Positions 1 to 60,457 of a DNA stretch of 60,457 nt are shown here, piece after piece (the stretch's first letter is position 1; every line of letters begins with the position of its first letter). The notes beneath the pieces were generated by a model. The model was not told the DNA's origin. It did not search any database and saw only the letters and a program-made list of their open reading frames with translations. This stretch comes from Candidatus Nanoarchaeia archaeon (GTDB lineage: Archaea; Nanobdellota; Nanobdellia; Woesearchaeales; UBA10216): positions 1 through 60,457 of the forward strand of contig JANQSZ010000027.1 in the NCBI GenBank assembly GCA_028279045.1, read 5' to 3'. The translations under genes were made by a program, and so were the position numbers.

Positions 1-156
1 ATATTATTTTACCTTTATATTATTTATTTTCAATATTGAAAATAAGAAAGAAAGAAAAGAAAAACAAAACAACCATCATTCCATATGAAATCAAGGGGAT
101 GCACTCATTCCACTCGAAAATAAGGGTTAATTCATCACTCTTCGATAACAAAAAAG

Positions 157-164
157 TTTATATA
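157..164 (+). promoter_or_regulatory. Candidate archaeal TATA box (TTTATATA) with an A-rich BRE-like tract upstream, about 26 nt before the ATG at 190
   Basis: aaaaagTTTATATAcg read directly. The spacing to the start codon implies a leaderless or near-leaderless mRNA. Confidence 0.4.
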
Positions 165-189
165 CGCTGTTACGTCACCGTACACCACG

Positions 190-972
190 ATGTTAGTGAA
201 GACGCAATTGCTCAATGAACTCAAAGATTTGGGCATGAACCTTTATGAATCAAAGTTGTGGACTGCCTTGCTGTCCCGTGGCGTCGCTACTGCTGGCGAA
301 TTATCTGATATAGCAAATGTTCCTCGTTCTCGTACCTATGATGTTCTTGAATCACTAGAAAGAAAGGGTTTTATCATGACGAAGCTAGGAAAACCTATTC
401 GCTACATCGCACTTTCTCCAGAACAAGTTATTGATCGCGTTCACAAGAATATTGTTGAGGAAACCAAGCAGAAAGAAGAAAATATCAAGCGCTTGGAGGA
501 CAGCGACGTTCTAGGAGAACTCACAAAACTTCATACTCAAGGAATCACAAAAGTTGATTCATTTGATCTTTCTGGCACGTTGAAGGGCCGAAAAAACATC
601 TATAATCACCTTAATTATCTCATCAAGAACGCAAAGAAGACAATTGTTCTCGCTACTACTGAGGATGGCCTCAAGAGAAAGCACGAATCCTTCAGCACTG
701 CCTTGAAAGGCGCTGCTTCTCGTGGCGTTGACATTACAATCGCTGTTCCAAAGAACAAAAACACAAAGAAATACACTGATGAGCTTGCAAAAATTGCTAC
801 CATTAACCATTCTGACACCACAACGCGGTTGTGTGTTGTTGATAGCAAGGATGCAGTCCTCATGCTAACAAACGATACTGACGTAAACCCAATCTACGAT
901 AACGCAGTATGGATCAGCTCAGAATTCTTGGCAAACGCACTGAATATTTTCCTTTCCACATCTAAGGAATAA
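190..972 (+). CDS. TrmB-family winged-helix transcriptional regulator (paralogue 1)
   Basis: 260-aa ORF. The N-terminal wHTH LYESKLWTALLSRGVATAGELSDIANVPRSRTYDVLESLERKGF is typical of TrmB-type regulators. A close paralogue lies at 21143-21955. Confidence 0.85.
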   Translation: MLVKTQLLNELKDLGMNLYESKLWTALLSRGVATAGELSDIANVPRSRTYDVLESLERKGFIMTKLGKPIRYIALSPEQVIDRVHKNIVEETKQKEENIKRLEDSDVLGELTKLHTQGITKVDSFDLSGTLKGRKNIYNHLNYLIKNAKKTIVLATTEDGLKRKHESFSTALKGAASRGVDITIAVPKNKNTKKYTDELAKIATINHSDTTTRLCVVDSKDAVLMLTNDTDVNPIYDNAVWISSEFLANALNIFLSTSKE

Positions 973-1023
973 CCCAAACCTTTTTATATACCCAATCTCC
1001 TTATAAGCGCAAGAGGTGTATTA

Positions 1024-1257
1024 ATGGCAACAGACGTCGAAGTGGTTATTCTTTCCATCATTGTTGGTACGTTAGCAGCTATTGTGTATTCCCTCCGTAT
1101 TCTTGTATTAATGGAACGTCGCCTCGCGCGCATGGATGAGAACTTACTTGTTATCACCAGGCGTATTGCCGCAGAGGAAGTTCGCATTGAGCAAGAAGAG
1201 CGCAGAATTGAAGCAGCATTAAAGATCAAGAAGCCAGCAAAGCGCAAGAAAAAGTAA
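1024..1257 (+). CDS. Small single-pass membrane protein with a charged helical tail
   Basis: 77-aa ORF. A hydrophobic helix (VVILSIIVGTLAAIVYSLRILVL) is followed by an R/E-rich helix and a KKPAKRKKK tail. GAGGTG Shine-Dalgarno at 1013-1018 and TTTTTATATA at 981-990. Confidence 0.5.
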   Translation: MATDVEVVILSIIVGTLAAIVYSLRILVLMERRLARMDENLLVITRRIAAEEVRIEQEERRIEAALKIKKPAKRKKK

Positions 1258-1644
1258 TTATTCTATCAGTTCTTCAAACAGCACGCCTTTCAGCTTAGCC
1301 CGCGCTAATGATATCACATAACGCGAATCTGTCTGATCAAGGTCTTCTACAGAAACAAATAACCACGGTTGCCCGTTAAACCGCACGCCAACCCACGGTT
1401 CCGCAAGCAACGATCGCGCAAATTCTTTCAACTCACTTATTTGTTTAACATCAAGATATTGATTTGTGCTTTTGGTTGTTTTACATTCAACCACAATCCT
1501 TCGCGACCCTTTCGACGCAATGACATCCGGCGCAGGGTACTTCGTACTTCCTGATCCAGCAACGCGTACAGCACGCCAATCTTTCTCATTAAATAACCGC
1601 ACAAGCTCGCGCTCTGCGTTCAACCCCTTTGCTTTCAACTTCAT
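1258..1644 (-). CDS. hjc: Holliday junction resolvase Hjc
   Basis: 128 aa. KGLNAERELVRLF, VAGSGS, PDVIA and VVECKTTK give the PD-(D/E)xK pattern of archaeal Hjc. Confidence 0.85.
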   Translation of the reverse strand: MKLKAKGLNAERELVRLFNEKDWRAVRVAGSGSTKYPAPDVIASKGSRRIVVECKTTKSTNQYLDVKQISELKEFARSLLAEPWVGVRFNGQPWLFVSVEDLDQTDSRYVISLARAKLKGVLFEELIE

Positions 1645-1698
1645 ACAATTTCCATAGATTGGTGTTTTATATGTTTTCTCTTCTCAGAACCAAAAACC

Positions 1699-1706
1699 TT
1701 TAAATA
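1699..1706 (+). promoter_or_regulatory. Candidate TATA box (TTTAAATA) for the histone gene
   Basis: It ends 24 nt before the ATG at 1730 and there is no SD, which is consistent with a leaderless transcript. Confidence 0.4.
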
Positions 1707-1729
1707 CACCACACTCAACGTAATCCAAT

Positions 1730-1942
1730 ATGCCGACGAAAAAACTCTTGCCTTTGGCAGCAATGGAGAAGCTGATGAAAGAAGCAGGTGGTGACATCCG
1801 TGTTTCTGACAAAGCAAAGATTGCTCTCAAGAATGTTCTGGAAGAAGAAGCAGAACGCATTGCAGAAAACGCCGTTAAACTTGCAAATCACGCAGGAAGA
1901 AAAACAATAAAGGCAGAAGACATTAAACTCGCTTCTAAATAA
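1730..1942 (+). CDS. Archaeal histone (HMf-type histone fold)
   Basis: 70 aa. LPLAAMEKLMKEAG...RVSDKAKIALKNVLEEEAERIAENAVKLANHAGRKTIKAEDIKLA matches the archaeal histone fold in length and sequence pattern. Confidence 0.9.
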   Translation: MPTKKLLPLAAMEKLMKEAGGDIRVSDKAKIALKNVLEEEAERIAENAVKLANHAGRKTIKAEDIKLASK

Positions 1943-2825
1943 GTTCGGTCATAAAATCTTCAGCACACGTTACATTATCAAAAACAGTGCGAGCATCTTC
2001 TTCAATTTGCTGTGTATTTTTGTATCGCTGAGAGAAATGTGTCAAGATTAATTTCTTCACGCCCGCTTTATTCGCAATCAATCCTGCTTGCGAAGCAGTC
2101 ATATGTTTATACAAATTAGCTTTTTCTTCCAAATCATCAGCATATGTTGATTCACTAATCAAAACATCTGCATCTTCTGCAAGTTTGAAACAATTTTCAG
2201 TGAGTGCAGTATCAGGAATGAATGTAATCTTTTTCCCAGGTTCTTTGTATGTAACATCTCCCGGCTTAATCACTTTTCCGCCGACAGTAATACTCTTTCC
2301 ATCCTGCAAATCTCCAATTTCTGGCCCTTCCTTAAGTCCCAGCGCCTTCATTTTGTTTGGATTAACACGAATCTTTTCATGCTCAATCAAAGAATATCCA
2401 TTACTCAGCGTTGTATGATCTAAAGGCAATGTTTCCAAGTTAAACAACTTAGATTCAAAGAACACACCAGAATCTACTTCGTGAACTTCCAGCGCTACAG
2501 AATCTTCCATCTTGAATGCAGCCTGCATGTGTGCAAAATGTTTCTTTGTTCCGATAGGCCCATAAATTTGTACTGTTCCTTCGTAATCCATCGAACCCAT
2601 TGTCATTAACAACCCAGGCAAACCCAAAACATGATCCCCGTGCCAGTGCGAAATAAGAATTCTTGTTATCTTTGATGCAGGAATTCCAGCAAGTCTGAGC
2701 TGTCGCTGTGTACCTTCTCCACAATCCATCAGTATTCCTTCTTTGCCAAATCGCAAGAATGCTGCGCTGTGGTTCCGTTCCTTTGTCGGCACCATACTTC
2801 CAGTACCCAAAAACGTGAGTTCCAT
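1935..2825 (-). CDS. rnz: Ribonuclease Z (tRNA 3-prime endonuclease, metallo-beta-lactamase fold)
   Basis: 296 aa. MELTFLGTGS start, HxHxDH motif ISHWHGDHVLGLPGLL, and C-terminal LTHFSQRY. Confidence 0.9.
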   Translation of the reverse strand: MELTFLGTGSMVPTKERNHSAAFLRFGKEGILMDCGEGTQRQLRLAGIPASKITRILISHWHGDHVLGLPGLLMTMGSMDYEGTVQIYGPIGTKKHFAHMQAAFKMEDSVALEVHEVDSGVFFESKLFNLETLPLDHTTLSNGYSLIEHEKIRVNPNKMKALGLKEGPEIGDLQDGKSITVGGKVIKPGDVTYKEPGKKITFIPDTALTENCFKLAEDADVLISESTYADDLEEKANLYKHMTASQAGLIANKAGVKKLILTHFSQRYKNTQQIEEDARTVFDNVTCAEDFMTELI

Positions 2826-2934
2826 GATCCAAGTCCACGCCGCGAGTTATATAAAGCTTTACTCTTTTATTTTCAATATAGAAAATAATTACCAAAACCA
2901 AACCCTTATAACCCCTATTCCATCCCCCAAAACC

Positions 2935-3456
2935 ATGATTACTGCGCAGCTCATCGATAAAAATATTATTACTGAAAACACCGATGCAGCTCGTGCTCTC
3001 TATGATCAAGCACGTCTTGGTACTAAACTCCGCAACGGCAGAATTCAATTATCATTAACAGAAGCAATTTATCTTGTTGAAGACAAGAAGCTTAATGTTG
3101 TAGATGCCCGAAATAGGACAATTAGCGACGATCTTTTGATTCGCAAAGCAACAAAACAAGAAACAGATTTTCTTACGCGCTACGCTGTTTTCGCTGATTT
3201 ACGTGACCGAGGATACATTGTTAAGACCGCGCTAAAGTTTGGAGCAGATTTCCGTGTCTACGATCGCGGTATTAAACCTGGTCAGGATCACGCAAAGTGG
3301 GTTGTCTTCCCTGTAAAAGAAACCGACAAAACAAAATGGTCTGATTTCTCTGGGAAAAACAGAATCGCACATTCTACAAAGAAAAATCTCCTTATCGGCG
3401 TTGTGGATGAGGAAAACGCTGTCAGCTATTGGGAAGTCTCCTGGGTAAAGCCATAG
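2935..3456 (+). CDS. endA: tRNA-splicing endonuclease, short homotetramer-type subunit
   Basis: I trimmed the ORF 2743-3456 to the ATG at 2935, because the upstream part overlaps rnz and looks non-coding. RYAVFADLRDRGYIVKTALKFGADFRVYDRG...HAKWVVFPV is the EndA catalytic-domain pattern. Confidence 0.85.
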   Translation: MITAQLIDKNIITENTDAARALYDQARLGTKLRNGRIQLSLTEAIYLVEDKKLNVVDARNRTISDDLLIRKATKQETDFLTRYAVFADLRDRGYIVKTALKFGADFRVYDRGIKPGQDHAKWVVFPVKETDKTKWSDFSGKNRIAHSTKKNLLIGVVDEENAVSYWEVSWVKP

Positions 3457-3493
3457 CACAAAACTCTTAAACATTCTTCCTCTCATATACCTT

Positions 3494-4381
3494 ATGGATG
3501 TCCGAGAGCAAGTGCTAGCGTTAGTAAAGGAAAAAGGACCAATTATTCCAAACGATGTATATCAATCAATAGGAAAAGACCTCCTCACCACGTCTGCTGT
3601 TCTTTCAGAGCTCTCCTCTAACAAGCAAGTGCGCATTTCTAACGTAAAAAAAGGCGGCTCTCCGCTCTATTTCATAACCGGACAAGAGGACAAACTTCAA
3701 GATTTCGCTTCCCTTCTCCAAGAAAAGGATCGCATAGCATTTGATATGCTGAAAGAAAACAAAGTTCTCCGCGATAAAACACAAACACCAGTCATCCGCG
3801 TCGCACTACGCCAAATCAAAGACTTTGCCATTCCTGTTAATGTTCAGAACGGTCCAGAAGTAGAACTTTTCTGGAAGTGGTATCTCGAATCAAACGAATC
3901 TGTCGAGCCAGTAATTAGGAAAGCACTCGGCATCCTCGAGGAACCAGAGCAAATTCCAGAACCAATACAAGAAAAAACCCCAGAACCAATTCCCAAAAAG
4001 ATAGAACCAAAACCAGTACAAAAAGAACCAGAGCAACAAACATTAACCCAGCCAAAAAAGAAAACAGTGTCGCAAACAGAATTCCTCTCTACAGTATTAG
4101 ATTTCTTCAACGAAAACGACATTAAAGTGCACGATCAAGAAATCATCAAGAAGAACGAAATCGATTTCGTTATCGAACTCCCAAGCCAACTCGGCAATAT
4201 CAAGTTCTACTGCAAAGCCAAAAGCAAGAAACGATCTGGCGATGCAGATCTGAGCTCGGCATTCATGCAAGGTCAGTTCAAGAAACTCCCTGTTCTCTAC
4301 TTGTCTGACGGCGAGTTAACCAAAAAAGCTAAAGAGATGCTCGATTCTCAGTTTGCAGGTATTACTGTGAGGCGCATGTAA
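3494..4381 (+). CDS. Hypothetical protein with tandem winged-helix N-terminus, a P/E-rich linker and a restriction-endonuclease-like (Mrr-cat-like) C-terminal domain
   Basis: 295 aa. The wHTH-like segment is VLALVKEKGPIIPNDVYQSIGKDLLTTSAVLSELSSNKQVRISNVKKGGSPLYF. The linker is EPEQIPEPIQEKTPEPIPKKIEPKPVQKEPEQQ. The C-terminus EIDFVIEL...NIKFYCKAKSKK...PVLYLSDGELTKKAKE resembles the Mrr catalytic-domain layout. The stop overlaps the fen1 start (TAATG). Confidence 0.6.
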   Translation: MDVREQVLALVKEKGPIIPNDVYQSIGKDLLTTSAVLSELSSNKQVRISNVKKGGSPLYFITGQEDKLQDFASLLQEKDRIAFDMLKENKVLRDKTQTPVIRVALRQIKDFAIPVNVQNGPEVELFWKWYLESNESVEPVIRKALGILEEPEQIPEPIQEKTPEPIPKKIEPKPVQKEPEQQTLTQPKKKTVSQTEFLSTVLDFFNENDIKVHDQEIIKKNEIDFVIELPSQLGNIKFYCKAKSKKRSGDADLSSAFMQGQFKKLPVLYLSDGELTKKAKEMLDSQFAGITVRRM

Positions 4382-5409
4382 TGGGAGTAAAAATAGCTGA
4401 TTTGTTTCAACCAAAAGAAATTGATTTTCCGAGTTTGACAGGCAAAGTAATCGCTGTTGATGCCTCAAACCATCTCTATCAGTTTCTCACCACAATTCGT
4501 GGCCCAACAGGTGAACTCCTAACAGATAATGACGGCAATGTTACCAGCCATCTGATAGGATTGTTGGCAAGAACATCCAACATGCTCAAGCACAACATGA
4601 AAATTGTTTACGTGTTTGATGGCAAGCCACCAGAACTCAAACGCGCAGAAACTCGCCGCCGTTCTGAAGCAAAGAAAGAAGCATCTGCTCAATACGAAGC
4701 AGCAAAAGCAGAAGAAGACGTAGAAGAAATGCGCAAATACGCTTCCCGAACAACACGATTAACAAAAGAAATGGTTGAAGAAGCAAAAACACTTCTCCAC
4801 GCACTCGGCATTCCTATTTTGGAAGCACCGTCAGAAGCAGAAGCCCAAGCAGCATTTCTTTGTAAGCAAAAAGATGCGCACGCCGTCGCTTCACAAGACG
4901 CAGACGCCTTGTTATTCGGCAGCCCACGTTTAATCCGTAATCTTTCTGTTTCCGGTAAAAAGAAAAAAACCAACACGTTAACATATCAATCCAATAAACC
5001 AGAACTCATCCTTCTTGATGATCTACTCAACTCACTCAATCTAAACCAAGAACAACTCATTTCCCTATCCATGCTCGTCGGTACTGATTACAACATGGGA
5101 GGCATCAAAGGATTAGGCCCACAAAAAGCACTCAAGCTTGTAAAAGAACACAAAACACCAGATGCAATATTCTCCGCAGCAAAATGGGACGAACATTTTG
5201 AAGTTTCTTGGCAAGAAGTGCAAGACCTTTTCACAAATCCCCAAATCACCAAAGACTACTCTCTTGACTGGCACAAGCCAGATCCTGACAAAATCAAAAA
5301 CTTTCTGTGCGGAGAGCGTGGATTCTCAGAACAACGTGTTGATTCCGCAATTACCACAATGTTCGGCACCAAAGAAGAACAATCTCAAACAAGTTTGGGT
5401 GATTTCTAA
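4381..5409 (+). CDS. fen: Flap endonuclease 1
   Basis: 342 aa. MGVKIADL start, VFDGKPPELK, SQDADALLFG, and the H3TH motif LVGTDYNMGGIKGLGPKA-like. Confidence 0.95.
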   Translation: MGVKIADLFQPKEIDFPSLTGKVIAVDASNHLYQFLTTIRGPTGELLTDNDGNVTSHLIGLLARTSNMLKHNMKIVYVFDGKPPELKRAETRRRSEAKKEASAQYEAAKAEEDVEEMRKYASRTTRLTKEMVEEAKTLLHALGIPILEAPSEAEAQAAFLCKQKDAHAVASQDADALLFGSPRLIRNLSVSGKKKKTNTLTYQSNKPELILLDDLLNSLNLNQEQLISLSMLVGTDYNMGGIKGLGPQKALKLVKEHKTPDAIFSAAKWDEHFEVSWQEVQDLFTNPQITKDYSLDWHKPDPDKIKNFLCGERGFSEQRVDSAITTMFGTKEEQSQTSLGDF

Positions 5410-6230
5410 TGTCGCTCAAGGAACTTCTCAAGGGAAAACTTACAAAAACCGAATTAGAACACCTCCGTCGAGCATACGATACTATAGGTACCATTGCAGT
5501 GATAGAGATACCACCAGAACTCGTTAAAAAACAAAAAATCATTGCAAACACAATCATCGACAACAACAAACACATCGAGTCTGTTTACAAAAAAACCGGA
5601 AAGCGCACGCAAATTTGCCGCATCCCACGCCTGATCCACATCGCTGGCAAGAAAAACACCGAAACGATTTGTATCGAGAACGGTATCCGTCTCAAAACAG
5701 ACATTGCAAAAGCATATTTCTCTCATCGTATGGCTACCGAACGAAAAAGACTATTCCAACAAGTAAAAAAGAATGAACGCGTTCTTGTAATGTTCTCCGG
5801 CGTCGGCCCGTACACGTTATCCATAGCCAAAAATACCAGTGCAAAAGAAATTATCGGCGTTGAAAAGAATCCAACTGCAGTCAAACTCGCAGAATACAAC
5901 AAAAAGCTCAACAAAGTCTCTAACGTTATCAATTACAAAGGCGACGCGAAGAAACTCGTTCCCGAACTCGGCAAATTTGACAGGATTATCATGCCACTCC
6001 CGAAAGGAGCAGAACCGTTTCTAGAAACAGCACTCAAAGCAACAAAGAAAGGAACCACAATCCACTTCTACGACTTCCTACACGAAAACGACATCCCAAA
6101 AGTCGGTGTTGAGAAAGTAAAAACAGCCTGTACAGCAGCAAAGAAGAAATGCCGTATCCTAAAAACAGTCAAATGCGGTCAGTTAGGCCCTAGACAGTAC
6201 CGTGTTAGTGTAGATTTCCGAATTCTTTAA
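5409..6230 (+). CDS. trm5: tRNA (guanine37-N1)-methyltransferase, Trm5/Taw22 (Met-10+) family
   Basis: 273 aa. AYDTIGTIAVIEIP, SAM motif VLVMFSGVGPYTLSIAK, and RIIMPLPKGA. Confidence 0.8.
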   Translation: MSLKELLKGKLTKTELEHLRRAYDTIGTIAVIEIPPELVKKQKIIANTIIDNNKHIESVYKKTGKRTQICRIPRLIHIAGKKNTETICIENGIRLKTDIAKAYFSHRMATERKRLFQQVKKNERVLVMFSGVGPYTLSIAKNTSAKEIIGVEKNPTAVKLAEYNKKLNKVSNVINYKGDAKKLVPELGKFDRIIMPLPKGAEPFLETALKATKKGTTIHFYDFLHENDIPKVGVEKVKTACTAAKKKCRILKTVKCGQLGPRQYRVSVDFRIL

Positions 6231-6328
6231 ATAAACAAGCACATCTTTTAAACCTGCGTGCGATGAGGACGTGAACACCCATCTAGCTTCGTGCAATGAT
6301 GATCAGGTAGTAACTGCCGAGCACGTGT

Positions 6329-7504
6329 TTATCCAAACATCTCAAGATATTGGCTATCTTGATTCATGCCTTTCTCTCGTACTTTCTTGGCAGCATCTAA
6401 GAAGTCTTTTGTCCATATTTCCTTCCTGCCATCTCTAATTGCAAAGTATCCCGCTTCAGTGCAGACTGATTTGATGTCTGCACCTGACATTTCTTCCAAC
6501 GAGGTCAGTATTGTTTCTGTATTCACTCCCTTGATATTCATCTTTTTACAATGAATGTTGAATATTTCTCTTCGCTCATCCATATCTGGTAACGGCATGC
6601 TAATCTTTCGTTCTAACCGCCCAGGTCGAATAATTGCAGGATCTAGAATCTCAATCCGATTCGTACATCCAATAATCTTAACATTTCCTAAATTCTTGAA
6701 CCCGTCAATCTCAGCAAGTAGTTGCATGAATGTTCTCTGCACTTCTCTCTCGCCAGAAGTTCCAATCTCAACTCTCTTGCTCGCAAGAGCATCAATTTCA
6801 TCAATAAACACAATGCTCGGTGCTTTTTCCCGTGCAAGCTGAAATATTTCCTTCACTAACTTCGCTCCTTCACCAATAAATTTCTGCACAAGTTCAGAAG
6901 CAACTATTTCGATAAAAGTAGCATTAGTTTCCGTTGCAATCGCCTTAGCCAATAACGTTTTTCCAGTTCCTGGCTCGCCATGCAACAACACTCCTTTCGG
7001 CGGGGTTATTCCAATTTGTTCGAACACTTCAGGTTGCTTCAAAGGCAACTCAACAACTTCCCGCAATTCCTCAATTTGATCTTTCAATCCGCCAATTTCC
7101 GCCCAGGAAACTTTTGGTTTCTCAATAATCACAAATTTCTCGACGTTGAATTTCTTGTTGAAGTTTGCTTTCTTAACAATAGTCAAATTCTTCTGTTCAA
7201 CATATACGCTTTCGCCAGCACTTAATTCTTCACAATCGCCGGCAATATCAACCAAGAATTGATTTCCATTTGGAATTTTGATAACAGCATGCTCACCAAC
7301 AAGTTCACGAACTTCACACACCATTAATGGAGCTCTCCGGTATCGTTCAAGTTCGTTGCGTAGTTGGTTTACCGTTGACCGTAGAACTTCGTTTTCTTCT
7401 TCTAATTGAAGAATATCAGCATTGTAATCATATGCATTACTTACCTTTTCGCCCGCTTTTATGGTAACCACTCCGCCTCGTTTCCTTTTTCGTAAAAAAT
7501 GCAC
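6329..7504 (-). CDS. pan: Proteasome-activating nucleotidase (AAA+ ATPase)
   Basis: 391 aa. N-terminal coiled coil (LQLEEENEVLRSTVNQLRNELERY), OB segment, Walker A GEPGTGKT and Walker B IVFIDEID. Confidence 0.9.
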   Translation of the reverse strand: MHFLRKRKRGGVVTIKAGEKVSNAYDYNADILQLEEENEVLRSTVNQLRNELERYRRAPLMVCEVRELVGEHAVIKIPNGNQFLVDIAGDCEELSAGESVYVEQKNLTIVKKANFNKKFNVEKFVIIEKPKVSWAEIGGLKDQIEELREVVELPLKQPEVFEQIGITPPKGVLLHGEPGTGKTLLAKAIATETNATFIEIVASELVQKFIGEGAKLVKEIFQLAREKAPSIVFIDEIDALASKRVEIGTSGEREVQRTFMQLLAEIDGFKNLGNVKIIGCTNRIEILDPAIIRPGRLERKISMPLPDMDERREIFNIHCKKMNIKGVNTETILTSLEEMSGADIKSVCTEAGYFAIRDGRKEIWTKDFLDAAKKVREKGMNQDSQYLEMFG

Positions 7505-7579
7505 TTGAAGCAGGGTTGTAAGACATCTAACCCCTTTTTAATGCTGGCAAGTCAACCTTGTTTATTAAGATTTCTTTTT

Positions 7580-8608
7580 TTAACGAACAATTACTAAGTT
7601 TTTTGTAGCTTTTGACAAAACTTTTGCAGGTCCGTCTTGTACAACAACGTCATCTTCAATCCGTATCCCATATTTCCCTCGGAAATACAGTCCTGGTTCA
7701 ACAGTAACAACCATATTTTTCTCTAAAGTTCCTTTACTGTTGCGTGACAAAGAAATATCACTGCCTTCATGGACATCAACACCAACTTGATGTCCTAATC
7801 CATGAATAAAATATTTATTCAATTTCCCTAAATCATATCGCACTGCAGCGTCGACACTCGCCGCTTCTACACCAGCTCGTACTGCATCAATTCCAATCTG
7901 CTGCGCTCTTCTCACTGCATCATACATTTCTTTTTCCTTTTTTGACGGCTTCCCAAGATAAATCGTCCGTGTCACATCAGAACAATATCCTTTGTAGAAC
8001 ACTCCATAATCAATCACACAAAATCCTTTCCGTAATTTCTCATTTCCTTGATAGTGCGGCAACGCTCCGTTCTTTCCAGATCCAACAATCGTTGGAAATG
8101 ATGTCCCGCCTGTTTCCCTTGCCAAATTTTCCATGAAAATCTTAGCATCTTGCTCTCTCTTGAAAGTCTTAAATCGCCGAAACGTCTTTTCAAAGATTTC
8201 ATCAGTTAATTTGCATGCTTCCTGGATGATCCGCAGCTCTTTTGCAGTTTTAACCCGGCGCAGTTCCAACATAATCTTCGAAATATCTTTCCGTTTGATT
8301 CCTTTCACCGGTTTCCATTTAGAATTCGCTATCGTGAAGTATTCATTCACAATACCAAGCGTCTTCACCCCGCGAAACATCCCTTCTTTCGGCTCTTTAA
8401 CAGCAATTGAAGTCATTTTCCTGAATCGTGGTGCTTCAAATCCAGGAATGTAGATAACAGGGCCCCTCCGAGCATGCACAATCAGCCAGCCATACTCAGG
8501 ATTCTCGTTAACTTCGGCAAGATAGCGAAAGTGCGGGTCATTTCCCATAAAAACAGCAGCATCGATCTTCTCAGCACGTAATCGTTTCTGCAATTCTGGT
8601 ATTTTCAT
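7580..8608 (-). CDS. M24-family Xaa-Pro aminopeptidase/dipeptidase
   Basis: 342 aa. Metal-ligand motifs VIDYGVFYKGYCSDVTRT, HGLGHQVGVDVHE, TVEPGLY and IRIEDDV. Confidence 0.85.
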   Translation of the reverse strand: MKIPELQKRLRAEKIDAAVFMGNDPHFRYLAEVNENPEYGWLIVHARRGPVIYIPGFEAPRFRKMTSIAVKEPKEGMFRGVKTLGIVNEYFTIANSKWKPVKGIKRKDISKIMLELRRVKTAKELRIIQEACKLTDEIFEKTFRRFKTFKREQDAKIFMENLARETGGTSFPTIVGSGKNGALPHYQGNEKLRKGFCVIDYGVFYKGYCSDVTRTIYLGKPSKKEKEMYDAVRRAQQIGIDAVRAGVEAASVDAAVRYDLGKLNKYFIHGLGHQVGVDVHEGSDISLSRNSKGTLEKNMVVTVEPGLYFRGKYGIRIEDDVVVQDGPAKVLSKATKNLVIVR

Positions 8609-9675
8609 CGAGTTACCTTGTAGCTAGAAATAGTTTCCAAGAGTTTTTTCGGCTTTCCAGAGCTAAAATGCTTCCGTACAGGCTCAAGTTGCTCATTCAG
8701 TGCAGTTCCAACACCTTTTTTCAAATCTGCAGGGTGTATATCGCCGTTAACATATGCTTTTTCCAACTCTGCATAGTTTTCAAACGCTACATCTCCTCCA
8801 AATTTATCAGGCCGTTCGATTGTGAATTTCTTTGTCCGTTCAAACACAATATGCTTTGCATATTCCAGTACAGGGTTTCCTTCAACCTGTTTCTCCGGAC
8901 AATACGCTTTGTTCATCTTCCGAAGTACAGCATCACTATCATCAGTCATGAATATCGCTGTTTCTGGTTTCGATTTGGACATCTTCAACTCTAGTACCTT
9001 GTCTTCTATTGCAATTTCTGCAGGTGGCTTAGCCAATCCTAACAACATATGATGACTCACCACAATTGGTTTCCAATAGCCAAGTTTTGGCCCGACTTCC
9101 CGTGCCAATACGTTAACTTTACGTTGATCCATTCCCAGTTGTGCAATATCTGCTTCTAACCAGAAAATATCTGCAGCTTGCATGCACGGATACAGTATTT
9201 GTGATGCCTGTTGCACATCACTTTCCTTTCTACCCATGATTTGCCCAGTCCGCACAATTCTCTTTACCGTAGTATTTCTGGATATCTCAACAACTTTCTT
9301 CCAGTATTCAGGATCGTTAACCATATCGCTTGCTCGGACAAACTCAACGTTTTTCATGTCCATCCCGCATGCTTTCCACACTTCAATCATGTAATCCCCG
9401 CAGGTCTGAATCTTTTCCAGATCTCCACCGAGTTTATTATTAGCCCATGCATGCCAATCTGCTGCAAATAACTTGAACAACACACCAGCCTGCGTCATCT
9501 TATTCACATTAATCGCACGTAGTAATCCTTGCGCAATGTGTATTTTCCCAGAAGGTTCAAACCCATCATAAGCGATAGGTCTCTTTTTTGTTTCCAGTAG
9601 TTCTCTCAGCTCTTGTTCTGTGAGGACTTCCTCCCCTACTTCTTTGATCAGTTCGATTCGTTTATCAATATCCAT
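8605..9675 (-). CDS. tyrS: Tyrosyl-tRNA synthetase (archaeal/eukaryotic type)
   Basis: 356 aa. It appears collinear with my recollection of M. jannaschii TyrRS: AYDGFEPSGKIHIAQG (HIGH region), GMDQRKVNVLARE, KMSKSKP, KAYCP...VEGNPVLEYAK. Confidence 0.85.
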   Translation of the reverse strand: MDIDKRIELIKEVGEEVLTEQELRELLETKKRPIAYDGFEPSGKIHIAQGLLRAINVNKMTQAGVLFKLFAADWHAWANNKLGGDLEKIQTCGDYMIEVWKACGMDMKNVEFVRASDMVNDPEYWKKVVEISRNTTVKRIVRTGQIMGRKESDVQQASQILYPCMQAADIFWLEADIAQLGMDQRKVNVLAREVGPKLGYWKPIVVSHHMLLGLAKPPAEIAIEDKVLELKMSKSKPETAIFMTDDSDAVLRKMNKAYCPEKQVEGNPVLEYAKHIVFERTKKFTIERPDKFGGDVAFENYAELEKAYVNGDIHPADLKKGVGTALNEQLEPVRKHFSSGKPKKLLETISSYKVTR

Positions 9676-9768
9676 TCTTCAAACTATCCTCAGGAGATTT
9701 AAAAAGGTTGTTGCTCTTCCGCCAGAAAACCAGGAAATTATTTAAACACGCGAAAAGCTCAGTATGTC

Positions 9769-10578
9769 ATGCTTATCTCTGCAACTGATTTATCATCGTA
9801 TTTGTATTGCCCTCGCAAGCTCTACTTAGCGAAAGTGCTCAAGATCCGCGAGCCTGTAAAGGATGTCATGATTCGCGGTACAGTCATGCACGAAACATTT
9901 GATGGCATCGCATTGCAAGAACAAGCATTAATCGAAGCAATTTCACCATCAACAACCCAGCAAGATTTGTTTGAATCCTACAAAACAACGTATTCGAAAA
10001 TCTTACGAGATGCAATCCTCAAAAACAAAAAAACATTGATGGATGTCAACTTAATTCCTGGCGAATTATTTGTTGATCTCTGGCCGTACGTGCACGGCGA
10101 AGCAGAAACCCGCGTCCAAGACGTTTTCTCGTTTGCAAAAACAAAATCAATCTTCGGACAAGAATTGTGGCAAAAATTAGAACCAAAAGTTCTTTCAGAA
10201 CTCCGCATCGAATCTGAAAACTTGCAATTGAAAGGTATTGTCGATCAGATCCATGTCTTCGAAGACAAACATGTTCCTATCGAACTCAAAACAGGCCGTA
10301 CTCCAATGGAAGGCGTCTGGCCATCCCACAGAATTCAAGTTGGTGTTTACGCTTTGCTTGTCGGCGAAAAGTTCGACACACCAGTGCCGCATGGCATCGT
10401 CCGCTATTTAGAAACCAAACAAGACCGTCCTGTTGCCATGAATCCATTCCTCGAGATGGAAATCAAAGAACTTGTCCAGCAAGTCCAGAACCTTCTAGAG
10501 TCATCAGAGATCCCTGACTGCCAGGAAAAGAACAAAGCATGCATGAAACTCTTCCCTCCAGAAACACTACCGACATAG
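9769..10578 (+). CDS. Cas4-like / RecB-family PD-(D/E)xK exonuclease, stand-alone
   Basis: 269 aa. N-terminal LSSYLYCPRKLYL, nuclease core GIVDQIHV...PIELKTGR, QVGVYALLV, and C-terminal Cys pair DCQEKNKAC. No CRISPR array or other cas genes occur in the window. Confidence 0.75.
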   Translation: MLISATDLSSYLYCPRKLYLAKVLKIREPVKDVMIRGTVMHETFDGIALQEQALIEAISPSTTQQDLFESYKTTYSKILRDAILKNKKTLMDVNLIPGELFVDLWPYVHGEAETRVQDVFSFAKTKSIFGQELWQKLEPKVLSELRIESENLQLKGIVDQIHVFEDKHVPIELKTGRTPMEGVWPSHRIQVGVYALLVGEKFDTPVPHGIVRYLETKQDRPVAMNPFLEMEIKELVQQVQNLLESSEIPDCQEKNKACMKLFPPETLPT

Positions 10579-10618
10579 GGTGAATAAAGTATAAGTACTT
10601 CTGAACTTCAACAGTTTC

Positions 10619-10939
10619 ATGGAAGTAAATGATGTTTTGGCAATCGAGCACTTGGCAACACAGGGTAAAGTAACATATTCTGCGGCGTTGTATAATGATT
10701 CATTGCATACTCCTTTTTATGATCACAATGATGATGTTCGAGGTATACTGCACCATGAGGAGTTTGACAATTTGCTTGAATTGTTATCTGGAACAACTTT
10801 TGTAGGGAGACTTTCTTCGAGGGTACTTCCGAATCTTTCAGGAAATAGGTTCCATCGCCCTCTCAACAGGGAGGAGTGGGGCGAAATATTAAGCACTTAC
10901 CCATATCATGATACCTTACCTAGGTCCAGACATGAGTAG
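10619..10939 (+). CDS. Hypothetical protein (ORFan)
   Basis: 106-aa ORF in an otherwise empty 437-nt gap. An AT-rich TATA-like tract (aataaagtataagtac) lies about 25 nt upstream. I recognise no motif. Confidence 0.35.
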   Translation: MEVNDVLAIEHLATQGKVTYSAALYNDSLHTPFYDHNDDVRGILHHEEFDNLLELLSGTTFVGRLSSRVLPNLSGNRFHRPLNREEWGEILSTYPYHDTLPRSRHE

Positions 10940-11015
10940 CCATCATTCACACAACATTTATATACTAGGATGGTACATCATTCACTAATAATTGAGGATT
11001 ATATCGTGGTGAATC

Positions 11016-11279
11016 ATGCCAGAAGACGACAAGAAATTTTCTAAACAACTCATCGGCAAAACAGTAGTAACAAAGACTGGTAAGCGCTTCGGCGATGTCG
11101 GTGACATTATCTTCGAAACCAATTCTGGCGAACTTATTCACCTCGTATTAGGCAGCCCTACTCCATATATTGAGAAGCTCGAGCTCGAAAAGGACAAGGA
11201 TGGCCGCATTTTGATCCCCTTCTCTGCTGTTATAGCAATGGGTGACTTCCTCGTCGTTTCTGAAGAAGACATTGTATAG
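11016..11279 (+). CDS. PRC-barrel domain protein
   Basis: 87 aa. LIGKTVVTKTGKRFGDVGDIIFETNSGELIHLVL is a typical PRC-barrel core. GGTGA SD upstream. Confidence 0.75.
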   Translation: MPEDDKKFSKQLIGKTVVTKTGKRFGDVGDIIFETNSGELIHLVLGSPTPYIEKLELEKDKDGRILIPFSAVIAMGDFLVVSEEDIV

Positions 11280-11314
11280 GAATCTTTATATCTCAATCTT
11301 GAATCGCAAACAGT

Positions 11315-12271
11315 ATGAGCTCTACTCTATGGACTGAAAAGCACAGGCCAACTAATTTTGATGATATTCGCGGCCAAAAAGAGATTATTAGCCGTATTTC
11401 TGCTTTTGTAGAGAAGCAAAACATTCCTCATTTGATGTTTGCAGGACCGCCAGGTGTTGGCAAAACCTCAACTGCTTTAGTCATCGCAAAACAAATGTTC
11501 GGAGAAAACTGGCGCCAAAACGTTCTAGAGTTAAACGCTTCTGATGAGCGGGGTATTGACGTTGTGCGTACAAAAGTGAAAGACTTTGCCCGTACAAGAG
11601 CAATCGGTAACGTTCCCTTCCGTATATGTATTCTCGACGAGTGTGACTCATTAACCAAAGAAGCACAGCAAGCGTTACGAAGAACAATGGAAAACTACAC
11701 GCAAACGTGCCGTTTCATCCTACTCGCTAATTATTCTTCCAAAATTATCGATCCAATTCAAAGCCGGTGCGCAGTTTTCCGCTTCAAGCCGTTATCAAAA
11801 GAGGAAATCTTCAATATTGTTGACATGATTGCTCAGAAAGAGAACGTCAAGGTCTCTCCTGATGGCAAAGAAGCTCTCTATGAAGTAAGCGGTGGCGATT
11901 GCCGCAAGCTAGAGAACATCATGCAATCTGTAGCCGCGATCAACAATGAAGTCACAAATGAGTCTGTTTACTACGTAGCAAGTGCTGCCAAACCAAAAGA
12001 AATAAAAGAAATACTCACACAGTCATTACAGAACAATTTCGAAGGGGCTCGGGGAAAGCTGCTGGAGACCATGTTGAGCCAAGGCCTTTCAGGCTTGGAT
12101 GTCATCCGTCAAATGCAGCAAGAAGTCCTCTCGTTAGACATCGATTCCCGCAAAAAGCTCAAGATGATTGAGAAATGCGGTGATATCGAGTTCAGAATGG
12201 TTGAAGGTGCGGACGAGTTCATTCAACTCGAAGCGCTCCTTAGTCAATTTGCACTATTAGCAGATGCCTAA
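11315..12271 (+). CDS. rfcS: Replication factor C small subunit
   Basis: 318 aa. WTEKHRP, Walker A GPPGVGKT, DEAD-like ILDECD, SRC motif PIQSRCAVFRF. No intein. Confidence 0.95.
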   Translation: MSSTLWTEKHRPTNFDDIRGQKEIISRISAFVEKQNIPHLMFAGPPGVGKTSTALVIAKQMFGENWRQNVLELNASDERGIDVVRTKVKDFARTRAIGNVPFRICILDECDSLTKEAQQALRRTMENYTQTCRFILLANYSSKIIDPIQSRCAVFRFKPLSKEEIFNIVDMIAQKENVKVSPDGKEALYEVSGGDCRKLENIMQSVAAINNEVTNESVYYVASAAKPKEIKEILTQSLQNNFEGARGKLLETMLSQGLSGLDVIRQMQQEVLSLDIDSRKKLKMIEKCGDIEFRMVEGADEFIQLEALLSQFALLADA

Positions 12272-14345
12272 AAACGAGGTGACAAAAAAGAGAAGTGAAG
12301 ACGTTCTAGATACGTTCACCCCTCAAGAGCTTGATCGCCTACAACGCCGTTCTTTAATGAAAGACGATCAAATTGTCAAGCTTCAACGCGAGCTCGACAC
12401 CATCAATTCTTCTCATCGTCATATCGAACAAGAACTTCGCAGCCAGCTCACCGAAAAAAGCAATGAGGTTGCTCAACTTTCTCGTTTATTTACGCAAGCA
12501 GACAAACGTTCGCGCGAAGCTGAAAAGCAATTAGAGTCTCAACTCCGTCGAGAACGTCAACTAATGCGTACTCTACAATCGCAACCAAAGAAAAAGGAAA
12601 CATCTGCACATGAAAAAGTTCTCCAACAAACAGTTGATGAACTTCGGCAACACGTCAAAGATCGAACAGGCGAAATCGAACACCTGGAAACACTTGTAGC
12701 ACGAAAAGAACATATTCTTCTCGAGTTACAAAAGAACGCCGATACCCAAATCGCTCAAAAGGACGAGCAAATCAAAGTTCTCCAGCGTGAAGTTGAGAAA
12801 CGTGATAAGTTTGCTGATCAGCGAGAGGAACTTATTGCATTACGGCAGCAATTCGTCGCCAAGGAAGCGTCCACAAAGGAGCTCGTCAAGGATTTATCTT
12901 CTCTTAAGAAAATAAACGCACAGTACAACGCGCAAATTCAACAAAAACAAACAGAAATCGAAAAAATACGTTCTCAGTTGAAAGATTCCAAAACAAAAGG
13001 CGTTGTCAGCGAAACGCGATCGTTATCAGCAGAGTTTGACACGCTTTCCAAGCAACTCGAGCAGCGCGATCAAGAAATCGCACGATTAAACAAGCTCGGA
13101 TTAACCGATCAACAAGCATACGATGCAACGATACGTCAGATGGATGAGCAAATGAAATCTCGTCTCTCAGAAATAGACCGTCTTACTCAGCTTGTCAACA
13201 CCCGCGACAAAATGTTGCAAGATTTAACCCATAGTTTTGAAACGCAGCTCAATGAAAAGGACAAGCTCGTCGAGAAGATCAAGAGTCAGCTAACCAAGCG
13301 TGCAATTCCAACAGCTCATCAGGAGCAGGAAATTCATCGTCTTGAAGAAGAAATCGCACTCAAAGAAGCTTCAACCAAGTCATTATTGGAAGATTTCGCT
13401 TCCGTGAAGAAGCTTAACACCACACTCACAAAAGAACTCAAGGAATCTGTTGAGAAAATAGAAGCGCTTGAAGCGCAGTACGGCGAACTTCTTAACACAA
13501 CCCGCGTCTCCCGCGAGAAACACATTAAGGATGTTACCGAGAACTACGCACGACGCGAACTCCAGCACAGAAATGAGTTGGAAAAGATGCGCATCAAGAT
13601 CGCTACACAAGAATCTATTCTCAAAGAGAAGCAGCAAGCAATTGATGACATGCTGACTCAATTTTCTACTGTTACCAAGCAACTTCTCGGTATGAGAGGC
13701 AGCGAAGCTCCTGTATTCAAGCAGCCTGCCGTCTCTCAAGATGAAGAACGTTTAGCAAAAGAACTCAAAGAAGAAGCAGAAGAGCTTATGCTGCAAGCAA
13801 AGCAGCGCGAAGAAACAGTGCAGCGTCAAGAGCAACTTCTTCACAAGGAGCAAGAAACCCTCCAGGGAGAGATCGAAGTTCTCAAGCAAGCAGGTATGGA
13901 GCTACGAAGAACAAAAGACTATCTCAAAGATAAGCTTTCAGAAGTTCCTGATTCTATAGAAAAACGTGTAGAACCAAAGGAGCCAGAACCGGTCGAAGAG
14001 CCAGCTCCAGAATTACCAGAGCCTCCTGTGATGGAAGCACCAATTGCAACTCCTGCCATCGAGCCACCTTCTGAAGAGCCGAAGCAAGTTGAAGCTCTCC
14101 CATTACCGAAGGCAGAAGACATCATGTCTCCCCCTCCTCCCCCTAAGATCACTTCTCTTCCACAATCAGCTCACCCTGCTGACGAACCCTCTGTTTTCGG
14201 TCCGTATAGCGAAGAAAACGAAATACATCACATGGTGAATGTTGCATTACAGCACGGCGAAGAACCAAAGCATATCAAGCATTCTCTATTGCAATCTGGC
14301 TACGCAGAAAAAGTCATCGATAAAATTCTTAAGAAGATAAAGTAA
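12264..14345 (+). CDS. Large coiled-coil protein with a Pro/Glu-rich segment and a small C-terminal globular domain
   Basis: 693 aa. It is almost entirely heptad-like E/K/Q/L-rich sequence with an internal duplication, then EPKEPEPVEEPAPELPEPPV...SPPPPPK. No Walker motifs. The start overlaps rfcS by 8 nt. Confidence 0.8.
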   Translation: MPKNEVTKKRSEDVLDTFTPQELDRLQRRSLMKDDQIVKLQRELDTINSSHRHIEQELRSQLTEKSNEVAQLSRLFTQADKRSREAEKQLESQLRRERQLMRTLQSQPKKKETSAHEKVLQQTVDELRQHVKDRTGEIEHLETLVARKEHILLELQKNADTQIAQKDEQIKVLQREVEKRDKFADQREELIALRQQFVAKEASTKELVKDLSSLKKINAQYNAQIQQKQTEIEKIRSQLKDSKTKGVVSETRSLSAEFDTLSKQLEQRDQEIARLNKLGLTDQQAYDATIRQMDEQMKSRLSEIDRLTQLVNTRDKMLQDLTHSFETQLNEKDKLVEKIKSQLTKRAIPTAHQEQEIHRLEEEIALKEASTKSLLEDFASVKKLNTTLTKELKESVEKIEALEAQYGELLNTTRVSREKHIKDVTENYARRELQHRNELEKMRIKIATQESILKEKQQAIDDMLTQFSTVTKQLLGMRGSEAPVFKQPAVSQDEERLAKELKEEAEELMLQAKQREETVQRQEQLLHKEQETLQGEIEVLKQAGMELRRTKDYLKDKLSEVPDSIEKRVEPKEPEPVEEPAPELPEPPVMEAPIATPAIEPPSEEPKQVEALPLPKAEDIMSPPPPPKITSLPQSAHPADEPSVFGPYSEENEIHHMVNVALQHGEEPKHIKHSLLQSGYAEKVIDKILKKIK
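12669..12923 (+). repeat. Internal protein repeat, copy 1 (within the coiled-coil gene)
   Basis: GEIEHLETLVARKEHILLELQ...LIALRQQFVAKEASTKELVKDLSSLKKIN aligns with copy 2 at an offset of about 166 residues. Confidence 0.7.
13167..13424 (+). repeat. Internal protein repeat, copy 2 (within the coiled-coil gene)
   Basis: SEIDRLTQLVNTRDKMLQDLT...IHRLEEEIALKEASTKSLLEDFASVKKLN. It is diverged at nucleotide level, so this is an old duplication. Confidence 0.7.
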
Positions 14346-15299
14346 TTATTGTGATAAGTGTTTTACAATGAGTTCTGTTGACTTAATTTCCTCGTATTCA
14401 TAATCCATGATAACTCGAACAGTCTTTTCTGCGTCAACATCTTCTACCTCTTGCGTACACGTAAAGGTTGCATCTCCGTTTGTTAGGAGTACATATCCTT
14501 CATGATCATCTAGTCCGTCTCTATCAAACAATCCAAGGCATTTTATTGGGTTCGATCCTAGCCCTGTCTGTACAGAGACAAAAACTTTGTTCTCGTCAAC
14601 AAACGAACTTGAATCACAGGAAACACCACTTGTGCTGGTGTCTGATTTGAATATGTTCCCATTACCTCTCTGCGATACCGTAAACGTCAACAAGATCGTA
14701 TCTGTTCCCGCAACGCTTTGCTTGAAACTGGTAATTTGAACTGGAGCTCCGGAATTGTGAATTGTTTTTGTACCGCTTACTTCACATACCCCTTCATCCG
14801 TGTCGAGTAAGTTTTCTCTCATACAGTATTGTCCATTGGCAATAGTTTGATATTGGTAACAGACTTCTGCCCGAACAGGAAACTTAACATTTCCATCAAG
14901 ATTGCCCTTATAGTTCAATCCATCGATGTGAACTTGTGTTTGTGTTCCCGGAATTTCATTTCCTTCTGGATCTTTTCGTACTGGTTCTAAATCATCAACA
15001 GGCGGCTGTCTTTGCAACTCACCTAGCCCTTTGTCAAAATCCGCTGGGAAAAGTCCACTAATTGTGACGTGTGCTTGACTTCTCAGCACCTTGTGTTCTC
15101 CTTCATTTGTCAACTTAACAATGATATCAAACGGAAACTGCCCATTGTCTGCCACTTCTTTTGGCGGAGCATTTTCCAAGAACTCTATAATTAGCCCATT
15201 GGTACCGCCAATAAACGGCGTATCATTACCAGGAGCAGTCTCTGTAGTACATGCTGCTATGAAAACAACAAGTCCTAGGAGAAGGTACCCTCTTTTCAT
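14346..15299 (-). CDS. Secreted Cys-rich lipoprotein, paralogue A (envelope operon)
   Basis: 317 aa. Signal peptide plus lipobox-like MKRGYLLLGLVVFIAAC. It is collinear with the paralogue at 15335-16267 (IEFL, NEG, CYQY, GAPV, Y.Y...s..iv. C-terminus). A TTTAAATA-like element lies about 23 nt upstream. Confidence 0.75.
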   Translation of the reverse strand: MKRGYLLLGLVVFIAACTTETAPGNDTPFIGGTNGLIIEFLENAPPKEVADNGQFPFDIIVKLTNEGEHKVLRSQAHVTISGLFPADFDKGLGELQRQPPVDDLEPVRKDPEGNEIPGTQTQVHIDGLNYKGNLDGNVKFPVRAEVCYQYQTIANGQYCMRENLLDTDEGVCEVSGTKTIHNSGAPVQITSFKQSVAGTDTILLTFTVSQRGNGNIFKSDTSTSGVSCDSSSFVDENKVFVSVQTGLGSNPIKCLGLFDRDGLDDHEGYVLLTNGDATFTCTQEVEDVDAEKTVRVIMDYEYEEIKSTELIVKHLSQ

Positions 15300-15334
15300 G
15301 AGTGAAAATCCGTATTTTACGTATTTAAAGCTTT

Positions 15335-16267
15335 CTATTCGATAGTAACAATCTTTGACTCCGTCACTCTGTATCCATAATTCAAAATAACGCGTAAGTT
15401 CCTAGTAAATTCTGGGTCATTCACACTAAATCGCTGTCCTGATCTACACGTTACAAAATTCTCCTTATCAGTTCTACTAAAGCTCAGCGTTTCATCGCAA
15501 TCCAGAACATCATTTCCAAACATAGCACTTACCCGTACCTTGTTCAAGTATTCAGGCTCAATAGAGATATCATTACATCCAGTGCGGTAATGGTTTTCAT
15601 CAAGAATATCTCCATCTCCAACATTCTTCAGGAATATTCTGAAAGTAGGTCGTACATGCGTGATTCCAGTACTTCCTTCTGCTTCCAATAATGGCGAAAC
15701 TTTTGTAACAGCTACTGGCGCTCCCTGACTCTTCAACCGTATGTCTTTTGTCTCACATGTCGATTCAATGTCTGTAATCGCAAATTCGTTTGTGTTAACA
15801 CAAATAGGGGTTCCTGCTCGTGTTTCATATTGATAGCACGCAGAAACCTCAACTATGGTGTTCCATCGGTTGCTTGGCGGCAGTTCAACACGATGCATTA
15901 AAGCGTCGAAATCAAGAAGTTCTCTCCCTCCCACCTTTGCGTTAGGGATTCGTTCTCTTCCAAACAAGGTAAATACTCTTTCAGTGCCTCTTGGATCGTT
16001 CGGTTCAATGACTTCTTTTACTGTTGTAAGCGTAAGAAACACATCTTTTGCTTCAACAGCACCTTCGTTTATTACTTCAACACCAATTTTCATTGGGCGA
16101 GGTTGATTTATCGGATTGACGTACGTATCTGGAAAGAGTTTATCAAGAAATTCTATAGTAACACCATCATTTCCAGAGTATGCATGTGCAGTACTCGGCA
16201 GACTACCGTCTCCACTAGTACACGCTGCCAAAAACACCAACAGCCCAACAATCAACCAGAGTTTCAT
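15335..16267 (-). CDS. Secreted Cys-rich lipoprotein, paralogue B (envelope operon)
   Basis: 310 aa. MKLWLIVGLLVFLAAC lipobox-like signal. Its ATG overlaps the stop of the upstream gene (ATGA). Confidence 0.75.
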   Translation of the reverse strand: MKLWLIVGLLVFLAACTSGDGSLPSTAHAYSGNDGVTIEFLDKLFPDTYVNPINQPRPMKIGVEVINEGAVEAKDVFLTLTTVKEVIEPNDPRGTERVFTLFGRERIPNAKVGGRELLDFDALMHRVELPPSNRWNTIVEVSACYQYETRAGTPICVNTNEFAITDIESTCETKDIRLKSQGAPVAVTKVSPLLEAEGSTGITHVRPTFRIFLKNVGDGDILDENHYRTGCNDISIEPEYLNKVRVSAMFGNDVLDCDETLSFSRTDKENFVTCRSGQRFSVNDPEFTRNLRVILNYGYRVTESKIVTIE

Positions 16268-18732
16268 ATCTCATCCTCCGAGATAAACTCACTCACCGGC
16301 GCACAAAATTCTTCTTCCCCATCCCAACGAGATTCAAATTCATCAACGTAATTATTCGCTTTATCCGGACAGGCCCCTGCACCATTATAACCGCGCGCTG
16401 CAGCATACCAACCACTTAGTCCACCTTCACAATTCAATCCAGTTTTTTCATAAGCTTCAAACTGTTCTCTGAAATGATTCGCTCCAGCAAAAATATTGCA
16501 TCTCATATCAAATGCTGTTTCCCCGTCGCATTCAGGAATGTCACAAATTCCTCGATCTTCAGCATCCAAATCATAGCAGCCAGGGTGAGCGCGAGAGGCG
16601 CTATTGATTTGCATTGCTCCATAAGAATTTTCAGGGTCTTTTGATTTACGTGCTGTTTCACCATCTACGCTATGTAAAAAGTCGTGCCCCGTTTCAATGT
16701 CTACTATTGCCAAGAGCGCAGTTGCAGGTACGTCATATCGGCACGCAGCTTGGCGAACAAGCTCCAGAACTTGCGATTGCTGCTCAGATGGGTTTTCAGG
16801 AACAACAACTCTGTTTCCAGTAGGCGCATCAGTATTAGAGGTGGTAATTCCTGTGTAGACAACATCAACTTCCGTCGACACGCGATAATCAATATTTGCA
16901 GTTGTAATTATGTTGATCTTTCGTCTTCCATTTGTATCCGCAAGGATCTTACTTGCATCTTTCAAATTAATAGGACATTCATATCGTTTAATGATGTCAG
17001 GATCAATTATTTTTTCTGTTTCTGAACTTCGCAAGCGATAAGTTTTCCTTCCATTACTATCTGAGACCTGATCGAAATCACAATTATCGCCAGTGGTCAA
17101 TTCAATATCTTTTGGCATAGTAAATTCTAAACTATTCACCTTCAACAAGGATCCATCCCATAATTTGTGATTCTCAAACGCAACTGAATATTCATTAACT
17201 TCAGATTCCGGGCCTACAGGAATGAAGAAACCAAACATTTCTACATTATACAATCCAAATATGACTGGCCCTGCCGTCGAGACTGCTTGTGGTGTAACCT
17301 GGGCAAGTTGATCTCTTGACAGTGGCGGGTGCGGTTCTTCTGTTTCAATTTCTAATTGCCTAAAGGCCTCTATTTCATTCTCATGTATCAAATACACTTC
17401 GTACCAATTCTGAACATCCATGCTGTAATCAACACTAAACGTCACTACGCCACCGCTATCTTCCAACTCACCAGCCTCAACGCGACAGCTCAGTTCCTTT
17501 GGCCCGCGATAAGGGAAGGGTACTTTAATAAATTCATTTTCTTGAATCTGCCCTCGTTCCCCAGGCTCGGTCTGGCACATTACTCCTTCTACCATAATCT
17601 CCTTATTCACCAAATTAGAACCAGGTATTTCTGACAAAATAACCGAAGGCGTAATATCGTTCGGATCGTCAAAGTAATTATTAATAGGGCGCTGTGCCCC
17701 TCCGGCGACCGTCCAATAGTCCCGCAGGACTAGCCCAGTTCGCTCCCCAGTTTGTTGATTGTAATAATCAACTCCCTGTGCTTGTTCTAATCGTTTATCC
17801 CACGACAACCTAAAATCTGTCCACAGTTCATCAAATCCTTCTGGTATGCTCCGCGTCAGTTCTTCAGCACGTTGTCGTTGTTCAGCATCAATAGCCTGAC
17901 TAAATTCGTTGGATGCTCCGCCTGCAACTGTATAAATAATTGGCATGTAGATGAAAATAACAAGTGCTATTGCTGCAATGTATTTCCATACTCTTCCTCT
18001 ATACAAGAAGAACCCATACAAGTACATGATCGGCACAAACTGTGCAGGCGGCAGAGAAAAGCCAGCCACGCCTACGCCCGATAGTCCACCTAAGCCTGGT
18101 AAAAATGAGAGTGAACCAATCGTAATATTTGCAAAGTAAGGGTAGAACCAAACAAGCAATGTCAATTTAATGTATGTCTTCAATCGATTTCCTTGAACTT
18201 CAAACACTGCCCACGCTACAAAGATAGAAAACAAGTACAAGAACATGATAGGACCAAACTTAATCCCGCCTTCTATAATCGCAATTCCCAATCCTGGTCG
18301 AACAAACCCTGTTGCAAGATCCATCCAGTGCAGTATACCAAAGAAGAGAAAATAGGCAAAAGGTAATTGTGCGAATGCTTTTGGTAAAGAATCTCCTGTG
18401 ATCGGGGCCGCAGATATTCCCGGCATCTTCTTCTTCCCAGCCCGAACTTTCGCTCTACTAAATTTGGCAAATTGCTTTCCTTGCCGCACAAACCCACTGT
18501 AGAATCGATCACGATCTTTGTTCGCTTCTTTAGCAGCATCTTTATTCTGCTTCAGCGCCTTTTCATCTTCTCCGATTTCGTCATAGGCAAAAGCAGATTG
18601 TTTTTGTTGCTCTGATGAAAGCATGTCATGTACTTGGTCATCATCGCGACTTACTCTAAAGGGACCTATCTTAAATCCTCTTTTTCCCATGTCTTGGAGT
18701 CGTTTCACTATGTTATCACTACCCGTAAACAC
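16264..18732 (-). CDS. Polytopic membrane protein with a beta-rich ectodomain and a C-terminal SLT-type lytic transglycosylase domain
   Basis: 822 aa with a GTG start on the ORF track. The N-terminal region of about 125 aa is charged. About 5-6 hydrophobic helices occupy residues ~125-290. The ectodomain has modules ending like the lipoproteins (TFSVDYSMDVQNWYEVYLI; INIITTANIDYRVSTEVDVVY). The C-terminus carries all three SLT motifs: VDIETG, YGAMQIN and ARGYNGAG. Confidence 0.8.
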   Translation of the reverse strand: MFTGSDNIVKRLQDMGKRGFKIGPFRVSRDDDQVHDMLSSEQQKQSAFAYDEIGEDEKALKQNKDAAKEANKDRDRFYSGFVRQGKQFAKFSRAKVRAGKKKMPGISAAPITGDSLPKAFAQLPFAYFLFFGILHWMDLATGFVRPGLGIAIIEGGIKFGPIMFLYLFSIFVAWAVFEVQGNRLKTYIKLTLLVWFYPYFANITIGSLSFLPGLGGLSGVGVAGFSLPPAQFVPIMYLYGFFLYRGRVWKYIAAIALVIFIYMPIIYTVAGGASNEFSQAIDAEQRQRAEELTRSIPEGFDELWTDFRLSWDKRLEQAQGVDYYNQQTGERTGLVLRDYWTVAGGAQRPINNYFDDPNDITPSVILSEIPGSNLVNKEIMVEGVMCQTEPGERGQIQENEFIKVPFPYRGPKELSCRVEAGELEDSGGVVTFSVDYSMDVQNWYEVYLIHENEIEAFRQLEIETEEPHPPLSRDQLAQVTPQAVSTAGPVIFGLYNVEMFGFFIPVGPESEVNEYSVAFENHKLWDGSLLKVNSLEFTMPKDIELTTGDNCDFDQVSDSNGRKTYRLRSSETEKIIDPDIIKRYECPINLKDASKILADTNGRRKINIITTANIDYRVSTEVDVVYTGITTSNTDAPTGNRVVVPENPSEQQSQVLELVRQAACRYDVPATALLAIVDIETGHDFLHSVDGETARKSKDPENSYGAMQINSASRAHPGCYDLDAEDRGICDIPECDGETAFDMRCNIFAGANHFREQFEAYEKTGLNCEGGLSGWYAAARGYNGAGACPDKANNYVDEFESRWDGEEEFCAPVSEFISEDEI

Positions 18733-18764
18733 GATTCTTAAAGGTTTGCCTTTTTAAAGAGAAG

Positions 18765-19946
18765 TTAATCTTTTAGTAATTCTACTTCTAAATCTACGAT
18801 ATGCAGCGTAGTCCGCGGCTCAATTCGGACAAAATTATTCCCATCTTCAATGAACCGCGTGATATCTTTAGTATAGTTGAAATCCCTCTGATCAAACGAA
18901 GTGCGTCTATTATTAATATTCAAATTAGCAGCCTTTCGCTCATCATCATCTACCATGTGGATTCGCAGTTCAGCTTTCATCGAACCATTCTCAATCCGGT
19001 CAAATTGTGTTTCGTTCACATCAAAGAAATAAATAGGGAAAATCGGTTTCTCAAGTTCTGTATTCACCGACACTTGATCAATCAAGTACTTTCCACTTTC
19101 AGCACTAAACCGAACAGTGTTCCTTCCTTCCACAATATCATCAGGGTCAACATTCAAGCGTACTGGTGATCCGCAATCAGGTACGCTAGATGACAACAAC
19201 ACTTCATTTAACGTAATGCGCAATCGTCCAACATCTCGAATTGTACACTCTACGAAGTAAATTAAATGTGCTTCCTCAATGTTTCCTGCTTCTTCCCGGC
19301 TCACTAAGAAATTATTCTCAGCGTCGCTGTTATCAGCATTCTCAACCGTTCCTGTAATCTTTACGTTCCGCAAATCATAGAAGTTTGAACTAAAAAAGTT
19401 TAAAGGACCAACAGGGCTTGCCCGAAATTCAAGCACATTTTCTTCCTGCAGTATTCCCAAATTAATTGGTGCAAATACATCAGTTACTTCTCCATTAAAC
19501 AATTCATCATCATTCAACATGATGATAAGCCGCCCTTTGTGATCGTTAACTGTCAAGCTCAACTGCGCATTTTCTGTGCTAGGATCTGTAATCAAAGCCA
19601 TAGTCTTTGTTGTCTGCTCAGATCTGCTAGTCTCAACAAATACAGACTGTAATTCTTTCAGCACTTTGTCCTCTTTTGACTTGAAGAGGTTCACACTAGG
19701 CAGTTTATGTTGGAATTCTCGATCAGTCTCCTTGAAGATAGTGCCCGGACTCTCATCCAGTACAACCTCTTCATCATCCTCTACGTCTTCGTCATCATCA
19801 GAATCTGTATCTTCATCTAGTAGGTCTGCCCGGTCTTCAGGGGGCAAGAAGAGAATATAGAGTATTATGAACGCTGCAATAACCATTACGAGAATAGCAG
19901 CACTACTACCACCTTGTCCTTTTTTTCGACGCACAGTAGTCTTCAC
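18765..19946 (-). CDS. Membrane-anchored extracellular protein with a pilin-like N-terminus and a poly-acidic tract (first gene of the envelope operon)
   Basis: 393 aa on the ORF track, starting at GTG 19946. The N-terminus is (MKTTV)RRKKGQGGSSAAILVMVIAAFIILYILFL followed by DEDTDSDDDEDVEDDEE. Promoter geometry favours the in-frame GTG at 19934 as the true start. Confidence 0.7.
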   Translation of the reverse strand: MKTTVRRKKGQGGSSAAILVMVIAAFIILYILFLPPEDRADLLDEDTDSDDDEDVEDDEEVVLDESPGTIFKETDREFQHKLPSVNLFKSKEDKVLKELQSVFVETSRSEQTTKTMALITDPSTENAQLSLTVNDHKGRLIIMLNDDELFNGEVTDVFAPINLGILQEENVLEFRASPVGPLNFFSSNFYDLRNVKITGTVENADNSDAENNFLVSREEAGNIEEAHLIYFVECTIRDVGRLRITLNEVLLSSSVPDCGSPVRLNVDPDDIVEGRNTVRFSAESGKYLIDQVSVNTELEKPIFPIYFFDVNETQFDRIENGSMKAELRIHMVDDDERKAANLNINNRRTSFDQRDFNYTKDITRFIEDGNNFVRIEPRTTLHIVDLEVELLKD

Positions 19947-19957
19947 TCTATAGTTAG

Positions 19958-19967
19958 ATATTTAAAT
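19958..19967. promoter_or_regulatory. Palindromic TATA element (ATATTTAAAT), probably shared by the divergent pelota gene and the envelope operon
   Basis: The TTTAAA centre at about 19963.5 is 26-27 nt from the pelota ATG at 19990, and about 29 nt from GTG 19934 on the other strand. Confidence 0.45.
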
Positions 19968-19989
19968 GTTTTTCCCCCGCTTTCGCTTT

Positions 19990-21033
19990 ATGAAAGTGAT
20001 CAAGAAGGCTCTCAAGCAGGGCACAGTAGTGGTGAAGATAGAAAACATGGATGATCTCTGGCATCTGAGCCAGCTAGTGGAAGCGTCAGATCAGGTGCGT
20101 GGCAAGACTTCTCGGAAGCTCAAGCTCGGAAGCGATTCCGAAACAACCAGAAAGACCATGACCCTCACGATAAAAGTAGAGTCCACTGAGCTTACCGATC
20201 ATTCGCTTCGAATTCACGGAACGACAACAGAATCTACTGATGATGTTCCAGCTGCTTCACATCACACCATTACCGCAGAAACAAATTACGATCTTACAAT
20301 AATCAAAAAAGAATGGCCGCAGTTTCATTTGCAACGTTTGGATGAAGCGTCAAAAGAAAAAAACGCACCAGTTCTTATCACAGTGTTTGATCGCGAGCAA
20401 GCAGTTTTTGCATCGCTAAAGAGCAACGGTTACAAAGTTCTTTCAACGTTAACCGGAAACGTTACGAAAAAATTCGATCCTGCAATTAAGGGTGAAAATT
20501 TCTACAATCACATTATCAAAACAATGCAGGAATACGCAGATCGTTTGAAAGTACAACATATTATTCTCGCTTCTCCTTCCTTTTGGAAAGAAGAGTTGAT
20601 GAAAGAACTCAAAGATGACACGTTAAAGAAAAAAATTATTCAAGCAACGTGTTCATCCGCCGATCAAGGCGCATTGGACGAATTACTGAAGCGCCCTGAG
20701 CTCGCTCAAGTTCTCGCCGACGAGCGCGCAGCAAAAGAAGCTGCCCTCGTGGAACGTCTCCTCGAGCAAATTGCAAAAGACGGCCTCGCAGTTTACGGTC
20801 CTGAACAAGTTCAACAAGCCATCGACGCTGGCGCAGTCGAAACTCTGCTTGTCTCCTCGGACAAAATAAAAGAAACACGCGAAGACGACGTTTTCGAGCA
20901 ACTAAACGCCAAAATGAAAGCAGTAGATTCTCAATCAGGCCAGGTATCCTTCATTACATCCAGCACCGATGCAGGCAAAAAGCTCGACGGTCTGGGTGGT
21001 TTAGCTGCACTCTTACGCTACCAAATTAACTAG
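19990..21033 (+). CDS. pelA: Pelota (Dom34) mRNA-surveillance / ribosome-rescue factor
   Basis: I trimmed the ORF 19966-21033 to ATG 19990, because the first ATG lies inside the TATA box. MKVIKKALKQGTVVVKIENMDDLWHLSQLV, plus an eRF1-like C-terminal domain ending GGLAALLRY. Confidence 0.9.
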   Translation: MKVIKKALKQGTVVVKIENMDDLWHLSQLVEASDQVRGKTSRKLKLGSDSETTRKTMTLTIKVESTELTDHSLRIHGTTTESTDDVPAASHHTITAETNYDLTIIKKEWPQFHLQRLDEASKEKNAPVLITVFDREQAVFASLKSNGYKVLSTLTGNVTKKFDPAIKGENFYNHIIKTMQEYADRLKVQHIILASPSFWKEELMKELKDDTLKKKIIQATCSSADQGALDELLKRPELAQVLADERAAKEAALVERLLEQIAKDGLAVYGPEQVQQAIDAGAVETLLVSSDKIKETREDDVFEQLNAKMKAVDSQSGQVSFITSSTDAGKKLDGLGGLAALLRYQIN

Positions 21034-21142
21034 TCATCGAGGACAGGTGGTAATTCATTTCTGAGAGGTAAAAAACCGCAATGTATTAATAGTAGTACAC
21101 TTACTTCACTATTTGTTGGTGTCTATACAGGGTGGTCAATGA

Positions 21143-21955
21143 ATGATAGTAAAAGAAGAGTTTCTCAGCAAACTGCGGACGTACTTCAGCTTGAACCTCT
21201 ATGAGGTCAAGATCTGGACAGCTTTATTGTCACGTGGTGTTGCAACCGCTGGTGAACTCTCTGACATTGCTAACGTTCCTCGATCCCGTTCATATGACGT
21301 TCTTGAATCTCTAGAAAAGAAAGGTTTTGTCGTAATGAAGTTCGGCAAGCCGATCAAGTATCTTGCCGTTCCTCCAAATGAAGTGGTAGAACGCGTTAAG
21401 AAATACATGCGTGAAGAAGCAGACCGAAAAATTACTCGTTTGGATGAGATGCGTCAAACTGAAATTGTTGATGAACTCAAACAACTCCATGATCAAGGTA
21501 TCGAACTTGTAGAACCTACTGATCTTTCTGGCAGCTTACGCGGCCGCCACAATCTGTACAATCATCTTGAAATGATGATCAAGAGTGCAGAATCAACGGT
21601 TACAATCATGTCAACCTCAACCGGTTTGATTAGAAAACTTGAAGGTCTCAAAGGCGCAATGCAACGCGCAAAGAAGCGCGGGGTTGCAATCCGTATCGCA
21701 GGCCCAATTTCTAAAGAAGCACAGGCTGTTGTTGATGAAATGAAAGATGTTGCAGATATCCGCCATACTGATGCTCGTGCTCGTTTCTGCATTGTTGATG
21801 GCAAAGAATTAATGTTTATGGTGACAGATGATGAAGAAATTCACCCAACGTATGATGTGGGTATCTGGGTAAACACACCATTCTTCGCTAACGCTCTAGA
21901 GTCCCTGTTTGAAGAAACATGGGGTACTATGAAGCCTATTGCAGCGTCGAAATAG
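21143..21955 (+). CDS. TrmB-family winged-helix transcriptional regulator (paralogue 2)
   Basis: 270 aa. LYEVKIWTALLSRGVATAGELSDIANVPRSRSYDVLESLEKKGF is almost identical to paralogue 1 across the wHTH. GGTGG SD at 21131-21135. Confidence 0.85.
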   Translation: MIVKEEFLSKLRTYFSLNLYEVKIWTALLSRGVATAGELSDIANVPRSRSYDVLESLEKKGFVVMKFGKPIKYLAVPPNEVVERVKKYMREEADRKITRLDEMRQTEIVDELKQLHDQGIELVEPTDLSGSLRGRHNLYNHLEMMIKSAESTVTIMSTSTGLIRKLEGLKGAMQRAKKRGVAIRIAGPISKEAQAVVDEMKDVADIRHTDARARFCIVDGKELMFMVTDDEEIHPTYDVGIWVNTPFFANALESLFEETWGTMKPIAASK

Positions 21956-21996
21956 TTCTCAAAACCTTTATAAATCAATCCTAGGTAGCGTATAGT

Positions 21997-23514
21997 ATGA
22001 GTATTTCCGATATAGCTGCATCCCTCCACCCTTTGGAGCGTGCAGTTCTGCCGCATCTGAACGAGCAAGACTTCGACAAAATAGTCAGCGCTTCAAAGCT
22101 CAAGGATGTTGAAGTCATGCGTGCATTGCAGTGGCTTGAAAATAAGGATGTTCTCAAACTCAAGGAAACCCTTACCGAAATCGTTGATCTTGACAAGAAC
22201 GGCAAGGAATACGCTAATTCCGGCTTGCCAGAGTTCCGCTTTCTCAACGCATTAACAGAAGATCCGCAATCAGTAGATGCTATTTCGAAGAAAGCTAAGC
22301 TGTCTCATGAAGAAGCACAAAAATCCATTGGTGTTCTCAAGCAACGCAGCCTAATCGAGCTCACAAAGTCCAAAGGTTTGCAGTGCCATATTACCAGTGC
22401 AGGCAAGAAATTCCAAAACAAGAAGTCTCCTGAAGACGCTTTCCTCAAGTCTCTTCCTCGCGAAATGTCTTCGCTTTCAAAAGATGATCAGGAACTTCTT
22501 CATCAGTTTCGAAAACGCAAAAGCATCATCACTGTTTCCGTTAAGAAACACAGAGCAATCACCATAACAAGTACAGGAAAAAAACTCTTGGAGCAAAAAT
22601 CATCCATTGACAACATCAAAGATCATCTAACTCCTGAAATGCTTCGTACAAAATCCTGGGAGAAAAATTCATTCCGTCGCTACGATGTTTCTGCTCCTGT
22701 TCCACGTTTCTTTTCCGGTAAAAAACAGCCTTACCGCGAGTTCCTTGAAGAAGTACGCACTCATTTCCTCGCCCTCGGTTTTACTGAGATGACAGGCCCT
22801 GTTGTCGAGACAGAATTCTGGAATATGGATTCTCTCTTCATGCCTCAAGATCATTCTGCGAGAGACATCCACGATGCGTATTACATCAAAGAGCCAACCC
22901 ACGCTACTTCCCTACCAGAAGACATGGTCAAGAAAGTGCAGGCAGCCCACGAGAACGGGTACACTACCGGAAGCCGAGGATGGCGCTACAAGTTTGACGT
23001 AAAGCGTACTCATCGTCATATTTTACGTACTCATGATACTGCTATCTCTCCTCGTATATTATCATCAAAAGAACTCACTGTTCCTGGAAAGTATTTCCAG
23101 CTCGTCAGGTGTTTCCGTTACGATGTTATCGACGCAACCCACCTTCCTGATTTCAATCAGATTGGCGGATTTGTTGTTGAAGAAGGATTAACCCTTCGTC
23201 ATCTTTCAGGATTGCTAAAAATGTTCGCAAAGGAATTTTGCAATACAGATCAAGTGCGTGTTGTTCCTGCATATTTTCCATTTACAGAACCATCTGCCTC
23301 ATTATACGCTAAACACCCTGAAATGGGCTGGATCGAATTAGCAGGTGCAGGTATGTTCCGTCCTGAAATGAATGCACCTCTTGGCGTAAAAGACCCGGTT
23401 ATTGCGTGGGGTATCGGCCTTGATCGTGTTGCGATGTTCAATCTCGGTTTCAAAGATATTAGACAACTATTCAGCCATGATCTTGACTTTTTGCGTCAAG
23501 CACGAGGAATATAA
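21997..23514 (+). CDS. pheS: Phenylalanyl-tRNA synthetase alpha subunit
   Basis: 505 aa. N-terminal wHTH repeats followed by a class II core: HPYREFLEE-like, FQLVRCFRYD, GFVVEEG and GAGMFRPE. Confidence 0.95.
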   Translation: MSISDIAASLHPLERAVLPHLNEQDFDKIVSASKLKDVEVMRALQWLENKDVLKLKETLTEIVDLDKNGKEYANSGLPEFRFLNALTEDPQSVDAISKKAKLSHEEAQKSIGVLKQRSLIELTKSKGLQCHITSAGKKFQNKKSPEDAFLKSLPREMSSLSKDDQELLHQFRKRKSIITVSVKKHRAITITSTGKKLLEQKSSIDNIKDHLTPEMLRTKSWEKNSFRRYDVSAPVPRFFSGKKQPYREFLEEVRTHFLALGFTEMTGPVVETEFWNMDSLFMPQDHSARDIHDAYYIKEPTHATSLPEDMVKKVQAAHENGYTTGSRGWRYKFDVKRTHRHILRTHDTAISPRILSSKELTVPGKYFQLVRCFRYDVIDATHLPDFNQIGGFVVEEGLTLRHLSGLLKMFAKEFCNTDQVRVVPAYFPFTEPSASLYAKHPEMGWIELAGAGMFRPEMNAPLGVKDPVIAWGIGLDRVAMFNLGFKDIRQLFSHDLDFLRQARGI

Positions 23515-25151
23515 TGCCAACAATTAACTTTGCACTTGCGGACATGGAAGCGTTGATCGGCAAACGTCTTACAGAGGACGACCTCGATCTCTTAATGACG
23601 TACGCAAAGGGCGAGTTTGAAAATTACGATAAGAAAACAAACGAAGTAACTGTTTCGCTAGACGACACAAATCTACCATACTTGTGGAGCGCTGAAGGTC
23701 TCGCACGTTTGTTCAAAGGTGTTCTCAAGCTTGAAAAAGGACACCCGAAATTGGAAATCAAGAAGTCTGACTACACGCTAGAAGTCGACAAATCTGTCAA
23801 AGAAGTTCGTCCGCACATCGCAGCGTTCGTCGCAAAAGGCAAGAAAATTGACGATTATCTCCTCAAGCAACTCGTGCAGTTGCAAGAAAAGTTCTGCGAA
23901 AGTTACGGCCGTCGCCGTCAAAAAGTTTCCATCGGTCTCTATTCTTACAAGCGCATTACGTTCCCAGTAAAATACACAACTGTAGCCCCAGAAAAAATGT
24001 CTTTTGTTCCTTTGGAGATGACCGACAAGCTTACTCTCAAAGAAATTCTGGAGGAGAATCCAAAAGGAAAAGAATACGGTTGGATTCTCAAAGACGCAAA
24101 GAAATATCCAATCCTCCTCGACAGCAAGGATGAAGTATTAAGCTTCCCTCCTATTATTAATTCAAATTTCACCGGTCGTGTAGAAGCAGACGACACCGAT
24201 GTATTTTTCGAAGTTACTGGTACAGATGAAGAATCCATTTTGCTCGCAACAAATATTTTTGCTCAAGCATTGTATGACCGCGGCTTTGATATTTTCGAAT
24301 GTAAGATTAAAGCAGAGAAGCCATTCTCCTCTCCAAAACCATTCAACGACAGCATCGTAATCCCTGAAGATCTTGCACAGTCTATGCTCGGTCTTGATCT
24401 ATCGAAACAAGACTTGCTCGATTTACTCAAACGCGCACGCTATGACATTTCAGGAAACAAAGTGATGATCCCTGATTATCGTCGGGACATTCTTCATCCT
24501 GTTGATGTTGTTGAAGACATCGCCGTCATGTTCGGGTACGAAAACATTCCTGATGCTCCATTATCGAGCTACACTATTGGCAAGCGTCAACCAATGACCT
24601 TGCAAGTAAATAAAACACGCGATATGGTTGCCGGTGCAGGCTATCTTGAAGTCATGAGCCCTATTTTATCCAACAAATCTCTTCTTTACGAGAAGATGCA
24701 TACGAAAGACTTCGGCACAGTAGAAATTTCTGAGTATATGTCAGAAACCTATTCCGTCGTCCGTTCCTGGCTAACTCCTATTTTGATGGATGTTCTCTCG
24801 AAGAACACCCATGTCGAATATCCACAAAGAATTTTCGAGCAAGGATTAACTACTCAACGCACAGGCTCAAAAATCACCGACTCAGAACGCATAGCATTGG
24901 CAACTGCTCATTCCGATGCAGGCTTCACAGAAATTAAGCAAGCGCTCGATGTAGTCATGAAAGCAAAAGGAGTGCTCTATACGCTAGAACCAAAAACAAA
25001 TGTTCAATGTTTTATTCCAGGAAGAGAAGCATCAATTATTGTTAATAAGAAGCAAGTAGGAATTATTGGGGAGATTTCTCCTCAGGTGCTTTCGACTTTT
25101 GGGGTTGAGGTGCCGGTTTCGACTTTGGAGCTGGATCTTTCGCTTTTCTAG
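23514..25151 (+). CDS. pheT: Phenylalanyl-tRNA synthetase beta subunit
   Basis: 545 aa. Archaeal B3/4 and B5 domain layout. The start overlaps the pheS stop (TAATG). The typical C-terminus is GEISPQVLSTFGVEVPVSTLELDLSLF. Confidence 0.95.
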   Translation: MPTINFALADMEALIGKRLTEDDLDLLMTYAKGEFENYDKKTNEVTVSLDDTNLPYLWSAEGLARLFKGVLKLEKGHPKLEIKKSDYTLEVDKSVKEVRPHIAAFVAKGKKIDDYLLKQLVQLQEKFCESYGRRRQKVSIGLYSYKRITFPVKYTTVAPEKMSFVPLEMTDKLTLKEILEENPKGKEYGWILKDAKKYPILLDSKDEVLSFPPIINSNFTGRVEADDTDVFFEVTGTDEESILLATNIFAQALYDRGFDIFECKIKAEKPFSSPKPFNDSIVIPEDLAQSMLGLDLSKQDLLDLLKRARYDISGNKVMIPDYRRDILHPVDVVEDIAVMFGYENIPDAPLSSYTIGKRQPMTLQVNKTRDMVAGAGYLEVMSPILSNKSLLYEKMHTKDFGTVEISEYMSETYSVVRSWLTPILMDVLSKNTHVEYPQRIFEQGLTTQRTGSKITDSERIALATAHSDAGFTEIKQALDVVMKAKGVLYTLEPKTNVQCFIPGREASIIVNKKQVGIIGEISPQVLSTFGVEVPVSTLELDLSLF

Positions 25152-25422
25152 CCTTTTTCTTTGGCTTTTCTGCTGCTTGTTTTGGTTTTGTTTCCTTAAC
25201 ATCAGCAAGGTCTTTTAGCGCTGATTTCACAGCACTCGTATCGGCATTATCTTGAATATCAACTGTTTTGCTTGTTGGTTCTAGGTGTGCAACGTTCACT
25301 TTTCTGCGGCGTGTTTCGCCATCGATAAGTACGCGGTTCTTGTCTTCTACATGAACAACAACGCAAATACCGCCAGCATCTCTGCCAGCTGTTTTAACAC
25401 AAACTCTCCCAACTTGCATCAT
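25063..25422 (-). CDS. rpl14e: Ribosomal protein eL14 with a Lys/Pro-rich C-terminal tail
   Basis: MMQVGRVCVKTAGRDAGGICVVVHVEDKNRVLIDGETRRRKVNVAHLEPT (KOW). The ATG at 25422 overlaps the eL34 stop (ATGA). The tail ...KPKQAAEKPKKKARKAKDPAPKSKPAPQPQKSKAPEEKSPQ runs antisense into pheT. Confidence 0.85.
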   Translation of the reverse strand: MMQVGRVCVKTAGRDAGGICVVVHVEDKNRVLIDGETRRRKVNVAHLEPTSKTVDIQDNADTSAVKSALKDLADVKETKPKQAAEKPKKKARKAKDPAPKSKPAPQPQKSKAPEEKSPQ

Positions 25423-25688
25423 AGTGATCGTCCTTTTTCTTTCATGATGTTCCGTGTACATCCACTACACAGCTTTCCGCCTTGAGGCCGTTCTGGTCTC
25501 CGTTGGGATTTGTTTATCTTTCGAAGTTTGTTGGGCCGCGCTCGTGCAACGCCAGCAAGCTCTTTAGAACAGTTTGCGCAGTGTGCCTTCTTAGGTCTCC
25601 CTAGTGTAAAGACGCGCTTCAAAACACCGCCTGGTGTTCTCACTGTACTGCGCTTGAATGTGCGTGACTTGAATTTTCCTGCAACCAT
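25419..25688 (-). CDS. rpl34e: Ribosomal protein eL34
   Basis: 89 aa. RTFKRSTVRTPGG...CANCSKELAGV...GGKLCSGC zinc-ribbon pattern. Confidence 0.9.
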   Translation of the reverse strand: MVAGKFKSRTFKRSTVRTPGGVLKRVFTLGRPKKAHCANCSKELAGVARARPNKLRKINKSQRRPERPQGGKLCSGCTRNIMKEKGRSL

Positions 25689-25724
25689 AGTTCTCGTGAA
25701 TCGAGGGGCCTTTTTAAAGGTTTC

Positions 25725-26480
25725 TTAGTGTACGTTCAGCAATTTCCTCAGTAATGCTGAAGCAATGATCGTGAATACTATATAGGCAGTAAGTACTCCT
25801 GGCATCCAGCCAAATACAGCAAATCCGCCAAATGGGTGTACTCGCTCAAGGTCAATATCTATTCTATTAATAGCGCTCTCTCCCGGGATGGTCTCCCTAA
25901 ATGATAAGAATCCTCCTTTCCTGAAGTCTGCATCCATGTACCGATGTGGGTCTCCCAGCAGCACTTCCATGGCATATACTTCATTTCCATAGATGTACTC
26001 CAGCGTATATTCGCCTGGTGGCCCTTCGAGTTTCCATTGCACTTCGTCTGCCACAGCTTGGGTAGCTTCACTTAACAGCGTCAACTCTCCCGAATCCAGC
26101 TGAATCGTTCCTGTAGCTCCGTTTTCAAACGTAACTGTTGTCGTAAATTCTCCAGCTTCTAATCCAAAATACGTCAAGTTGGCATTCAGCCAGCCAAACA
26201 AGAAGATTAGTGGAATGAACGTAACAAAAATTGATCGCATGGACTGCTGCATTTGTTTGAATGATTTGTCCATGACTTGCTTATTCAGTGTAGCAGCGTG
26301 ATCTTTATCATCAGTACTCTTTATCTGCTCCCGCAATTCCTTCATTTCATCTTTTATTGCTTTCAGCAGTTTCTGATTGGTAAAGAATTTCTGGGCTAAC
26401 GTAGTAAACAACGCGACTACAAAACCCAGGATTGCCAAAGAAAGTATTCTGGGTATTTCGATAAGTATGCCCAATACCAT
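25725..26480 (-). CDS. DUF106 / EMC3-TMCO1-like (archaeal YidC-like) membrane protein with an inserted loop domain
   Basis: 251 aa. TM1, then a K/E-rich coiled coil (LLKAIKDEMKELREQIK), TM2 (IFVTFIPLIFLFGWL), an insert of about 115 aa, then FGWMPGVLTAYIVFTIIASALL. Its position directly after secY is the usual one in archaea. Confidence 0.7.
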   Translation of the reverse strand: MVLGILIEIPRILSLAILGFVVALFTTLAQKFFTNQKLLKAIKDEMKELREQIKSTDDKDHAATLNKQVMDKSFKQMQQSMRSIFVTFIPLIFLFGWLNANLTYFGLEAGEFTTTVTFENGATGTIQLDSGELTLLSEATQAVADEVQWKLEGPPGEYTLEYIYGNEVYAMEVLLGDPHRYMDADFRKGGFLSFRETIPGESAINRIDIDLERVHPFGGFAVFGWMPGVLTAYIVFTIIASALLRKLLNVH

Positions 26481-27868
26481 TATTGTTCAATGAATTTTCT
26501 CAGCATTGGATTCATATCCATTGCGTGTTGTTGTGCGATTTCTTCGTACAGTTTGAAGATAATCATCACCGTCAACAGCAGCCCAGTTCCGCTCGTAAGA
26601 GCTCCTGAAATATCTGCTACCGCTGCCAGTAGTCCAACTGCTGCACCACCCATGATGGTAAGTGCAGGAATATATCTGTTAAGAAGTGATTCCATTACGC
26701 GTGGATCTTTTCTGAATCCTGGAATCTGCAATCCTGATCGCATCATTTGTTGTGCTTGTGATCGTGCGTCCATTCCTGCAGTCTTTACCCAGAATACAGA
26801 GAATACAGTTGCTCCTATGACAAGCACAATAGTATACGTCAATGCTCGATAAATGTCCGTCGGCACAAATAACCCTCGTAACAAGTTACCTACTAAGTTA
26901 GGTGGCGTCACATACGCTACCAATCCAGTACTCTGCCCGCTTAAGTGCCCTCCAAAAGTTCCGAGGATGTTAATTCCTCTACTCGACAACAAGGAAGCAC
27001 CAAGTTGAATGTTAGCAAGCAATGCCGCTACCAAGATAACTGGAATATTGCTTGTGTACAAGAAAGACAATGGCCATCGAATTCCCTGTCCCCGAACTCT
27101 TCCAAAAGACAATGGAATTTCTACTTTCATTGCTTGGAAGTACACTACCAATCCAAACACCGCTACTGTTGTTATGATAGCAATCAAATTCACCAGTACT
27201 TCTCTCAAGTCATTCTGCGGTAGGAAGTGCAGTATAGCAAGAATAGCGCCCACTGGTGGTTGCCCTGTATTAAACGACAACCCTGCGGACGCATCTAGTG
27301 GACTCAATAGTCGAATAACTAATCCTTTACTTACTCCTGCTGCAATAAACAAACTAATTCCTGATCCAAAGCCCCATTTGGTGATGACTTCGTCCATGAA
27401 TAAAATCAGTATTCCTCCCAGTATAAGCTGGAAAATAAGTGTAATGTTAGATATCCCCGGCGCTGGTTGTAATCCACCAAGTGCCACGTAGATAAACGCT
27501 TCAAACACAATAAAGAACAGCGCAAGTAATTTTTGAATTCCTTGGAATGTTCTTTTTCCTTCTGGACTTTGCAAATCAAACTGTAGTAATCCAGATCCGT
27601 TCATTAACTGTAGCAAAATGGATGCAGTGACGATCGGTCCAATACCTAATGAAATGATAGAACCGAACTCTGCTCCCAAAATAACAGCTAAGAATTCGAA
27701 TTGTGCAAGTGAGTTAGGTCCCAATCCATATAACGGAATTAGTCCCAGTACAAAGAATAGTACTAATATGATAGCAGTCCATTTTAGTTTCTGGTTAAAT
27801 GAAAGCTTCTTCTCTTCTGGACGTGTAACTTCCGGAAGATTATACAGAATCGTTCGAATTATCGACAT
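26480..27868 (-). CDS. secY: Preprotein translocase subunit SecY
   Basis: 462 aa with ten hydrophobic segments. It follows uL15 at the end of the spc-like operon. Confidence 0.95.
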   Translation of the reverse strand: MSIIRTILYNLPEVTRPEEKKLSFNQKLKWTAIILVLFFVLGLIPLYGLGPNSLAQFEFLAVILGAEFGSIISLGIGPIVTASILLQLMNGSGLLQFDLQSPEGKRTFQGIQKLLALFFIVFEAFIYVALGGLQPAPGISNITLIFQLILGGILILFMDEVITKWGFGSGISLFIAAGVSKGLVIRLLSPLDASAGLSFNTGQPPVGAILAILHFLPQNDLREVLVNLIAIITTVAVFGLVVYFQAMKVEIPLSFGRVRGQGIRWPLSFLYTSNIPVILVAALLANIQLGASLLSSRGINILGTFGGHLSGQSTGLVAYVTPPNLVGNLLRGLFVPTDIYRALTYTIVLVIGATVFSVFWVKTAGMDARSQAQQMMRSGLQIPGFRKDPRVMESLLNRYIPALTIMGGAAVGLLAAVADISGALTSGTGLLLTVMIIFKLYEEIAQQHAMDMNPMLRKFIEQ

Positions 27869-28319
27869 TGTCAGCCTGATCAGGTAGTACTATTGTCCCA
27901 CCCGCACCAGAAATCACCTCTTGTGCTTTTGGACTCGCTTTATTTACGGTAATCTTGAATTTCTTGCTTACACTTCCCTTTCCAATGACTTTTGTAATTC
28001 CTAGTGCAGTAGCATCAACAACAATAACGCCATTTTCTTCACTAGCTTTTTTCTCTTTCAACATCAAGTCTGCGTTTTGCTCAAAATATTCAACATTCAC
28101 CGCATTTTCTGGCGATGCATTGTGCTTTGTAAAGCCATGCTTACCAAAATACTTGGTGTTTTTCCAATAATTAGGCTTCTTGACGTCCGCACGCTTTCCA
28201 CTACCTGCGTTTCCGCGTCCGCCTCTGCTACCTGCTCCACGGTGCTTCTTCATGCTTCCCCAGCCGTGAGTATGTGAACCACGTGCTCTGGAAGTTTTCG
28301 CTCGTTTTGCTGTAGTCAT
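27840..28319 (-). CDS. rpl15: Ribosomal protein uL15
   Basis: GSHTHGWGSMKKHRGAGSRGGRGNAGSGKR glycine-rich N-terminus, plus operon position. Confidence 0.9.
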   Translation of the reverse strand: MTTAKRAKTSRARGSHTHGWGSMKKHRGAGSRGGRGNAGSGKRADVKKPNYWKNTKYFGKHGFTKHNASPENAVNVEYFEQNADLMLKEKKASEENGVIVVDATALGITKVIGKGSVSKKFKITVNKASPKAQEVISGAGGTIVLPDQADNVDNSNDSV

Positions 28320-28660
28320 AGCATTTGCCTCAATAGATCGTTAATGTGCTCTTTTCTGTCTCCAAGTGCGCCGCCAACATTGTAGTGTTTCTTGATTCCT
28401 TTTCTGCGGTGGCCGCCTCGTGGAGGGTGTAGCCGAACAAACTGCTTCCCTTTCTTTGCAAGTTCAGCTTTGTTTTCTTCGTTTATTTCTCCCCATGTGA
28501 CAAAGTCCTTAACTTTGCCGATCATCCCTCTACTTGTAGGATTATCGGGAATAACAGTAGCGTAATTTACTCTGTGAAGCTTCAAAACTTCGAGAGCGCG
28601 TTCTGCACGAACGTCTGCTTGTACAGCTCCTCGAATCCGAATTACTACAAGATCACTCAT
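28316..28660 (-). CDS. rpl30: Ribosomal protein uL30
   Basis: VVIRIRG...ALEVLKLHRVNYATV, plus operon position. Confidence 0.85.
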   Translation of the reverse strand: MSDLVVIRIRGAVQADVRAERALEVLKLHRVNYATVIPDNPTSRGMIGKVKDFVTWGEINEENKAELAKKGKQFVRLHPPRGGHRRKGIKKHYNVGGALGDRKEHINDLLRQML

Positions 28661-29405
28661 TCTTCTTTACCTTTGATCCTTCTACGATTGCTAACTGTTC
28701 TGTGTGTTCAGGGCGAATCTTGACTTCACTTAACTGCTGTAAAGCAAGGAAACATGCTTTTACCAAGTTACTCTTTGTTTTGGTATGCCCTTGTGTTTGT
28801 GACCAAACGTCTTTTACACCAGCTAGTTTCAAAATTTTCTGACACTCTGGTTCTATCTTTAGTCCAGTACCTGGTGGTGCTGGAAGTAATTTGATTTTGA
28901 CAGATCCCATTTTTCCTTCTACAGCAAATGGAATACTATTGCTATCCGGAGCAGATTCCCATGATCCGCCTCCACGTCGAATACGAATGATGTTTCGCTT
29001 TGCGTTTCGCAATGCTTTTTCTCTTGCAGGTACAGTTTCACGTGCTTTTCCACCGCCCATACCAACAAATCCGTCTCCGTTTCCTACAATTGCAATTGTT
29101 GAGAAACTCGGCTTGTTACCTTCGTTGGTCTTCTTTTGCGTTTGCTTGAAAACACGTCTCTGTCCGCCTCCGAACTTACCTTTTGCTTGTCCGATCATCA
29201 GAAGATCAGTTTGCAAATTCGGAATGAGAGCATCAACAATTTCTGATTCTAAGATTTTAATTCCAGATTCAATAGCTTCATCTATTGTGGTGATTTTTCC
29301 GCTCTTCACCATTTTACCAAGACCAGTTCGTGGTGTCCATGCTTCAATATCGAAGACTGTTTCTTCAGGCTTTCTCACTTGAACCACCCAACTTCTTCTT
29401 GACAC
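28653..29405 (-). CDS. rps5: Ribosomal protein uS5
   Basis: FKQTQKKT...FSTIAIVGNGDGFVGMGGGKARETVPA. The ORF-track start at 29405 is GTG. An in-frame GTG at 29378 preceded by GGGTGG may be the real start. Confidence 0.85.
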   Translation of the reverse strand: MSRRSWVVQVRKPEETVFDIEAWTPRTGLGKMVKSGKITTIDEAIESGIKILESEIVDALIPNLQTDLLMIGQAKGKFGGGQRRVFKQTQKKTNEGNKPSFSTIAIVGNGDGFVGMGGGKARETVPAREKALRNAKRNIIRIRRGGGSWESAPDSNSIPFAVEGKMGSVKIKLLPAPPGTGLKIEPECQKILKLAGVKDVWSQTQGHTKTKSNLVKACFLALQQLSEVKIRPEHTEQLAIVEGSKVKKNE

Positions 29406-29874
29406 TTTCTACTGCTTGTTTTACTTCTGGTTTCATGTGAACTCCGTAAATGCGATCATCTCCTGGCAACATATCATCAGCACATGCAATGTCGAGGCCT
29501 GCTTCTTTTGCTCCTCGTACAACTGCGTACAGCCGTGATCCTCGAATGCTAATTGCCATTCCCAAATCTACATTAATAGTATCTTTTGTCTTTCCTTTTG
29601 CTGCCACTCCCAGCATGTATCCTGTTAAGTAGGCAGCTGGTAAGTTTCCTGTCCCTAAGTTCCATCCTTGCTTCTTCAGCATGTTGGAGTGCGCTGTAGC
29701 AAGAACACTGTCCCCGTTCTCAGCATATACGACAATTTGAGCAATCGTGTGCTTCAAACTTTTTCGTATAACCAAGCGAGGTTTCTTACCTAAGAGGAGT
29801 TGGAGACGTGTTTTGTAGTTCGTCTTTCCTTCTCTTTTGCGCTTGAACGCAAGTGAAACGTTTTTTGTTTTCAT
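29365..29874 (-). CDS. rpl18: Ribosomal protein uL18
   Basis: KRKREGKTNYKTRLQLL, AAYLTGYMLG, plus operon position. Confidence 0.9.
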   Translation of the reverse strand: MKTKNVSLAFKRKREGKTNYKTRLQLLLGKKPRLVIRKSLKHTIAQIVVYAENGDSVLATAHSNMLKKQGWNLGTGNLPAAYLTGYMLGVAAKGKTKDTINVDLGMAISIRGSRLYAVVRGAKEAGLDIACADDMLPGDDRIYGVHMKPEVKQAVESVKKKLGGSSEKA

Positions 29875-30320
29875 TTTTTCAGGAGTTTGTTTTCTTCGAT
29901 ATATCCTTTCAAGTGTCTTTTACTTCTAAAAAAGCCACCGTTTGATCGTGCATACAACATTCTGTATGTTTTGTTATCAAGGTACTCTTTGTCCTTAAGT
30001 TCCCTAAGGAATGTTCTTTGGATTCTAATCGTCTTGATCCATCGATCTTTCTTAGACAATCGTGATGTAGGCTTTCCTTTTCTGCTACCGTGTCCTTTCT
30101 GTCGTCTTTTTCGACGCTGTTCTGCTCGAGCTCTAATACGACCCTTTGAAGGCGTCCGTGCGCTCTTCTTCACTACAAACTTGTCAATAACAAGTCCACG
30201 AATGTCTGCTTTCGTAATAGCTTCTTTGATTTCAGCAAGCTTGGTGCTATCAAATTGCACGCGCTTTGGCGAGCATTTCATAACTTGTGCAGCGAGTCGT
30301 TTTTGTGCGGTGAGTCTCAT
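29871..30320 (-). CDS. rpl19e: Ribosomal protein eL19
   Basis: RLAAQVMKCSPKRVQFD... and the basic RRKRRQKGHGSRKG segment. Confidence 0.9.
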   Translation of the reverse strand: MRLTAQKRLAAQVMKCSPKRVQFDSTKLAEIKEAITKADIRGLVIDKFVVKKSARTPSKGRIRARAEQRRKRRQKGHGSRKGKPTSRLSKKDRWIKTIRIQRTFLRELKDKEYLDNKTYRMLYARSNGGFFRSKRHLKGYIEENKLLKK

Positions 30321-30856
30321 TTTTGTGTAAGGACTTTATCGAGTTCCTTTTTCTCGGCTTCTTTCTTTACGTCATCAGCAACGTCAGCTTTTTCTTCTTT
30401 AGCTTCTTCTTTTTCATCCTTCTTCGCCTTTGCTTCAGCCGCCTTCTTCTTCGCTACGCGTTTTTCTACTTTCTTCTTCCGCGTTGCGAGTGTATCAGCA
30501 ACTTTCTTCTTATACGCTTCAGGATCTTTGATGTTGATGATTGTGAGTTTCTTTTCCTGCGCAGCACTAATGATTTCAGTGCGCTTTTTCATTCCTACGC
30601 GTCCACTAATAATAACACCGTGCTTCTCCGGCACACTTGCCAGTTCAGCAACAGTTTGAACCGTTGTCGTTAGCATTCCTTTTGTTTGATCGCGTTCAGC
30701 AACAGCAGTTCGATACCCAGTCATGACTTTCTTAGGGTGTCCCTTCTTCGCAAGTCGTAGCTTCGACTGCAGACCTTTCGGTCGTCGCCATCGTGCCTTC
30801 ACTTCTTTGCGTTTTCCTCGCCCACCTTGAGCGATGAATTTTGGTCTTGTCGTCAT
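30317..30856 (-). CDS. rpl32e: Ribosomal protein eL32 with a Lys/Glu/Ala-rich C-terminal tail
   Basis: WRRPKGLQSKLRLAKKGHPK core followed by ...KKKVEKRVAKKKAAEAKAKKDEKEEAKEEKADVADDVKKEAEKKELDKVLTQK. Confidence 0.85.
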   Translation of the reverse strand: MTTRPKFIAQGGRGKRKEVKARWRRPKGLQSKLRLAKKGHPKKVMTGYRTAVAERDQTKGMLTTTVQTVAELASVPEKHGVIISGRVGMKKRTEIISAAQEKKLTIINIKDPEAYKKKVADTLATRKKKVEKRVAKKKAAEAKAKKDEKEEAKEEKADVADDVKKEAEKKELDKVLTQK

Positions 30857-31404
30857 GCTATTGCCTTTCCGTCTTTTGATGTAATGTAAATTCCGTCTTG
30901 GAATATGCGTCGATCATATTCAACGCGTTCGGTCATTTTTTCAAGAGCAGTCGCCATGTTTCCTGCAAGTTCTTTGTTTGCACTCTCAATGGTGATGTCT
31001 TGCCCCTCAACCTTTACACTTACACCCTCGAAGATGTTTGTCTCCCGAGCTACTTTCTCTCCCATGAAATTTTTAACTGTGATTTTTCCTTTGTCTGCCG
31101 TTACGGTCATTGGGAAGTGGCTTGAACAAATTTTCAACGTGTACACATGCCCTTCTTTCACACCTTTCATCATGTTTCGAACGTGTGCGTTCCAAGTCCC
31201 AACGATTGCTTTTCCTTTCTTTCCCTTAACTTTAGCAATCATATGAACTGCATTGTCCTTTACTTCCATCTTTACTTGTGGATGTACATTTCTCTGTACT
31301 TCCCCTTTCTCTCCTTTAATTGTAATGGAACTGCCTTGGATATCAACCTGTACACCTTCCAGTATGTCGATCTTTACAGATTTGTATCGGGCTTCTTGTT
31401 CCAT
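30853..31404 (-). CDS. rpl6: Ribosomal protein uL6
   Basis: Two L6 repeats (ITIKGEKGEV; VEGQDITIES), plus operon position. Confidence 0.9.
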   Translation of the reverse strand: MEQEARYKSVKIDILEGVQVDIQGSSITIKGEKGEVQRNVHPQVKMEVKDNAVHMIAKVKGKKGKAIVGTWNAHVRNMMKGVKEGHVYTLKICSSHFPMTVTADKGKITVKNFMGEKVARETNIFEGVSVKVEGQDITIESANKELAGNMATALEKMTERVEYDRRIFQDGIYITSKDGKAIA

Positions 31405-31793
31405 CAGTAACAGTACGCGAGCAAGCGTCCTCCGATGCCTTTCTTCTTTGCTTCAGCGTGTGTCATAATACCTTGCGGCGTACTTACAATCAACACTCCG
31501 AAGTCTTTTGCTGGTAAGAATCGCTTTTCGAATTTCTCAAAGCCTTCTTTTCCAACTGCGTGACGTGGTTTAATAGCACCACACTTGTTAATATTACCAA
31601 TAAGGTTAATGTTCAAGATGCCGCCTCGTTGATCTTCTTCAACACTAACTTCTCCAAGGTAGTGTAGAGCGGTCATTTTCTTGAGCACTTCTTGTATAGT
31701 TTTGGAAACAGGCTTTGCTCGCACAACTCGCTTGCCAGTCTGTTCACTATTAAGCACGTTGCTCAATACCGATGCTAATGGGTCGTTCATCAT
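31404..31793 (-). CDS. rps8: Ribosomal protein uS8
   Basis: I trimmed the ORF 31404-31925 (TTG start) to the Met of [18 protein letters not shown] just after the uS14 stop. C-terminus GGRLLAYCY. Confidence 0.85.
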
Positions 31794-31794
31794 T

Positions 31795-32025
31795 TTAACT
31801 GAATTTTGTAAAGCCAATCTTTGTTGCGATCTGTCGGAAACATCTCCTGCAAAGACTGAGGGAATATTTCCCGATGTGTCCTCGCAAGTTTCCGCATCTC
31901 TGGCACGGTTTACTATCTTTACCAAAGCTACGTGCCTTTGGCTTGTTGTGTTTCTTGTACTTCTTCAACTTCAACGGTTTGGATTGAAGTTGTTTGAACA
32001 TCTTTGTATAGGAGCTTGTAGTCAT
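31795..32025 (-). CDS. rps14: Ribosomal protein uS14 (zinc-ribbon type)
   Basis: [24 protein letters not shown]. Confidence 0.85.
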
Positions 32026-32540
32026 GTTTGCGCCTCAACGTCAACTTTGTATTGTTCTTTCATGTAACTTATTGCATCATCTTTACTGATGTTGTGTGTC
32101 TTTGGAATTTGTTTCTTCAACATCTTCCGCTTCTTAATTCTGAATCCAGGTCTTTCAAGTGTTACACACACCTGCAAACCAAGTAATCCAATATCTGGAT
32201 CATAGTTTACGTCTGGAATCTCGATATATTCGTGAATTCCAAATGCAACATTACCTTGATCGTCAAATTGGCCAGGCTTCAACTTGCCTTCCTTGGCACT
32301 CAATAGTCGCGGCAAGAGCTTAACAGCTTCGTCTCGTCGCAAAGTGATCTTACATCCGATTGGAAGTCCAGGTCTCAATCCCCATCCAGGAATTCTCTTC
32401 TTTGTGAAGGTCTTCACTGGTGGTTTTCCAGCTAGCGTAGTCAACAACTTGACTCCTCGTTCTAGCTTTTGAGTGTCCTTACCCGCACCTATGTTGAGGG
32501 TAATTTTCTCAATCCGAATGTCTCGCATCTTATTTGTCAT
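32022..32540 (-). CDS. rpl5: Ribosomal protein uL5
   Basis: IRIEKITLNIGAGKD..., plus operon position. Confidence 0.9.
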   Translation of the reverse strand: MTNKMRDIRIEKITLNIGAGKDTQKLERGVKLLTTLAGKPPVKTFTKKRIPGWGLRPGLPIGCKITLRRDEAVKLLPRLLSAKEGKLKPGQFDDQGNVAFGIHEYIEIPDVNYDPDIGLLGLQVCVTLERPGFRIKKRKMLKKQIPKTHNISKDDAISYMKEQYKVDVEAQT

Positions 32541-33216
32541 TTGTTTGGATCACCGGTTTACCTTTGCCGATAACAAAAGCAAACTTTCGTGGTGTTTCGA
32601 TTAAGTCTTTGTCTAGTTTAGCAACAATCTTTTCTCCAGCAATGCTCTCAATAGTTACATTCTGAGCGATGTGTCGTCCACCAGTCAAGTAAATCAAAGC
32701 TCCTTTCTCAAGCGGAAGGTGCTCTTTTACTTCTTTTCCAGGTAGTTTCAATACAAGTGTGTCGCCAACTTTGTAGTCATTCTTGTCGGTAACAAACGTG
32801 GTACCGTCATGCAATCCAATTTGCAGTTTCTTTCCTTTAACTGCTGTCTTGCTTATGATTCTGCACGGTTTAACTTGTTCGCCTGCTTTTACAAGTACAA
32901 GTTTCCCTCGAGAGTTAAGCACCATGCGGTGGTCTTCCTTAATGTCTGGTAAACTCAAGACATCCATCAGACCAACTAGTCTGCGCGCTTCTCTGGTTTG
33001 TTTTCCGTCAATAAGCACTTTCTTGTTAAGCAAAATGTGTGTAACATCTCTGCTTGTTTCAGCGTGTCCCAAGTACTCTTTCATAACGACGTTAAGCGGG
33101 ATACCAAACTCAAAGGAATGTCCTGATGGGAATGGTCTCGAAATAAACTTCGTCGCTTTACGTGCGATGTTCCATGTTCCTGGCGCTGCAATGCGCTTAA
33201 GATGTTTTCTTGGCAT
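32530..33216 (-). CDS. rps4e: Ribosomal protein eS4
   Basis: MPRKHLKRIAAPGTWNIARK, with S4 and KOW segments. Confidence 0.9.
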   Translation of the reverse strand: MPRKHLKRIAAPGTWNIARKATKFISRPFPSGHSFEFGIPLNVVMKEYLGHAETSRDVTHILLNKKVLIDGKQTREARRLVGLMDVLSLPDIKEDHRMVLNSRGKLVLVKAGEQVKPCRIISKTAVKGKKLQIGLHDGTTFVTDKNDYKVGDTLVLKLPGKEVKEHLPLEKGALIYLTGGRHIAQNVTIESIAGEKIVAKLDKDLIETPRKFAFVIGKGKPVIQTNDK

Positions 33217-33586
33217 TTTGTAGTGATTGTACTCGTTTTTTATCGTCTGTATCTAGTTCTGTGATCATCACGTTACTCGGATCCAATGGATAAAATGTCT
33301 TGGATCCTTCTCTTCGTACGCGTTCTGCTCCGTCAACGTAGATCTTACTATTCTTCATATCCACTCTGTTTACTAGTCCAGTTTTTCCGCGGTATTGCCC
33401 ACGCAATACTTTGACTGTGTCATTCTTTCGAATGCCTGTGCTTCGTCTTCCGTACTTCTTTTGAAGTTCTTTTGACAAGTGCACATTTAGGAACTTTCTC
33501 TTAACATGGTAAGGAGCTTCGAATCTAAACTTACGCTGCTTACGAGTTTGTGTACTCTTGTTCCATAACAGTGAAAAGGTTTTCAT
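33197..33586 (-). CDS. rpl24: Ribosomal protein uL24
   Basis: KOW motif KNDTVKVLRGQYRGKTGLVNRV. Confidence 0.9.
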   Translation of the reverse strand: MKTFSLLWNKSTQTRKQRKFRFEAPYHVKRKFLNVHLSKELQKKYGRRSTGIRKNDTVKVLRGQYRGKTGLVNRVDMKNSKIYVDGAERVRREGSKTFYPLDPSNVMITELDTDDKKRVQSLQNAKKTS

Positions 33587-33984
33587 GCGATTATACTAGC
33601 CACTTTTGAAATTGCTGGCCAGCGCTCCGTTGCTTCTTTTGCTATTGCTCCTTTGAAGATTGTTCCTTTCGGATTACCTTTGTCGTCTTTCAATACAACA
33701 ATTGCGTTATCTTCAAATCGAACACGTTCTCCTGCTGCTCTTCGGTACGGCATTTTTTGTCGTACGATCACGCCGAAGACTACCTGTTTTCTCATTTCTG
33801 GAGTTCCTTTCTTTACCGAGCAAAGTACAAGGTCACCGACGCCAGCACTAGGCTTTCGTCCTTTTCTTGTTTTCAGATTCTTTACAGAGATAACTCGAAC
33901 AATCTTAGCTCCGCTATTGTCGCACGTACTAACCGTGCTTCCATGGCTAAGTCCTCTAGTTACTCTTCCCTTTTGTGCCTTCAT
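33583..33984 (-). CDS. rpl14: Ribosomal protein uL14
   Basis: MKAQKGRVTRGLSHGSTVSTCDNSGAKIVRVISV. The start is taken at the second Met of ORF 33583-33999. It still overlaps the uS17 3-prime end by about 29 nt. Confidence 0.85.
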   Translation of the reverse strand: MKAQKGRVTRGLSHGSTVSTCDNSGAKIVRVISVKNLKTRKGRKPSAGVGDLVLCSVKKGTPEMRKQVVFGVIVRQKMPYRRAAGERVRFEDNAIVVLKDDKGNPKGTIFKGAIAKEATERWPAISKVASIIA

Positions 33985-34243
33985 CGACTTTCTCCACAAT
34001 AATGAATTTCTTGGTCTTGCTTATTGGTCGGCATTCCCGAACAACAACCAAGTCTCCTTCTTGAGCGTTAATACTTTCAGGGTTGTGTACCTTCAAGCGA
34101 GTTCGTCTTTTTTCGTAACGTTCATACTTTTTGATGTAGTGACGTCTCTCCAACTCGCCTACTGCTGTCTTTCTCATCTTTGCTGAGATGATTCGCAGCG
34201 TGAATGTTCTCCCTCTCACCGGGATGTTTGGTTCGTCTGTCAT
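33956..34243 (-). CDS. rps17: Ribosomal protein uS17
   Basis: RGRTFTLRIISAKMRKTAV...EGDLVVVRECRPISKTK. Confidence 0.9.
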   Translation of the reverse strand: MTDEPNIPVRGRTFTLRIISAKMRKTAVGELERRHYIKKYERYEKRRTRLKVHNPESINAQEGDLVVVRECRPISKTKKFIIVEKVDEGTKGKSN

Positions 34244-34458
34244 TTTTTTATCCGTTCTTCTGTGCGTCCAAGGATGTCTTTTCCCTGAACTTCTTTACCG
34301 TCGATCTCGAAAACCGCATGATCCTTGATCAGCGTCTTCCCATCAACCACAAATGTGTTCTTGGTTTCATCAACAATTGTTCCTTCCATGCCGATTTGTT
34401 CAGCATTTGTTGATTGAACAACTTTGATGTGTTTTCCTATGAACACGTCGCGGTTCAT
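34240..34458 (-). CDS. rnp1: RNase P protein component 1 (Rpp29/Pop4)
   Basis: 72 aa. FIGKHIKVVQSTNAEQIGMEGTIVDETKNTFVV. It sits in the conserved slot between uL29/SUI1 and uS17. Confidence 0.8.
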   Translation of the reverse strand: MNRDVFIGKHIKVVQSTNAEQIGMEGTIVDETKNTFVVDGKTLIKDHAVFEIDGKEVQGKDILGRTEERIKK

Positions 34459-34763
34459 TTGACCTCAACGGTGTTTTCCGGAAATCCTTTTTTCACGAGG
34501 ATCTCCTTGGCTCGTTGGCGGTGATCGCCTTGGAGCTCAATGACACCACCTTTGCTGGTGCCACCACACGCAAGCGCGGTCTTCATCTCTTTTCCGAGTT
34601 CTTTGACGTTGATATCTTTGGTATCAAAGCCTGCGATGACCGTGTTGACCTTGCCGAATTTTTTCTTGATTGTGTGAATCTTGATTTGTTGGTTTTCCTT
34701 TGCGATTGCGTCACAAACGCAAAGTTCTTTTGGTAAGCCACAAGTTGAGCATATTTCGTTCAT
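34455..34763 (-). CDS. Translation initiation factor SUI1 (aIF1)
   Basis: 102 aa. CSTCGLPKELCVC zinc knuckle, plus KKKFGKVNTVIAGF...ACGGTSKGGVIELQGDHR. Confidence 0.9.
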   Translation of the reverse strand: MNEICSTCGLPKELCVCDAIAKENQQIKIHTIKKKFGKVNTVIAGFDTKDINVKELGKEMKTALACGGTSKGGVIELQGDHRQRAKEILVKKGFPENTVEVK

Positions 34764-34972
34764 GCTTTTGTCTTTTGTTTCCTCCGTTGATTTAGGATTG
34801 TCAAGATGCGCGCGATTGTGCGCTTTGATCGTCTGATTTGTCCAGGGTTCTTTGGGATTGTTCCCGTTGCAACCTGGGCGTAGTCTTTCATTAACTCCTT
34901 TTGAAGTTCTGCCAGTTTCCCTTGCAATCCTTCATCATTCAGATTGCTTAGTTCCTTCATCGTTTTCGACAT
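34760..34972 (-). CDS. rpl29: Ribosomal protein uL29
   Basis: 70 aa. LQGKLAELQKELMKD...GQIRRSKRTIARILT. Confidence 0.85.
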   Translation of the reverse strand: MSKTMKELSNLNDEGLQGKLAELQKELMKDYAQVATGTIPKNPGQIRRSKRTIARILTILNQRRKQKTKA

Positions 34973-35708
34973 TTGGTTCCTCTGGTTTTTCTTCAGTCTT
35001 TTCTTCTGCTTTCTCAGCTGCTTTAGGAGCCTTCGCAGTCTTCTTTGCCTTTGGTTTTTCTTCAGTCTTTTCTTCCTTCTCGACTTGCTTTTCTGCTTCT
35101 TCTACTTCGTCTTTATTCATAGTAGGCATGCTTGCAAGCAAGCGAGGGTCTTTTGTCATGATACTTACTTGAACTCCAATAGTTCCTGATCGTAAGTGTG
35201 CAGATACTTTTGAACGTTGTACCGCAATTTCAGATAAGTTTCCGCACTTCTTTAGATAGCCATCAAATACTCGCCATCGTCTTGCACGAGAACTAGGAAT
35301 TTTTCCTGAAAGCAAGATTTCTACGCCGAGCGCACCTGCTTTCATGACATCTTCCATTGCGCGGTGCATTGCACCCTTAAATCGTTGTGATCCAAACCGT
35401 TCTAAAGACGAAGCAATTCGCTCTGCAACTATTTGTGCATCCAAATTAATGTTTTCTACTTCACTAATTTCGATTTGTGGATTGTCAAACTTGAATTCTT
35501 TCTTCAAAGTCTCTGTCAACTTACTGATGTTTTGACCTTTCTTTCCTACAATCAATCCAGGTCGTGCTGTGTAGATAATGATCTTCTCTCCCAAAGGAGT
35601 CTTCTGTAACTTAGTGTGGCTGTGTCCCACATTCTTCAGAGTACTTGAGATGAATTCCTGACTCTGGTATTCCTTCTTTCTCTGTTCCACGAATTCTCGT
35701 TCAATCAT
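34935..35708 (-). CDS. rps3: Ribosomal protein uS3 with a Glu/Lys/Ala-rich C-terminal tail
   Basis: KH domain (PGLIVGKKGQNISKL) and S3 C-domain, then a ~60-aa tail NKDEVEEAEKQVEKEEKTEEKPKAKKTAKAPKAAEKAEEKTEEKPEEP... Confidence 0.9.
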   Translation of the reverse strand: MIEREFVEQRKKEYQSQEFISSTLKNVGHSHTKLQKTPLGEKIIIYTARPGLIVGKKGQNISKLTETLKKEFKFDNPQIEISEVENINLDAQIVAERIASSLERFGSQRFKGAMHRAMEDVMKAGALGVEILLSGKIPSSRARRWRVFDGYLKKCGNLSEIAVQRSKVSAHLRSGTIGVQVSIMTKDPRLLASMPTMNKDEVEEAEKQVEKEEKTEEKPKAKKTAKAPKAAEKAEEKTEEKPEEPNVENDEGTKQSE

Positions 35709-36400
35709 TGTTTATCGTCCTTTGGAGCTTGTTTGTTTTCAGCTGCTTTCTCAGCCTTAGGTTTTTGTGCCTTTGCTGGTGCTTCCTTTGCAGGTTCTGC
35801 AGCTTTTGGCTTAACTTCCTTCTTTGGTTCTGCTTTTGGTGTTTCTGCTTTCTTAGCAGGAGTTTCTTTTTTCTCAACTGGTTTAGGAGCTTCTTTCTTC
35901 ACTTCTGGTTTTGCAGCTTTTACTTCTGCCGCCTTTGGTTTCTCTTCAACCTTCGGTACTTCTTTCTTTGGAGTTGCCTTCTTTTCTACTTCTTCAACAA
36001 CAATATCGATGTTTGTTCGCTTCATTTTTCGTCTTCGTTGTCGTCCAAAGTGGAATTGCTGTGATGCTTTGTTAGCAACAGCATATGTGATGATGAGTTC
36101 GCCTTCTGTCAATCCTTTTTGGCGTGCGTTTGCTTCTGCGTTTTTCAAAACGTCAATGATTTCATTGCATGCTTTAACAGGATATCGTCCAGGTCCCATT
36201 CCAACTTTATGTCCAGTTCCGCCTTTGTTGAATCGCTTGTGCGGTAGCGCTTTCTTCATGTCTGCAATGTCTTCGAGCATAACAATAGCTTTCAAGAGTG
36301 GCTTTTGTCTGATAGCTGTACAAACTTCTACCGACTTCTTGAATGAGATTGGCAAGTTATTGCCTTTCGCCCGTGCTGTTGTTTTCTCGTCGAATTTCAT
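35705..36400 (-). CDS. rpl22: Ribosomal protein uL22 with a ~95-aa Lys/Pro/Ala/Glu-rich C-terminal tail
   Basis: AKGNNLPISFKKSVEVCTAIR core, then KKATPKKEVPKVEEKPKAAEVKAAKPEVKKEAPKPVEKKETPAKKAETPKAEPKKEVKPKAAEPAKEAPAKAQKPKAEKAAENKQAPKDDKQ. Confidence 0.9.
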   Translation of the reverse strand: MKFDEKTTARAKGNNLPISFKKSVEVCTAIRQKPLLKAIVMLEDIADMKKALPHKRFNKGGTGHKVGMGPGRYPVKACNEIIDVLKNAEANARQKGLTEGELIITYAVANKASQQFHFGRQRRRKMKRTNIDIVVEEVEKKATPKKEVPKVEEKPKAAEVKAAKPEVKKEAPKPVEKKETPAKKAETPKAEPKKEVKPKAAEPAKEAPAKAQKPKAEKAAENKQAPKDDKQ

Positions 36401-36401
36401 T

Positions 36402-36782
36402 TTACTTCACTGATCGGTGTGCGCTTGATCTACTTGCGCCGACACCTGGAGCAGTATGTCCTACTCTGTTTCTTGTTAATGCAAACTCTCCCAGGTAATG
36501 CCCTAGCATTTCTGGTTCTACACGTACTGGCAAGAATGCCTTGCCGTTGTGAACGTTAATCGTTTTTCCGACCATTGCAGGCACAATGATCATGTCTCGA
36601 CAGTGTGTCTCAACATTCTTTCCTTTCTTCACTTTCTCAAGCAAATCTTTCTGCTTGTCACTCAACCCTCTTAGCAAGGTACGTCGTGATCTTGACGGGA
36701 TGAGTTCTGCGAACTCTTTCAAACTCAACTCCTCGAGTTCTGCTACTGTTTTTCCGCGTAGTGTGAATTCTTTCTTTGCCAT
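36402..36782 (-). CDS. rps19: Ribosomal protein uS19
   Basis: [25 protein letters not shown]. Confidence 0.9.
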
Positions 36783-37495
36783 TATCGTCCCTTCCTTCTA
36801 CCCGTTCTCTTAGCACGGATCTTTCCAACTTTTCTTCCTGGAGAAGCAAAGCGTGGTGAAATTGTTACAACACCCTTGTGCGAGCTTGACGATCCACCGT
36901 ATGGGTGGTCTACTGCGTTCATTGCAACTGCACTTGTTCGCGGGTACAATGTGTTCTTTGCCTTGGATTTGTGGTATTTGTTTCCTGCTTTCAACAGTGG
37001 CTTCTCCAATCGTCCGCCACCAGCAATAATACCAATAGTCGCACGGCAGTTTTTCTTGAATACCTTCTTTTTCTTTGAAGGCAACTGTACAATAACACCG
37101 TCCTTCGTTTTTGTCAGTACACGAGCATACGTTCCACCAGCACGGACGAATTTTCCGCCGTCTCCTGGCTTGCTTTCAATGTTGTAAATAAGCTGTCCTT
37201 CCTCAATACTGTCAAGAGGAAGTGTGTTACCCACTTTCATTTCAGCATCTTTGCTTGTTTGTACTGTATCGCCTACCTTTACACCGTGAGGCGCAATACT
37301 CAATTGCGTTTTCTTGCCATGAGCTACCACGATAAGTGGTGCACTATGGCCTTGACTGTGAATAATATCTGTGATCTTTCCCTCGGATTCCTTGTCAACT
37401 GGGATGTTACCAGCACGTCCTGCATACCTAAAACTAGGTGCGCGGTATGTTGTGGTGCCTCGTCCTCGTTTTTGTGATATAATTCGTTTTCCCAT
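36782..37495 (-). CDS. rpl2: Ribosomal protein uL2
   Basis: [17 protein letters not shown]...[16 protein letters not shown]. Confidence 0.95.
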
Positions 37496-37496
37496 T

Positions 37497-37754
37497 TTAC
37501 ATCAATCCTAGTTGCGTTGCAATTTCAATTGCTGGCATATCTTGAGTAAGTGTAATGTATGCATACTTCTTCTTGCCACGAACCAACGTGTTTACTGCTG
37601 CAGGTGTTGTATTGAACATCTCCTTGAATGCAGCTTTAACGTCATTTTTTGTAGCAGCGGAATCTACCACAAACAAGAGCTTGTTCTCTTGTTCCATCAA
37701 CCGGATTGTTTTTTCCGTTGATATTGGGTATTTGAGTGTCTTGAATTGTTCCAT
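37497..37754 (-). CDS. rpl23: Ribosomal protein uL23
   Basis: MEQFKTLKYPISTEKTIRLMEQENKLLFVVD. The ATG at 37754 lies 1 nt after the uL4 stop. The ORF-track start at 37763 is TTG. Confidence 0.85.
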   Translation of the reverse strand: MEQFKTLKYPISTEKTIRLMEQENKLLFVVDSAATKNDVKAAFKEMFNTTPAAVNTLVRGKKKYAYITLTQDMPAIEIATQLGLM

Positions 37755-37755
37755 T

Positions 37756-38559
37756 TTACACAAACAATGATTCTTTCCCTATTCTTGTGATTGCATCTTC
37801 TGTGAAGATTGTTAATCGTCCTGGTTCTCGTCCAGGCGCGAGTAGTTGTGCGTTCAAGCTATCAACCACAGTAACTTCCACGCCAGGAATGTTTCGTGCA
37901 GCCTTTGTTAGCGGACTTTCCTTCGAAACAACAAGCAAAGGACCTGTCTTGGTTCTGTACCGTCGACTTCGCATGGTTCCTTTTCCTGCGCGGATTGTTC
38001 TTTTACTAACTCTTGCCAATTCTTCACTCAAGTTGAATTTCTCAAGTGCTGCTTTGACATCTTTCGTCTTTGATAATGATTCAAACTTACCGTCAACAAC
38101 AAACGGATAGTTCTTTGGAACTTTGTGGTGTTCAGAAACAAGTTCAGAATCAACCGTAGCAGCAAGTGCTGATCGAATTGCTTTTCTTCGTTCTTTCTTG
38201 TTGATCTTTTGTTCCCAGTTCTTTGTTGCCTTTGGTGGATGCGCCCTTCTACCGCCTTTTGTTCCTGGCGCTTCTGCTCCTTCCCAGTTCATTTGTGTAC
38301 CGCGTCGGGACATAACCTTTCTTGGAACACGACTTACTCCCAATCCATACGCACCACGATAATCATGTCTTCGTCGTGATACGTTAGCTGAGTGTTGTAA
38401 TCCTGCGCGAGGATCTGCACCATACGCTTGGCGTTCTCCTGCTTGTAATGCAAGTACTGCTCTCTTAATCAAGGGAGCGGAAACAGGTTCTTCGAATTGC
38501 TTTGGCAACTCGATGTCCTTTGTTGTTTCGCTGCTTGCAGAGAGTACTTTTAATTTCAT
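37756..38559 (-). CDS. rpl4: Ribosomal protein uL4
   Basis: 267 aa. AYGADPRAGLQHSA...GGRRAHPPK. Confidence 0.9.
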   Translation of the reverse strand: MKLKVLSASSETTKDIELPKQFEEPVSAPLIKRAVLALQAGERQAYGADPRAGLQHSANVSRRRHDYRGAYGLGVSRVPRKVMSRRGTQMNWEGAEAPGTKGGRRAHPPKATKNWEQKINKKERRKAIRSALAATVDSELVSEHHKVPKNYPFVVDGKFESLSKTKDVKAALEKFNLSEELARVSKRTIRAGKGTMRSRRYRTKTGPLLVVSKESPLTKAARNIPGVEVTVVDSLNAQLLAPGREPGRLTIFTEDAITRIGKESLFV

Positions 38560-39539
38560 TGTCCTTGTTGTGAGGTCTTGCTCACGTAGTTTATTGCCGG
38601 TGCATCTTTAGCAAATCTCTTTGCTGGTCGATGACTGTTTTGGAACTTAACTAATCGCTTAGGAGCTCCCATGACAGAACCTTTAACCAAAATATAAGTC
38701 GATTTCACATTTCCGTAATGCTTGAATCCACTCGTTGCATTGATGTCTTCAGGTTTGTCGTCGATCTTGAGAATAATTTTGTTCAAATCGTTTCTGTTGT
38801 GATATCCCATCTGTCCTGCATGTGCAACAGTCCAGCTTCGGTTTCCTGCCCATGGACCAAGGTTTGCTGGTCCTCGAACACCTTTTTCAGATTTATGTGA
38901 TCTAAAAGAAACTCCAAATCTCTTTACAGGACCTTGGAATCCTTTTCCTTTGGTAACACCGTAAACAATAACCTGTGCTCCTTCTTGGAAAACGTCTCCA
39001 ACACTAATTTCCTTACCAAGATTTTCTTTTGCATATGCAAATTGATCTTCAACACTTCCTCCAAGAGCAAGTTCGAATACTTCTGGTTTCTTTTTTCCAA
39101 AGCCTGCCTTTTCTGGTTGTGTAGCAACGTTAACACGTACTTCCACAACATCATCAAGTTTAACGTTTGCAAGTTCCTTTGCAGGATCTTTCTTAGTAAT
39201 ACGCAATTTGCGTGCAAGAGATTTAGCACCTTTGTGCATAATTTCAGTCTTCAACCGAAGACCTTCAGATTTTTTTTCATATAAGCGAACAGAAATGAGA
39301 GAAAGAGGAGGACATTCAAGAATCGTGACCGGCATCCGGACATCTTGACCCTTGTTTGGGCTGTGTTTCCGATTTTCGGTTACGACAACGTGTGTCATCC
39401 CAACTTTATAGCCTGCAAACCCAGAAAGTTTCGCATCTTTACCAGTATGGTGCGTTCTAATGCGACTATACGCCCGCTTCGCGCGCTTTCGTGGCGCGTA
39501 CTGTAGGCTTCCACTTCTTGGTTGTCTCGTTGTAGGCAT
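38556..39539 (-). CDS. rpl3: Ribosomal protein uL3 (first gene of the cluster)
   Basis: 327 aa. FAGYKVGMTHV...GKGFQGPVKRFG. Strong SD GAGGGTGAT at about 39553-39561. Confidence 0.95.
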   Translation of the reverse strand: MPTTRQPRSGSLQYAPRKRAKRAYSRIRTHHTGKDAKLSGFAGYKVGMTHVVVTENRKHSPNKGQDVRMPVTILECPPLSLISVRLYEKKSEGLRLKTEIMHKGAKSLARKLRITKKDPAKELANVKLDDVVEVRVNVATQPEKAGFGKKKPEVFELALGGSVEDQFAYAKENLGKEISVGDVFQEGAQVIVYGVTKGKGFQGPVKRFGVSFRSHKSEKGVRGPANLGPWAGNRSWTVAHAGQMGYHNRNDLNKIILKIDDKPEDINATSGFKHYGNVKSTYILVKGSVMGAPKRLVKFQNSHRPAKRFAKDAPAINYVSKTSQQGQ

Positions 39540-39717
39540 TGTTTGTCTCTAATCACCCTCTTTAGTATAGGATGGAAGTTTGCTGTAAGATGCCTCTTCG
39601 TGAGAACCCACTATAGAACCAGAGCCGAAACTCAGTACTGAAAAGGTCCTCTTTTCAGGCATTTGGTGATCTGCAGTACCCCCTGGTACTAGCATCTTCA
39701 GAAGGAAACGAGGTCTC

Positions 39718-39725
39718 TTTATAAA
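39718..39725 (-). promoter_or_regulatory. Candidate TATA box (TTTATAAA, palindromic) for the ribosomal-protein operon
   Basis: It lies about 25 nt downstream of the primase stop and about 180 nt upstream of the uL3 ATG. This predicts a leader of about 150 nt. Confidence 0.4.
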
Positions 39726-39749
39726 GCTTACGAGTGTGGAGCCCTATTT

Positions 39750-41228
39750 TCAGCTCTTCTGGGCAGTCCTCTTGGCCGCGATCACAGGATTTTTGCACCT
39801 ACTGCAGATATCCTCAGCACACTTGACTCCCAAGTCTTTATAATAGGCATCATTGGCACAGTTCGGTGGAGCCTTCCCTTTGCCCTGCCTCTTGTGGTAG
39901 CTCAGCTGGCTCTTTATATAGACCTCTCGCAGTGGCTCCTTATTCACCTTGTTCCACTCCTCTACTCGAGCCTCTATAGCATCGGGTTCCCAGCCCACGC
40001 TACCCAGAAAATTCGTCAATATGAATAATCCCCGTTTTTTCCCATCATCCATTCCAGCCAGAATCTTCTTGATACACTCTGGAAAGTACTTCTCTTCTAT
40101 AGCCTCATCCGGAATCTCGTATTCCTGCGGCTTCTCTTCTTCTACTTCTGGAGCCACAAAGCTGTAGTCCAGTGCATGCTGCAGCAAATCCTCAGCATCT
40201 CCTTGTGCTTGCCGATCCAGCCAGCCATGCTTCGGCCCTGCAAACTGGCTGCCTTCAGCTGTCTTTTCATCAAACTCCGGAATGCGATCAGGATCGATCG
40301 GCAACGAAATCCTACTTGATTTCTCATGCAGCGAGTACGCCATCCGGTACATGTGTCTGCTACTAAACAATAACGCATCCAAACTCAAAATTTTCTTTAC
40401 ATTCAGTATCGGTTTGAAATTTATTGCAGGACATCCGCAGTGCGCTGCTTCTTTTACTTCATGAATTTCCTCTTTGATAAATTTCCCACCGCAATTGATA
40501 CATTCTTCAACAGGGTTTCCAAATTGTTTTGTGCAACTTTTACAAACATAAACTTTTTTCTCTTCACTTTTCCCTTCTAATCGAATGTGATGCACCATGC
40601 ATTCTTGTTGCAACAATTCTTTCTCACTTACCCCAACCATTTCCGCTACTTTGGAACGTTCTATTTTCGTTCCTGCAAAACTTATGGCTGTTCCCTCGAC
40701 GGAAACCACATGCAATTCCACAATTCTAATTAAGTATTCAATAATCCTTTTGGGATACTCAGGGAATTCTTTTGCAACATCTTTCTCTCCCATATAATCC
40801 GGAAACGCTTGCCACGGCACTCCAATATGAAATCCTTTATTGCCAGAATATTTCGCAGAAATACTTTTTACTCCTTCTCTACGCAATGCAGCAACCAAAC
40901 TCGCTGCAATGTGCTTAGATAACGCCAATGATGGACAATCAACATCCAGGATTAAATCCCATCCCATCCGCAGTTCATCTAAATCTTGCCGCCGCATGCC
41001 AGTTTGCAATTGCAACGGATTACTCCACAATTCTTCAGATGCATGAAAACTCGTCGCTCCTTGTTTCGCAAGTTCCAGCACATCTTGCTCATAACTTAAC
41101 ACGTCCGGCCGCTTCCCAAAGTGCGTGTCGAACCGCACTGCTACTTCCTTGCGCTGCCCCTCCTCAACCATGCACTTCTGCACGTCGGGGCGTTTATAAT
41201 GATTTAATCGGATGGAAGGATGGATCAT
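39750..41228 (-). CDS. priS: DNA primase: PriS catalytic domain fused to a PriL-CTD-like Fe-S domain
   Basis: 492 aa. AEP motifs DLILDVDC, SGNKGFHI and YRMAYSLHEKS. Zn knuckle CKSC...CINC. The C-terminal ~110 aa has FPECIKKIL...KRGLFILTNFL...QLSYHKR...PPNC...KCAEDICSRC, which resembles the 4-Cys PriL C-terminal domain. Confidence 0.85.
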   Translation of the reverse strand: MIHPSIRLNHYKRPDVQKCMVEEGQRKEVAVRFDTHFGKRPDVLSYEQDVLELAKQGATSFHASEELWSNPLQLQTGMRRQDLDELRMGWDLILDVDCPSLALSKHIAASLVAALRREGVKSISAKYSGNKGFHIGVPWQAFPDYMGEKDVAKEFPEYPKRIIEYLIRIVELHVVSVEGTAISFAGTKIERSKVAEMVGVSEKELLQQECMVHHIRLEGKSEEKKVYVCKSCTKQFGNPVEECINCGGKFIKEEIHEVKEAAHCGCPAINFKPILNVKKILSLDALLFSSRHMYRMAYSLHEKSSRISLPIDPDRIPEFDEKTAEGSQFAGPKHGWLDRQAQGDAEDLLQHALDYSFVAPEVEEEKPQEYEIPDEAIEEKYFPECIKKILAGMDDGKKRGLFILTNFLGSVGWEPDAIEARVEEWNKVNKEPLREVYIKSQLSYHKRQGKGKAPPNCANDAYYKDLGVKCAEDICSRCKNPVIAAKRTAQKS

Positions 41229-41271
41229 CTAGTGCGGAAGATTTTTAGTGATTATATGGTTTCCGCATTGC

Positions 41272-42327
41272 ATGAGTGATCTCATAGAATCAAAAGTTGA
41301 TCTAGAAGACCTGGCTGACGAGCTTGCTGCCGAATTAGGACTATCTCCAAGCGAGGATCACTCTTTACCACTTTTGCTCAACGGAGAGCAAATCAGCGAA
41401 ATTTCTGTTTATTCCCAATCAGTACATGTCGACAACTACTATGTGGCGCAAAAAATCCTTGTGCATTTAGCAGGAGGCGATCCTCGGAAATTTAGGTGGG
41501 GGAGCGGTTCGGTGTATGGTGATTTAGGGGCAAAGGTCGGAGGACTAATTGCACCCACCTTTCCTGACACAGAAGACATGCCTCTTAATGATCGCACAGC
41601 TGCCGCTAGAAGATTACGGGAAATATACCAACAGTCACAACTTGCACTAAAAAAATGGGAAGACAAAGATGTTGCAAACGCATTCAAAGGATTAATTGAT
41701 GTCATGCGTGAAACAGAAAAAACAATGTATGATTTCGTGATGTCCTATGGAGTACCAACTCCTCCAACGCTTATTTCTGACGAGCCAACGCCAGAGCATG
41801 TATCTGAAGTGTACGATGTCCTTGATCGTATGTTTGATGAAGAGCTAGTTAGAGATCGTGTGAAACGAATTGATGATGTGGGTATTCGTCCTGCAAACAC
41901 ACCTGATATTTGGGTGAACATCACAGATAACAGATACATGCCGTCAAGAATACTAGAATTAGGAATCCTAGATCCAGGGAGAGCGCATCTCAGTATAGAA
42001 CTCCCAAGAGCTGAGCAATACAACAATTTCATCAGAAACTCTGCACAAGAAGGGGTGCAAAATGCTCTTCGTGAAAGAATTCCGTGGGAAGGAGTAACCG
42101 TTAGTGAACGATTCTATGAACCAATCTTTGTAGGCATTCCTTTGCCAAGAAATGACGAAGCAGATCCTACCTTGCAGGATTGGTTAGATCCAGCTACATA
42201 TCTTTCTGCGTTTATGATAGCAATAGGAAACGACCTGCGTAAGATGTTCGACGACACAGTAACAAAAGCTTCAGCTAAAGTACAACCTTTCGAAAAATTC
42301 TATCAAGAACCTAAAAAACTAGAATAA
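41272..42327 (+). CDS. Hypothetical protein (no recognisable domain)
   Basis: I trimmed the ORF 41248-42327 (GTG start) to ATG 41272, which is 15-25 nt after an AT-rich TATA-like tract. About 351 aa, acidic, Arg-rich rather than Lys-rich. Confidence 0.6.
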   Translation: MSDLIESKVDLEDLADELAAELGLSPSEDHSLPLLLNGEQISEISVYSQSVHVDNYYVAQKILVHLAGGDPRKFRWGSGSVYGDLGAKVGGLIAPTFPDTEDMPLNDRTAAARRLREIYQQSQLALKKWEDKDVANAFKGLIDVMRETEKTMYDFVMSYGVPTPPTLISDEPTPEHVSEVYDVLDRMFDEELVRDRVKRIDDVGIRPANTPDIWVNITDNRYMPSRILELGILDPGRAHLSIELPRAEQYNNFIRNSAQEGVQNALRERIPWEGVTVSERFYEPIFVGIPLPRNDEADPTLQDWLDPATYLSAFMIAIGNDLRKMFDDTVTKASAKVQPFEKFYQEPKKLE

Positions 42328-42338
42328 AAAAACAAGCG

Positions 42339-42851
42339 CTATGCAGCGCTTTCCATTTCTTTAATTTGCTTGCGCAAGAACTCAATCGTCTTACTGTTAT
42401 CTTGTTGATTCAACAAGCTGCCGCATTCCGGACATCGGAAGTTGAAGCTCGATGCGTTGTTGAAATCAATACGAGCACAAGCATTCGGACACAAAAAGAA
42501 ACAGTTTTGATTGTCTTCTTCTGTTTCCAATCGCTGTTTAAACTTAGCAAGTCTGTCCCGCTGCATTTTTCCCATTAATGCTTTGACTTCCGCTCTCTTA
42601 AACGTCCAGTAGCTGACGTACCAGCCTTTAACACGGTCTTTCTTGCGATTATAGCTTACAAGATTTTCATTGTGCAACCGATAAAGAATATTACGAACCT
42701 GCTGAATATCAGCGTCTGTCTTCGTAGCAAGTGTGAATTCAGAAACGTCCTTCTTTCCTTTCAAATGTGTAACTATCTCAACCGCATCAGGTCCAATTGC
42801 TTGGCCGATAACGTCTTCGATTTTTTTGTCTGTTAGTCTTATAGCAGTCAT
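42339..42851 (-). CDS. tfe: Transcription factor E (TFE alpha, TFIIE-alpha homologue)
   Basis: wHTH (EFTLATKTDADIQQVRNILYRLHNENLVSY...WYVSYW) plus zinc ribbon CPNAC...CPECG. The ATG at 42851 is preceded by a GGGGGG..AGGGAA SD-like tract. The ORF-track start at 42872 is GTG. Confidence 0.9.
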   Translation of the reverse strand: MTAIRLTDKKIEDVIGQAIGPDAVEIVTHLKGKKDVSEFTLATKTDADIQQVRNILYRLHNENLVSYNRKKDRVKGWYVSYWTFKRAEVKALMGKMQRDRLAKFKQRLETEEDNQNCFFLCPNACARIDFNNASSFNFRCPECGSLLNQQDNSKTIEFLRKQIKEMESAA

Positions 42852-42993
42852 TTCCCTTAACCCCCCAAACACTAGGAATGTGATAGTCAGGATGTAATCC
42901 CCCGGACTATGATTCTGGGAAGTCCGTTATAAAAACATTATGCCACTGGAGTATATATATTTAAGAACCACCATAGTCATTTCCCGACGGGGA

Positions 42994-45198
42994 CTAAAGA
43001 CGTCGCTTATCAACATTCGCATAATCTGCATCCAAAACGCGCCTGATTTCTCGAGCCTTTTTTTCGCCAATTAACCGTGCTTTTTGCAGCTCTTCTTCGC
43101 TCGCAGCCATGACCTTAGCCACGCTTCCAAACTCTTTCAGTAGCGATTCTGCCAGCGTCCGCTCAATTCCTGGCAATCCTGAAACAATATACTCTTGCTG
43201 CTCAGCTAACGTAAGCTGTTTCTTCTCTCCGTGCACAGCCCAGTCTTTGTCTCCGGTCTGTTCCCGCTTAGCAATCGTCAACAACAGCTCAGCTGCATCA
43301 TTACTGTCTTGTGCATACAAGATAGGCACGCCATATCCTATAGCAATCGCCGCTAACATCCCTCTAATTGCGTTAGGATGCACATTTCGTACGGTATAGA
43401 TACTCCGCTGCCCTTCAACAAGCAGTAACGGTCGATCATGCCCGTATTTCATAGCCCGCATCTGCTCCAACAATCGCCCATCAATAAGCGAATTAACAAA
43501 ATCTTCTACAGTTTTGAATTCAACCGCAACTCTATTACTACAAAGAAAATCCCCGATAGGCAATGTTTGCAAAGAAACGTCCGCTCCTAGCTCAACAAGT
43601 TTCTTCACAACATTATTTCCTTTCTCTCTATTATCAACAATAATCTTAACCTTGTCTTTCTTCTCATACGACGCTAATGTTTTCTGCGGTTTGCTTTGCA
43701 ACTGCATTTTAGATTTCAAATCATGCAACAATCGATGCATTTTCCTTTCCCGGTTTTGCGAAACGTATTGAAACGTTTCATCCCGCGTGTTTCTTGTTAT
43801 CAAGATCACGACTTTTCCTTTGCCTGCCCGCCCTGTTCGTCCTCGTCGCTGGATCTGTCGAATTCCAGATGGTACAGGTTCATAAAACAGCACCAAATCA
43901 ACTTTAGGGATATCCAATCCTTCTTCTCCGATAGACGTCGCTATCAGCACATTAAAACCACCTGCCCTAAAATCGTCAAGCATAGCTTTCTGTTCTTTCT
44001 GACTCAAACCAGATGTTCCGCGTTTCGCCTGCCCAACAAAAACACTCGATGTATATCCTGCTTCATTCAACGCATTATGAATGCTCGCCGCTGAATCTCT
44101 ATATTGCGTAAAGATCAACGCTTTACTATCCCCTTTCAACTGTTCTTTCAACAGTTCAACTACTTTTGCAATCTTCGGATGTTCAACTTTGTCTTCATAC
44201 AACCGCGTCGTGATAATCCGCGCACTTCGAAATTCAGGATCATTCATCAAATTCTTAACAGCTTTCGACGTGCCAGCTTCTGCATCGCTTTCCAGTTTTT
44301 GCATGTACGCATACAACGCTGCTATCCCTTGTGTTTCCACCAATTCCAGCGCATGATACACTTTCATAACTTCTGCAACTAAGGATATGCTCTTCAATAT
44401 CGGAAAATCTTTCTCTCCCTTAGCAAGTTTTGCTTGCAGTTGCCCTTGCAACCGCAAGAGTTCAGTTCTCGTCAACAAAACACCGCGAACATATCCAAAT
44501 TTCTTCACTTGAACAAGTTTGCTTTTGATCGATCGTTCTAAAAATTGCTTAACCCGCACAAAATCATCAGGTAAATCAACCTTAACGTGCTCAATGTCCA
44601 CTTCCTGCACGTACGGTTTTACATCAGGATCTTCTGCACTTCTAAATTCTATTTCTTCAATAGCAAGGTTCTTACAAACCTCAGTAATCCGTTCAAGTTC
44701 GCTTCCAGGGCTTGCAGTTAACGCAATAATATGCGGAAATTTCGCCATTTGGTGATATTGTTTAGCAATCCAAACATAGCTATAATCCCCGACAGCGCGA
44801 TGAGCTTCATCAATTCCCAACAAACTCACATCTTCCAATGAAATTCGCTTACTAATAATATCATTCTCCAATCCTTGCGGTGTACTAAAGAATATTTGTG
44901 CAGTTTTCCACATCTGTGCTCTTTTCACCGGCGAAACAAGCCCAGTAAACACTGCCAATTTGTCTTTGTCAATTTCAAAATGTTCAACAAACACTTTGTA
45001 GTATTGATCAATCAAAGGTTTTGTTGGTCCGATAAAAAGAATTTTTGAGTTTGGAAATCGTTGTAATCGTATCGCAGCAAGCATCAAGAAAATGTTTGTC
45101 TTGCCCATTCCTGTTGGTAACACAACAAGCGTATTTTTCTCTGCTGCCGTCGCTAAGATCTTTTCTTGATAAAGCCTCGGCGTAAAACCAGTAATCAT
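42994..45198 (-). CDS. hef: Hef / FANCM-like helicase-nuclease (SF2 helicase + ERCC4 nuclease + HhH2)
   Basis: 734 aa. PTGMGKT, DEAH (IDEAHRAVG), QRRGRTGR, ERCC4 segment IIVDNRE...GDF...VAVEFKTVEDF, and C-terminal (HhH)2. Confidence 0.9.
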   Translation of the reverse strand: MITGFTPRLYQEKILATAAEKNTLVVLPTGMGKTNIFLMLAAIRLQRFPNSKILFIGPTKPLIDQYYKVFVEHFEIDKDKLAVFTGLVSPVKRAQMWKTAQIFFSTPQGLENDIISKRISLEDVSLLGIDEAHRAVGDYSYVWIAKQYHQMAKFPHIIALTASPGSELERITEVCKNLAIEEIEFRSAEDPDVKPYVQEVDIEHVKVDLPDDFVRVKQFLERSIKSKLVQVKKFGYVRGVLLTRTELLRLQGQLQAKLAKGEKDFPILKSISLVAEVMKVYHALELVETQGIAALYAYMQKLESDAEAGTSKAVKNLMNDPEFRSARIITTRLYEDKVEHPKIAKVVELLKEQLKGDSKALIFTQYRDSAASIHNALNEAGYTSSVFVGQAKRGTSGLSQKEQKAMLDDFRAGGFNVLIATSIGEEGLDIPKVDLVLFYEPVPSGIRQIQRRGRTGRAGKGKVVILITRNTRDETFQYVSQNRERKMHRLLHDLKSKMQLQSKPQKTLASYEKKDKVKIIVDNREKGNNVVKKLVELGADVSLQTLPIGDFLCSNRVAVEFKTVEDFVNSLIDGRLLEQMRAMKYGHDRPLLLVEGQRSIYTVRNVHPNAIRGMLAAIAIGYGVPILYAQDSNDAAELLLTIAKREQTGDKDWAVHGEKKQLTLAEQQEYIVSGLPGIERTLAESLLKEFGSVAKVMAASEEELQKARLIGEKKAREIRRVLDADYANVDKRRL

Positions 45199-45228
45199 GC
45201 CGACACAAAGCTCGCGACTTATTTAAAT

Positions 45229-45993
45229 CTAGTGTCCGCCACTTGCTTTCTTAAAAGTGCCTTCTAAAAAGTAGAGCATCATCAGCCAAAACATAACAGC
45301 CGAAACTAATGTTCCGATCACAATAATGACCCAGTGAATGCCCGGAACAAGTAACAGCAGTCCGAGTGATATCACCGCTCCCACTGCAAACGCATAGATT
45401 ATTCTGCTTGAATAAATCAGTTGCCCGCCATCAAGTGGGGGTATTGGTAAGGAGTTTGTAATCGCAAACAACACATTAACCAACACAAATTGATTCCGTA
45501 TTCCTTCCGGTAAAAAGAACATTGATTTGAAAATCAAAGCTAAAACCAAATTTGAAAAAATACTAAACAACGCAATTTTTCCTTGAGTAAAATATCCCAA
45601 TCCGTAACGAAAGTATCCGAGTCGGTGGGAGTCCATCATGTGCATTCGCATTCCGCTGTACGCCAAGAATACTATGTGTCCATACGACATTACAGTAAGC
45701 ACCAATCCTCCAAGAAGCCCATACACAAACGGTTTGAATTCAATTCGATACCCTTGTTCCAATCCCACAACACGCTTCACACTTTCCCGTACAATAACCG
45801 CAATCGCGATAGCAATCATTCCAGTAAGCAGATTAACAACCCAGGGCACAAGCTCAAATGTTTCATTTCCATCGTTATACCCCAGCATGAACGCCATGAC
45901 AACAGTAGAAATCCCCATCCATTGCCATTCCTTACGACTAAAGGGGTGATATCTCCGAATCTTATCTACCCAGTTGAAAAAGCCGTAAGCCAT
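45229..45993 (-). CDS. M50 (site-2 protease)-like membrane protein with a degenerate HExxH motif
   Basis: 254 aa, polytopic. NSLPIPPLDGGQL (the second M50 motif) is present. The position of HExxH reads RESVK. Confidence 0.65.
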   Translation of the reverse strand: MAYGFFNWVDKIRRYHPFSRKEWQWMGISTVVMAFMLGYNDGNETFELVPWVVNLLTGMIAIAIAVIVRESVKRVVGLEQGYRIEFKPFVYGLLGGLVLTVMSYGHIVFLAYSGMRMHMMDSHRLGYFRYGLGYFTQGKIALFSIFSNLVLALIFKSMFFLPEGIRNQFVLVNVLFAITNSLPIPPLDGGQLIYSSRIIYAFAVGAVISLGLLLLVPGIHWVIIVIGTLVSAVMFWLMMLYFLEGTFKKASGGH

Positions 45994-46030
45994 ACCCGAA
46001 TTCTACCAAATTCGCTTTATATATGTTTCT

Positions 46031-46774
46031 TTAAAAGAACAGGCTCGCTGCCATTACCACTACGGCTCCTGCAAAGAAGTATTTGATCCAGGTGTTCCCT
46101 GCTTTGATTCCATAGGTCGTTCCCACAATACCCCCTAGGAAAGCACCTGCCATAAATGCTAGCGCAAAAGGCCAAACAACAACCCCTGCAAGTACAAATA
46201 CAATAGTGGCTGCAACTGTCATTGTGAAACCCACAATTTTTCGTGTTCCTGCGCTTTGCAAGAACGTTTCTCCAAACACAAAGATGAGCAAGTAGGTCAT
46301 GAATGTTCCAAATCCTGCTCCGTAGAATCCGCCATAGATTCCTAGTACAAACGCAATAGCTGCTCCCACACCCCAAACAAGCGGAGTTCGTTTCACTTTT
46401 CTATTCTTTATTCCAAAGTCATGTTTCAAAAGAAGAAATACCAGCATAACAACCGTAATGACAGCAACAATTTTCTGTATAAGGTCCTGAGATAATTCCA
46501 AGACAAGTCGCGCTCCAAAAAAGGAACCAACAATTGCAAAACTTGCAAGAAACGCTCCAAGCTTCCAATCAACAAGGTGATGTTTGTTCATCACAAACAA
46601 TCCTCCTGGTGCCATGCCCAATAATCCGGCACGGTTTGTTGCTATCGCCTGCACGGGTGGCAATCCTAAAAGAATCAACAAAGGAACTGTTATTAGGCTA
46701 ATTCCCCCGACAATAGTTGTTATGGCTCCAAGAAAGAAAGTAACAACAAAAACAAGAACGAGTTGTTCAATCAT
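46031..46774 (-). CDS. TauE/SafE-family (DUF81) anion exporter membrane protein
   Basis: 247 aa with about 7-8 TM segments. FFLGAITTIVGGISLITVPLLILLGLPPVQAIATN is the family N-terminal pattern. Confidence 0.75.
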   Translation of the reverse strand: MIEQLVLVFVVTFFLGAITTIVGGISLITVPLLILLGLPPVQAIATNRAGLLGMAPGGLFVMNKHHLVDWKLGAFLASFAIVGSFFGARLVLELSQDLIQKIVAVITVVMLVFLLLKHDFGIKNRKVKRTPLVWGVGAAIAFVLGIYGGFYGAGFGTFMTYLLIFVFGETFLQSAGTRKIVGFTMTVAATIVFVLAGVVVWPFALAFMAGAFLGGIVGTTYGIKAGNTWIKYFFAGAVVVMAASLFF

Positions 46775-47493
46775 GAACTCACCGAGTAATTGTATGTGGT
46801 TGTTTCTTTTTTCTCCTTCAACAATCGCTCAATTTCTGCTTGATGTCCTGCTCCCACGACTGCAACGATAGTGCTGCCTTCATTCTGCTCAATCAACCTC
46901 TTAATATTAGCAGCCATGATTCTGTTGCGCTCATCTACCAGCACAAGGTGCGCATTTGGATATCTTTTTTTCATGATTTCCATCATTTTTACAATAATTT
47001 TCTCTGACGGCACTTTAGTAATATCAAAATCTTTGGCAAGCTCTCTCATCTCTCCTCTACCAACAAGCCCTTGAAATATGTCAAGTAAAAATCGCCAACG
47101 TTCCTTCCACGTCAATTTCTTAGAGAACCGCTGCATTGTTTTCACAATGTCTCTATCTATAAGCGCTACTTTTGCACCATGCTTACGTGCCGCAACTATG
47201 CCCGCTTTCATTTCTGAACCAGGCGCAACGCCAACATACTTTCCCAACTTCCGCTGGATGAATCCGCCCAGTATCATGAACAAGAATCCGTTCAATCCCA
47301 GTTGTCGAACCGCACCCAGATTGTTACTCTGCCGCTTTCCATCCATGATTGCATGAAATCTGCGATGGTCCAGCTCAACAGCCACAATATCTGGCTCATA
47401 ATCCGCTATCGTCTTCTTAACAGTAGTAATGCTCTGTCGAGAAATGTGCGATGTTCCGACGACAACAACTTTCGATGTCATACTATAACTCAT
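46771..47493 (-). CDS. TraB/PrgY (GumN-like) family protein
   Basis: 240 aa. VVVVGTSHISRQS...IVAVELDHRRF...VAVVGAGH. Confidence 0.75.
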   Translation of the reverse strand: MSYSMTSKVVVVGTSHISRQSITTVKKTIADYEPDIVAVELDHRRFHAIMDGKRQSNNLGAVRQLGLNGFLFMILGGFIQRKLGKYVGVAPGSEMKAGIVAARKHGAKVALIDRDIVKTMQRFSKKLTWKERWRFLLDIFQGLVGRGEMRELAKDFDITKVPSEKIIVKMMEIMKKRYPNAHLVLVDERNRIMAANIKRLIEQNEGSTIVAVVGAGHQAEIERLLKEKKETTTYNYSVSS

Positions 47494-47574
47494 ATACTCC
47501 TGTTAATAAAGCTTATCACAAAGTTTAAATATCTTGATTTCACTGTAGAGGAGAGAATACGGAGGTTGAGTCGC

Positions 47575-47853
47575 ATGTTAAAGATGAAGCGTATCACAGA
47601 GGCGTACGATATGAAAGTATTTACAGACTCTGGTGAATATTTCGGTGATGTTGAAGAAGCAATCCTTACTGCTACTAAAGTATCTGGCTGGCGAGTCCGA
47701 GCAACAAGAAATTCTTTTCTAAACAAAATTTTAGGAAGCGCTAAAGGGGTTATTGTACCACACCAGCTCGTAAAGAGTATTGGTGATGTCATGATAATTT
47801 CGAAGTCCGCCGTCCCTAATTACGGACCAGACGACGAAGAACCAGAAGCTTAA
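47575..47853 (+). CDS. PRC-barrel domain protein (second copy)
   Basis: I trimmed the ORF 47302-47853 to ATG 47575, which is preceded by GGAGGT at 47561-47566. AYDMKVFTDSGEYFGDVEEAIL...VIVPHQLVKSIGDVMIIS. Confidence 0.7.
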   Translation: MLKMKRITEAYDMKVFTDSGEYFGDVEEAILTATKVSGWRVRATRNSFLNKILGSAKGVIVPHQLVKSIGDVMIISKSAVPNYGPDDEEPEA

Positions 47854-48998
47854 GCTACGTTACTCAGTTCGTTGTCGCGTGCAACACGATTGTGCAGCAT
47901 TGCTTCAACGAACATATTGTAGTTTCCAATTGGAACCATTTCCGTTTCTATCTTCATCTGTTCTGGTAGCACAACAACATTTGGTGCATCATCCAGAGAA
48001 ATTCCTCTTGGACTTTCAAAGGCAACTTGCCTAATTGTTTTCATAAAAAATTCAACTTTATCTTCAGTAGCATCCGGGAATAGATTTGGAATACGCCATC
48101 CTGGATTCTGCCGAAGCAATTCTCTGCGAGCTTGTCGGTATGCTATCATAGTATGATGGTCCAACAACGTTTCGGGTGTGTTCCGACTTTGCTCTTCTGA
48201 TTCTGAACGCTCTCGTCGGTAGACAACTTCATACCAATCTTTTCTATCACATTGGTGTGGATCATGAAATGCATAACTCGCTTCTATTGCTTTTGGTGTT
48301 ATCTCCTCCCCTTGAAATACTGGAACGTGATTCAAAACAACTTGATACCCGTTCCCTCCTGATAGGCTCGGCACATTCCGTGTAACGACTTGCGCTCCTT
48401 TTTCAAAAACATCGTCAGTATCTGTATAGCTCAAAACATCAACAACATCTGGTAACTGTGTATCGACAACAGTTGCTCGCATAAGATCATACAATGTGAA
48501 CGCGCGCAGTCTCCTATCAGCCCAATTGGAACCATCCACGTCGTATCCAGAACGAAGATCTCCCAATTTTTCTCTTGATGCTGCATCACGAAATGCATCA
48601 ACAGAAGAAACAGGCGCGTCTTGATTAGCATATCTCCGAATCGTTACTAGCGGTCCGCGTTTCTGCAATCGTCTTCCTTCCATGAACGGAACAATCCCTA
48701 AAGAAAGTGGAATAATAAGCCGCTGATCAGTTTCCAATCCTTCAGCAATCGTAACAATCTCTCGCCACTTATCTTCATGACTTGCTAGTTTCAGGTAATC
48801 AGGATAAATCACTGCTTCATCTGCAATCAATTGCTCAAGAATGTCATCTCTCTTGTAGTTGTACTGCCCAACAGTAAATCCAGCTTGCTCTAGCCCAGGC
48901 CGCAACATCTCACGTATCTTCGGCGGATCAAATTGATTCCCTAGTGTTTCTTGTACCATGCCAATGACGAATGCAATTTCGTTTTTAAAGCCTCCCAA
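47850..48998 (-). CDS. Hypothetical protein (no recognisable domain)
   Basis: 382-aa ORF with a TTG start on the track. The first in-frame ATG is at 48959. Arg/Asp/Glu-rich and cytoplasmic-looking. Divergent from 49055-49699. Confidence 0.6.
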   Translation of the reverse strand: MGGFKNEIAFVIGMVQETLGNQFDPPKIREMLRPGLEQAGFTVGQYNYKRDDILEQLIADEAVIYPDYLKLASHEDKWREIVTIAEGLETDQRLIIPLSLGIVPFMEGRRLQKRGPLVTIRRYANQDAPVSSVDAFRDAASREKLGDLRSGYDVDGSNWADRRLRAFTLYDLMRATVVDTQLPDVVDVLSYTDTDDVFEKGAQVVTRNVPSLSGGNGYQVVLNHVPVFQGEEITPKAIEASYAFHDPHQCDRKDWYEVVYRRERSESEEQSRNTPETLLDHHTMIAYRQARRELLRQNPGWRIPNLFPDATEDKVEFFMKTIRQVAFESPRGISLDDAPNVVVLPEQMKIETEMVPIGNYNMFVEAMLHNRVARDNELSNVA

Positions 48999-49054
48999 TT
49001 TTCTGAATAAAACTTAAAAATCGAAACTCATCACCCTTTCTTGGTGTTGTCCAA

Positions 49055-49699
49055 ATGAATCCACTAGAAAATTATGCAGATAGAAATGTTGACCCGGCTG
49101 TAGGGTATGCAGTAAACGTTCTTGATTTCGCTGTAGGCGATGAACGGTTTAGACATCTCGCAGGGAGAAATCCAGAGAGCGCAATTGACTACTTTGTCAG
49201 ACATCACAAAATCACAGGAGAAGATGCAGATGCTGCCCGTGAAATTCTCGGCTTAGCTTTAGATTCCCCAGAATTCCTTGGCAGTGAAGCAAAAGGACCT
49301 GCAATTCAGACAGTTCTGTATTCTGAGCAGAGACAGGCACTCATTGATGCAGTTCCTGCACGAGTAGGAGGAGTTCGGCAAGTTATGTCCTTTGACTACG
49401 CTGATGATGTGGAAGCAGAACAACGCGAAGAACTCGAGCATGTTGAATATATTCTTGCGCAGTTGACAGCTGAAGATTTCGCACATGAAGCAAAGATGCA
49501 CGGGTGGAGATACGACTCCCGCAACCACGGTAGCGCTCTTCCAGCAGCTCAAGACCCTGCTATCGAACCAGCAGCTGTAAACATGCTAGCTCACGTAGAT
49601 CGTCGAGAAGCAGCGATCAGAAACCGTGATGCTGAACTTGGGTGGCAATCACTTCTTTCTCCGAGCAGACTTGCAAACCAGAAGAAGAACGGCAATTAA
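49055..49699 (+). CDS. Hypothetical protein (no recognisable domain)
   Basis: 214 aa, acidic, Ala/Arg-rich. GGTG SD-like at 49044-49047. Confidence 0.6.
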   Translation: MNPLENYADRNVDPAVGYAVNVLDFAVGDERFRHLAGRNPESAIDYFVRHHKITGEDADAAREILGLALDSPEFLGSEAKGPAIQTVLYSEQRQALIDAVPARVGGVRQVMSFDYADDVEAEQREELEHVEYILAQLTAEDFAHEAKMHGWRYDSRNHGSALPAAQDPAIEPAAVNMLAHVDRREAAIRNRDAELGWQSLLSPSRLANQKKNGN

Positions 49700-49738
49700 A
49701 CGATACTGTTTTAAACTCTCTTTCTTTTTTCTTTATCT

Positions 49739-50038
49739 ATGCCAACGCCAGATGACGTCAAAAATGCATTAAAGCAAGTCATAGATCCAGAACTCAATCT
49801 GGACATTATCACGCTCTCGTTAGTCTACGATGTCAAAGTCGATGAAGATAAAGTCATCATCGACATGACGTTAACGACGCCAATGTGCCCGTACGGTCCG
49901 CAATTAATCGAAGACGTCAAGCAAACAACCGGTAAACTTGATGGTGTAAAGAATGTCATTGTAAATTTGGTCTGGGATCCGCCGTGGGGACCAGATGTTC
50001 TTTCTGAAGAAGCCAAGATGGCATTAGGCATTAACTAA
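49739..50038 (+). CDS. DUF59 / MIP18-SufT-like Fe-S assembly protein
   Basis: 99 aa. VKNALKQVIDPELNLDIITLSLVYDV...TTPMCPYGP. Confidence 0.85.
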   Translation: MPTPDDVKNALKQVIDPELNLDIITLSLVYDVKVDEDKVIIDMTLTTPMCPYGPQLIEDVKQTTGKLDGVKNVIVNLVWDPPWGPDVLSEEAKMALGIN

Positions 50039-50888
50039 GTCGCAGCACAAGCAGCGCACCATTCATATCAAAAATAGTTTGCACAATAAATTTCAATCGA
50101 GGATAGTCAGCAACCTTTTTCTTCAACAATTTGTATTGAACACCAAGTTCCTCTATATTTGTATGGTTACTCTTGTAATAGGTTTCATAATATTGGCGCA
50201 AGAACGCATTCACATCTCCAAGCAACTTAATCTCTTTTTCGTCATGCAGCGTCGGAGCTAGCTCTGCATACAAATCTCCTATCCGTTCAATCTGTTCACT
50301 CAAATAATACAGCGGACCGCTCAACGTGTGGTGTTGTTTGTTCAACAATCTTCGACAAAAATCAGTATACCGATTAACAGTAGAATCCATTAACGGTATC
50401 GCATCCAATCCTGCTTGATCTTTTTTCTTTGCAGCATCGAGCGTATCATCTGCCATGCTTAGCACAAACATGAATGCTTGCCGCAGCACTTTATCAAATT
50501 CGCCAGCTTCTGCTTTAGAAATTTCCTTTGCAACTACCCGTGTTCTACTCTGTTCAACAATTTCAAACCCAATGCATGTTCTGCGCAGCACTTCTTGAAT
50601 AGAATCCAGCTGCGCTTTTTCTTCAAACTGCACTTCGATCTCATCAAACCCAGCCTTATACAATGCACCGATCGCTCTGCCAAGCATAACTTTCAACGCA
50701 CCAGCCTGCAACACTTTCTTCCGTTCTCCTGATGCTTTATCAGCAGCAATCACCAGCCCCTGCTCCTGTTCTTGCACTTCAACACTATCTCCTTTCTTCA
50801 ATCCTTGCTGGTGGGCCCATTTGCTAGGAAGCGATACCACTAGTGTATTCGTAGCCAGCTGAATCACACTGCGTTTCATGATAGGCAC
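50031..50888 (-). CDS. AbrB/SpoVT-domain + PhoU-like regulator
   Basis: 285 aa. The N-terminus VIQLATNTLVVSLPSKWAHQQGLKKGDSVEV is an AbrB-like swapped hairpin. The C-terminal helical repeats are of PhoU type (ERIGDLY). Confidence 0.75.
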   Translation of the reverse strand: MPIMKRSVIQLATNTLVVSLPSKWAHQQGLKKGDSVEVQEQEQGLVIAADKASGERKKVLQAGALKVMLGRAIGALYKAGFDEIEVQFEEKAQLDSIQEVLRRTCIGFEIVEQSRTRVVAKEISKAEAGEFDKVLRQAFMFVLSMADDTLDAAKKKDQAGLDAIPLMDSTVNRYTDFCRRLLNKQHHTLSGPLYYLSEQIERIGDLYAELAPTLHDEKEIKLLGDVNAFLRQYYETYYKSNHTNIEELGVQYKLLKKKVADYPRLKFIVQTIFDMNGALLVLRLS

Positions 50889-51016
50889 CAGGTAGTGAAT
50901 ACCATATATAAGTATTTCCTTCTTATATACGTATAAGATGCTATATAAGGTCTAAGAATTAACTATATACCTTTCTTCCGTATAAGTCGGAATACAACCG
51001 TTTAAGGTGATTCCCC

Positions 51017-51475
51017 ATGCTAAACAAGAAAGATCGAGTGATTATGTCGTGTCTCCGCAACAATGCCCGCGAGACCCTTACCAGAATGAGTAAATTAACC
51101 CACATACCAGTTTCCACCATATACGACCGCCTCCGCGCTCATGAAGAAAGCATCATCCAGAAGCACACAACTCTGATTGACTTCTCCAAGCTCGGCTATA
51201 ACGCCCGCGCAAACGTCTTTCTCAAAGTAGAGCGGTCAAACCGCGACAATCTCGTAAGCCATCTCAAAGCATCAGAACACACAAATTCCTTATTCAAAAT
51301 AAACAACGGCTACGACTTGTTAGTAGAATTCATTTTTCCTGACATCAAAGAACTGGAGGATTATCTTGACGAACTCGATGGACAATTCAACATCAAAGAT
51401 CGTCAAATGTTCTTTGTCATAGAAGATATCAAGCGCGAAGGCTTCCTTGCTGACCTGCAGCTTGCCCTCCTTTAG
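51017..51475 (+). CDS. Lrp/AsnC-family transcriptional regulator
   Basis: 152 aa. The HTH is LNKKDRVIMSCLRNNARETLTRMSKLTHIPVSTIYDRLRAHEE, followed by a RAM-like C-terminal domain. Confidence 0.85.
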   Translation: MLNKKDRVIMSCLRNNARETLTRMSKLTHIPVSTIYDRLRAHEESIIQKHTTLIDFSKLGYNARANVFLKVERSNRDNLVSHLKASEHTNSLFKINNGYDLLVEFIFPDIKELEDYLDELDGQFNIKDRQMFFVIEDIKREGFLADLQLALL

Positions 51476-52941
51476 TAACTTTTCCGCGTTTTCCGCGCAA
51501 AGATCAGTATTACTACGACAACAAGCAACACAAACGCCCCGAAAAAGAGAACTTGGTTTCCTTTTTCTCCGACTATTTTGCTTGCAGCTTCCGCAATAAA
51601 AGAATCCTCTTTCTCAGCTGCAGGTTTTTCTTCTTCTTGTTGCACAGGTTCTTCCTCTACAAACTCCCCCACAACTAAGAAGTTTACCTGAGTTTCTATT
51701 TCCCTTGTTTCCCCATACACTGTTTCATACCACAGCGTAACATCGACCGTATGATTTCCTTCTGGCAAATTCTGCGGGACACGTACTTCTGCATGACTGT
51801 TAAACGGTACAGATCCAAACGTCCCCTCTCCAGTGATAATGTCATCAACCTTGATCGTTCCCCATTGTACTGGAATTCTCTCCGGATTTACAACAAGCAA
51901 TCGCACTTCTTGTCCAGGCCCGTACGCAGACTGCACACTTCGCACATACGGCGTATTTCCATCTACTGTCACATTCAAGTCACCTTCGATCATAAACTGC
52001 TTACCCGATTCCAGTACATGCAGTTCCCAATCAAACGATAACTCTCCGAGCGCGCGCGGCTGGATAATAAAGGTCATGTTCTGCGTATCATCTTTCTTGA
52101 ACGATCGAGAAAACGTTGCTTTCTGCGGATTCTGTATGTTCGCTGTCTCCGCCTCGACAAATTCCAATCCATCAGGCAGCAAAACAACAAACTCATCCAT
52201 GTTTGTATCTTCTATTGCTTCCAAATCAAACACAAGTCGAATCTGGTCTGTAATTTCTACTGATTCGTTGTGTTCTGTTTCAATTTCTATTGGAAACGGC
52301 ATAACATTCACTGTCTGCGTTCCTGTTTCTGTCTTGAAACTCTTACCATTGTCATACGTTACCTTTGCCGAAACAACAATATCCTTCCCAGTCTTAGCTC
52401 TCAATATCATTGGACATTGTTGTTTAATTGATTGTTCAATTTCTCCGTGCCAGTACACCGAATCTCCTTTTATCGTACATTCAGAAGAGCTTATGTCCGC
52501 GTTGGTCCACGTCAAATTGATGCTGACATTCTCTGCTTCTTTCGACCCTGTATTCTGAATTACAGGTGTAATCGTCGCCTGTTCATTTATCTCCAAATCA
52601 TCTTTCGAAAGCAAGAACGTTATCTCCATGTCTGCAATCTGTTGTGTTATCTTAACCGTAGCTTTATACATAATCCTATCAGGATGACTAATATTATAAT
52701 GAGAAAACAACACATTCTCCGCACAAACCGTACGGTGTTCTTCAAATTCGCAACTATTATTCTCCAGAATGTAACTGTTGTCTCCCCAATCTATAGAGAC
52801 ATCTTCCCCAACAATACTCACAGTAAGAAAATCATCCCCTGCCTTATACGGCACAAACTCGACTGCTGTTCCTGAGAAAACGCTCTCTTCCAGCGCATAG
52901 GCGCTCGGAAGTAAGAATAAAAAAAGAAGGAGGTACTTCAT
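51472..52941 (-). CDS. Cell-surface protein with a signal peptide, CARDB-like beta-sandwich repeats and a C-terminal TM anchor
   Basis: I trimmed the ORF 51472-53001 to ATG 52941 (ATGA overlap with the dut stop). MKYLLLFLFLLPSAYA signal, IQNTGSKEAENVSINL (CARDB-like), and C-terminus VLFFGAFVLLVVVVILIFARKTRK. Confidence 0.75.
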   Translation of the reverse strand: MKYLLLFLFLLPSAYALEESVFSGTAVEFVPYKAGDDFLTVSIVGEDVSIDWGDNSYILENNSCEFEEHRTVCAENVLFSHYNISHPDRIMYKATVKITQQIADMEITFLLSKDDLEINEQATITPVIQNTGSKEAENVSINLTWTNADISSSECTIKGDSVYWHGEIEQSIKQQCPMILRAKTGKDIVVSAKVTYDNGKSFKTETGTQTVNVMPFPIEIETEHNESVEITDQIRLVFDLEAIEDTNMDEFVVLLPDGLEFVEAETANIQNPQKATFSRSFKKDDTQNMTFIIQPRALGELSFDWELHVLESGKQFMIEGDLNVTVDGNTPYVRSVQSAYGPGQEVRLLVVNPERIPVQWGTIKVDDIITGEGTFGSVPFNSHAEVRVPQNLPEGNHTVDVTLWYETVYGETREIETQVNFLVVGEFVEEEPVQQEEEKPAAEKEDSFIAEAASKIVGEKGNQVLFFGAFVLLVVVVILIFARKTRKSY

Positions 52942-53363
52942 CCGGTGCTCCCAAATCCTCCTCTGCTTTCGCCCATCTGGTCTTTCTCTTCCCATGCGCA
53001 TGTTTCGATCTTGACAAATATTCCTTGTGCAATGCGCTCTCCGCGTTCTACAAGCACATCTCCATCGGTGATGTTGTACACTTGCACACCAATTTCGTCT
53101 TCTTCTCCACTATAATCTTGATCAATAACCCCTATACCGTGCGGCTTTATCAATCCTTTCTTCTTTGGTGTCGAACTACGCAATGCAAGCAGCAGCATAT
53201 AGCCTGGCGGAGTACGAACAATAATATTGCCCGGTACTAACCCAATCTTCCCTGCTGGAATTGTAGTATCTTGTCTGCAGTGGATATCAAATCCTACAGA
53301 GCCCGCTGTTTTGTATTCCGGTAGCGGAATTTCTTTATCAATTCGCTTGATTTCAATGTTCAT
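52938..53363 (-). CDS. dut: dUTP diphosphatase (trimeric dUTPase)
   Basis: 141 aa. AGSVGFDI, RSSTPKKKGL and GVIDQDYSGE motifs. Confidence 0.9.
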   Translation of the reverse strand: MNIEIKRIDKEIPLPEYKTAGSVGFDIHCRQDTTIPAGKIGLVPGNIIVRTPPGYMLLLALRSSTPKKKGLIKPHGIGVIDQDYSGEEDEIGVQVYNITDGDVLVERGERIAQGIFVKIETCAWEEKDQMGESRGGFGSTG

Positions 53364-53610
53364 CGTTCAAAACTCTGTCTACTTGCTTAATACTCTGCGC
53401 CATATGCAGTACATTACCGTCATCGTCTAAGAAAAGCACGGTAGGCACGCTCGTAATTCCATATTGCCCTATTTGTTCCCTGTTTTCCGGTTGGCTCGCA
53501 TCGATAAGTTCTCCTTTGAGTTCTTGTTTCGACATATGGTCTTTAACCGCAGGACAACTTGGACAAGTGGGCGTTGTAAACAGTTTGTATTTCGCTATCA
53601 TCGCTTTCAC
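53353..53610 (-). CDS. Small thioredoxin-fold redoxin (glutaredoxin/NrdH-like, CPSC active site)
   Basis: 85 aa. KLFTTPTCPSCPAVK...ITSVPTVLF. Confidence 0.8.
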   Translation of the reverse strand: MKAMIAKYKLFTTPTCPSCPAVKDHMSKQELKGELIDASQPENREQIGQYGITSVPTVLFLDDDGNVLHMAQSIKQVDRVLNDEH

Positions 53611-54047
53611 CTAACTAGTTTCTTGAGCTCTTGCTCAAACATTTTCACGTCTTCAAATTCGCGGTATACAGAAGTGAATCGTAAGTATGCTACTTTGTCT
53701 ATGCTCTTGAGTCGTTTGACAACCATATCTCCAATTTTCTTGCTGGACACTTCACAAATATCTTTTTTGCGCAGTTCTTGTTCAATACTGTCGGCAATTC
53801 CATCAAGTTGTTCAGTTGACAATCTCTTCTCGCATGCTTTCGATAGCCCCTCAACAATTTTCTCTCTATTGAACGGCTCTGTTGCACCGCCTTTTTTCAT
53901 GACCGTAATCTCTACTTCAAGTCGCTCGTACGTTGTAAAACGTCGTGCACATTTCAAGCATTCTCTGCGCCGGCGTGTAGAATTTACATCAGTTGTCTCT
54001 CGTTTGTCCACAACTTTCGTATCCTTCTTACAATAGGGGCATTTCAT
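53607..54047 (-). CDS. nrdR: NrdR transcriptional repressor (zinc ribbon + ATP-cone)
   Basis: 146 aa. MKCPYCKKDTKVVDKRET...RRRRECLKCARRFTTYERLE is the NrdR signature. It is followed by an ATP-cone (VMKKGGATEPFNREKI...AYLRFTSVYREF). Confidence 0.9.
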   Translation of the reverse strand: MKCPYCKKDTKVVDKRETTDVNSTRRRRECLKCARRFTTYERLEVEITVMKKGGATEPFNREKIVEGLSKACEKRLSTEQLDGIADSIEQELRKKDICEVSSKKIGDMVVKRLKSIDKVAYLRFTSVYREFEDVKMFEQELKKLVR

Positions 54048-54601
54048 TCTTCTTCGTTCAAGTACCGGTAAATTGGTTGTTGCTCCTTTACTTGTTCATT
54101 ATTTGCAAGCCTCGCAAGCAAGTACAGTGCATCTGATAATCTATTCAAGTATTGCAGTAATTCTCCTCGGATTTCAACATTCTTACTGAGCCGCACAACA
54201 TGCCGTTCTGCTCTCCGAGCGATAGTTCGTGCATAATCAAGATACGCACTCTCTTTTGTTCCGCCAGGAACTACAAAGCTCTTCGGCAGTACAATAGTGT
54301 TCATGATGTCATCACTCAATTGTTCAATCTCTGCAACATGCTTTTTCGTGATAATCGGAATGTTCTGATTCTCTTTTGTTCCTTGCGCAAGCTCTGCGCA
54401 AACAGTAAACAGATCATTTTGCAATTTTGAAACAATTTCTTGAACTTTTTTATCGTTCATATGGCTCTTGGCAACGCCAAGAATAGAATTAACTTCGTCA
54501 TAGGTCCCGTACGCCTCGATCCGCAGGTCGTCTTTACCAACAACCTCTCCGCTGATGAACCGAGTGGTACCTTTATCACCGCCTTTTGTATAAATGTGCA
54601 T
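54044..54601 (-). CDS. pduO: ATP:cob(I)alamin adenosyltransferase, PduO type
   Basis: 185 aa. MHIYTKGGDKGTT...DDLRIEAYGTYDEVNS...RTIARRAER. Confidence 0.9.
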   Translation of the reverse strand: MHIYTKGGDKGTTRFISGEVVGKDDLRIEAYGTYDEVNSILGVAKSHMNDKKVQEIVSKLQNDLFTVCAELAQGTKENQNIPIITKKHVAEIEQLSDDIMNTIVLPKSFVVPGGTKESAYLDYARTIARRAERHVVRLSKNVEIRGELLQYLNRLSDALYLLARLANNEQVKEQQPIYRYLNEEE

Positions 54602-56743
54602 TTAGTCGCATGAAGTGTAACCGCAGGATTCGCAGGTTCCACATCCCTCCTTATCGATCAGCTGTGTATCGCACTCTGGACAAAGATCAGGTTGGTGTTC
54701 GTCTCCGATAGTAACCACTTGATCACTCATACTTTGATCTCGATAAATCGTAATTCCTTTACATCCCAATTTGTACGCTTGTAAATAGGCGTTCTCCACG
54801 TCATCAATAGTTGCACTACTTGGGAAGTTAATCGTCTTGGATATTGCACCGTCAACATATTTTTGGAATGCAGCTTGCATCCGCACGTGCGATTCCGGAG
54901 AAATGTCCATTCCCGTTACAAACACGCGTTTGATTGCATCTGGAATGTCTGCAATCCTCTGCACACTCCCTCCTTGTGCAATTCTTCTCATTAAATCAAG
55001 ACTGTAAAACTCTTCTTCTTTTGCAGCACGTTCAAATAACGGATTGCTGTACACCATTTCTGTTCCCATAACCGTCTTGATATACGACAATGCGAAGTTT
55101 GGTTCGCATCCGCTCGATACATCTGCCAATAAACTGATAGTTCCTGTCGGCGATATCGCCGTTACACCAGAATTTCGCATCTGACGGCCTTGCTGTTGGT
55201 GAATAGATCCTTCCCATCGAGGATATGCTCCTCGCTTCTTTGCAAGATCTTGTGAAGCGTTATGTGCAGTTTTCTGAATAAAGCTCATCACTTTCTCTGC
55301 AGTTTCAAACCCAGATTCACTGTCATAGGATATACGCAGCGCATACAACATGTCTGCAAAGCCCATAATTCCCAGTCCGATCTTTCGGGTTGCTTTACAA
55401 ACAGCTTCCATTTCTTCTAGTGGATATGAAGTAGCGTCAACAGCATTGTCCAAGAAGTGAACAGCTCCCTTAACAGCTTCCTCCAACCCTTTCCAGTCAA
55501 TCTTCTGGTCTTCCTTAACAAAAGACTTCAAATTAATTGATCCGAAAGGGCTGCTTTCATACGGAAGCATCGGTTGTTCTCCACAAGGGCTTGTACTTTC
55601 CACGTCTCCCAAGTGTCGTCCGCCGTGGAGATCATTCATTCTGTCAATAAATACTATGCCGGGATCTCCTGTTTTCCACGCGTTCTGCAATAGCACGTTA
55701 AACACATTTCGTGCCTTAAGCCGCTTTACTGATTTTCCAGTCCGTGGATTAATTAAATCGTAATGTTCATCAGCCAGCACTGCTTCCATGAACGCATTTG
55801 TAGCCGCTACTGAAATGTTGAAGTTCTGCAGTGTCTGTTTGTCTTCTTTCAAATGTATGAATGATAAAATATCAGGGTGATCTATGCGTAAAATGCCCAT
55901 ATTTGCTCCGCTTCTCTTTCCGCCTTGCAGTACTGCTTCCGCAGAACTATCAAACACTTTCATGAATGATATTGGTCCGCCTGCAACACCTTGTTTTCGA
56001 TGCACAGTATCTCCTGCAGGACGCAAGCGTGAGAAATTAAACCCTGTTCCGCCACCGCGTTGTTGAATAATCGCAGCATGCTTTATCGCATCATAGATAC
56101 TTTCCATGCTGTCGTAAATCGGCAGCACGTAACAACTGCTGAGCTGCGGCACATCTGTTCCAGCATTCATCAGCGTCGGTGATGTTGGCAAGAATTGCAA
56201 TTCTGTCATCATCGAATAGAACTTATCTGCAGACTGTTGCACTTCTTGGTCGCTTCCACCATATTGTCGATCAACTTCTGCAAGTGATTGTGAAACTCTC
56301 CGCAGCATATCCTCGGGAGTTTCATTAAGTGTTCCATCTGCGCTCTTCCGCAGATAACGTTGTTCTAGAATCTTCAATGCGTTATGTGAAAAATTAAGTT
56401 CTTTGATCTTGGCAGCTTTTTCTTCTCCAAGAATCAAGCTTCTTTTCTCTCTATCTGATGTTCGTTCGTGTCGATACAAAATGTACGCTTTTGCTGTCTT
56501 CGCATGCGCACTCCGTATCAATACTTCTTCCGTTATGTCTTGAATGTCTTCGACATGCGGCATTCCTTCTGTGAATCGTTGGCGTACGACTTCTTCTACT
56601 TTCTGAGCAAGTTCTTTAGAAGTTTTCTTATCCTTTCCACCTACGGATTGTGCAGCTTTGAAAATAGCATCTGCTATTTTTTCCACTTCAAATTCCGCAA
56701 TGCTTCCATCACGTTTCTTTACGTGAAATCGTGTAGGGAGCAT
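54602..56743 (-). CDS. Class II (adenosylcobalamin) ribonucleotide reductase paralogue with substituted active-site Asn and Cys
   Basis: I trimmed the ORF 54602-56767 to ATG 56743, which has a GAGGGG SD 5 nt upstream and lies 11 nt after the upstream stop. N-terminal ATP-cone, LSSCYV, STSPCGEQPMLPYESSPFGSINL, and a C-terminal Cys-rich finger CPEC...CGTCESCG. Confidence 0.85.
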   Translation of the reverse strand: MLPTRFHVKKRDGSIAEFEVEKIADAIFKAAQSVGGKDKKTSKELAQKVEEVVRQRFTEGMPHVEDIQDITEEVLIRSAHAKTAKAYILYRHERTSDREKRSLILGEEKAAKIKELNFSHNALKILEQRYLRKSADGTLNETPEDMLRRVSQSLAEVDRQYGGSDQEVQQSADKFYSMMTELQFLPTSPTLMNAGTDVPQLSSCYVLPIYDSMESIYDAIKHAAIIQQRGGGTGFNFSRLRPAGDTVHRKQGVAGGPISFMKVFDSSAEAVLQGGKRSGANMGILRIDHPDILSFIHLKEDKQTLQNFNISVAATNAFMEAVLADEHYDLINPRTGKSVKRLKARNVFNVLLQNAWKTGDPGIVFIDRMNDLHGGRHLGDVESTSPCGEQPMLPYESSPFGSINLKSFVKEDQKIDWKGLEEAVKGAVHFLDNAVDATSYPLEEMEAVCKATRKIGLGIMGFADMLYALRISYDSESGFETAEKVMSFIQKTAHNASQDLAKKRGAYPRWEGSIHQQQGRQMRNSGVTAISPTGTISLLADVSSGCEPNFALSYIKTVMGTEMVYSNPLFERAAKEEEFYSLDLMRRIAQGGSVQRIADIPDAIKRVFVTGMDISPESHVRMQAAFQKYVDGAISKTINFPSSATIDDVENAYLQAYKLGCKGITIYRDQSMSDQVVTIGDEHQPDLCPECDTQLIDKEGCGTCESCGYTSCD

Positions 56744-56754
56744 GTGTTCCCCTC

Positions 56755-59700
56755 TCATATATCGCACTTACTAAATCCACAATTCTCGTCCATGCACGTA
56801 TGGCAACCATTCTCAAGTTTTAAGGTTTGCTTTCCGCATTCAGGGCAGGCGCTCAGCTGCATTCCTGCAGCTTCAATATCTGCTTCTTGAACAGCTTCCT
56901 TCTCCTGCTTCTGCATGTTCAGCATTCCTGCCTGTTCACTCACCACGCCATTCTTAATAGCGTGATACACCGTTGTCAACGATCCGTCTGGCATGGTCAA
57001 CACACTATCTCCGTGCACTTCCATGGTTTCTCCATTCATTTCAATAGTAAACGTCTTATCTTTCAATTCTTGGAATTGTGTTTTCTTTCCTTCAACGCTC
57101 AGGATTGGGTATCGGGATCCATCTCTATAGATAGTAATTCCTTTCAACCCTTTCTTCCACGCTTCCAAATAAATCTTCGAAATAACTTCTGGTTCAATAT
57201 CTTCTGCCATATTGACTGTAGATGAAATACTGTGGTCTACATACTTTTGACAGACACCTTGAATCTCCACGCGTCTTTCAGGATCAACGTGGTGTGCTGT
57301 TCTGAAAAAGTGCGCAGGCAAAATTTCTCTCAATTCATCTTCGTTTTCACACTTTTCAACAGCGTCTTTCAATCCTTTTTCTTCTATGTACGCATTTACA
57401 GTATTGTGGAACACCTTAAACAATTTGTTTCCAAACGATTCTGATCTCCGCGTATAATACAGTGAGAAAATAGGCTCAACACCACCACTCACACCAACAT
57501 AATATTTGTTTCCGCTCACGTATCCCAAAATAATGTTTGAGATTGTTCCCGTCGGTGCAATCGAAAGAACTGCAATATTTCTCAATCCTTTCTGTTTAAT
57601 TTGTTCTTTTGTTTCATCGCTTAGCGATTCTACAAAGAACGCACCTTCTTTATATTTATCATAATCAAAAATTGGCGAACTCCCTTTTTCCGCTGCCAAA
57701 TCAGCGCTTGCCTGATAACTGCTATCTGCGATTTCTTTCATGACACGCCCGATAACTTCCATCCCTTCATCACTATCATATCCTTTTCCGATCTGGTTCA
57801 ACATGTCTGCGATTCCCATCACACCAAGACCTAATCTTCGAGTTTCACCCGCGGCTACGCGTTGTTTGTCCAACGCATTTAACGTTTCATTCCAAATAAC
57901 AACATTATCCAAGAACCGCGTTAAGATTCGTGCAGACTCATCAAGTCCTTGCCAGTCTACTTGCGCGTTTTCTCCGTATCCATTCTTCACAAACCGCGAC
58001 AAGTTTAACGAACCAAGGTTGCACGCTCCTCCGTCTTCTAGTGGAACTTCTCCGCACGGATTCGTACTTGCAATAGGTCGACCAACATAGTTAGATGGTG
58101 AGTACTTTGTCATCGTACTCCAGAAGATTAATCCAGGTTCTGCAGTTTGGTAGTTTCCCTCGACAAAGTCATTCCATAGTGTTCGTGCTTTCACCATTTG
58201 TCGGATTTCTCCGGTGTTGCTTGTGTTGTAATACAGCATGTAGTCTCCTGCACGCCGTACAGCATATTCTGCATCTCCAGAAACAACATAGTCAGCAAAA
58301 ATATCTCGCTTTGCCTCTTTGTCAAACTCTTCTTCTGCGATAGTTTGCGCATTATGTGATGTTAAGAATGCATTTGCAGCTTGCAATGAATCAAACACGC
58401 CCACTTCTTCATACTTATCAATTGGACGTTCTGGAATTCCGTATGAGTAATGAACGTTGCCTGTTTGCGGCGCACTTAACGTGTTTACTTCAGGATCTTT
58501 CTTGTACACCAAAATCTTATCCGCTCCATGTCTGACTTGCTCTTCAACAGCTTGCATGAATTCATCAGTTACCTTCAAACTAATGTTCGCAAATCGAACT
58601 TGTGTGTTTTCCCGAACTTGTTTCTCAATAATCCGCAACTGATTCTCATTAAATTCTCCAGACCAGCTGCATTGTTCCTTAATCTGGCTTGTAACCCAGT
58701 TAGAATCTTTCTTTGCTTTCATGAACAGCGGACTATCTGGGTGTTTAACATCTACCGTCAACATAAGCGCTCCTCGTCGGCCAGATTGCCCAATTAGCCC
58801 AGTAGTCAACGAGTAGATTTCCATAAACGAAACAGCACCGGTACTATTGTCTGCTGCATTATGCACAATCGATCCTTTTGGTCGCAGTGAGGAGATATCA
58901 ACTCCGATTCCTCCTCCGTAGCTGTATGTTCGCGCACATTCATATGCAGCTTTGTAAATAGATTCAATATCATCATTCGCTATGACTGATACAAAGCAGT
59001 TAGCAAGTGTTTTCAACCGGTACAGATCTCCTGCTCCCGCAATAACCCGTCCGCCTGGCAAGAAGTGCCCTTGAAACAGTTCAGTGTAAAATTTCTCTGC
59101 CCATTCTTTCTGCTTTTCTTCTGTGGTTTCAACCGCAGCCACAAAAGCAGCCAGTCGAGTGAACATTTGTTCAGGCTGCGTCTCAATCAGTTCATTTGTC
59201 AAGTCTTTCAAGAAGTACTTCTTCTTGTAAATGTTCGTTGCAAGTTCATTTCCTTGCAAGTAGTTCCCTTCAGGATGAACAGGGAGTTTTCCAGCTTTCT
59301 GTTGCTCTTTCAGGTAGAACAGCATATTCTTGTACGCTTCAATTCTGTCATACCCCATCAAGCTGGCAAGCTTACTCTTGTGAGCAAACATGTTCATGAG
59401 CGCAGCAGTCTCTTTGTCGTCTTCCCGGGAAGACTTCGCAGCTTGCTCCCGGAGCTCAGCTCGCTTTGCTCTATACAGAATAAAGGATTTGGCAGTCTTA
59501 TCATGCCCATTTTTGATCAGAATTTCTTCCACAAGGTCTTGGATGTCTTCTACAGTTGGAGCAGCATTTGCAAATTTCTCACTGGCTCGCGCTACTACTT
59601 GCCCTGCAAGTTGATCAGCTAATTCGCGGTTTGTACCTCCGCTTGCCATGGCTGCTTTGAAAATTACAGCAGAAATCTTTGCAGTGTCAAAATCTACTTC

Positions 59701-59760
59701 ATCACCGCTTCTCTTCCGTATGCGGGTTACTCTATTTGTCTCTACTTCTGTATATGCCAT
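56755..59760 (-). CDS. nrdJ: Class II (adenosylcobalamin) ribonucleotide reductase, long form with the full catalytic signature
   Basis: 1001 aa. ATP-cone (VTRIRKRSGDEVDFDTAKI), LANCFV, STNPCGEVPLEDGGACNLGSLNL, and a C-terminal finger CPECG...CHTC...C. Confidence 0.9.
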   Translation of the reverse strand: MAYTEVETNRVTRIRKRSGDEVDFDTAKISAVIFKAAMASGGTNRELADQLAGQVVARASEKFANAAPTVEDIQDLVEEILIKNGHDKTAKSFILYRAKRAELREQAAKSSREDDKETAALMNMFAHKSKLASLMGYDRIEAYKNMLFYLKEQQKAGKLPVHPEGNYLQGNELATNIYKKKYFLKDLTNELIETQPEQMFTRLAAFVAAVETTEEKQKEWAEKFYTELFQGHFLPGGRVIAGAGDLYRLKTLANCFVSVIANDDIESIYKAAYECARTYSYGGGIGVDISSLRPKGSIVHNAADNSTGAVSFMEIYSLTTGLIGQSGRRGALMLTVDVKHPDSPLFMKAKKDSNWVTSQIKEQCSWSGEFNENQLRIIEKQVRENTQVRFANISLKVTDEFMQAVEEQVRHGADKILVYKKDPEVNTLSAPQTGNVHYSYGIPERPIDKYEEVGVFDSLQAANAFLTSHNAQTIAEEEFDKEAKRDIFADYVVSGDAEYAVRRAGDYMLYYNTSNTGEIRQMVKARTLWNDFVEGNYQTAEPGLIFWSTMTKYSPSNYVGRPIASTNPCGEVPLEDGGACNLGSLNLSRFVKNGYGENAQVDWQGLDESARILTRFLDNVVIWNETLNALDKQRVAAGETRRLGLGVMGIADMLNQIGKGYDSDEGMEVIGRVMKEIADSSYQASADLAAEKGSSPIFDYDKYKEGAFFVESLSDETKEQIKQKGLRNIAVLSIAPTGTISNIILGYVSGNKYYVGVSGGVEPIFSLYYTRRSESFGNKLFKVFHNTVNAYIEEKGLKDAVEKCENEDELREILPAHFFRTAHHVDPERRVEIQGVCQKYVDHSISSTVNMAEDIEPEVISKIYLEAWKKGLKGITIYRDGSRYPILSVEGKKTQFQELKDKTFTIEMNGETMEVHGDSVLTMPDGSLTTVYHAIKNGVVSEQAGMLNMQKQEKEAVQEADIEAAGMQLSACPECGKQTLKLENGCHTCMDENCGFSKCDI

Positions 59761-59851
59761 TCCGTTTCATCCCTCTTATTCATTTGCTCACCGCAGAAGA
59801 ATCCAATGTCGCTTGCAGTGAAAATCATAGTAAACCTCGGTTGGTAGCAAT

Positions 59852-59867
59852 CTACCATATCTTGTGC
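59852..59867. promoter_or_regulatory. NrdR-box-like palindrome A (CTACCATATCTTGTGC)
   Basis: It matches the bacterial NrdR-box consensus acaCwAnATnTwGtgt in the whole right half and most of the left half. It lies 32 bp centre-to-centre from box B. Confidence 0.55.
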
Positions 59868-59883
59868 CTAGCGATTTAAGCCA

Positions 59884-59899
59884 GCACAACATCTTGTGT
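59884..59899. promoter_or_regulatory. NrdR-box-like palindrome B (GCACAACATCTTGTGT)
   Basis: It matches every conserved position of the consensus acaCwAnATnTwGtgt. It sits about 20-30 nt downstream (minus strand) of the TATA at 59917-59926, over the predicted transcription start of the nrd operon. Confidence 0.65.
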
Positions 59900-59916
59900 T
59901 TTCCAGGATTTCCTGC

Positions 59917-59926
59917 TATATAAATA
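59917..59926. promoter_or_regulatory. TATA element (TATATAAATA) in the divergent nrdJ / response-regulator intergenic region
   Basis: This is the only strong TATA-like tract between 59761 and 59973, and it could fire in either direction. Confidence 0.4.
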
Positions 59927-60018
59927 TTATGGCACTTTAACATATCAATTTAATCTTCAATGTTCCACAAGCTATGCCAATCACAATGTTTTTAATGCTG
60001 AAAATAGTCACGCCTTCT

Positions 60019-60387
60019 ATGACAAAAAAGCGGGTGCTTATTGTTGAAGATGAAGAGAACATAGCCAAGGCTGAAGGCATTATTTTGGGTACCGACTTTG
60101 ACATCCACTATGCCAAAGATGGCAACGAAGCTATCGACAAAGCCAAGGAGATCACTCCCCACCTTGTAATCCTGGATCTCATGCTTCCAGAGCGAGGCGG
60201 CTATGATGTGTGCTTCCATCTTCGCCAGAACCAACAGTTCAAGGACACCAAGATTATCATGGTGACCGCAAAGAACACTAAGTTGGATGAGGACAAAGGC
60301 ATGTTCATTGGCGCGGACGATTATCTGACCAAGCCATTCGAGCCATCAGAGCTCCGCTATATCGTGCAGCAGAACATGGGTGGCTAG
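60019..60387 (+). CDS. Stand-alone response-regulator receiver domain (CheY-like)
   Basis: MTKKRVLIVEDEE...LVILDLMLP...IIMVTAK...DDYLTKPF. The start is taken at the Met just before the receiver fold, though the ORF-track ATG at 59974 is also possible. Confidence 0.85.
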   Translation: MTKKRVLIVEDEENIAKAEGIILGTDFDIHYAKDGNEAIDKAKEITPHLVILDLMLPERGGYDVCFHLRQNQQFKDTKIIMVTAKNTKLDEDKGMFIGADDYLTKPFEPSELRYIVQQNMGG

Positions 60388-60457
60388 TATGCTCCCTTCA
60401 TTTGTGCACAATTTCTTCTTTTTTCTTGGAACCGGCCAGGGAGAGTTCTTCAAGATA

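What the first reader, a model, noticed from the sequence alone, without database searches (positions are those of the whole stretch)
14346..19946. Four-gene envelope operon of unknown function: pilin-like anchored protein, polytopic membrane/SLT fusion, and two paralogous lipoproteins
Seen in sequence: four co-directional minus-strand genes are packed with a 4-nt ATGA overlap and spacers of 32-35 nt. Every product carries an export signal or TM helices: 393 aa with an N-terminal anchor, 822 aa with about 5-6 TMs, and 310 and 317 aa with lipobox-like ...AAC signals. The two lipoproteins are collinear paralogues. The 822-aa ectodomain contains two modules that end with the same beta-strand pattern (v.v...Y.Y....s..v.v). 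Apart from the SLT domain I recognise no family in about 1800 residues. Inference: this looks like a dedicated surface machine rather than a generic S-layer. It combines a membrane-embedded platform, a murein-cleaving head and Ig-like Cys-stabilised accessory lipoproteins. In a reduced, probably host-dependent archaeon it could serve to contact or breach a bacterial partner's cell wall, or to scavenge peptidoglycan.
Basis: partly seen in the sequence, partly recalled or inferred. Interest (0 to 1): 0.8.

Follow-up and report, generated by a model that had tools for sequence, protein, structure and literature searches.

The report
Conserved Woesearchaeota envelope cluster with murein hydrolase
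Four neighbouring genes encode a set of membrane- and lipid-anchored surface proteins that nearly all Woesearchaeota-type (DPANN) archaea carry at the same chromosomal spot; in this organism one of them has picked up a bacterial-cell-wall-cutting enzyme domain, a hint that the complex touches bacterial walls, although its core function is still unknown.

Summary
Four minus-strand genes sit at the stated coordinates: A (393 aa), B (822 aa), and two lipoproteins of 310 and 317 aa. The ATGA overlap and the 32- and 35-nt spacers are as described. None of the four has a Pfam, NCBIfam, PHROG, PADLOC or PDB-sequence match, apart from a divergent SLT domain at the B C-terminus. That domain is real: it has the catalytic residue E680, and the predicted fold matches MltC and MltE.

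The cluster is a core locus, not an island. In 80 species-representative Woesearchaeota/Nanoarchaeia genomes the usual order is PheRS–TrmB–Pelota | A–B–three lipoproteins | RFC. This window and its closest relative have lost the middle lipoprotein.

The B ectodomain is probably a distant paralogue of the lipoproteins. B evolves much faster than its neighbours.

The SLT "head" is not part of the conserved machine. The closest relative lacks it, and only about 5% of the anchored orthologues carry any peptidoglycan hydrolase. Across the wider B family, however, SLT, M23, Amidase_2 and NlpC/P60 domains have each been fused to the same C-terminal position.

Best reading: a lineage-specific surface scaffold that here displays a lytic transglycosylase aimed at foreign (bacterial) murein. 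SLT domains in DPANN archaea were already reported; the conserved cluster and its architecture were not. Interest is moderate to high.

The parts
18765..19946 (-). Gene A: a 393-aa bitopic surface protein. Its N-terminus reads RKKGQ-GGSSAA, followed by a TM helix and the invariant LYILFLPPEDR..LL juxtamembrane motif. The beta-rich ectodomain has three 'L.I.LN...G.N.v.f' repeats.
   Evidence: ORF. Orthologues share 28-56% identity in 80+ genomes. The N-terminal motif is conserved in 80 of 80. No Pfam, NCBIfam or PDB match.
16264..18732 (-). Gene B: an 822-aa polytopic platform protein made of a cytoplasmic tail, five TM helices, a stalk helix, a two-module ectodomain and an SLT domain.
   Evidence: An HMM of the B family built without this sequence matches residues 41-800 at E 5e-52. 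AF2 model. The HMMER scan of 1.84 billion representative proteins gave 44 hits.
17923..18387 (-). B residues 116-270: a membrane domain of about five helices, N-terminus in and C-terminus out by the positive-inside rule (KKKMPG before TM1; RGRVWK before the last TM).
   Evidence: Hydropathy and AF2 helices H116-140, 148-179, 184-208, 215-243 and 247-269. The topology is inferred.
16843..17778 (-). B residues ~319-630: an extracellular double beta-sandwich ectodomain. It is the family-defining module, with conserved C386, C416, G488-P489, C551 and Y614.
   Evidence: Alignments A1 and A4. AF2 strands with pLDDT 60-93. Foldseek finds only generic beta-sandwich matches with E > 1e-3. Collinear HHalign match to the lipoprotein family, E 0.0036 local and 2.7e-4 global.
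16318..16800 (-). B residues ~645-805: a GH23/SLT lytic transglycosylase domain. The catalytic Glu E680 is encoded at 16693-16695. The domain also carries the AMQIN motif at 706-710, the GYNGAG motif at 781-786, and is Cys-rich.
   Evidence: Pfam SLT at E 0.04, below threshold. A subfamily profile hits MltC at 1.4e-4, plus EtgA and lysozymes, with the Glu aligned to the ES motif. pLDDT > 90. Foldseek probabilities: MltC 1.00, MltE 0.99, phage LT_GEWL 1.00. Motif positions.
15335..16267 (-). Lipoprotein 1 (310 aa, 'C-type' paralogue). Its start codon overlaps the stop codon of B (ATGA).
   Evidence: Lipobox VFLAAC. Best matches are the first lipoprotein of related clusters. Family alignment A7.
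14346..15299 (-). Lipoprotein 2 (317 aa, 'E-type' paralogue, orthologue of the last lipoprotein in five-gene clusters).
   Evidence: Lipobox VFIAAC. Homologues P0003-P0014 share 31-65% identity. Orthology to L1_E, L2_E and L6_E. Six conserved Cys residues, an SGAPV motif and a terminal Y.Y.
19961..19966 (-). TATA-like box TTTAAA, within the palindrome ATTTAAAT, shared by gene A and the divergent Pelota gene.
   Evidence: Unit-leading genes in the window have TTTAWA at -26 to -33. This box fits if A starts at GTG codon 5 and Pelota at ATG codon 8 (inference).
18753..18758 (-). TATA-like box in the 32-nt A/B spacer, 26 nt upstream of the B start codon.
   Evidence: Function not tested.
15324..15329 (-). 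TATA-like box (gcTTTAAAtac) in the 35-nt spacer, 30 nt upstream of the 317-aa gene.
   Evidence: It has the same distance and sequence context as the boxes before the RFC, PheRS and TyrRS-type genes.

Best explanation
The four genes are this organism's copy of a core, vertically inherited envelope module specific to Woesearchaeota/Nanoarchaeia-type DPANN archaea.

**Proposed assembly.**
- Protein B is anchored by about five TM helices, with a variable charged tail in the cytoplasm.
- A stalk helix projects a two-beta-sandwich ectodomain outward from B.
- The co-encoded lipoproteins are probably distant paralogues of that ectodomain. I infer that they assemble with it into a hetero-oligomeric surface scaffold.
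- Protein A is the most conserved member. It is bitopic and joins through its invariant TM and juxtamembrane segment.

**The add-on slot.** The distal C-terminus of B is an accretion point for extra extracellular domains. In this lineage it has captured a GH23 lytic transglycosylase whose closest relatives are the SLT domains of giant DPANN surface proteins.

**Consequence.** Archaea do not build murein. The enzyme, held at the outer face of the complex, would therefore cut the MurNAc-GlcNAc backbone of foreign (bacterial) peptidoglycan on contact. That could serve to attach to or locally open a bacterial partner's wall, or to release muropeptides.

**Shown:** gene content, conservation, anchors, the SLT fold and catalytic residue, and recurrent hydrolase fusions.

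**Inferred:** complex formation, topology, enzyme activity and the target.
For: **Conserved order.**
- The usual arrangement is Pelota | A-B-LIPx3 | RFC.
- B, or a divergent B-like protein, follows A in essentially every locus (46 of 52 by HMM; the remaining slots hold TM proteins ending in the same Y.Y hairpin).
- Three lipoproteins follow in 45 of 52 loci.

**Coupling.** B and the first lipoprotein overlap by ATGA here and in L001 and L003.

**Anchors.**
- 183 of 200 lipoprotein orthologues have a strict lipobox, and the rest have a near-lipobox Cys.
- Lipoproteins are known to be prevalent in DPANN (PMC12462473).

**B-ectodomain/lipoprotein relationship.** HHalign gives a collinear, motif-by-motif match:
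- F.F.T.AY with CY.Y.T.A
- TNGPV.IG with SGAPV.IT
- N.W.G with N.G.G
- the final Y.Y...V.V hairpin

**SLT domain.** It is validated by a profile search, by the conserved E680 and by the predicted fold.

**Hydrolase fusions at the B C-terminus.**
- SLT, Peptidase_M23, Amidase_2 and NlpC/P60 all occur at this position in B-family members.
- SLT domains of B proteins interleave with those of non-B proteins. This window's SLT is nearest to the giant proteins P0015, P0018 and P0028, which argues for repeated capture.

**Fast-evolving surface.** Between this window and its closest relative, B gives no BLAST hit while A is 56% and RFC 72% identical.

**Not mobile, viral or defence.** The flanks are housekeeping genes, PHROGs and PADLOC give no hits, and IMG/VR holds no relatives.
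Against: - Hydrolase add-ons are rare among the species-representative orthologues: 1 SLT and 1 M23 by Pfam among 62. By my own SLT HMM (built partly from the window's own sequence) the domain is on B only in this window and L009, with one further SLT protein in the B slot of L075. The core function need not involve peptidoglycan at all.
- Synteny is equally strong for the unrelated housekeeping flanks, so conserved order alone does not prove co-function.
- The B/lipoprotein homology is statistically weak (HHalign probability 9-36%).
- No structure was obtained for A or the lipoproteins.
- No expression, interaction or activity data exist.
- Each spacer holds a TATA-like box, so the genes may not form a single transcript.
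- The TM region of B was modelled with low confidence (pLDDT about 55).
Confidence: 0.55

Rival explanations
1. Structural envelope layer. A, the B ectodomain and the lipoproteins would be the building blocks or anchors of the S-layer-like cell wall of these archaea. The hydrolase domains would be occasional passengers used for scavenging, with no role in partner contact.
For: - The locus is core, single-copy and vertically inherited in nearly all relatives.
- All products are surface-anchored, beta-rich and disulfide-stabilised.
- Most orthologues lack any hydrolase.
- No S-layer protein is known for this lineage (own knowledge).
Against: - No match to any S-layer family in Pfam or PDB.
- The proteins are small for lattice subunits.
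- B diverges extremely fast, which is unusual for a lattice anchor that must fit its partners.
- Four different murein-hydrolase classes recur at one position, which suggests a functional link to bacterial walls.
Confidence: 0.22
2. Uptake or scavenging module. B would form a membrane conduit and the lipoproteins would act as binding proteins for muropeptides or other wall-derived nutrients released by the hydrolase.
For: - The combination of a polytopic membrane protein with lipoproteins resembles binding-protein-dependent uptake systems.
- DPANN archaea depend on scavenged building blocks (PMC8204110).
- The hydrolase would generate substrate.
Against: - No ATPase or known transporter family is present.
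- The TM residues of B are poorly conserved; no TM column reaches 90% conservation in A4.
- The lipoproteins show no similarity to solute-binding families.
- They look like paralogues of the B ectodomain rather than clamshell binders.
Confidence: 0.1
3. A pilus, secretion or conjugation apparatus. A would be a pilin-like subunit and B a VirB6-like channel fused to a VirB1-like transglycosylase.
For: - The [KR][GA]Q motif before the TM helix of A resembles archaeal prepilin signals (58 of 80 orthologues).
- The T3SS-associated transglycosylase EtgA is among the sequence hits of the SLT profile.
Against: - Only 12 of 80 A orthologues fit a class III signal pattern.
- There is no PilB/PilC, VirB4/VirD4, prepilin peptidase or relaxase in the window neighbourhood or in any of 87 related loci.
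- There is no TrbL/VirB6 Pfam hit.
- The locus is chromosomal core, not a mobile element, and IMG/VR holds no relatives.
Confidence: 0.04
4. The genes are merely neighbours in a rearrangement-poor genome region and do not act together.
For: - Unrelated housekeeping flanks (Pelota, TrmB, PheRS, RFC) are just as syntenic.
- TATA-like boxes sit in the spacers.
Against: - All members share the same lineage-restricted distribution, export signals, stop/start overlaps and probable paralogy between B and the lipoproteins.
- All five families lack homologues outside this lineage.
Confidence: 0.06

Closest known systems
Bacterial membrane-bound lytic transglycosylases of GH23 / family 1 (MltC, MltE, Slt70; Pfam PF01464)
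   Same: - The C-terminal domain has the same goose-lysozyme-like fold (Foldseek probabilities: MltC 1.00, MltE 0.99).
- It has a catalytic Glu in an E-S/T motif.
- It has the G-x-M-Q-I and Y-N-G motifs.
- It is anchored to the membrane.
   Different: - It is encoded by an archaeon that is not expected to make murein.
- It is very divergent and below Pfam's gathering score.
- It is Cys-rich.
- It sits at the end of a polytopic protein with a novel ectodomain rather than on a lipoprotein or a soluble periplasmic enzyme.
- Its presumed substrate is another cell's wall.
[quoted passage not shown] 2021, PMC8204110)
   Same: - Same lineage and same SLT subfamily. This window's SLT domain is nearest to those of the 1950-2293-aa proteins P0015, P0018 and P0028.
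- The same proposed role in binding or degrading bacterial walls.
   Different: - Those are giant, apparently stand-alone proteins.
- Here the domain is grafted onto the conserved A-B-lipoprotein cluster, which that paper does not describe as such. At most it may be hidden among the 51 unannotated families of 'Module 98'.
Specialised transglycosylases of envelope-spanning machines (VirB1 of T4SS, EtgA of T3SS)
   Same: The working principle is the same: a lytic transglycosylase tethered to a membrane complex so that murein is opened locally. EtgA is among the sequence hits.
   Different: - Those enzymes cut the producer's own wall to let a machine assemble.
- Here no secretion ATPases or channel families are present, and the wall would be foreign.
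- It is not a member of those systems.
Archaeal lipobox lipoproteins (Haloferax model; AliA/AliB pathway, PMC12462473)
   Same: A Sec-type signal peptide ending in [LVI][ASTVI][GAS]C, and the predicted prevalence of such proteins in DPANN.
   Different: - The mature domains belong to an undescribed family restricted to Woesearchaeota/Nanoarchaeia.
- They occur as two or three paralogues beside a membrane-anchored paralogue.
- Lipidation has not been shown.

Membership tests
GH23 / SLT lytic transglycosylase (PF01464) | Sequence match to the family model above the curated threshold | tested here: inconclusive
   The window protein alone scores 13.9 bits against a cut-off of 21.3, E 0.04. Relatives with the same domain reach E 8.7e-9 and 2.3e-13. 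A subfamily profile hits MltC at 1.4e-4, plus EtgA and lysozymes.
GH23 / SLT lytic transglycosylase (PF01464) | Catalytic glutamate in the E-S motif, plus the G-L-M-Q and A-Y-N-x-G motifs | tested here: met
   E680 (DIETG) is invariant in alignment A6 and aligns with the ES motif of MltC. AMQIN lies at 706-710 and GYNGAG at 781-786.
GH23 / SLT lytic transglycosylase (PF01464) | Lysozyme-like alpha-helical fold | tested here: met
   AF2 pLDDT is above 90 over most of residues 650-800. Foldseek probabilities: MltC 1.00, MltE 0.99 (TMt 0.44), phage LT_GEWL 1.00 (TMt 0.62).
GH23 / SLT lytic transglycosylase (PF01464) | Cleaves MurNAc-GlcNAc bonds to form 1,6-anhydroMurNAc | not testable with these tools
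   Needs an enzyme assay.
Lipobox lipoproteins | Signal peptide ending in [LVI][ASTVI][GAS]-Cys | tested here: met
   VFLAAC and VFIAAC in the window. 183 of 200 orthologues fit a strict pattern, and the other 17 have a near-lipobox Cys.
Lipobox lipoproteins | Lipid modification of the Cys and presence of the AliA/AliB machinery | not tested
   No AliA search was made, and the 60-kb window is too small to judge absence.
Archaeal type IV pilin-like proteins (class III signal peptide) | [KR][GA] cleavage site followed directly by the hydrophobic stretch (FlaFind-type pattern, recalled from memory) | tested here: not met
   58 of 80 A orthologues have [KR][GA]Q, but a polar spacer of 5-8 residues follows. 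Only 12 of 80 fit the pattern, and the window protein (KGQGGSS) does not.
Archaeal type IV pilin-like proteins (class III signal peptide) | Linked assembly ATPase, platform protein or prepilin peptidase | tested here: not met
   None is present in the cluster or its flanks, in the window or in the 87 related loci.
S-layer proteins | Match to a known S-layer family or structure | tested here: not met
   No Pfam, NCBIfam or PDB sequence hit. Foldseek finds only generic beta-sandwiches with E > 1e-3.
S-layer proteins | Forms an abundant two-dimensional lattice on the cell | not testable with these tools
   Needs cryo-ET or proteomics.
T4SS VirB6/VirB1-type module | TrbL/VirB6 domain with VirB4/VirD4 ATPases, on a mobile element | tested here: not met
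   No such Pfam hits. The flanks are Pelota, TrmB, PheRS and RFC in about 80 genomes.
Operon (single transcription unit) | Same strand, short or overlapping junctions, conserved order | tested here: met
Operon (single transcription unit) | Co-transcription from one promoter | not testable with these tools
   TATA-like boxes at -20/-32, -26 and -30 before three of the four genes allow separate leaderless transcripts. No RNA data are available.

The most novel reading that the evidence does not exclude
The A-B-lipoprotein cluster would be the core of a previously undescribed, lineage-defining cell-contact organelle of Woesearchaeota/Nanoarchaeia. In this reading it is a pseudo-symmetric heteromer of paralogous ectodomains on a five-helix membrane platform that docks the archaeon onto a partner cell. 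Its interchangeable C-terminal 'tool' (SLT, M23, amidase, NlpC/P60 or none) would reflect the wall chemistry of the partner. Hydrolase-bearing lineages such as this one would then be episymbionts or predators of bacteria, a cross-domain association not yet demonstrated for any DPANN archaeon.
Probability: 0.25. Interest if true: 0.9.

Novelty: new variant of a known kind. Interest (0 to 1): 0.62.

Why it matters
The hosts and lifestyle of Woesearchaeota, among the most widespread DPANN archaea, are unknown. Murein hydrolase domains have been the main hint that some of them interact with bacteria.

This finding ties such a domain to a universally conserved, chromosomally fixed envelope gene set, and it shows that the same attachment point has repeatedly acquired different peptidoglycan hydrolases. 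That gives concrete handles:
- five unannotated protein families to name;
- a small soluble enzyme domain to assay;
- surface proteins to localise or use as baits;
- a "tool domain" trait that could be correlated with co-occurring bacteria to predict partners.

If the core complex turns out to be purely structural, it would still fill the gap of what builds the Woesearchaeota cell surface.

Tried and rejected
- **Word-indexed homology searches with B.** B alone and the B-family alignment both returned only the query. This is a limit of the index for a fast-evolving protein, not evidence of absence. The exhaustive HMMER scan found 44 relatives.
- **Single-sequence AF2 of B.** The model was useless, pLDDT 38.
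- **AF2 with locus-derived orthologues.** It was repeated with 34 eligible sequences.
- **Profile searches against PDB sequences.** The B family gave only TM low-complexity noise such as flippase and Piezo. The A family gave nothing.
- **Foldseek hit to the soluble domain of AglB/STT3 (probability 0.85).** I considered this as a hint of a GT-C-like enzyme and rejected it: the E value is 2e-3 with TM scores of 0.12-0.19, B has only about five TM helices, and no conserved catalytic loop is evident.
- **B as a lipoprotein-processing enzyme.** Rejected, because the TM residues are poorly conserved.
- **Mobile-element, viral or defence origin.** Rejected.
- **Scan of GTDB genomes with the five-sequence A alignment, and scan of viral contigs with the lipoprotein alignment.** Both failed for lack of a conserved stretch.
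- **Bacterial promoter/terminator scan.** Not used, because the organism is an archaeon. A TATA-box count was done instead.

Full report
**1. What is in the sequence**

- A: 18765-19946, 393 aa
- B: 16264-18732, 822 aa
- lipoprotein 1: 15335-16267, 310 aa
- lipoprotein 2: 14346-15299, 317 aa

B and lipoprotein 1 overlap by ATGA. The other two junctions are 32 and 35 nt.

A has a single N-terminal hydrophobic segment. B has about five hydrophobic helices between residues 116 and 270. Both lipoproteins begin with a signal peptide ending in VFLAAC or VFIAAC. The two lipoproteins are full-length paralogues (BLASTP E 2e-14, 26% identity).

**2. The organism and the neighbourhood**

The flanking genes are archaeal housekeeping genes:
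- On one side: the RFC small subunit and a 693-aa coiled-coil protein.
- On the other side: Pelota, a TrmB regulator and PheRS alpha and beta.
- Further out: a TyrRS/TrpRS-type synthetase, an M24 peptidase, an AAA ATPase, SecY, Hef and ribonucleotide reductases.

Homologues of the 317-aa lipoprotein and of A come only from MAGs named Woesearchaeota, Nanoarchaeia or Nanoarchaeota. The closest relative is a Zodletone Woesearchaeota MAG (L008). Its identity to the window is 72% for RFC, 76% for TrmB and 56% for A.

**3. The cluster is a conserved core locus**

Contexts of lipoprotein homologues and a scan of GTDB species-representative genomes with an A-family alignment (94 relatives, 80 loci fetched) show one dominant arrangement: PheRSa–TrmB–Pelota (divergent) | A–B–three lipoproteins | RFC (convergent).

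- Of 52 loci with enough downstream sequence, 45 have three lipoproteins and 4 have two.
- B follows A in 46 of the 52 by HMM. Four of the six remaining slots hold analogous proteins with a charged N-terminus, TM helices and an ectodomain. In three of these it ends in the same Y.Y hairpin (L029, L037, L049). The fourth is the L075 SLT protein. L062 is less clear, with one TM helix and a Cys-rich C-terminus, and no ORF was listed for L020.
- Pelota lies upstream in 54 of 70 loci.

The window and L008 share a derived state with two lipoproteins. By best hits these are the "C-type" and "E-type" paralogues, so the middle one is missing. Both also have the coiled-coil gene inserted before RFC.

No relative of A was found in viral contigs. 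The cluster is therefore neither an island nor a mobile element. It is a lineage-defining gene set.

One caution applies. The unrelated housekeeping flanks are equally syntenic, so conserved order alone does not prove co-function. The case for co-function rests on four other points:
- a shared restricted distribution;
- shared export signals;
- stop/start overlaps (B/lipoprotein 1 here, in L001 and in L003; A/B separated by 1-8 nt in L001, L003 and L006);
- probable paralogy (section 5).

**4. Protein B and its SLT domain**

An exhaustive HMMER scan of 1.84 billion representatives found 44 relatives. The B family has the following parts:
- a variable, charged cytoplasmic N-terminus;
- 5-7 TM helices;
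- a ~320-residue ectodomain with the motifs ATGDYYTG.V, PLGVY, A.F.F.T.AYLK.YF, YTNGPV.IG and N.W.G, and a final Y.Y....V.V;
- often a C-terminal add-on.

An HMM built without the window protein matches it over residues 41-800 at E 5e-52.

With a 34-sequence alignment AF2 gave a usable model, mean pLDDT 66.7:
- the TM bundle is low confidence;
- a long polar stalk helix spans residues 283-318;
- two beta modules each close with a long hairpin (427-449 and 603-626);
- a helical C-terminal domain has pLDDT above 90.

That C-terminal domain matches the lytic transglycosylases MltC, MltE and MltF and phage LT_GEWL/endolysins, with Foldseek probabilities of 0.98-1.0. A profile of the DPANN SLT subfamily hits MltC (1.4e-4), EtgA and C-type lysozymes. 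The invariant Glu (E680 here, DIETG) aligns with the catalytic ES motif. The AMQIN and GYNGAG motifs are also present. The SLT assignment is sound and the active site looks intact.

The ectodomain has only generic beta-sandwich matches, all with E > 1e-3.

**5. Relationship between the B ectodomain and the lipoproteins**

The lipoprotein family has these conserved features:
- a conserved lipobox;
- six conserved Cys residues in the mature part;
- an N-terminal G.TxGL.I.F...PP.EV / N.GE beta-sandwich signature;
- a CY.Y.T.A motif;
- an SGAPV.IT motif;
- a terminal Y.Y...V.

Of 200 full-length orthologues, 183 fit a strict lipobox pattern. The other 17 have a near-lipobox Cys.

Profile-profile comparison of 83 B ectodomains with 177 lipoprotein domains gives a collinear alignment that pairs these motifs one by one. 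The local E value is 0.0036 over 160 columns, the global E value is 2.7e-4, and the probability is 9-19%. Module-wise comparisons align mainly the closing hairpins, with a best E of 3.8e-4 and probability 36%.

I read this as probable but unproven distant paralogy. On that reading, the cluster encodes one membrane-anchored and two or three lipid-anchored versions of the same ectodomain.

**6. Protein A**

A is the best conserved member. Its N-terminus is remarkably constant: basic residues, often [KR][GA]Q, then a small-residue spacer, a TM helix and an invariant (F/L)YILFLPP.ER..LL. The ectodomain shows three repeats of an "L.I.LN ... G.N.h.F" pattern and has no detectable relatives of known structure.

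The resemblance to archaeal prepilins is superficial:
- Only 12 of 80 orthologues fit a class III signal pattern (the pattern is recalled from memory).
- The window protein does not fit.
- No pilus genes accompany the cluster.

**7. The hydrolase is an add-on, but a recurrent one**

Among 62 orthologues anchored by the A search, Pfam finds one SLT, one M23, one DUF7895 and one fn3/Pur_ac_phosph_N. My SLT HMM finds the domain on B only in the window and L009, and in a 1181-aa TM protein occupying the B slot of L075. L008's B ends directly after the ectodomain. About 14 of 66 B proteins have C-terminal extensions longer than 100 residues.

In the broader family retrieved with the window protein, C-terminal SLT, Peptidase_M23, Amidase_2 and NlpC/P60 domains all occur. 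That retrieval is biased toward SLT-bearing members.

SLT domains from B proteins do not cluster together:
- The window's is nearest to those of the 1950-2293-aa proteins.
- Those of P0022 and P0039 are nearest to ~430-aa N-anchored proteins.

This pattern indicates domain shuffling among DPANN surface proteins and several independent fusions, rather than an ancestral B-SLT.

All four enzyme classes attack bacterial murein. Their repeated capture at the distal end of B is the strongest clue that this surface is presented to bacterial walls.

B is also by far the fastest-evolving member. It gives no BLAST hit between the window and L008, whereas A is 56% identical.

**8. Transcription**

Unit-leading genes in this window carry TTTAWA 26-33 nt upstream of the start codon, consistent with leaderless transcripts. 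Such boxes occur:
- 30 nt before the 317-aa gene;
- 26 nt before B;
- 20 nt before A's annotated GTG, or 32 nt before the GTG at codon 5.

The box before A lies within a palindrome shared with the divergent Pelota gene.

The cluster may therefore be three units (A; B plus lipoprotein 1; lipoprotein 2) rather than one operon. In relatives A and B are nearly contiguous. No RNA data could be consulted.

**9. Interpretation**

My best explanation (confidence about 0.55) is a lineage-specific hetero-oligomeric surface scaffold made of a B platform, paralogous lipoproteins and A. In this lineage it displays a lytic transglycosylase that acts on foreign murein.

The rivals are:
- a purely structural S-layer-like role (about 0.22);
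- an uptake module (about 0.10);
- coincidental neighbours (about 0.06);
- a pilus or secretion apparatus (about 0.04).

**10. Comparison with what is known**

Murein-like SLT domains in Woesearchaeota and Pacearchaeota, and the idea that they target bacterial walls, are published (PMC8204110; also PMC10936187). Lipoproteins are predicted to be common in DPANN (PMC12462473).

Literature searches found no description of the following:
- the conserved A–B–lipoprotein cluster;
- its fixed position next to Pelota;
- the probable paralogy between B and the lipoproteins;
- the C-terminus of B as a recurrent docking point for four classes of peptidoglycan hydrolase.

All the families involved lack Pfam coverage.

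**Verdict**

Its "murein-cleaving head" is a lineage-specific accessory. I classify it as a new variant of a known kind (surface-displayed murein hydrolases of DPANN archaea), embedded in an uncharacterised conserved envelope module.

Noticed in passing
window 19960-19967: The palindromic TATA-like box ATTTAAAT lies between the divergent gene A and Pelota. Spacing suggests that both longest-ORF starts are too far upstream, with A starting at GTG codon 5 (19934) and Pelota at ATG codon 8 (19987). The two genes may share one bidirectional promoter element for leaderless transcripts.
   Followed up: partly
window 12264-14345 (+): A 693-aa coiled-coil protein with a proline-rich C-terminal third. 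It overlaps the RFC stop codon by 8 nt and abuts the stop of the last lipoprotein gene. It has no Pfam family and only a marginal MukB/JetC-like hit. At this position it occurs only in the window, L008 and L020.
   Followed up: partly
window 54602-56767 and 56755-59760 (-): Two tandem, slightly overlapping ribonucleotide-reductase large-subunit genes, each with an ATP cone. The second is 1001 aa and its barrel domain is stretched over about 625 residues, which could mean an insertion or an intein.
   Followed up: no
window 9769-10578 (+): A Cas4 / PD-(D/E)XK (Dna2-like) nuclease gene among housekeeping genes. No CRISPR context was noticed.
   Followed up: no
window 16264-18732 vs L008:7162-9369: B diverges far faster than its neighbours. 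Between the window and its closest relative, B gives no BLAST hit at 1e-5, while RFC is 72%, TrmB 76%, PheRSa 57%, A 56%, lipoprotein E 40% and lipoprotein C 27% identical. This may reflect diversifying selection on an exposed surface.
   Followed up: partly
loci L009, L019, L021, L026, L029, L031-L033 and others: Many GTDB/TPA records that carry this Woesearchaeota-type locus are titled 'uncultured Methanosarcinales archaeon'. The label looks like a placeholder or a misassignment.
   Followed up: no
proteins P0025, P0026, P0031, P0034, P0043: A separate class of ~375-440-aa DPANN proteins has a KKG-type N-terminal anchor, an uncharacterised ~250-residue domain and the same Cys-rich SLT subfamily. 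Their SLT domains interleave with those of B proteins and of giant proteins.
   Followed up: partly
window 39750-41228, 41248-42327, 47850-48998, 51472-53001: Four sizeable ORFs (359-509 aa) have no Pfam match at E <= 1e-4.
   Followed up: no
window 1-60457: ARAGORN finds no tRNA gene in the whole 60-kb window.
   Followed up: no
L003:6699-8286 (also L004, L005): In a divergent Nanoarchaeia version of the cluster, the B slot is split into a 75-aa charged ORF plus a 452-aa TM protein that my B HMMs do not recognise. Only two lipoproteins follow.
   Followed up: no

Follow-up and report, generated by a model that had tools for sequence, protein, structure and literature searches.

The family-1 lytic transglycosylases (GH23), among them Slt70, MltC, MltE and MltF, have the same motif order and lysozyme-like fold as the domain described here, and in both sequence-profile and structure comparisons they match it best. 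EtgA of the EPEC type III system and the VirB1-type enzymes are small SLT/lysozyme hybrids that belong to a larger apparatus and open murein locally; among the PDB profile matches, EtgA ranks second. Wall-piercing phage lysins (PRD1 P7, tail lysins and tape-measure LT_GEWL proteins) dominate the viral fold matches. The c-type lysozymes (GH22) are small, disulfide-rich domains with an E-S ... (D)-Y-G-I-(F/L/M)-Q-I-N core that is common to our domain. In Gram-positive conjugation, PrgK, TraG of pIP501 and CwlT carry an SLT or muramidase module together with M23, CHAP or NlpC/P60 on a single-pass membrane anchor. Scattered GH23 domains are also the main genomic argument for bacterial hosts of Woesearchaeota and Pacearchaeota, and we know of no member of either group for which a bacterial host has been demonstrated. 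Both the occurrence of GH23 in these archaea and the inference that bacterial walls are the target have been published (Castelle 2015 and 2021, Vigneron 2022), and their GH23 proteins have been read as attacking bacterial walls (PMC8204110, PMC9723730, PMC11537232). Archaeal peptidoglycan hydrolases kill bacteria experimentally (PMC12352652).

The window, the whole stretch of 60,457 nucleotides analysed here, contains genes for Pelota, RFC, PAN, an archaeal PheRS and a Sec61-type SecY, in agreement with the archaeal host named in the preliminary description. The gene of interest (16264..18732, minus strand) starts with GTG in the list of open reading frames and encodes an 822-aa membrane protein; its GC content is 0.429, compared to 0.427 for the window. 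Dissection against homologues divided the protein, from its N-terminus on, into a predicted cytoplasmic segment, five TM helices, a middle domain rich in beta structure and, at the C-terminus, a GH23/SLT-like domain. The N-terminal ~120 residues (18373..18732, minus strand) are rich in Lys and Arg, with 25 K+R in residues 1-127, and are predicted to be cytoplasmic; no homologue matched them in the dissection. Residues 121-272 (17917..18372, minus strand) form a polytopic membrane anchor with about five hydrophobic helices at the hydropathy peaks. Homologues have 3-7 predicted TM helices at this position. The positive charges in alternate loops suggest an N-in/C-out topology, which would place the C-terminus, and hence the GH23-like domain, outside the cell. 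The conserved cysteines in the middle and SLT-like domains further support this location. The earlier assignment as a membrane protein thus agrees with the five hydrophobic helices and the predicted external C-terminus.

The C-terminal domain (residues 640-811; 16300..16815, minus strand) encloses the segment originally proposed, 16333-16779, which corresponds to residues 652-800 of the minus-strand reading frame; every string quoted for it is present in the translation. The predicted catalytic acid is Glu680 (16693..16695, minus strand), which is invariant in all 28 aligned family members. It is followed by Thr681, and the family consensus is E-S, with Ser or Thr at this position in 23 of the 28. 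Glu680 aligns with the ES of MltC and is located at the C-terminus of helix 31-42 of the structural model, where the local pLDDT is about 95. Residues 705-710 (16603..16620, minus strand) read GAMQIN and are equivalent to GLMQ of the family-1 lytic transglycosylases and GI(F/L)QIN of the c-type lysozymes. Their G, Q and I are invariant, and M and N are each conserved in 24/28. When the family profile was compared with the PDB, this motif aligned with GLMQI of MltC and GIMQIN of EtgA. The first two of the three motifs originally recognised are thus both present and invariant at E, G, Q and I. The third holds in part: Y782-N783-G784 (16381..16389, minus strand) is conserved, with Y and G invariant and N present in 27/28, but it is one residue shorter than the canonical AYNxG. 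Gly directly follows Asn, and the Ala is replaced in the family consensus LRxYNG. A fourth, C-terminal family motif is YV, in which Tyr795 (16348..16350, minus strand) is invariant (28/28).

Altogether, E680, G705, Q708, I709, N746, Y782, G784 and Y795 are invariant in the 28-sequence alignment, and C735, C745, C768, C788, W775, A778 and N783 are at least 90% conserved. In EtgA the active site comprises E42, Q65, Y116, N117 and Y133 (PMC10880428), and E680, Q708, Y782, N783 and Y795 match this set; Tyr795 probably corresponds to Y133 (PMC10880428). Six family-conserved cysteines (719, 730, 735, 745, 768 and 788; 16369..16578, minus strand) are presumed from their conservation and joint-loss patterns to form three disulfides. 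Four of them are in a ~25-residue insertion between GxMQIN and the next helix. Of the eight cysteines in this stretch, these six may thus support the disulfide-stabilised enzyme envisaged earlier, while C664 and C810 are private to the window protein.

The assignment of this domain rests on its homologues as much as on its motifs. A phmmer search with the whole 822-aa protein against 1.84 billion representatives returned 43 homologues, most of which match the GH23-like stretch, with E-values down to 4e-12. The domain is common to 27 distant homologues. The conservation across the 28 sequences and these E-values indicate that the motif stretch is not a chance occurrence. Its closest relatives, at 41-48% identity, are in the 1950-2293-aa proteins P0002, P0005 and P0015 of Woesearchaeota MAGs (L003-L005), the best matches being P0002 (2252 aa, 46%, 4e-12) and P0005 (1950 aa, 48%). 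One further protein, P0023 (2372 aa), has seven repeats matching residues 696-740 and was excluded as a spurious compositional match that lacks the motifs. The word-indexed homologue search with the 822-aa protein found only the protein itself, and with the domain profile it added only three more PF01464 proteins. No match to the 822-aa protein was found in NCBIfam, PHROGs or a single-sequence phmmer search of the PDB; matches to CD28 were dismissed as chance.

A scan with Pfam SLT (PF01464), proposed in the preliminary description as a check, left the window protein on its own below threshold, at 13.9 bits (E 0.04) against a gathering score of 21.3, although the match spans profile positions 2-111 of 117. 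Its homologues do pass. The profile matches 17 of 44 family members (best 2.9e-11), and seven of them score above the gathering threshold: P0014 (43.4 bits), P0018 (39.2), P0030 (35.9), P0032 (24.2), P0012 (23.9), P0010 (22.2) and P0020 (21.5). Against the PDB, the family profile matches MltC (5e-7), EtgA (1.8e-5) and g-type lysozyme (3.4e-5) in alignments that bring the catalytic Glu and GLMQ into register, and it also finds hen-type (c-type) lysozymes (E 1e-4 to 3e-3). The c-type profile PF00062 has no match in the window protein, and among the homologues only one weak sub-threshold match, in P0010 (14.9 bits).

The comparison of predicted structures also supports the original assignment. 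The AlphaFold (AF2) model of the domain has a pLDDT of 88 and a pTM of 0.86, and its Foldseek matches in the PDB and the viral structure library are almost exclusively GH23 lytic transglycosylases and lysozyme-like folds. In the PDB these include MltE, MltC, MltF, Slt and g-lysozyme, with a probability of about 1.0 and TM scores of 0.42-0.53 (0.42-0.54 over both libraries); the E-values are modest (2.5e-3 at best) and the RMSDs of the top matches large. In the viral library they are LT_GEWL tail lysins, the PRD1 transglycosylase and tape-measure proteins, with a best E-value of 1.9e-4. Taken by itself, the window protein formally falls under the refuting outcome named in the preliminary description, the lack of a significant SLT HMM match. 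The homologue scores, the family profile comparison with the PDB and the AlphaFold/Foldseek result are stronger than the single sub-threshold scan and override it. By homology, fold and active-site conservation, the ~170 C-terminal residues are a divergent, cysteine-rich member of the GH23/SLT (goose-lysozyme-like) superfamily. Compared with family-1 enzymes, the window protein is set apart by its sub-threshold Pfam score, its Cys insertion, its YNG in place of AYNxG, its polytopic archaeal scaffold, and its origin in an organism with no murein of its own.

The chemistry of the domain can be narrowed by comparison with EtgA and the c-type lysozymes. Ser703 (16624..16626, minus strand), two residues before the invariant Gly, stands where hen lysozyme has Asp52 and EtgA has Asp60, residues whose role has been described (PMC10880428). 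The family has Ser here in 15 of 28 members and Asp in 10; P0003 is one of the homologues with Asp. The Ser at the Asp52 position argues against a GH22-type mechanism. The c-type lysozymes also differ in that only their first half aligns, the C-terminal YNG and Y of the window domain being of GH23 type. The likeness to EtgA, read from sequence alone, fits a lytic transglycosylase or a muramidase (PMC10880428). We predict that the domain is either a lytic transglycosylase or a hydrolytic muramidase or g-type lysozyme, and Ser703 appears compatible with lytic transglycosylase as well as g-type lysozyme chemistry.

Residues 282-640 (16813..17889, minus strand) form the middle domain, which is mostly beta and, in the alignments, has four near-invariant cysteines (386, 416, 551 and 586). 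It is likely a scaffold or stalk of unclassified fold. Its AF2 model is poor (pLDDT 59), and the only Foldseek matches are generic beta-sandwich adhesins and integrins with TM scores of 0.1-0.2. Its profile has no match in the PDB or in the word-indexed homologue search. The middle domain and the lipobox proteins encoded downstream (see below) have similar-looking strand patterns and a terminal Y-x-Y. A paralogous relationship between them was considered and rejected as unsupported, as hhalign gave an E-value of 0.024 and a probability of 2% over 41 columns.

The TM-plus-middle architecture is common to P0003, P0004, P0009, P0010, P0019, P0026, P0028 and other homologues but not to the giant proteins, and different catalytic heads are found on it. 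In a census of the 44 hits of the exhaustive search, this scaffold carries Amidase_2 in P0017 (1e-29), M23 plus an SLT-like domain in P0042, M23 alone in P0024, and NlpC/P60 plus an SLT-like domain in P0004. In P0022, M23 plus an SLT-like domain follows the TM helices, but a middle domain was not detected. A hydrolase head is missing altogether from some members of the scaffold family. Of the 12 SLT-bearing TM-anchored proteins that were scanned individually, only 2 reach the Pfam SLT threshold. Amidase_2, M23 and NlpC/P60 act on the stem peptides and cross-links of murein. The exchange of heads from four unrelated murein hydrolase classes on one scaffold suggests that murein is also the substrate of the window domain, and is much stronger evidence than a single domain match. 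It reinforces the view, put forward in the preliminary description, that the substrate is probably the wall of another organism. The module combinations resemble those of PrgK, TraG and CwlT, in that membrane-anchored combinations of this kind recur on the archaeal scaffold in relatives. Those proteins, however, are bacterial, are encoded in conjugation gene sets and have no similarity to the archaeal proteins outside the hydrolase modules.

The gene is the second in a four-gene, translationally coupled operon, all of whose products are predicted to be membrane-anchored and extracytoplasmic. The upstream gene (18765..19946, minus strand) encodes a 393-aa protein whose orthologues occupy the corresponding position in L001, L017 and L019 (35-47% identity). 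At its N-terminus, an invariant K-G-Q precedes ~20 hydrophobic residues, an arrangement that resembles a class III (prepilin-type) signal peptide; its globular part has no Pfam match, and its family has none in the PDB. The first downstream gene (15335..16267, minus strand) encodes a 310-aa lipobox protein (LAAC), and its ATG overlaps the stop codon of the 822-aa gene (ATGA). The second (14346..15299, minus strand) encodes a 317-aa lipobox protein, a paralogue of the first (BLASTP 2e-14) with the same seven-Cys pattern and with orthologues in L001, L002 and L019 (2e-48 to 2e-65). A profile search of the PDB with the lipobox family found no match.

Besides the window, five other Woesearchaeota/Nanoarchaeota genomes or assemblies (L001, L002, L017, L019 and L020) have this arrangement; some of their contigs span the block only partly. 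The recurring order is PheRS, TrmB and Pelota, a 385-393-aa protein, the scaffold-hydrolase, two to three lipobox paralogues, and then RFC, PRC, TyrRS and M24. The 12 loci from the GTDB scan, which used a six-sequence alignment and a single peptide pattern, are a sample and not a census. The homologues carry the labels Candidatus Woesearchaeota, Nanoarchaeota, Aenigmarchaeota or Iainarchaeum. Since the locus is syntenic between Pelota and RFC in distant relatives, the operon looks vertically inherited and not recently imported. A recent horizontal transfer island was rejected on this synteny and on a GC content equal to that of the window. A phage or mobile-element origin was rejected as well, there being no PHROGs matches and no mobile-element genes nearby. 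The gene neighbours are Pelota, TrmB, PheRS, RFC, TyrRS, M24 and PAN. The 10 kb on either side contain neither a VirB4/VirD4-like ATPase nor any other one for secretion, and no needle or virion genes were found near the operon. Unlike EtgA and the VirB1-type enzymes, then, the window protein is encoded outside any secretion or conjugation gene set, is tethered by its own five-helix anchor, and has Ser in place of EtgA's Asp60.

The DPANN GH23 proteins described earlier (fam00969 of Castelle 2021; AR20 of Castelle 2015; Vigneron 2022) have the same host lineage and the same proposed role. The fam00969 giants, compared here by description, reach about 3000 aa and are secreted, while the window protein has 822 aa and five TM helices. 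Unlike the giant secreted DPANN proteins, it is also encoded in a conserved operon of four to five genes. We found no description of the scaffold or of the operon in the literature.

Combining these data, we consider it probable that the 822-aa protein displays a Glu680-dependent GH23-like domain that cuts bacterial murein at the surface of a Woesearchaeota-type DPANN archaeon. In this mechanism, Glu680 would be the single catalytic acid of a domain that cleaves glycan strands. The domain would be located outside the cell, at the tip of the beta-rich middle domain and held to the membrane by the five helices. It would cut MurNAc-beta-1,4-GlcNAc bonds where bacterial murein touches the archaeal surface, so that a bacterial host or prey may have its wall locally breached or gripped, in a manner akin to that of specialised secretion-system lytic transglycosylases and of virion-associated phage lysins.

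The tether to the cell's own membrane, and an operon that is core and vertically inherited, fit housekeeping of the archaeon's own envelope equally well. The enzyme could be an autolysin or space-maker that remodels the glycan of its own envelope, or clears room for the pilin-like or lipobox structure of the same cell, with no attack involved. The place of the operon among housekeeping genes in every genome examined and the prepilin-like N-terminus of the upstream partner agree with such a function. We nevertheless regard it as unlikely. Murein is the target of the Amidase_2, M23 and NlpC/P60 heads that the scaffold bears in relatives, and the 60-kb window yielded no Mur-type genes, although the latter is weak evidence. 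To our knowledge, no archaea other than the pseudomurein methanogens make a murein-like wall. For DPANN, nothing on such walls is reported in PMC10117817.

The murein-directed set of heads is also in line with scavenging, in which surface enzymes digest free sacculi or wall debris of dead bacteria for amino sugars and amino acids. Peptidoglycan of dead bacteria has been proposed as a nutrient source for Pacearchaeota (PMC11537232). However, an enzyme that is tethered to the membrane and has no recognisable wall-binding module is badly suited to a diffuse substrate, and there are no genes for muropeptide uptake or catabolism beside the operon. We therefore give scavenging a low probability.

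The fold alone does not fix the substrate, because a GH124 cellulase, which is the top single PDB match (rank 1), and a GH23 chitinase (rank 39) are among the Foldseek matches. The domain could thus act on a beta-1,4-linked polymer other than murein, for example chitin, chitooligosaccharides, an exopolysaccharide or the glycan of a glycoprotein. This is quite improbable, as the sequence-profile matches are murein enzymes and lysozymes, the other heads found on the scaffold are an amidase or murein peptidases, and the viral structure matches are all wall-piercing lysins. Least probable of all is a catalytically dead adhesin that binds glycan strands for attachment only, a role considered by Castelle et al. 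2021 and compatible with the large divergence from canonical SLT, because the catalytic Glu and the active-site-type residues are invariant in 28 sequences of 23-35% identity, the pattern of an active enzyme.

The murein-cutting function that we favour may be part of something larger. We suggest, tentatively and with more doubt than conviction, that the four-gene operon encodes an undescribed surface apparatus that defines a Woesearchaeota/Nanoarchaeota lineage. It would consist of the protein with the pilin-like N-terminus, the five-helix scaffold with its beta stalk and two or three lipobox paralogues, and the scaffold would bear interchangeable murein-degrading heads (SLT-like, M23, NlpC/P60 or Amidase_2). 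As the operon is passed on vertically and keeps its place at a housekeeping locus, wall breaching would in that case be ancestral and obligatory.

Our analysis has implications for how such proteins are recognised. Annotation by score thresholds routinely overlooks the divergent, cysteine-rich GH23 subfamily, and the NCBI name of the orthologues is 'hypothetical protein'. Chimney Pacearchaeota were scored as having no GH23 enzyme (PMC11537232), which may be an example of this. If the operon does encode a surface apparatus, standard annotation misses most of it. The operon as a whole appears to be a fixed component of the chromosome that is passed on vertically. The 170-residue domain, its scaffold and the three partner proteins provide a concrete, clonable candidate for contact between an archaeon and a bacterium, and the operon could serve as a marker for surveying which DPANN lineages likely live on bacteria. 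If wall breaching is indeed ancestral and obligatory, so would be the clade's dependence on bacteria, and not archaea, as hosts.

The segment at 16333-16779 (minus strand), assigned in a preliminary description to a complete SLT-type lytic transglycosylase domain, encodes residues 652-800 of an 822-aa protein (ORF 16264-18732, minus strand, listed with a GTG start). All the strings quoted in that description are present in the translation, and the minus-strand codons of Glu680 (16693-16695), GAMQIN (16603-16620), YNG (16381-16389) and Tyr795 (16348-16350) were verified. The archaeal origin of the window is confirmed by its gene content: Pelota, the RFC small subunit, a PAN-type AAA ATPase, archaeal PheRS α and β, SecY with a Sec61 plug, Hef, FEN1, ribosomal proteins L3 and L4, and ribonucleotide reductase. 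GC content is flat (0.41-0.44), with 0.429 for the 822-aa gene and 0.427 for the window. tRNA and Rfam searches of the window gave no match. In the ribonucleotide reductase region, two tandem overlapping ORFs on the minus strand (54602-56767, 721 aa; 56755-59760, 1001 aa) each contain a full ATP-cone and large subunit; one shows a split barrel match and the other a stretched one, for which an insertion, an intein or a duplication may be responsible. A 269-aa stand-alone Cas4/PD-(D/E)XK nuclease (9769-10578, plus strand) lies amid housekeeping genes, and no CRISPR array or cas operon was seen in the scanned ORFs.

On its own, the 822-aa sequence does not pass the Pfam HMM check suggested in the preliminary description: it stays below the SLT (PF01464) gathering score (13.9 against 21.3 bits, E = 0.04), although the match covers profile positions 2-111 of 117. 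Searches of NCBIfam and PHROGs and a single-sequence search of the PDB gave no match, and a word-indexed search among 5.8 billion proteins retrieved only the protein itself. The SLT assignment is instead supported by homologues, the family profile and structure prediction. When 1.84 billion cluster representatives were searched exhaustively with phmmer, 43 distant homologues emerged (numbered with a P; E = 4e-12 to 1e-3), the majority matching precisely residues 650-800. Pfam SLT is matched at E < 0.01 by 17 of the 44 proteins, and its gathering score is exceeded by seven: P0014 (43.4 bits), P0018 (39.2), P0030 (35.9), P0032 (24.2), P0012 (23.9), P0010 (22.2) and P0020 (21.5). In a 28-sequence alignment of the domain, whose members share just 23-35% overall identity with the query, Glu680, Gly705, Gln708, Ile709, Asn746, Tyr782, Gly784 and Tyr795 are invariant, and Cys735, Cys745, Cys768, Cys788, Trp775, Ala778 and Asn783 nearly so. 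The resulting profile matches solved structures of MltC (5e-7), EtgA (1.8e-5), goose-type lysozymes (3.4e-5) and, at 1e-4 and weaker, c-type lysozymes, with E-S and G-L-M-Q-I aligned residue for residue. The AlphaFold2 model from this alignment is confident (pLDDT 88, pTM 0.86) and places the Glu at the C-terminal end of a helix, followed by a small β lobe with GAMQIN. Against the PDB, Foldseek retrieved Slt and MltE, the structures originally suggested for comparison, together with MltC, MltF, LtgA, g-type lysozymes, and two further enzymes that share the fold, a GH124 cellulase and a GH23 chitinase (probability ~1.0, TM 0.42-0.53, modest E-values of 2.5e-3 to 0.1). Matches in a viral library were exclusively LT_GEWL proteins (best E 1.9e-4): tail lysins, tape-measure and internal virion proteins, and the PRD1 transglycosylase. 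We assign the domain with high confidence to the GH23/lysozyme-like superfamily as a divergent member; its nearest group is the family-1 lytic transglycosylases.

The 822-aa gene is the second in a four-gene run on the minus strand. The first encodes a 393-aa protein (18765-19946) and is always directly upstream of the scaffold-hydrolase gene, as we call the 822-aa gene and its relatives. Downstream lie genes for a 310-aa (15335-16267; its ATG overlaps the preceding stop as ATGA) and a 317-aa (14346-15299, the last of the run) lipobox protein. These two are paralogues (2e-14) with an identical seven-Cys pattern, made up of a lipobox-like Cys (position 16-17) and six others that are conserved, and 2-3 tandem copies follow every scaffold-hydrolase gene examined (loci L001, L002 and L015-L020); a copy is also found downstream of the Amidase_2 variant, on short contigs. 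Four orthologues in the 393-aa family share an invariant K-G-Q, after which come ~20 hydrophobic residues and LF(L/I)PP. We take this N-terminus to resemble an archaeal class III (prepilin-type) signal peptide; the globular part is large and its family unassigned. Neither the 393-aa nor the lipobox family has a relative in Pfam or the PDB. The 393-aa gene and Pelota start in opposite directions only 19 bp apart (19947-19965), so the promoters must lie inside coding sequence unless the transcripts are leaderless. At the other end lies a gene (12264-14345, plus strand) whose start overlaps the RFC stop and whose 3' end abuts the convergent 317-aa gene base-to-base. It encodes a 693-aa coiled-coil protein that has no Cys and is rich in Pro/Glu in its C-terminal part, and it is missing at the equivalent position of L001, L002 and L019.

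HMMs of the four families confirmed that the block, in the order 385-393-aa gene, scaffold-hydrolase gene and 2-3 lipobox paralogues, recurs in GCA_003695435.1, GCA_021733325.1, GCA_016180195.1, GCA_964359455.1 and one ENA assembly, some contigs spanning only part of it. It lies between Pelota/TrmB/PheRS and RFC/PRC/TyrRS/M24/PAN. The homologues are labelled Candidatus Woesearchaeota, Nanoarchaeota and Aenigmarchaeota, and a GTDB scan with a single peptide pattern found 11 DPANN loci, including the AR15 chromosome. Its sole non-DPANN locus, L011 (MHFY01000095.1), is a 6.2-kb contig from an Omnitrophica WOR_2 bin, with the match in a 112-aa ORF; the contig is so short that mis-binning and transfer are indistinguishable. 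Given this synteny and distribution, the operon belongs to the vertically inherited core of a Woesearchaeota-type clade and is not a recent import. Such inheritance would suit a housekeeping autolysin acting on the archaeon's own envelope, but neither a murein-like polymer nor Mur genes are known for these archaea, which makes this role unlikely; scavenging of wall debris is similarly doubtful.

Hydropathy of the 822-aa protein indicates about five helices (residues 121-272). Its first 127 residues are highly basic and Lys/Arg clusters occur in alternate loops (178-189 and 245-251), predicting an N-in, C-out topology. The middle domain (residues 282-640), common to 24 homologues, contains four near-invariant Cys; its AlphaFold2 model is poor (pLDDT 59, all-β), and neither Foldseek nor a PDB profile search assigned a fold class. 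This scaffold of helices and middle domain is constant across the family and the C-terminal head is swapped. The head is SLT-like alone in the window protein, P0003, P0009, P0010, P0019, P0026, P0028 and others, NlpC/P60 plus SLT-like in P0004, M23 plus SLT-like in P0042, M23 alone in P0024, Amidase_2 alone in P0017 (1e-29) and SLT-like plus fn3 in P0032. The tail is Cys-rich and of no assigned type in P0007, P0025, P0033 and P0034, and five scaffold members lack a head. P0022 carries M23 plus SLT-like after its helices, with no middle domain detected. That four unrelated murein hydrolase classes share one scaffold is the strongest argument that murein is probably the substrate of the SLT-like domain; a non-murein glycan is improbable.

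The SLT-like domain also occurs in small (~240-580 aa) and very large (1950-2310 aa) proteins of these archaea. Its nearest relatives (41-48% identity) are P0002, P0005 and P0015 (1950-2293 aa; Woesearchaeota loci L003-L005), which are invisible to routine annotation because they have no Pfam match at E 0.01. Among 12 individually scanned membrane-anchored proteins bearing the domain, just two reach the Pfam SLT threshold, and orthologues are named 'hypothetical protein' at NCBI.

The invariant Glu and motif residues contradict a catalytically dead adhesin, which is very improbable. The third motif reads Y-N-G rather than A-Y-N-x-G; a fourth, Tyr795-Val, is the counterpart of the C-terminal Tyr of SLT domains. 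Six cysteines (719, 730, 735, 745, 768 and 788) are conserved in the family; Cys664 and Cys810 are private to the window protein. Some homologues jointly lack 719 with 730 or 735, or 768 with 788, which fits three predicted disulfides. Residue 703 (16624-16626), two before the invariant Gly, corresponds to Asp52 of hen lysozyme and Asp60 of EtgA. It is Ser in the window protein; its column has Ser in 15 and Asp in 10 of the 28 sequences, so muramidase-like and transglycosylase-like enzymes may coexist in the family. The invariant residues map onto the EtgA active-site set (E42, Q65, Y116, N117 and Y133; PMC10880428). Product analysis is needed to assign hybrid enzymes like EtgA to either class (PMC10880428), and the same applies here.

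Earlier publications describe domains of the GH23 or murein-like lytic transglycosylase type in Woese- and Pacearchaeota and infer bacterial walls as their target (Rinke 2013 and Castelle 2015, as cited in Castelle 2021, PMC8204110; Vigneron 2022, PMC9723730; PMC10936187; PMC11537232). The core idea of the preliminary description is thus correct and already known. Peptidoglycan hydrolases are reported to be prominent in Nanoarchaeota, and killing of bacteria by archaeal M23 enzymes has been demonstrated (PMC12352652). In the literature searched, we found no description of the cysteine-rich sub-threshold SLT-like subfamily, the five-helix scaffold with exchangeable heads, or the conserved operon of four to five genes between Pelota and RFC.

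The analysis shows homology, fold, invariant residues of active-site type, domain architecture, exchange of heads and synteny. Beyond this, we propose that the 822-aa protein inserts N-in by its five helices, which would place the middle and SLT-like domains, stabilised by disulfides, outside the cell. Glu680 would protonate the glycosidic oxygen of MurNAc-β-1,4-GlcNAc. As position 703 offers no second carboxylate, the reaction could end by attack of the C6 hydroxyl, as in lytic transglycosylases, or of water, as in g-type lysozymes. Taken as a whole, the reading of a GH23-like domain that acts on murein in a host or prey wall is reasonably likely; the host- or prey-wall role itself is slightly favoured. 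Because the enzyme is tethered, its action would be limited to murein touching the archaeal surface. Such a reach would suit an enzyme that locally breaches or grips the wall of a bacterial partner, by analogy with the EtgA/VirB1 enzymes and phage virion lysins.

Follow-up and report, generated by a model that had tools for sequence, protein, structure and literature searches.

A tandem pair of class II reductase genes

The window, the whole 60,457-nucleotide stretch of contig JANQSZ010000027.1 analysed here from a Candidatus Nanoarchaeia archaeon, carries on its reverse strand a tightly packed operon in which a long and a short gene for the class II ribonucleotide reductase (RNR) NrdJ, the latter named NrdJ-prime here, are followed by genes for an adenosyltransferase, NrdR, a redoxin and a dUTPase. 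The features are given below in operon order.

59917..59924, reverse: TATA-like tttatata, a candidate archaeal promoter read from the sequence, ~19 nt upstream of the first NrdR box
59852..59898, reverse: two NrdR-box-like sites 32 bp apart, upstream of the long gene (sequence match)
56755..59760, reverse: long canonical class II RNR, NrdJ, 1001 aa (ORF), with ATP-cone, N567/C569/E571/C580, top-face C255 and six-Cys C-terminal finger
56744..56754, reverse: spacer gaggggaacac, 11 nt, between the long-gene TGA and the short-gene ATG, with a Shine–Dalgarno-like GAGGGG 5 nt before the ATG
54602..56743, reverse: short NrdJ paralogue, 713 aa from its ATG, whose reductive site is disabled (ORF, Pfam, alignment and model)
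56459..56725, reverse: ATP-cone of the short paralogue, aa 7–95 (PF03477, E 4e-23), with a KRDG core and 92% of conserved columns kept
56132..56134, reverse: C204, the top-face redox Cys kept in short NrdJ (T. maritima C134), in an SSCY and not an SACF context
55547..55591, reverse: finger-loop segment S385-P-C387-G-E389...S398-P399 of short NrdJ, with Asn to Ser, bottom-face Cys to Ser and the next Asn to Pro; thiyl Cys and Glu kept
54608..54682, reverse: six-Cys zinc-finger end of the Cys-rich C-terminal domain of the short protein, C688...C712, CxxC-x9-CxxCxxC-x4-C, laid out as in the canonical P0002
54044..54601, reverse: PduO-type ATP:cob(I)alamin adenosyltransferase (ORF and Pfam), its start abutting the short-gene stop
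53607..54047, reverse: NrdR repressor, Zn-ribbon and ATP-cone (ORF and Pfam), with 4-nt overlaps with its neighbours
53353..53610, reverse: redoxin, 85 aa, thioredoxin/glutaredoxin fold, CPSC motif (ORF and Pfam)
52938..53363, reverse: dUTPase, closing the conserved block (ORF and Pfam)

The long NrdJ belongs to a populous Woesearchaeota-type family of ~950–1030 aa. Because the gap between the two reductase genes is 11 nt and holds a Shine–Dalgarno-like element, they are probably co-transcribed and translationally coupled; the spacer and its GAGGGG, described in the original prediction, are present in the sequence as stated there, and the orthologous junction in L001 is 3 nt. The two NrdR-box-like sites, of which CACAAGATGTTGTGC (59884–59898) is palindromic and CACAAGATATGGTAG (59852–59866) weakly so, are the sole matches in the window, and their position upstream of the long gene suggests control of the operon by NrdR. 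Since at least two matches also occurred in 34 of 100 shuffles, the case is one of placement and spacing and not of count; a spacing of about three helical turns has been described for NrdR boxes (PMC9110341).

Active site and domains of the short protein

The long copy encodes the canonical catalytic set of N567 (AAT, 58060–58062), C569 (58054–58056), E571 (58048–58050) and C580 (58021–58023), whereas the corresponding codons of the short copy give S385 (AGC, 55589–55591), C387 (55583–55585), E389 (55577–55579) and S398 (AGC, 55550–55552), with P399-F400 where Asn-Leu is usual, and its finger loop reads STSPCGEQPMLPYESSPFG. Both copies have the upstream Cys, as C255 of the long protein (ANCFV) and C204 of the short (SSCYV). 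Codon reading reproduced every coordinate and codon that the original prediction had assigned to the two copies, as well as its statement that the changes are single-nucleotide steps, AGC differing at one base from AAC (Asn) and likewise from TGC (Cys); its description of both copies as keeping the upstream Cys, the Glu, an ATP-cone and a C-terminal Cys-rich finger is likewise borne out by Pfam and the sequence.

A phmmer alignment to T. maritima NrdJ (1xje; E 4e-119), ungapped across the finger loop, pairs S385 with N320, C387 with C322, E389 with E324, S398 with C333 and C204 with C134. The equivalence of S385 and S398 to N320 and C333 is unambiguous. The Asn at position −2 from the thiyl Cys (N437 in E. 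coli, N320 in T. maritima), kept in 100% of 126 canonical homologues, is missing; the bottom-face redox Cys is kept in 99% of the same set, and in short NrdJ the redox pair (T. maritima C134 and C333) is broken, with C204 present and S398 in place of C333. The thiyl Cys and Glu of the N-x-C-x-E motif (C387, E389) are present. Among 112 close short-type homologues, 109 have both the Asn and the Cys and one more has Phe for the Cys; the Ser/Ser/Pro changes are shared with a single protein, P0095. A search with the DNA pattern T-S-P-C-G-E-x-P-x6-S-P-x-G returned 13 matches on genome contigs and 12 on metagenome contigs, all by chance in high-GC bacteria and none an RNR, and the same degenerate pattern gave 0 matches on viral contigs; either the exact Ser/Ser/Pro form is thus rare in the collections scanned, or the pattern is too strict.

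In the field, the Asn, both Cys and the Glu count as strictly required and substitutions of Asn-437 as inactivating; curators routinely drop sequences without the Asn/Cys/Glu/Cys set as non-functional, and these amount to ~1% of RNRdb representatives. An enzyme lacking the Cys counterpart of E. coli C462 or T. maritima C333 forms no disulfide radical anion to reduce the 3'-keto intermediate. Because this residue is lost, the short protein is very probably unable to finish ribonucleotide reduction through the usual disulfide, and the alignment to N320/C333 and the model agree with the original prediction on this point.

Pfam identifies an ATP-cone, Ribonuc_red_lgN and a barrel domain in both the long and the short proteins, which are ~35% identical, and places the latter in the class II RNR structural family (PF02867, E 7.5e-129, plus PF00317). 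Its AlphaFold model (pLDDT 86.8) has the fold of NrdJd, known from T. maritima NrdJ (1xje/3o0o; TM 0.82–0.84) and from the NrdJd of S. nassauensis, which carries a Cys-rich C-terminal domain. Shared with NrdJd are the thiyl Cys, Glu, top-face Cys, phosphate-binding PTG loop, betaJ SKTIN strand and six-Cys tail, and the short protein additionally has an ATP-cone, as do close homologues, and a neighbouring adenosyltransferase, as does P0002. It differs in the Ser/Ser/Pro changes, in loop 2, where Q273 and R277 are kept and K272L and R278S are changed (T. maritima K202, Q203, R207/R208 region), and in the dimer helices, altered by F217Y, H227Q and T268A. Conservation of its ATP-cone is on par with canonical homologues, and the short protein keeps 79% of the conserved columns in loop 1 and 78% of those in loop 2. 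Features of the formate-type RNRs are missing, the protein having a class II fold without a glycyl-radical domain, and Ser and Pro, not Met, at the changed positions. The short protein may bind and use AdoCbl, the context being an adjacent PduO-type adenosyltransferase and a well-kept betaJ region. Both reductases end in a six-Cys CxxC...CxxCxxC...C finger; the Cys-rich C-terminal domain of NrdJd comprises a Zn finger and an electron shuttle (PMC5704485).

An orthologue and further degenerate copies

P0095, encoded on an independent metagenome contig, lies in an identical operon and has the same Ser/Ser/Pro changes, so the orthologue sought in the original prediction exists. The two proteins are 56% identical, with intact 2.1-kb ORFs in both lineages, and their genes agree at 70% of codon positions 1 and 2 and 37% of position 3. 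The short gene has the highest dN in the operon (0.38, against 0.18–0.33 for its neighbours); dS is saturated, and dN and positional identities are accordingly given in place of dN/dS. On these comparisons the short gene is in all likelihood an NrdJ paralogue maintained by purifying selection, with the combination typical of pseudo-enzymes, namely catalytic residues lost and the gene retained. Because the substitutions recur on an independent contig with the same operon, and the gene is under purifying selection, the assembly error that the original prediction had allowed for is excluded.

Six further NrdJ-like representatives of clusters, found on other contigs that are mostly archaeal, have a degenerate Asn, redox cysteine or neighbouring residue. 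Together with the two orthologues they make up a set of eight variants; NrdJ copies in related archaea include some that are partly and some that are wholly disabled. The thiyl Cys is kept in all eight, the Glu in seven and the top-face Cys in six; replacements are Ser or Asp at the Asn position and Ser, Thr or Ala at the Cys position, where Cys also occurs. The Cys-rich tail, which in NrdJ re-reduces the active-site disulfide (PMC5704485), is intact in the window's copy and lost from the other seven, P0095 included. An adenosyltransferase gene lies directly 3' of every variant, including three without an RNR neighbour; this linkage is ancestral to the canonical short NrdJs, the nearest canonical relative P0002 having one too, and does not therefore separate the hypotheses considered below.

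The order of a canonical tail-bearing NrdJ, a tail-less or degenerate NrdJ and an adenosyltransferase is found in the window, in L001, L030, L034 and L036–38 and on a JGI contig, with three different canonical partner types and, in three cases, junctions of 3–11 nt; tail-less or degenerate copies of this kind recur in DPANN-type archaea. The variants of L031–L033 have no canonical NrdJ within 8 kb. Across the eight variants, the share of conserved canonical columns kept is 94% for the ATP-cone (equal to canonical controls), 51% for loop 1, 68% for loop 2, 71% each for the top-Cys region with helix alphaA and for the finger loop, and 88% for the betaJ/adenosyl pocket. The alignments show a fully conserved ATP-cone alongside what appear to be remodelled specificity loops, dimer-interface helices and reductive residues. 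A203S/N (8/8), H227Q (7/8) and T529A/S/G (8/8) run through the variants, and T268 and N399 are likewise changed in seven or eight of them. In a neighbour-joining tree the variants do not group together: they form three groups or more, with canonical P0002 beside the window's protein and P0095, and the long branches and crude method of this tree are such that independent origins are not claimed. Every variant with a database name is labelled an ordinary AdoCbl-dependent reductase.

Possible roles of NrdJ-prime

The original prediction offered a regulatory or pseudo-catalytic partner, another reductant or a new function, and these have been narrowed, with all of them remaining live hypotheses. 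That the short gene is a functionless decaying duplicate, or an artefact of sequencing or assembly, is highly improbable: the elevated dN and the extra degeneration of loop 2 (K272L, R278S) in the window's copy would suit it, but intact ORFs persist in two lineages diverged to saturation at synonymous sites, an independent metagenome has the same substitutions, the ATP-cone and core barrel keep conserved columns at near-canonical levels, and the model is confident and folded. It is very unlikely that the protein is still a conventional reductase in which S385 replaces the Asn and C449, a thiol of the partner's tail or the redoxin compensates for the lost Cys. C449 is found in the window's protein, P0095 and P0328, where canonical homologues have Thr, Ser or Ala, the tail of the window's copy is intact and a redoxin gene sits within the operon; yet C449 is missing from five of the six other variants and, on alignment with T. 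maritima NrdJ, falls away from the finger loop, ~50 residues past the lost Cys, P0095 has no tail, the complete residue set is regarded as obligatory, and the essential function is already served by the canonical long NrdJ of the same operon.

The main rival, and a minority possibility, is a re-purposed AdoCbl radical enzyme, which would bind AdoCbl and nucleotide and generate a thiyl radical. Its reaction might (a) halt at water loss with hydrogen returned to C2', as a ribonucleotide 2'-dehydratase yielding a 2'-deoxy-3'-ketonucleotide, or (b) proceed to reduction with the Cys pair replaced by a small-molecule reductant, for instance formate, in the manner of the formate-type class III RNRs; the likelihood given covers both forms. 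The invariant thiyl Cys and the retention of Glu in seven and top-face Cys in six of the eight, the 88% of columns kept around the adenosyl pocket, and an adenosyltransferase behind even the variants that lack an RNR neighbour are what such an enzyme would be expected to display; degenerate specificity loops suit an enzyme with a single substrate, and the substitutions at 203, 227 and 529 in ungrouped variants could reflect a common new constraint. C225S- and C462S-type RNR mutants and 2'-halo substrates are reported to yield 3'-keto-2'-deoxynucleotides with a net 1,2-hydrogen shift. Against this reading, such nucleotides are unstable, and a ketoreductase conserved as a partner was not found; nor is there a conserved new motif (S/D; S/T/A/C), a Met or another radical-stabilising residue at the lost positions, and Asn-437 substitutions are treated as inactivating. 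A 2-hydroxyacid dehydrogenase near L001 and L033 was considered as the 3'-ketoreductase and rejected, tblastn finding none in the window. The formate-dependent class III RNR NrdD1, which reduces without a Cys pair by means of a single top-face Cys and formate (PMC5704485), is a chemical precedent for (b), although the glycyl radical, Met partner and lack of Glu of class III have no counterpart in short NrdJ, and two variants are without the top-face Cys that formate chemistry needs. That the degenerate paralogues together form an unrecognised family of AdoCbl thiyl-radical enzymes without the Cys pair, whether 2'-dehydratases (diol-dehydratase-like) or class II reductases that draw on a reductant other than a thiol, such as formate, is unlikely.

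On the tentatively preferred reading, NrdJ-prime serves the canonical NrdJ as an accessory subunit (alpha-prime) that does no reduction itself. Its reductive half-site is disabled by the Ser/Ser/Pro changes, with the radical half-site (thiyl Cys, Glu, top-face Cys), barrel fold and ATP-cone left intact; as a subunit it would sense ATP/dATP through the conserved ATP-cone and would shift the oligomeric state or activity of its catalytic partner through the remodelled dimer-interface helices. The window's copy may also relay electrons in trans from its intact tail, an active-site-dead NrdJd being able to reduce a partner subunit in this way (PMC5704485); since P0095 is without the tail, relay is not the conserved function. 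The heterogeneous replacements at the Asn and Cys positions (S/D; S/T/A) favour this reading, as they resemble a relaxed constraint more than a newly fixed catalytic motif, and the putative heteromer has genetic linkage behind it, namely the 11-nt and 3-nt junctions and the recurrent tandem pairs. Weighing against the accessory subunit are the retention of thiyl Cys and Glu, residues that would serve no obvious purpose in a subunit without any catalysis, the degeneration above all of loops 1 and 2, both required if the subunit is to act in allosteric specificity, the solo variants of L031–L033, and the low identity between the long and short proteins.

Precedents for a pseudo-subunit exist within the RNR family. 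Yeast Rnr4 (beta-prime) is a non-catalytic paralogue that pairs with Rnr2, having lost catalytic residues and been kept by selection; it is, however, a class I small radical-generating subunit, whereas short NrdJ is of the class II catalytic type and a putative heteromer partner. Among large-subunit homologues, the beta-herpesvirus R1 proteins HCMV UL45 and MCMV M45 are catalytically dead and retained in another role. These viral proteins are class I-derived, have lost many catalytic residues, the radical Cys among them, and act on host signalling; short NrdJ, in contrast, keeps the radical Cys and an ATP-cone and is encoded in a dNTP-synthesis operon. Adjacent nrdJ-derived genes working together are also known from Pseudomonas aeruginosa, where NrdJa and NrdJb are one enzyme in two genes, a catalytic part and a Cys-rich domain (PMC4520616), unlike the two full-length paralogues of the window. 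A literature search for a described class II pseudo-RNR found nothing specific. Beyond the original prediction, the analysis adds the recurrent variant pattern, the remodelled loops and dimer helices with the ATP-cone untouched, the loss of the tail in the orthologue, and the NrdR-box-like sites.

RNR has been seen as possessing an immutable Asn/Cys/Glu/Cys set, and short NrdJ presents a paralogue without the reductive residues that is kept by selection and is probably translationally coupled to a canonical enzyme; DPANN-type archaea repeatedly carry comparable copies, tail-less or degenerate. Should short NrdJ prove to be an accessory subunit, class II RNR would have its first alpha/alpha-prime arrangement and a new route of control through an ATP-cone; should it prove catalytic, it would bring a new reaction or reductant to AdoCbl and RNR chemistry, with a bearing on the evolution of ribonucleotide reduction. 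Either way, the annotation of the named variants as ordinary AdoCbl-dependent reductases is affected.

Paired NrdJ genes and their operon

Re-reading of both open reading frames returned every codon coordinate of the original prediction exactly, together with its 11-nt separation of the genes (gaggggaacac, between the TGA of the long gene and the ATG of the short gene). A GTG at 56767 was rejected as the short-gene start, as it entails overlap with the long gene and homologue N-termini favour the ATG.

59884-59898, upstream of the long gene: NrdR-box-like site, clear palindrome
59852-59866, upstream of the long gene: NrdR-box-like site, weakly palindromic
56755-59760, minus strand: long NrdJ open reading frame, 1001 aa
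54602-56743, minus strand: short NrdJ open reading frame, 713 aa from the ATG

The long copy carries N567/C569/E571/C580, and the short copy S385 (AGC)/C387/E389/S398 (AGC) followed by P399-F400; both proteins contain an ATP-cone, Ribonuc_red_lgN and barrel domain (Pfam) and, as predicted, retain the upstream Cys (C255 in the long copy, C204 in the short) and a six-Cys C-terminal finger. Against Thermotoga maritima NrdJ (1xje), the long copy gives a canonical alignment, and the short protein aligns with an E-value of 4e-119 and a gap-free finger loop, pairing S385 with N320, C387 with C322, E389 with E324, S398 with C333 and C204 with C134. No gapped or shifted alignment placed another Asn or Cys at the S385 or S398 positions, and the proposed residue equivalence holds. 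An AlphaFold2 model of the short protein from 65 homologues is confident (pLDDT 86.8, pTM 0.84), and its top PDB matches are T. maritima NrdJ entries, among them 3o0o, the complex with AdoCbl (TM 0.82-0.84, target-normalised). By structure, the short protein belongs to the NrdJd family; as it fails two of the four tests on defining catalytic residues, it is not to be filed as a competent reductase. Set against both T. maritima NrdJ and the short copy, the long protein is enlarged by several big insertions: one of ∼40 aa follows the ATP-cone, one of ∼30 aa the residue that K299 of the short copy aligns with, and stretches of ∼100 and ∼50 aa precede the finger loop and the zinc finger, respectively; inteins are frequent in its family (∼950-1030 aa, Woesearchaeota).

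The window is archaeal, encoding Hef, a Sec61-type SecY and a PAN-like AAA ATPase, and database labels of the RNR homologues are Woesearchaeota or other DPANN lineages. The six genes from long NrdJ through dUTPase abut or overlap, and at the operon's putative promoter the two NrdR-box-like sites lie 32 bp apart, with a TATA-like element ∼19 nt before the first. The number of such matches alone is not significant; the sites are credible through their position and spacing, the latter agreeing with published NrdR boxes, set about three helical turns apart (PMC9110341). NrdR, described as rare in archaea (PMC9110341), is here encoded inside the RNR operon itself (53607-54047). A stand-alone response-regulator receiver domain gene (59974-60387, plus strand) diverges from the promoter region.

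Orthologue and selection on the short gene

Of the best 120 matches to the short protein in a search of 5.8 billion proteins, even the closest reach only ∼57% identity, and, with intein-interrupted sequences, a tail-less TNQCGE group and one Phe-for-Cys sequence set aside, all but one carry the canonical NPCGE...CNL. The exception, P0095, reads STSPCGEQPLLSYEGSPLG and is the sole match sharing both Ser changes and the following Asn-to-Pro replacement (S/S/P). Its gene lies on L001, an independent contig from JGI, where the gene order is that of the window: long NrdJ C-terminus, 3-nt spacer, S/S/P short gene, PduO-type adenosyltransferase, NrdR, redoxin and dUTPase. The substitutions are thus shared by a relative, and are not an assembly-specific error. 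Just downstream of the operon, both contigs encode a signal-peptide protein without assigned function (window 51472-53001, 509 aa; L001 5558-6241), separated from dUTPase in L001 by a 2-hydroxyacid dehydrogenase gene absent from the window.

Protein identity between the two contigs is 56.5% for the short protein, 66% for the long C-terminus, 61% for the adenosyltransferase, 63% for NrdR, 62% for the redoxin and 77% for dUTPase. Synonymous sites of the short gene are saturated, codon positions 1+2 are 70% identical vs 37% at third positions, and dN is 0.38 vs 0.18-0.33 for its neighbours; on these sequence comparisons, purifying selection acts on the short gene, if somewhat less strictly than on its neighbours. 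This selection and the S/S/P orthologue in the same operon speak against an artefact or dying gene. The Ser replacing the redox Cys is encoded by AGC in the window (55550-55552) and by TCA in P0095 (L001 codon 391, gene 891-2912), each one step from TGY, yet not one step from each other, so that the Cys may have been lost twice by parallel Cys-to-Ser change.

Degenerate NrdJ-like proteins and their remodelled regions

Six more NrdJ-like representatives with degenerate active sites, of mutual identity below ∼50%, emerged when 1.84 billion cluster representatives were searched with a profile.

Finger loops of the six further variants
P0260: ATSPCAE...ESCMIG
P0276: ATNPCAE...ESCPEG
P0287: TTDTCGE...ESTPLG; top-face Cys also lost
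P0301: TTDPCGD...ESSVIG
P0322: TTDPCGE...ESCPVG
P0328: STSPCGE...ESAFLG; top-face Cys also lost

The thiyl Cys and ATP-cone are present in all six, the Cys-rich tail in none; P0328 and P0287 are without either redox Cys, and Asp replaces Glu in P0301. A cob(I)alamin adenosyltransferase gene lies immediately 3' of the variant gene in 6/6, a linkage that is ancestral, since P0002, the canonical protein most closely related to the short protein of the window, lies within an NrdR-NrdJ-CobA module. The genes for P0260 and P0322 each follow directly on one for a canonical short NrdJ with a tail, and one JGI contig encodes, in order, NrdR, canonical NrdJ, a 142-aa ORF, the variant and CobA. No canonical RNR was found within 8 kb of three variants (L031, L032, L033), the most degenerate, which form a two-gene module with CobA. 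In a neighbour-joining tree the variants do not cluster, but the tree is too weak for counting origins.

The tail-less TNQCGE-type group (P0066, P0073, P0093, P0097, P0114; L036-L038, 3638-10609) reads TNQCGEAPLLPYESC[IVAM]LG, keeping Asn/Cys/Glu/Cys with the Cys-rich domain gone. P0114 is encoded 4 nt behind a 1452-aa NrdJ (intein-bearing, ATP-cone-less, tail-bearing) and overlaps a PduO-type adenosyltransferase gene; the group may stand at an earlier point on the way to such a two-NrdJ arrangement. In a related genome, canonical long and short NrdJs lie 4 kb apart.

Across 210 columns with conservation of 90% or more among 126 canonical short-type NrdJs, the eight variants (the window's short protein, P0095 and the six cluster representatives) keep 94% in the ATP-cone, equal to canonical controls, 85-89% in the core barrel, 88% in the BetaJ region, 71% in both the finger loop and the top-Cys region with helix alphaA, 68% in loop 2 and 51% in loop 1. 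Substitutions in 8/8 are A203S/N, N399 to P/M/V/F and T529 to A/S/G; in 7/8, H227Q, N385 to S/D and changes of T268 and R278. The model's secondary structure puts H227 in helix alphaA, shortly after betaA, and T268 in alphaB, shortly ahead of loop 2; in dimeric class I/II RNRs, alphaA and alphaB make up the dimer interface and specificity site. Remodelling in the variants thus covers the reductive residues and the entire specificity/dimer module, but not the ATP-cone or the radical half of the site. Position C449 (55397-55399) is Cys in the window's short protein, P0095 and P0328 and not in the other five; canonical homologues have T/S/A.

Possible roles of the short protein

In canonical enzymes, the 3'-keto intermediate is reduced by a disulfide radical anion arising from the Cys pair, and Glu donates the proton (PMC10306091); N437/C439/E441/C462 are viewed in the field as essential, and sequences without them are discarded. 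As this chemistry needs the Cys pair, the short protein cannot carry reduction through by the usual route, bearing out the predicted lack of turnover through the normal disulfide; residual conventional reductase activity is unlikely, and functionless decay, set against the purifying selection, still more improbable. We tentatively favour, at a little below an even chance, a role as a non-reducing accessory subunit of canonical NrdJ, in view of the recurrent tandem, probably translationally coupled pairs with three kinds of canonical partner, the fully conserved ATP-cone, the remodelled dimer helices, the heterogeneous replacements at lost positions and the loss of a now-useless tail in 7/8 variants; in addition, published work has demonstrated that an NrdJd with a dead active site can act in trans on behalf of a partner subunit (PMC5704485).

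The accessory-subunit reading is weakened by the strictly retained thiyl Cys and Glu, by the degeneracy of the specificity loops and by the existence of solo variants, all of which point instead to its chief competitor, re-use as an AdoCbl thiyl-radical enzyme, a possible though less likely role. By default, an RNR scaffold without its reducing pair, as reported for mutants and 2'-halo-substrates, would dehydrate the ribonucleotide to a 2'-deoxy-3'-ketonucleotide, with a net 1,2-hydrogen shift; alternatively, such an enzyme might use formate as reductant, as in class III.

The nearest functional precedents are yeast Rnr4 and dead herpesvirus R1 homologues, which, unlike the window's short protein, are not class II. 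No published account of conserved degenerate NrdJ paralogues was found in the literature searched, and public annotations label them as ordinary reductases. The original observation of an altered paralogue paired with a canonical NrdJ is confirmed, and its interpretation is supported and extended to a wider set of degenerate NrdJ-like proteins.
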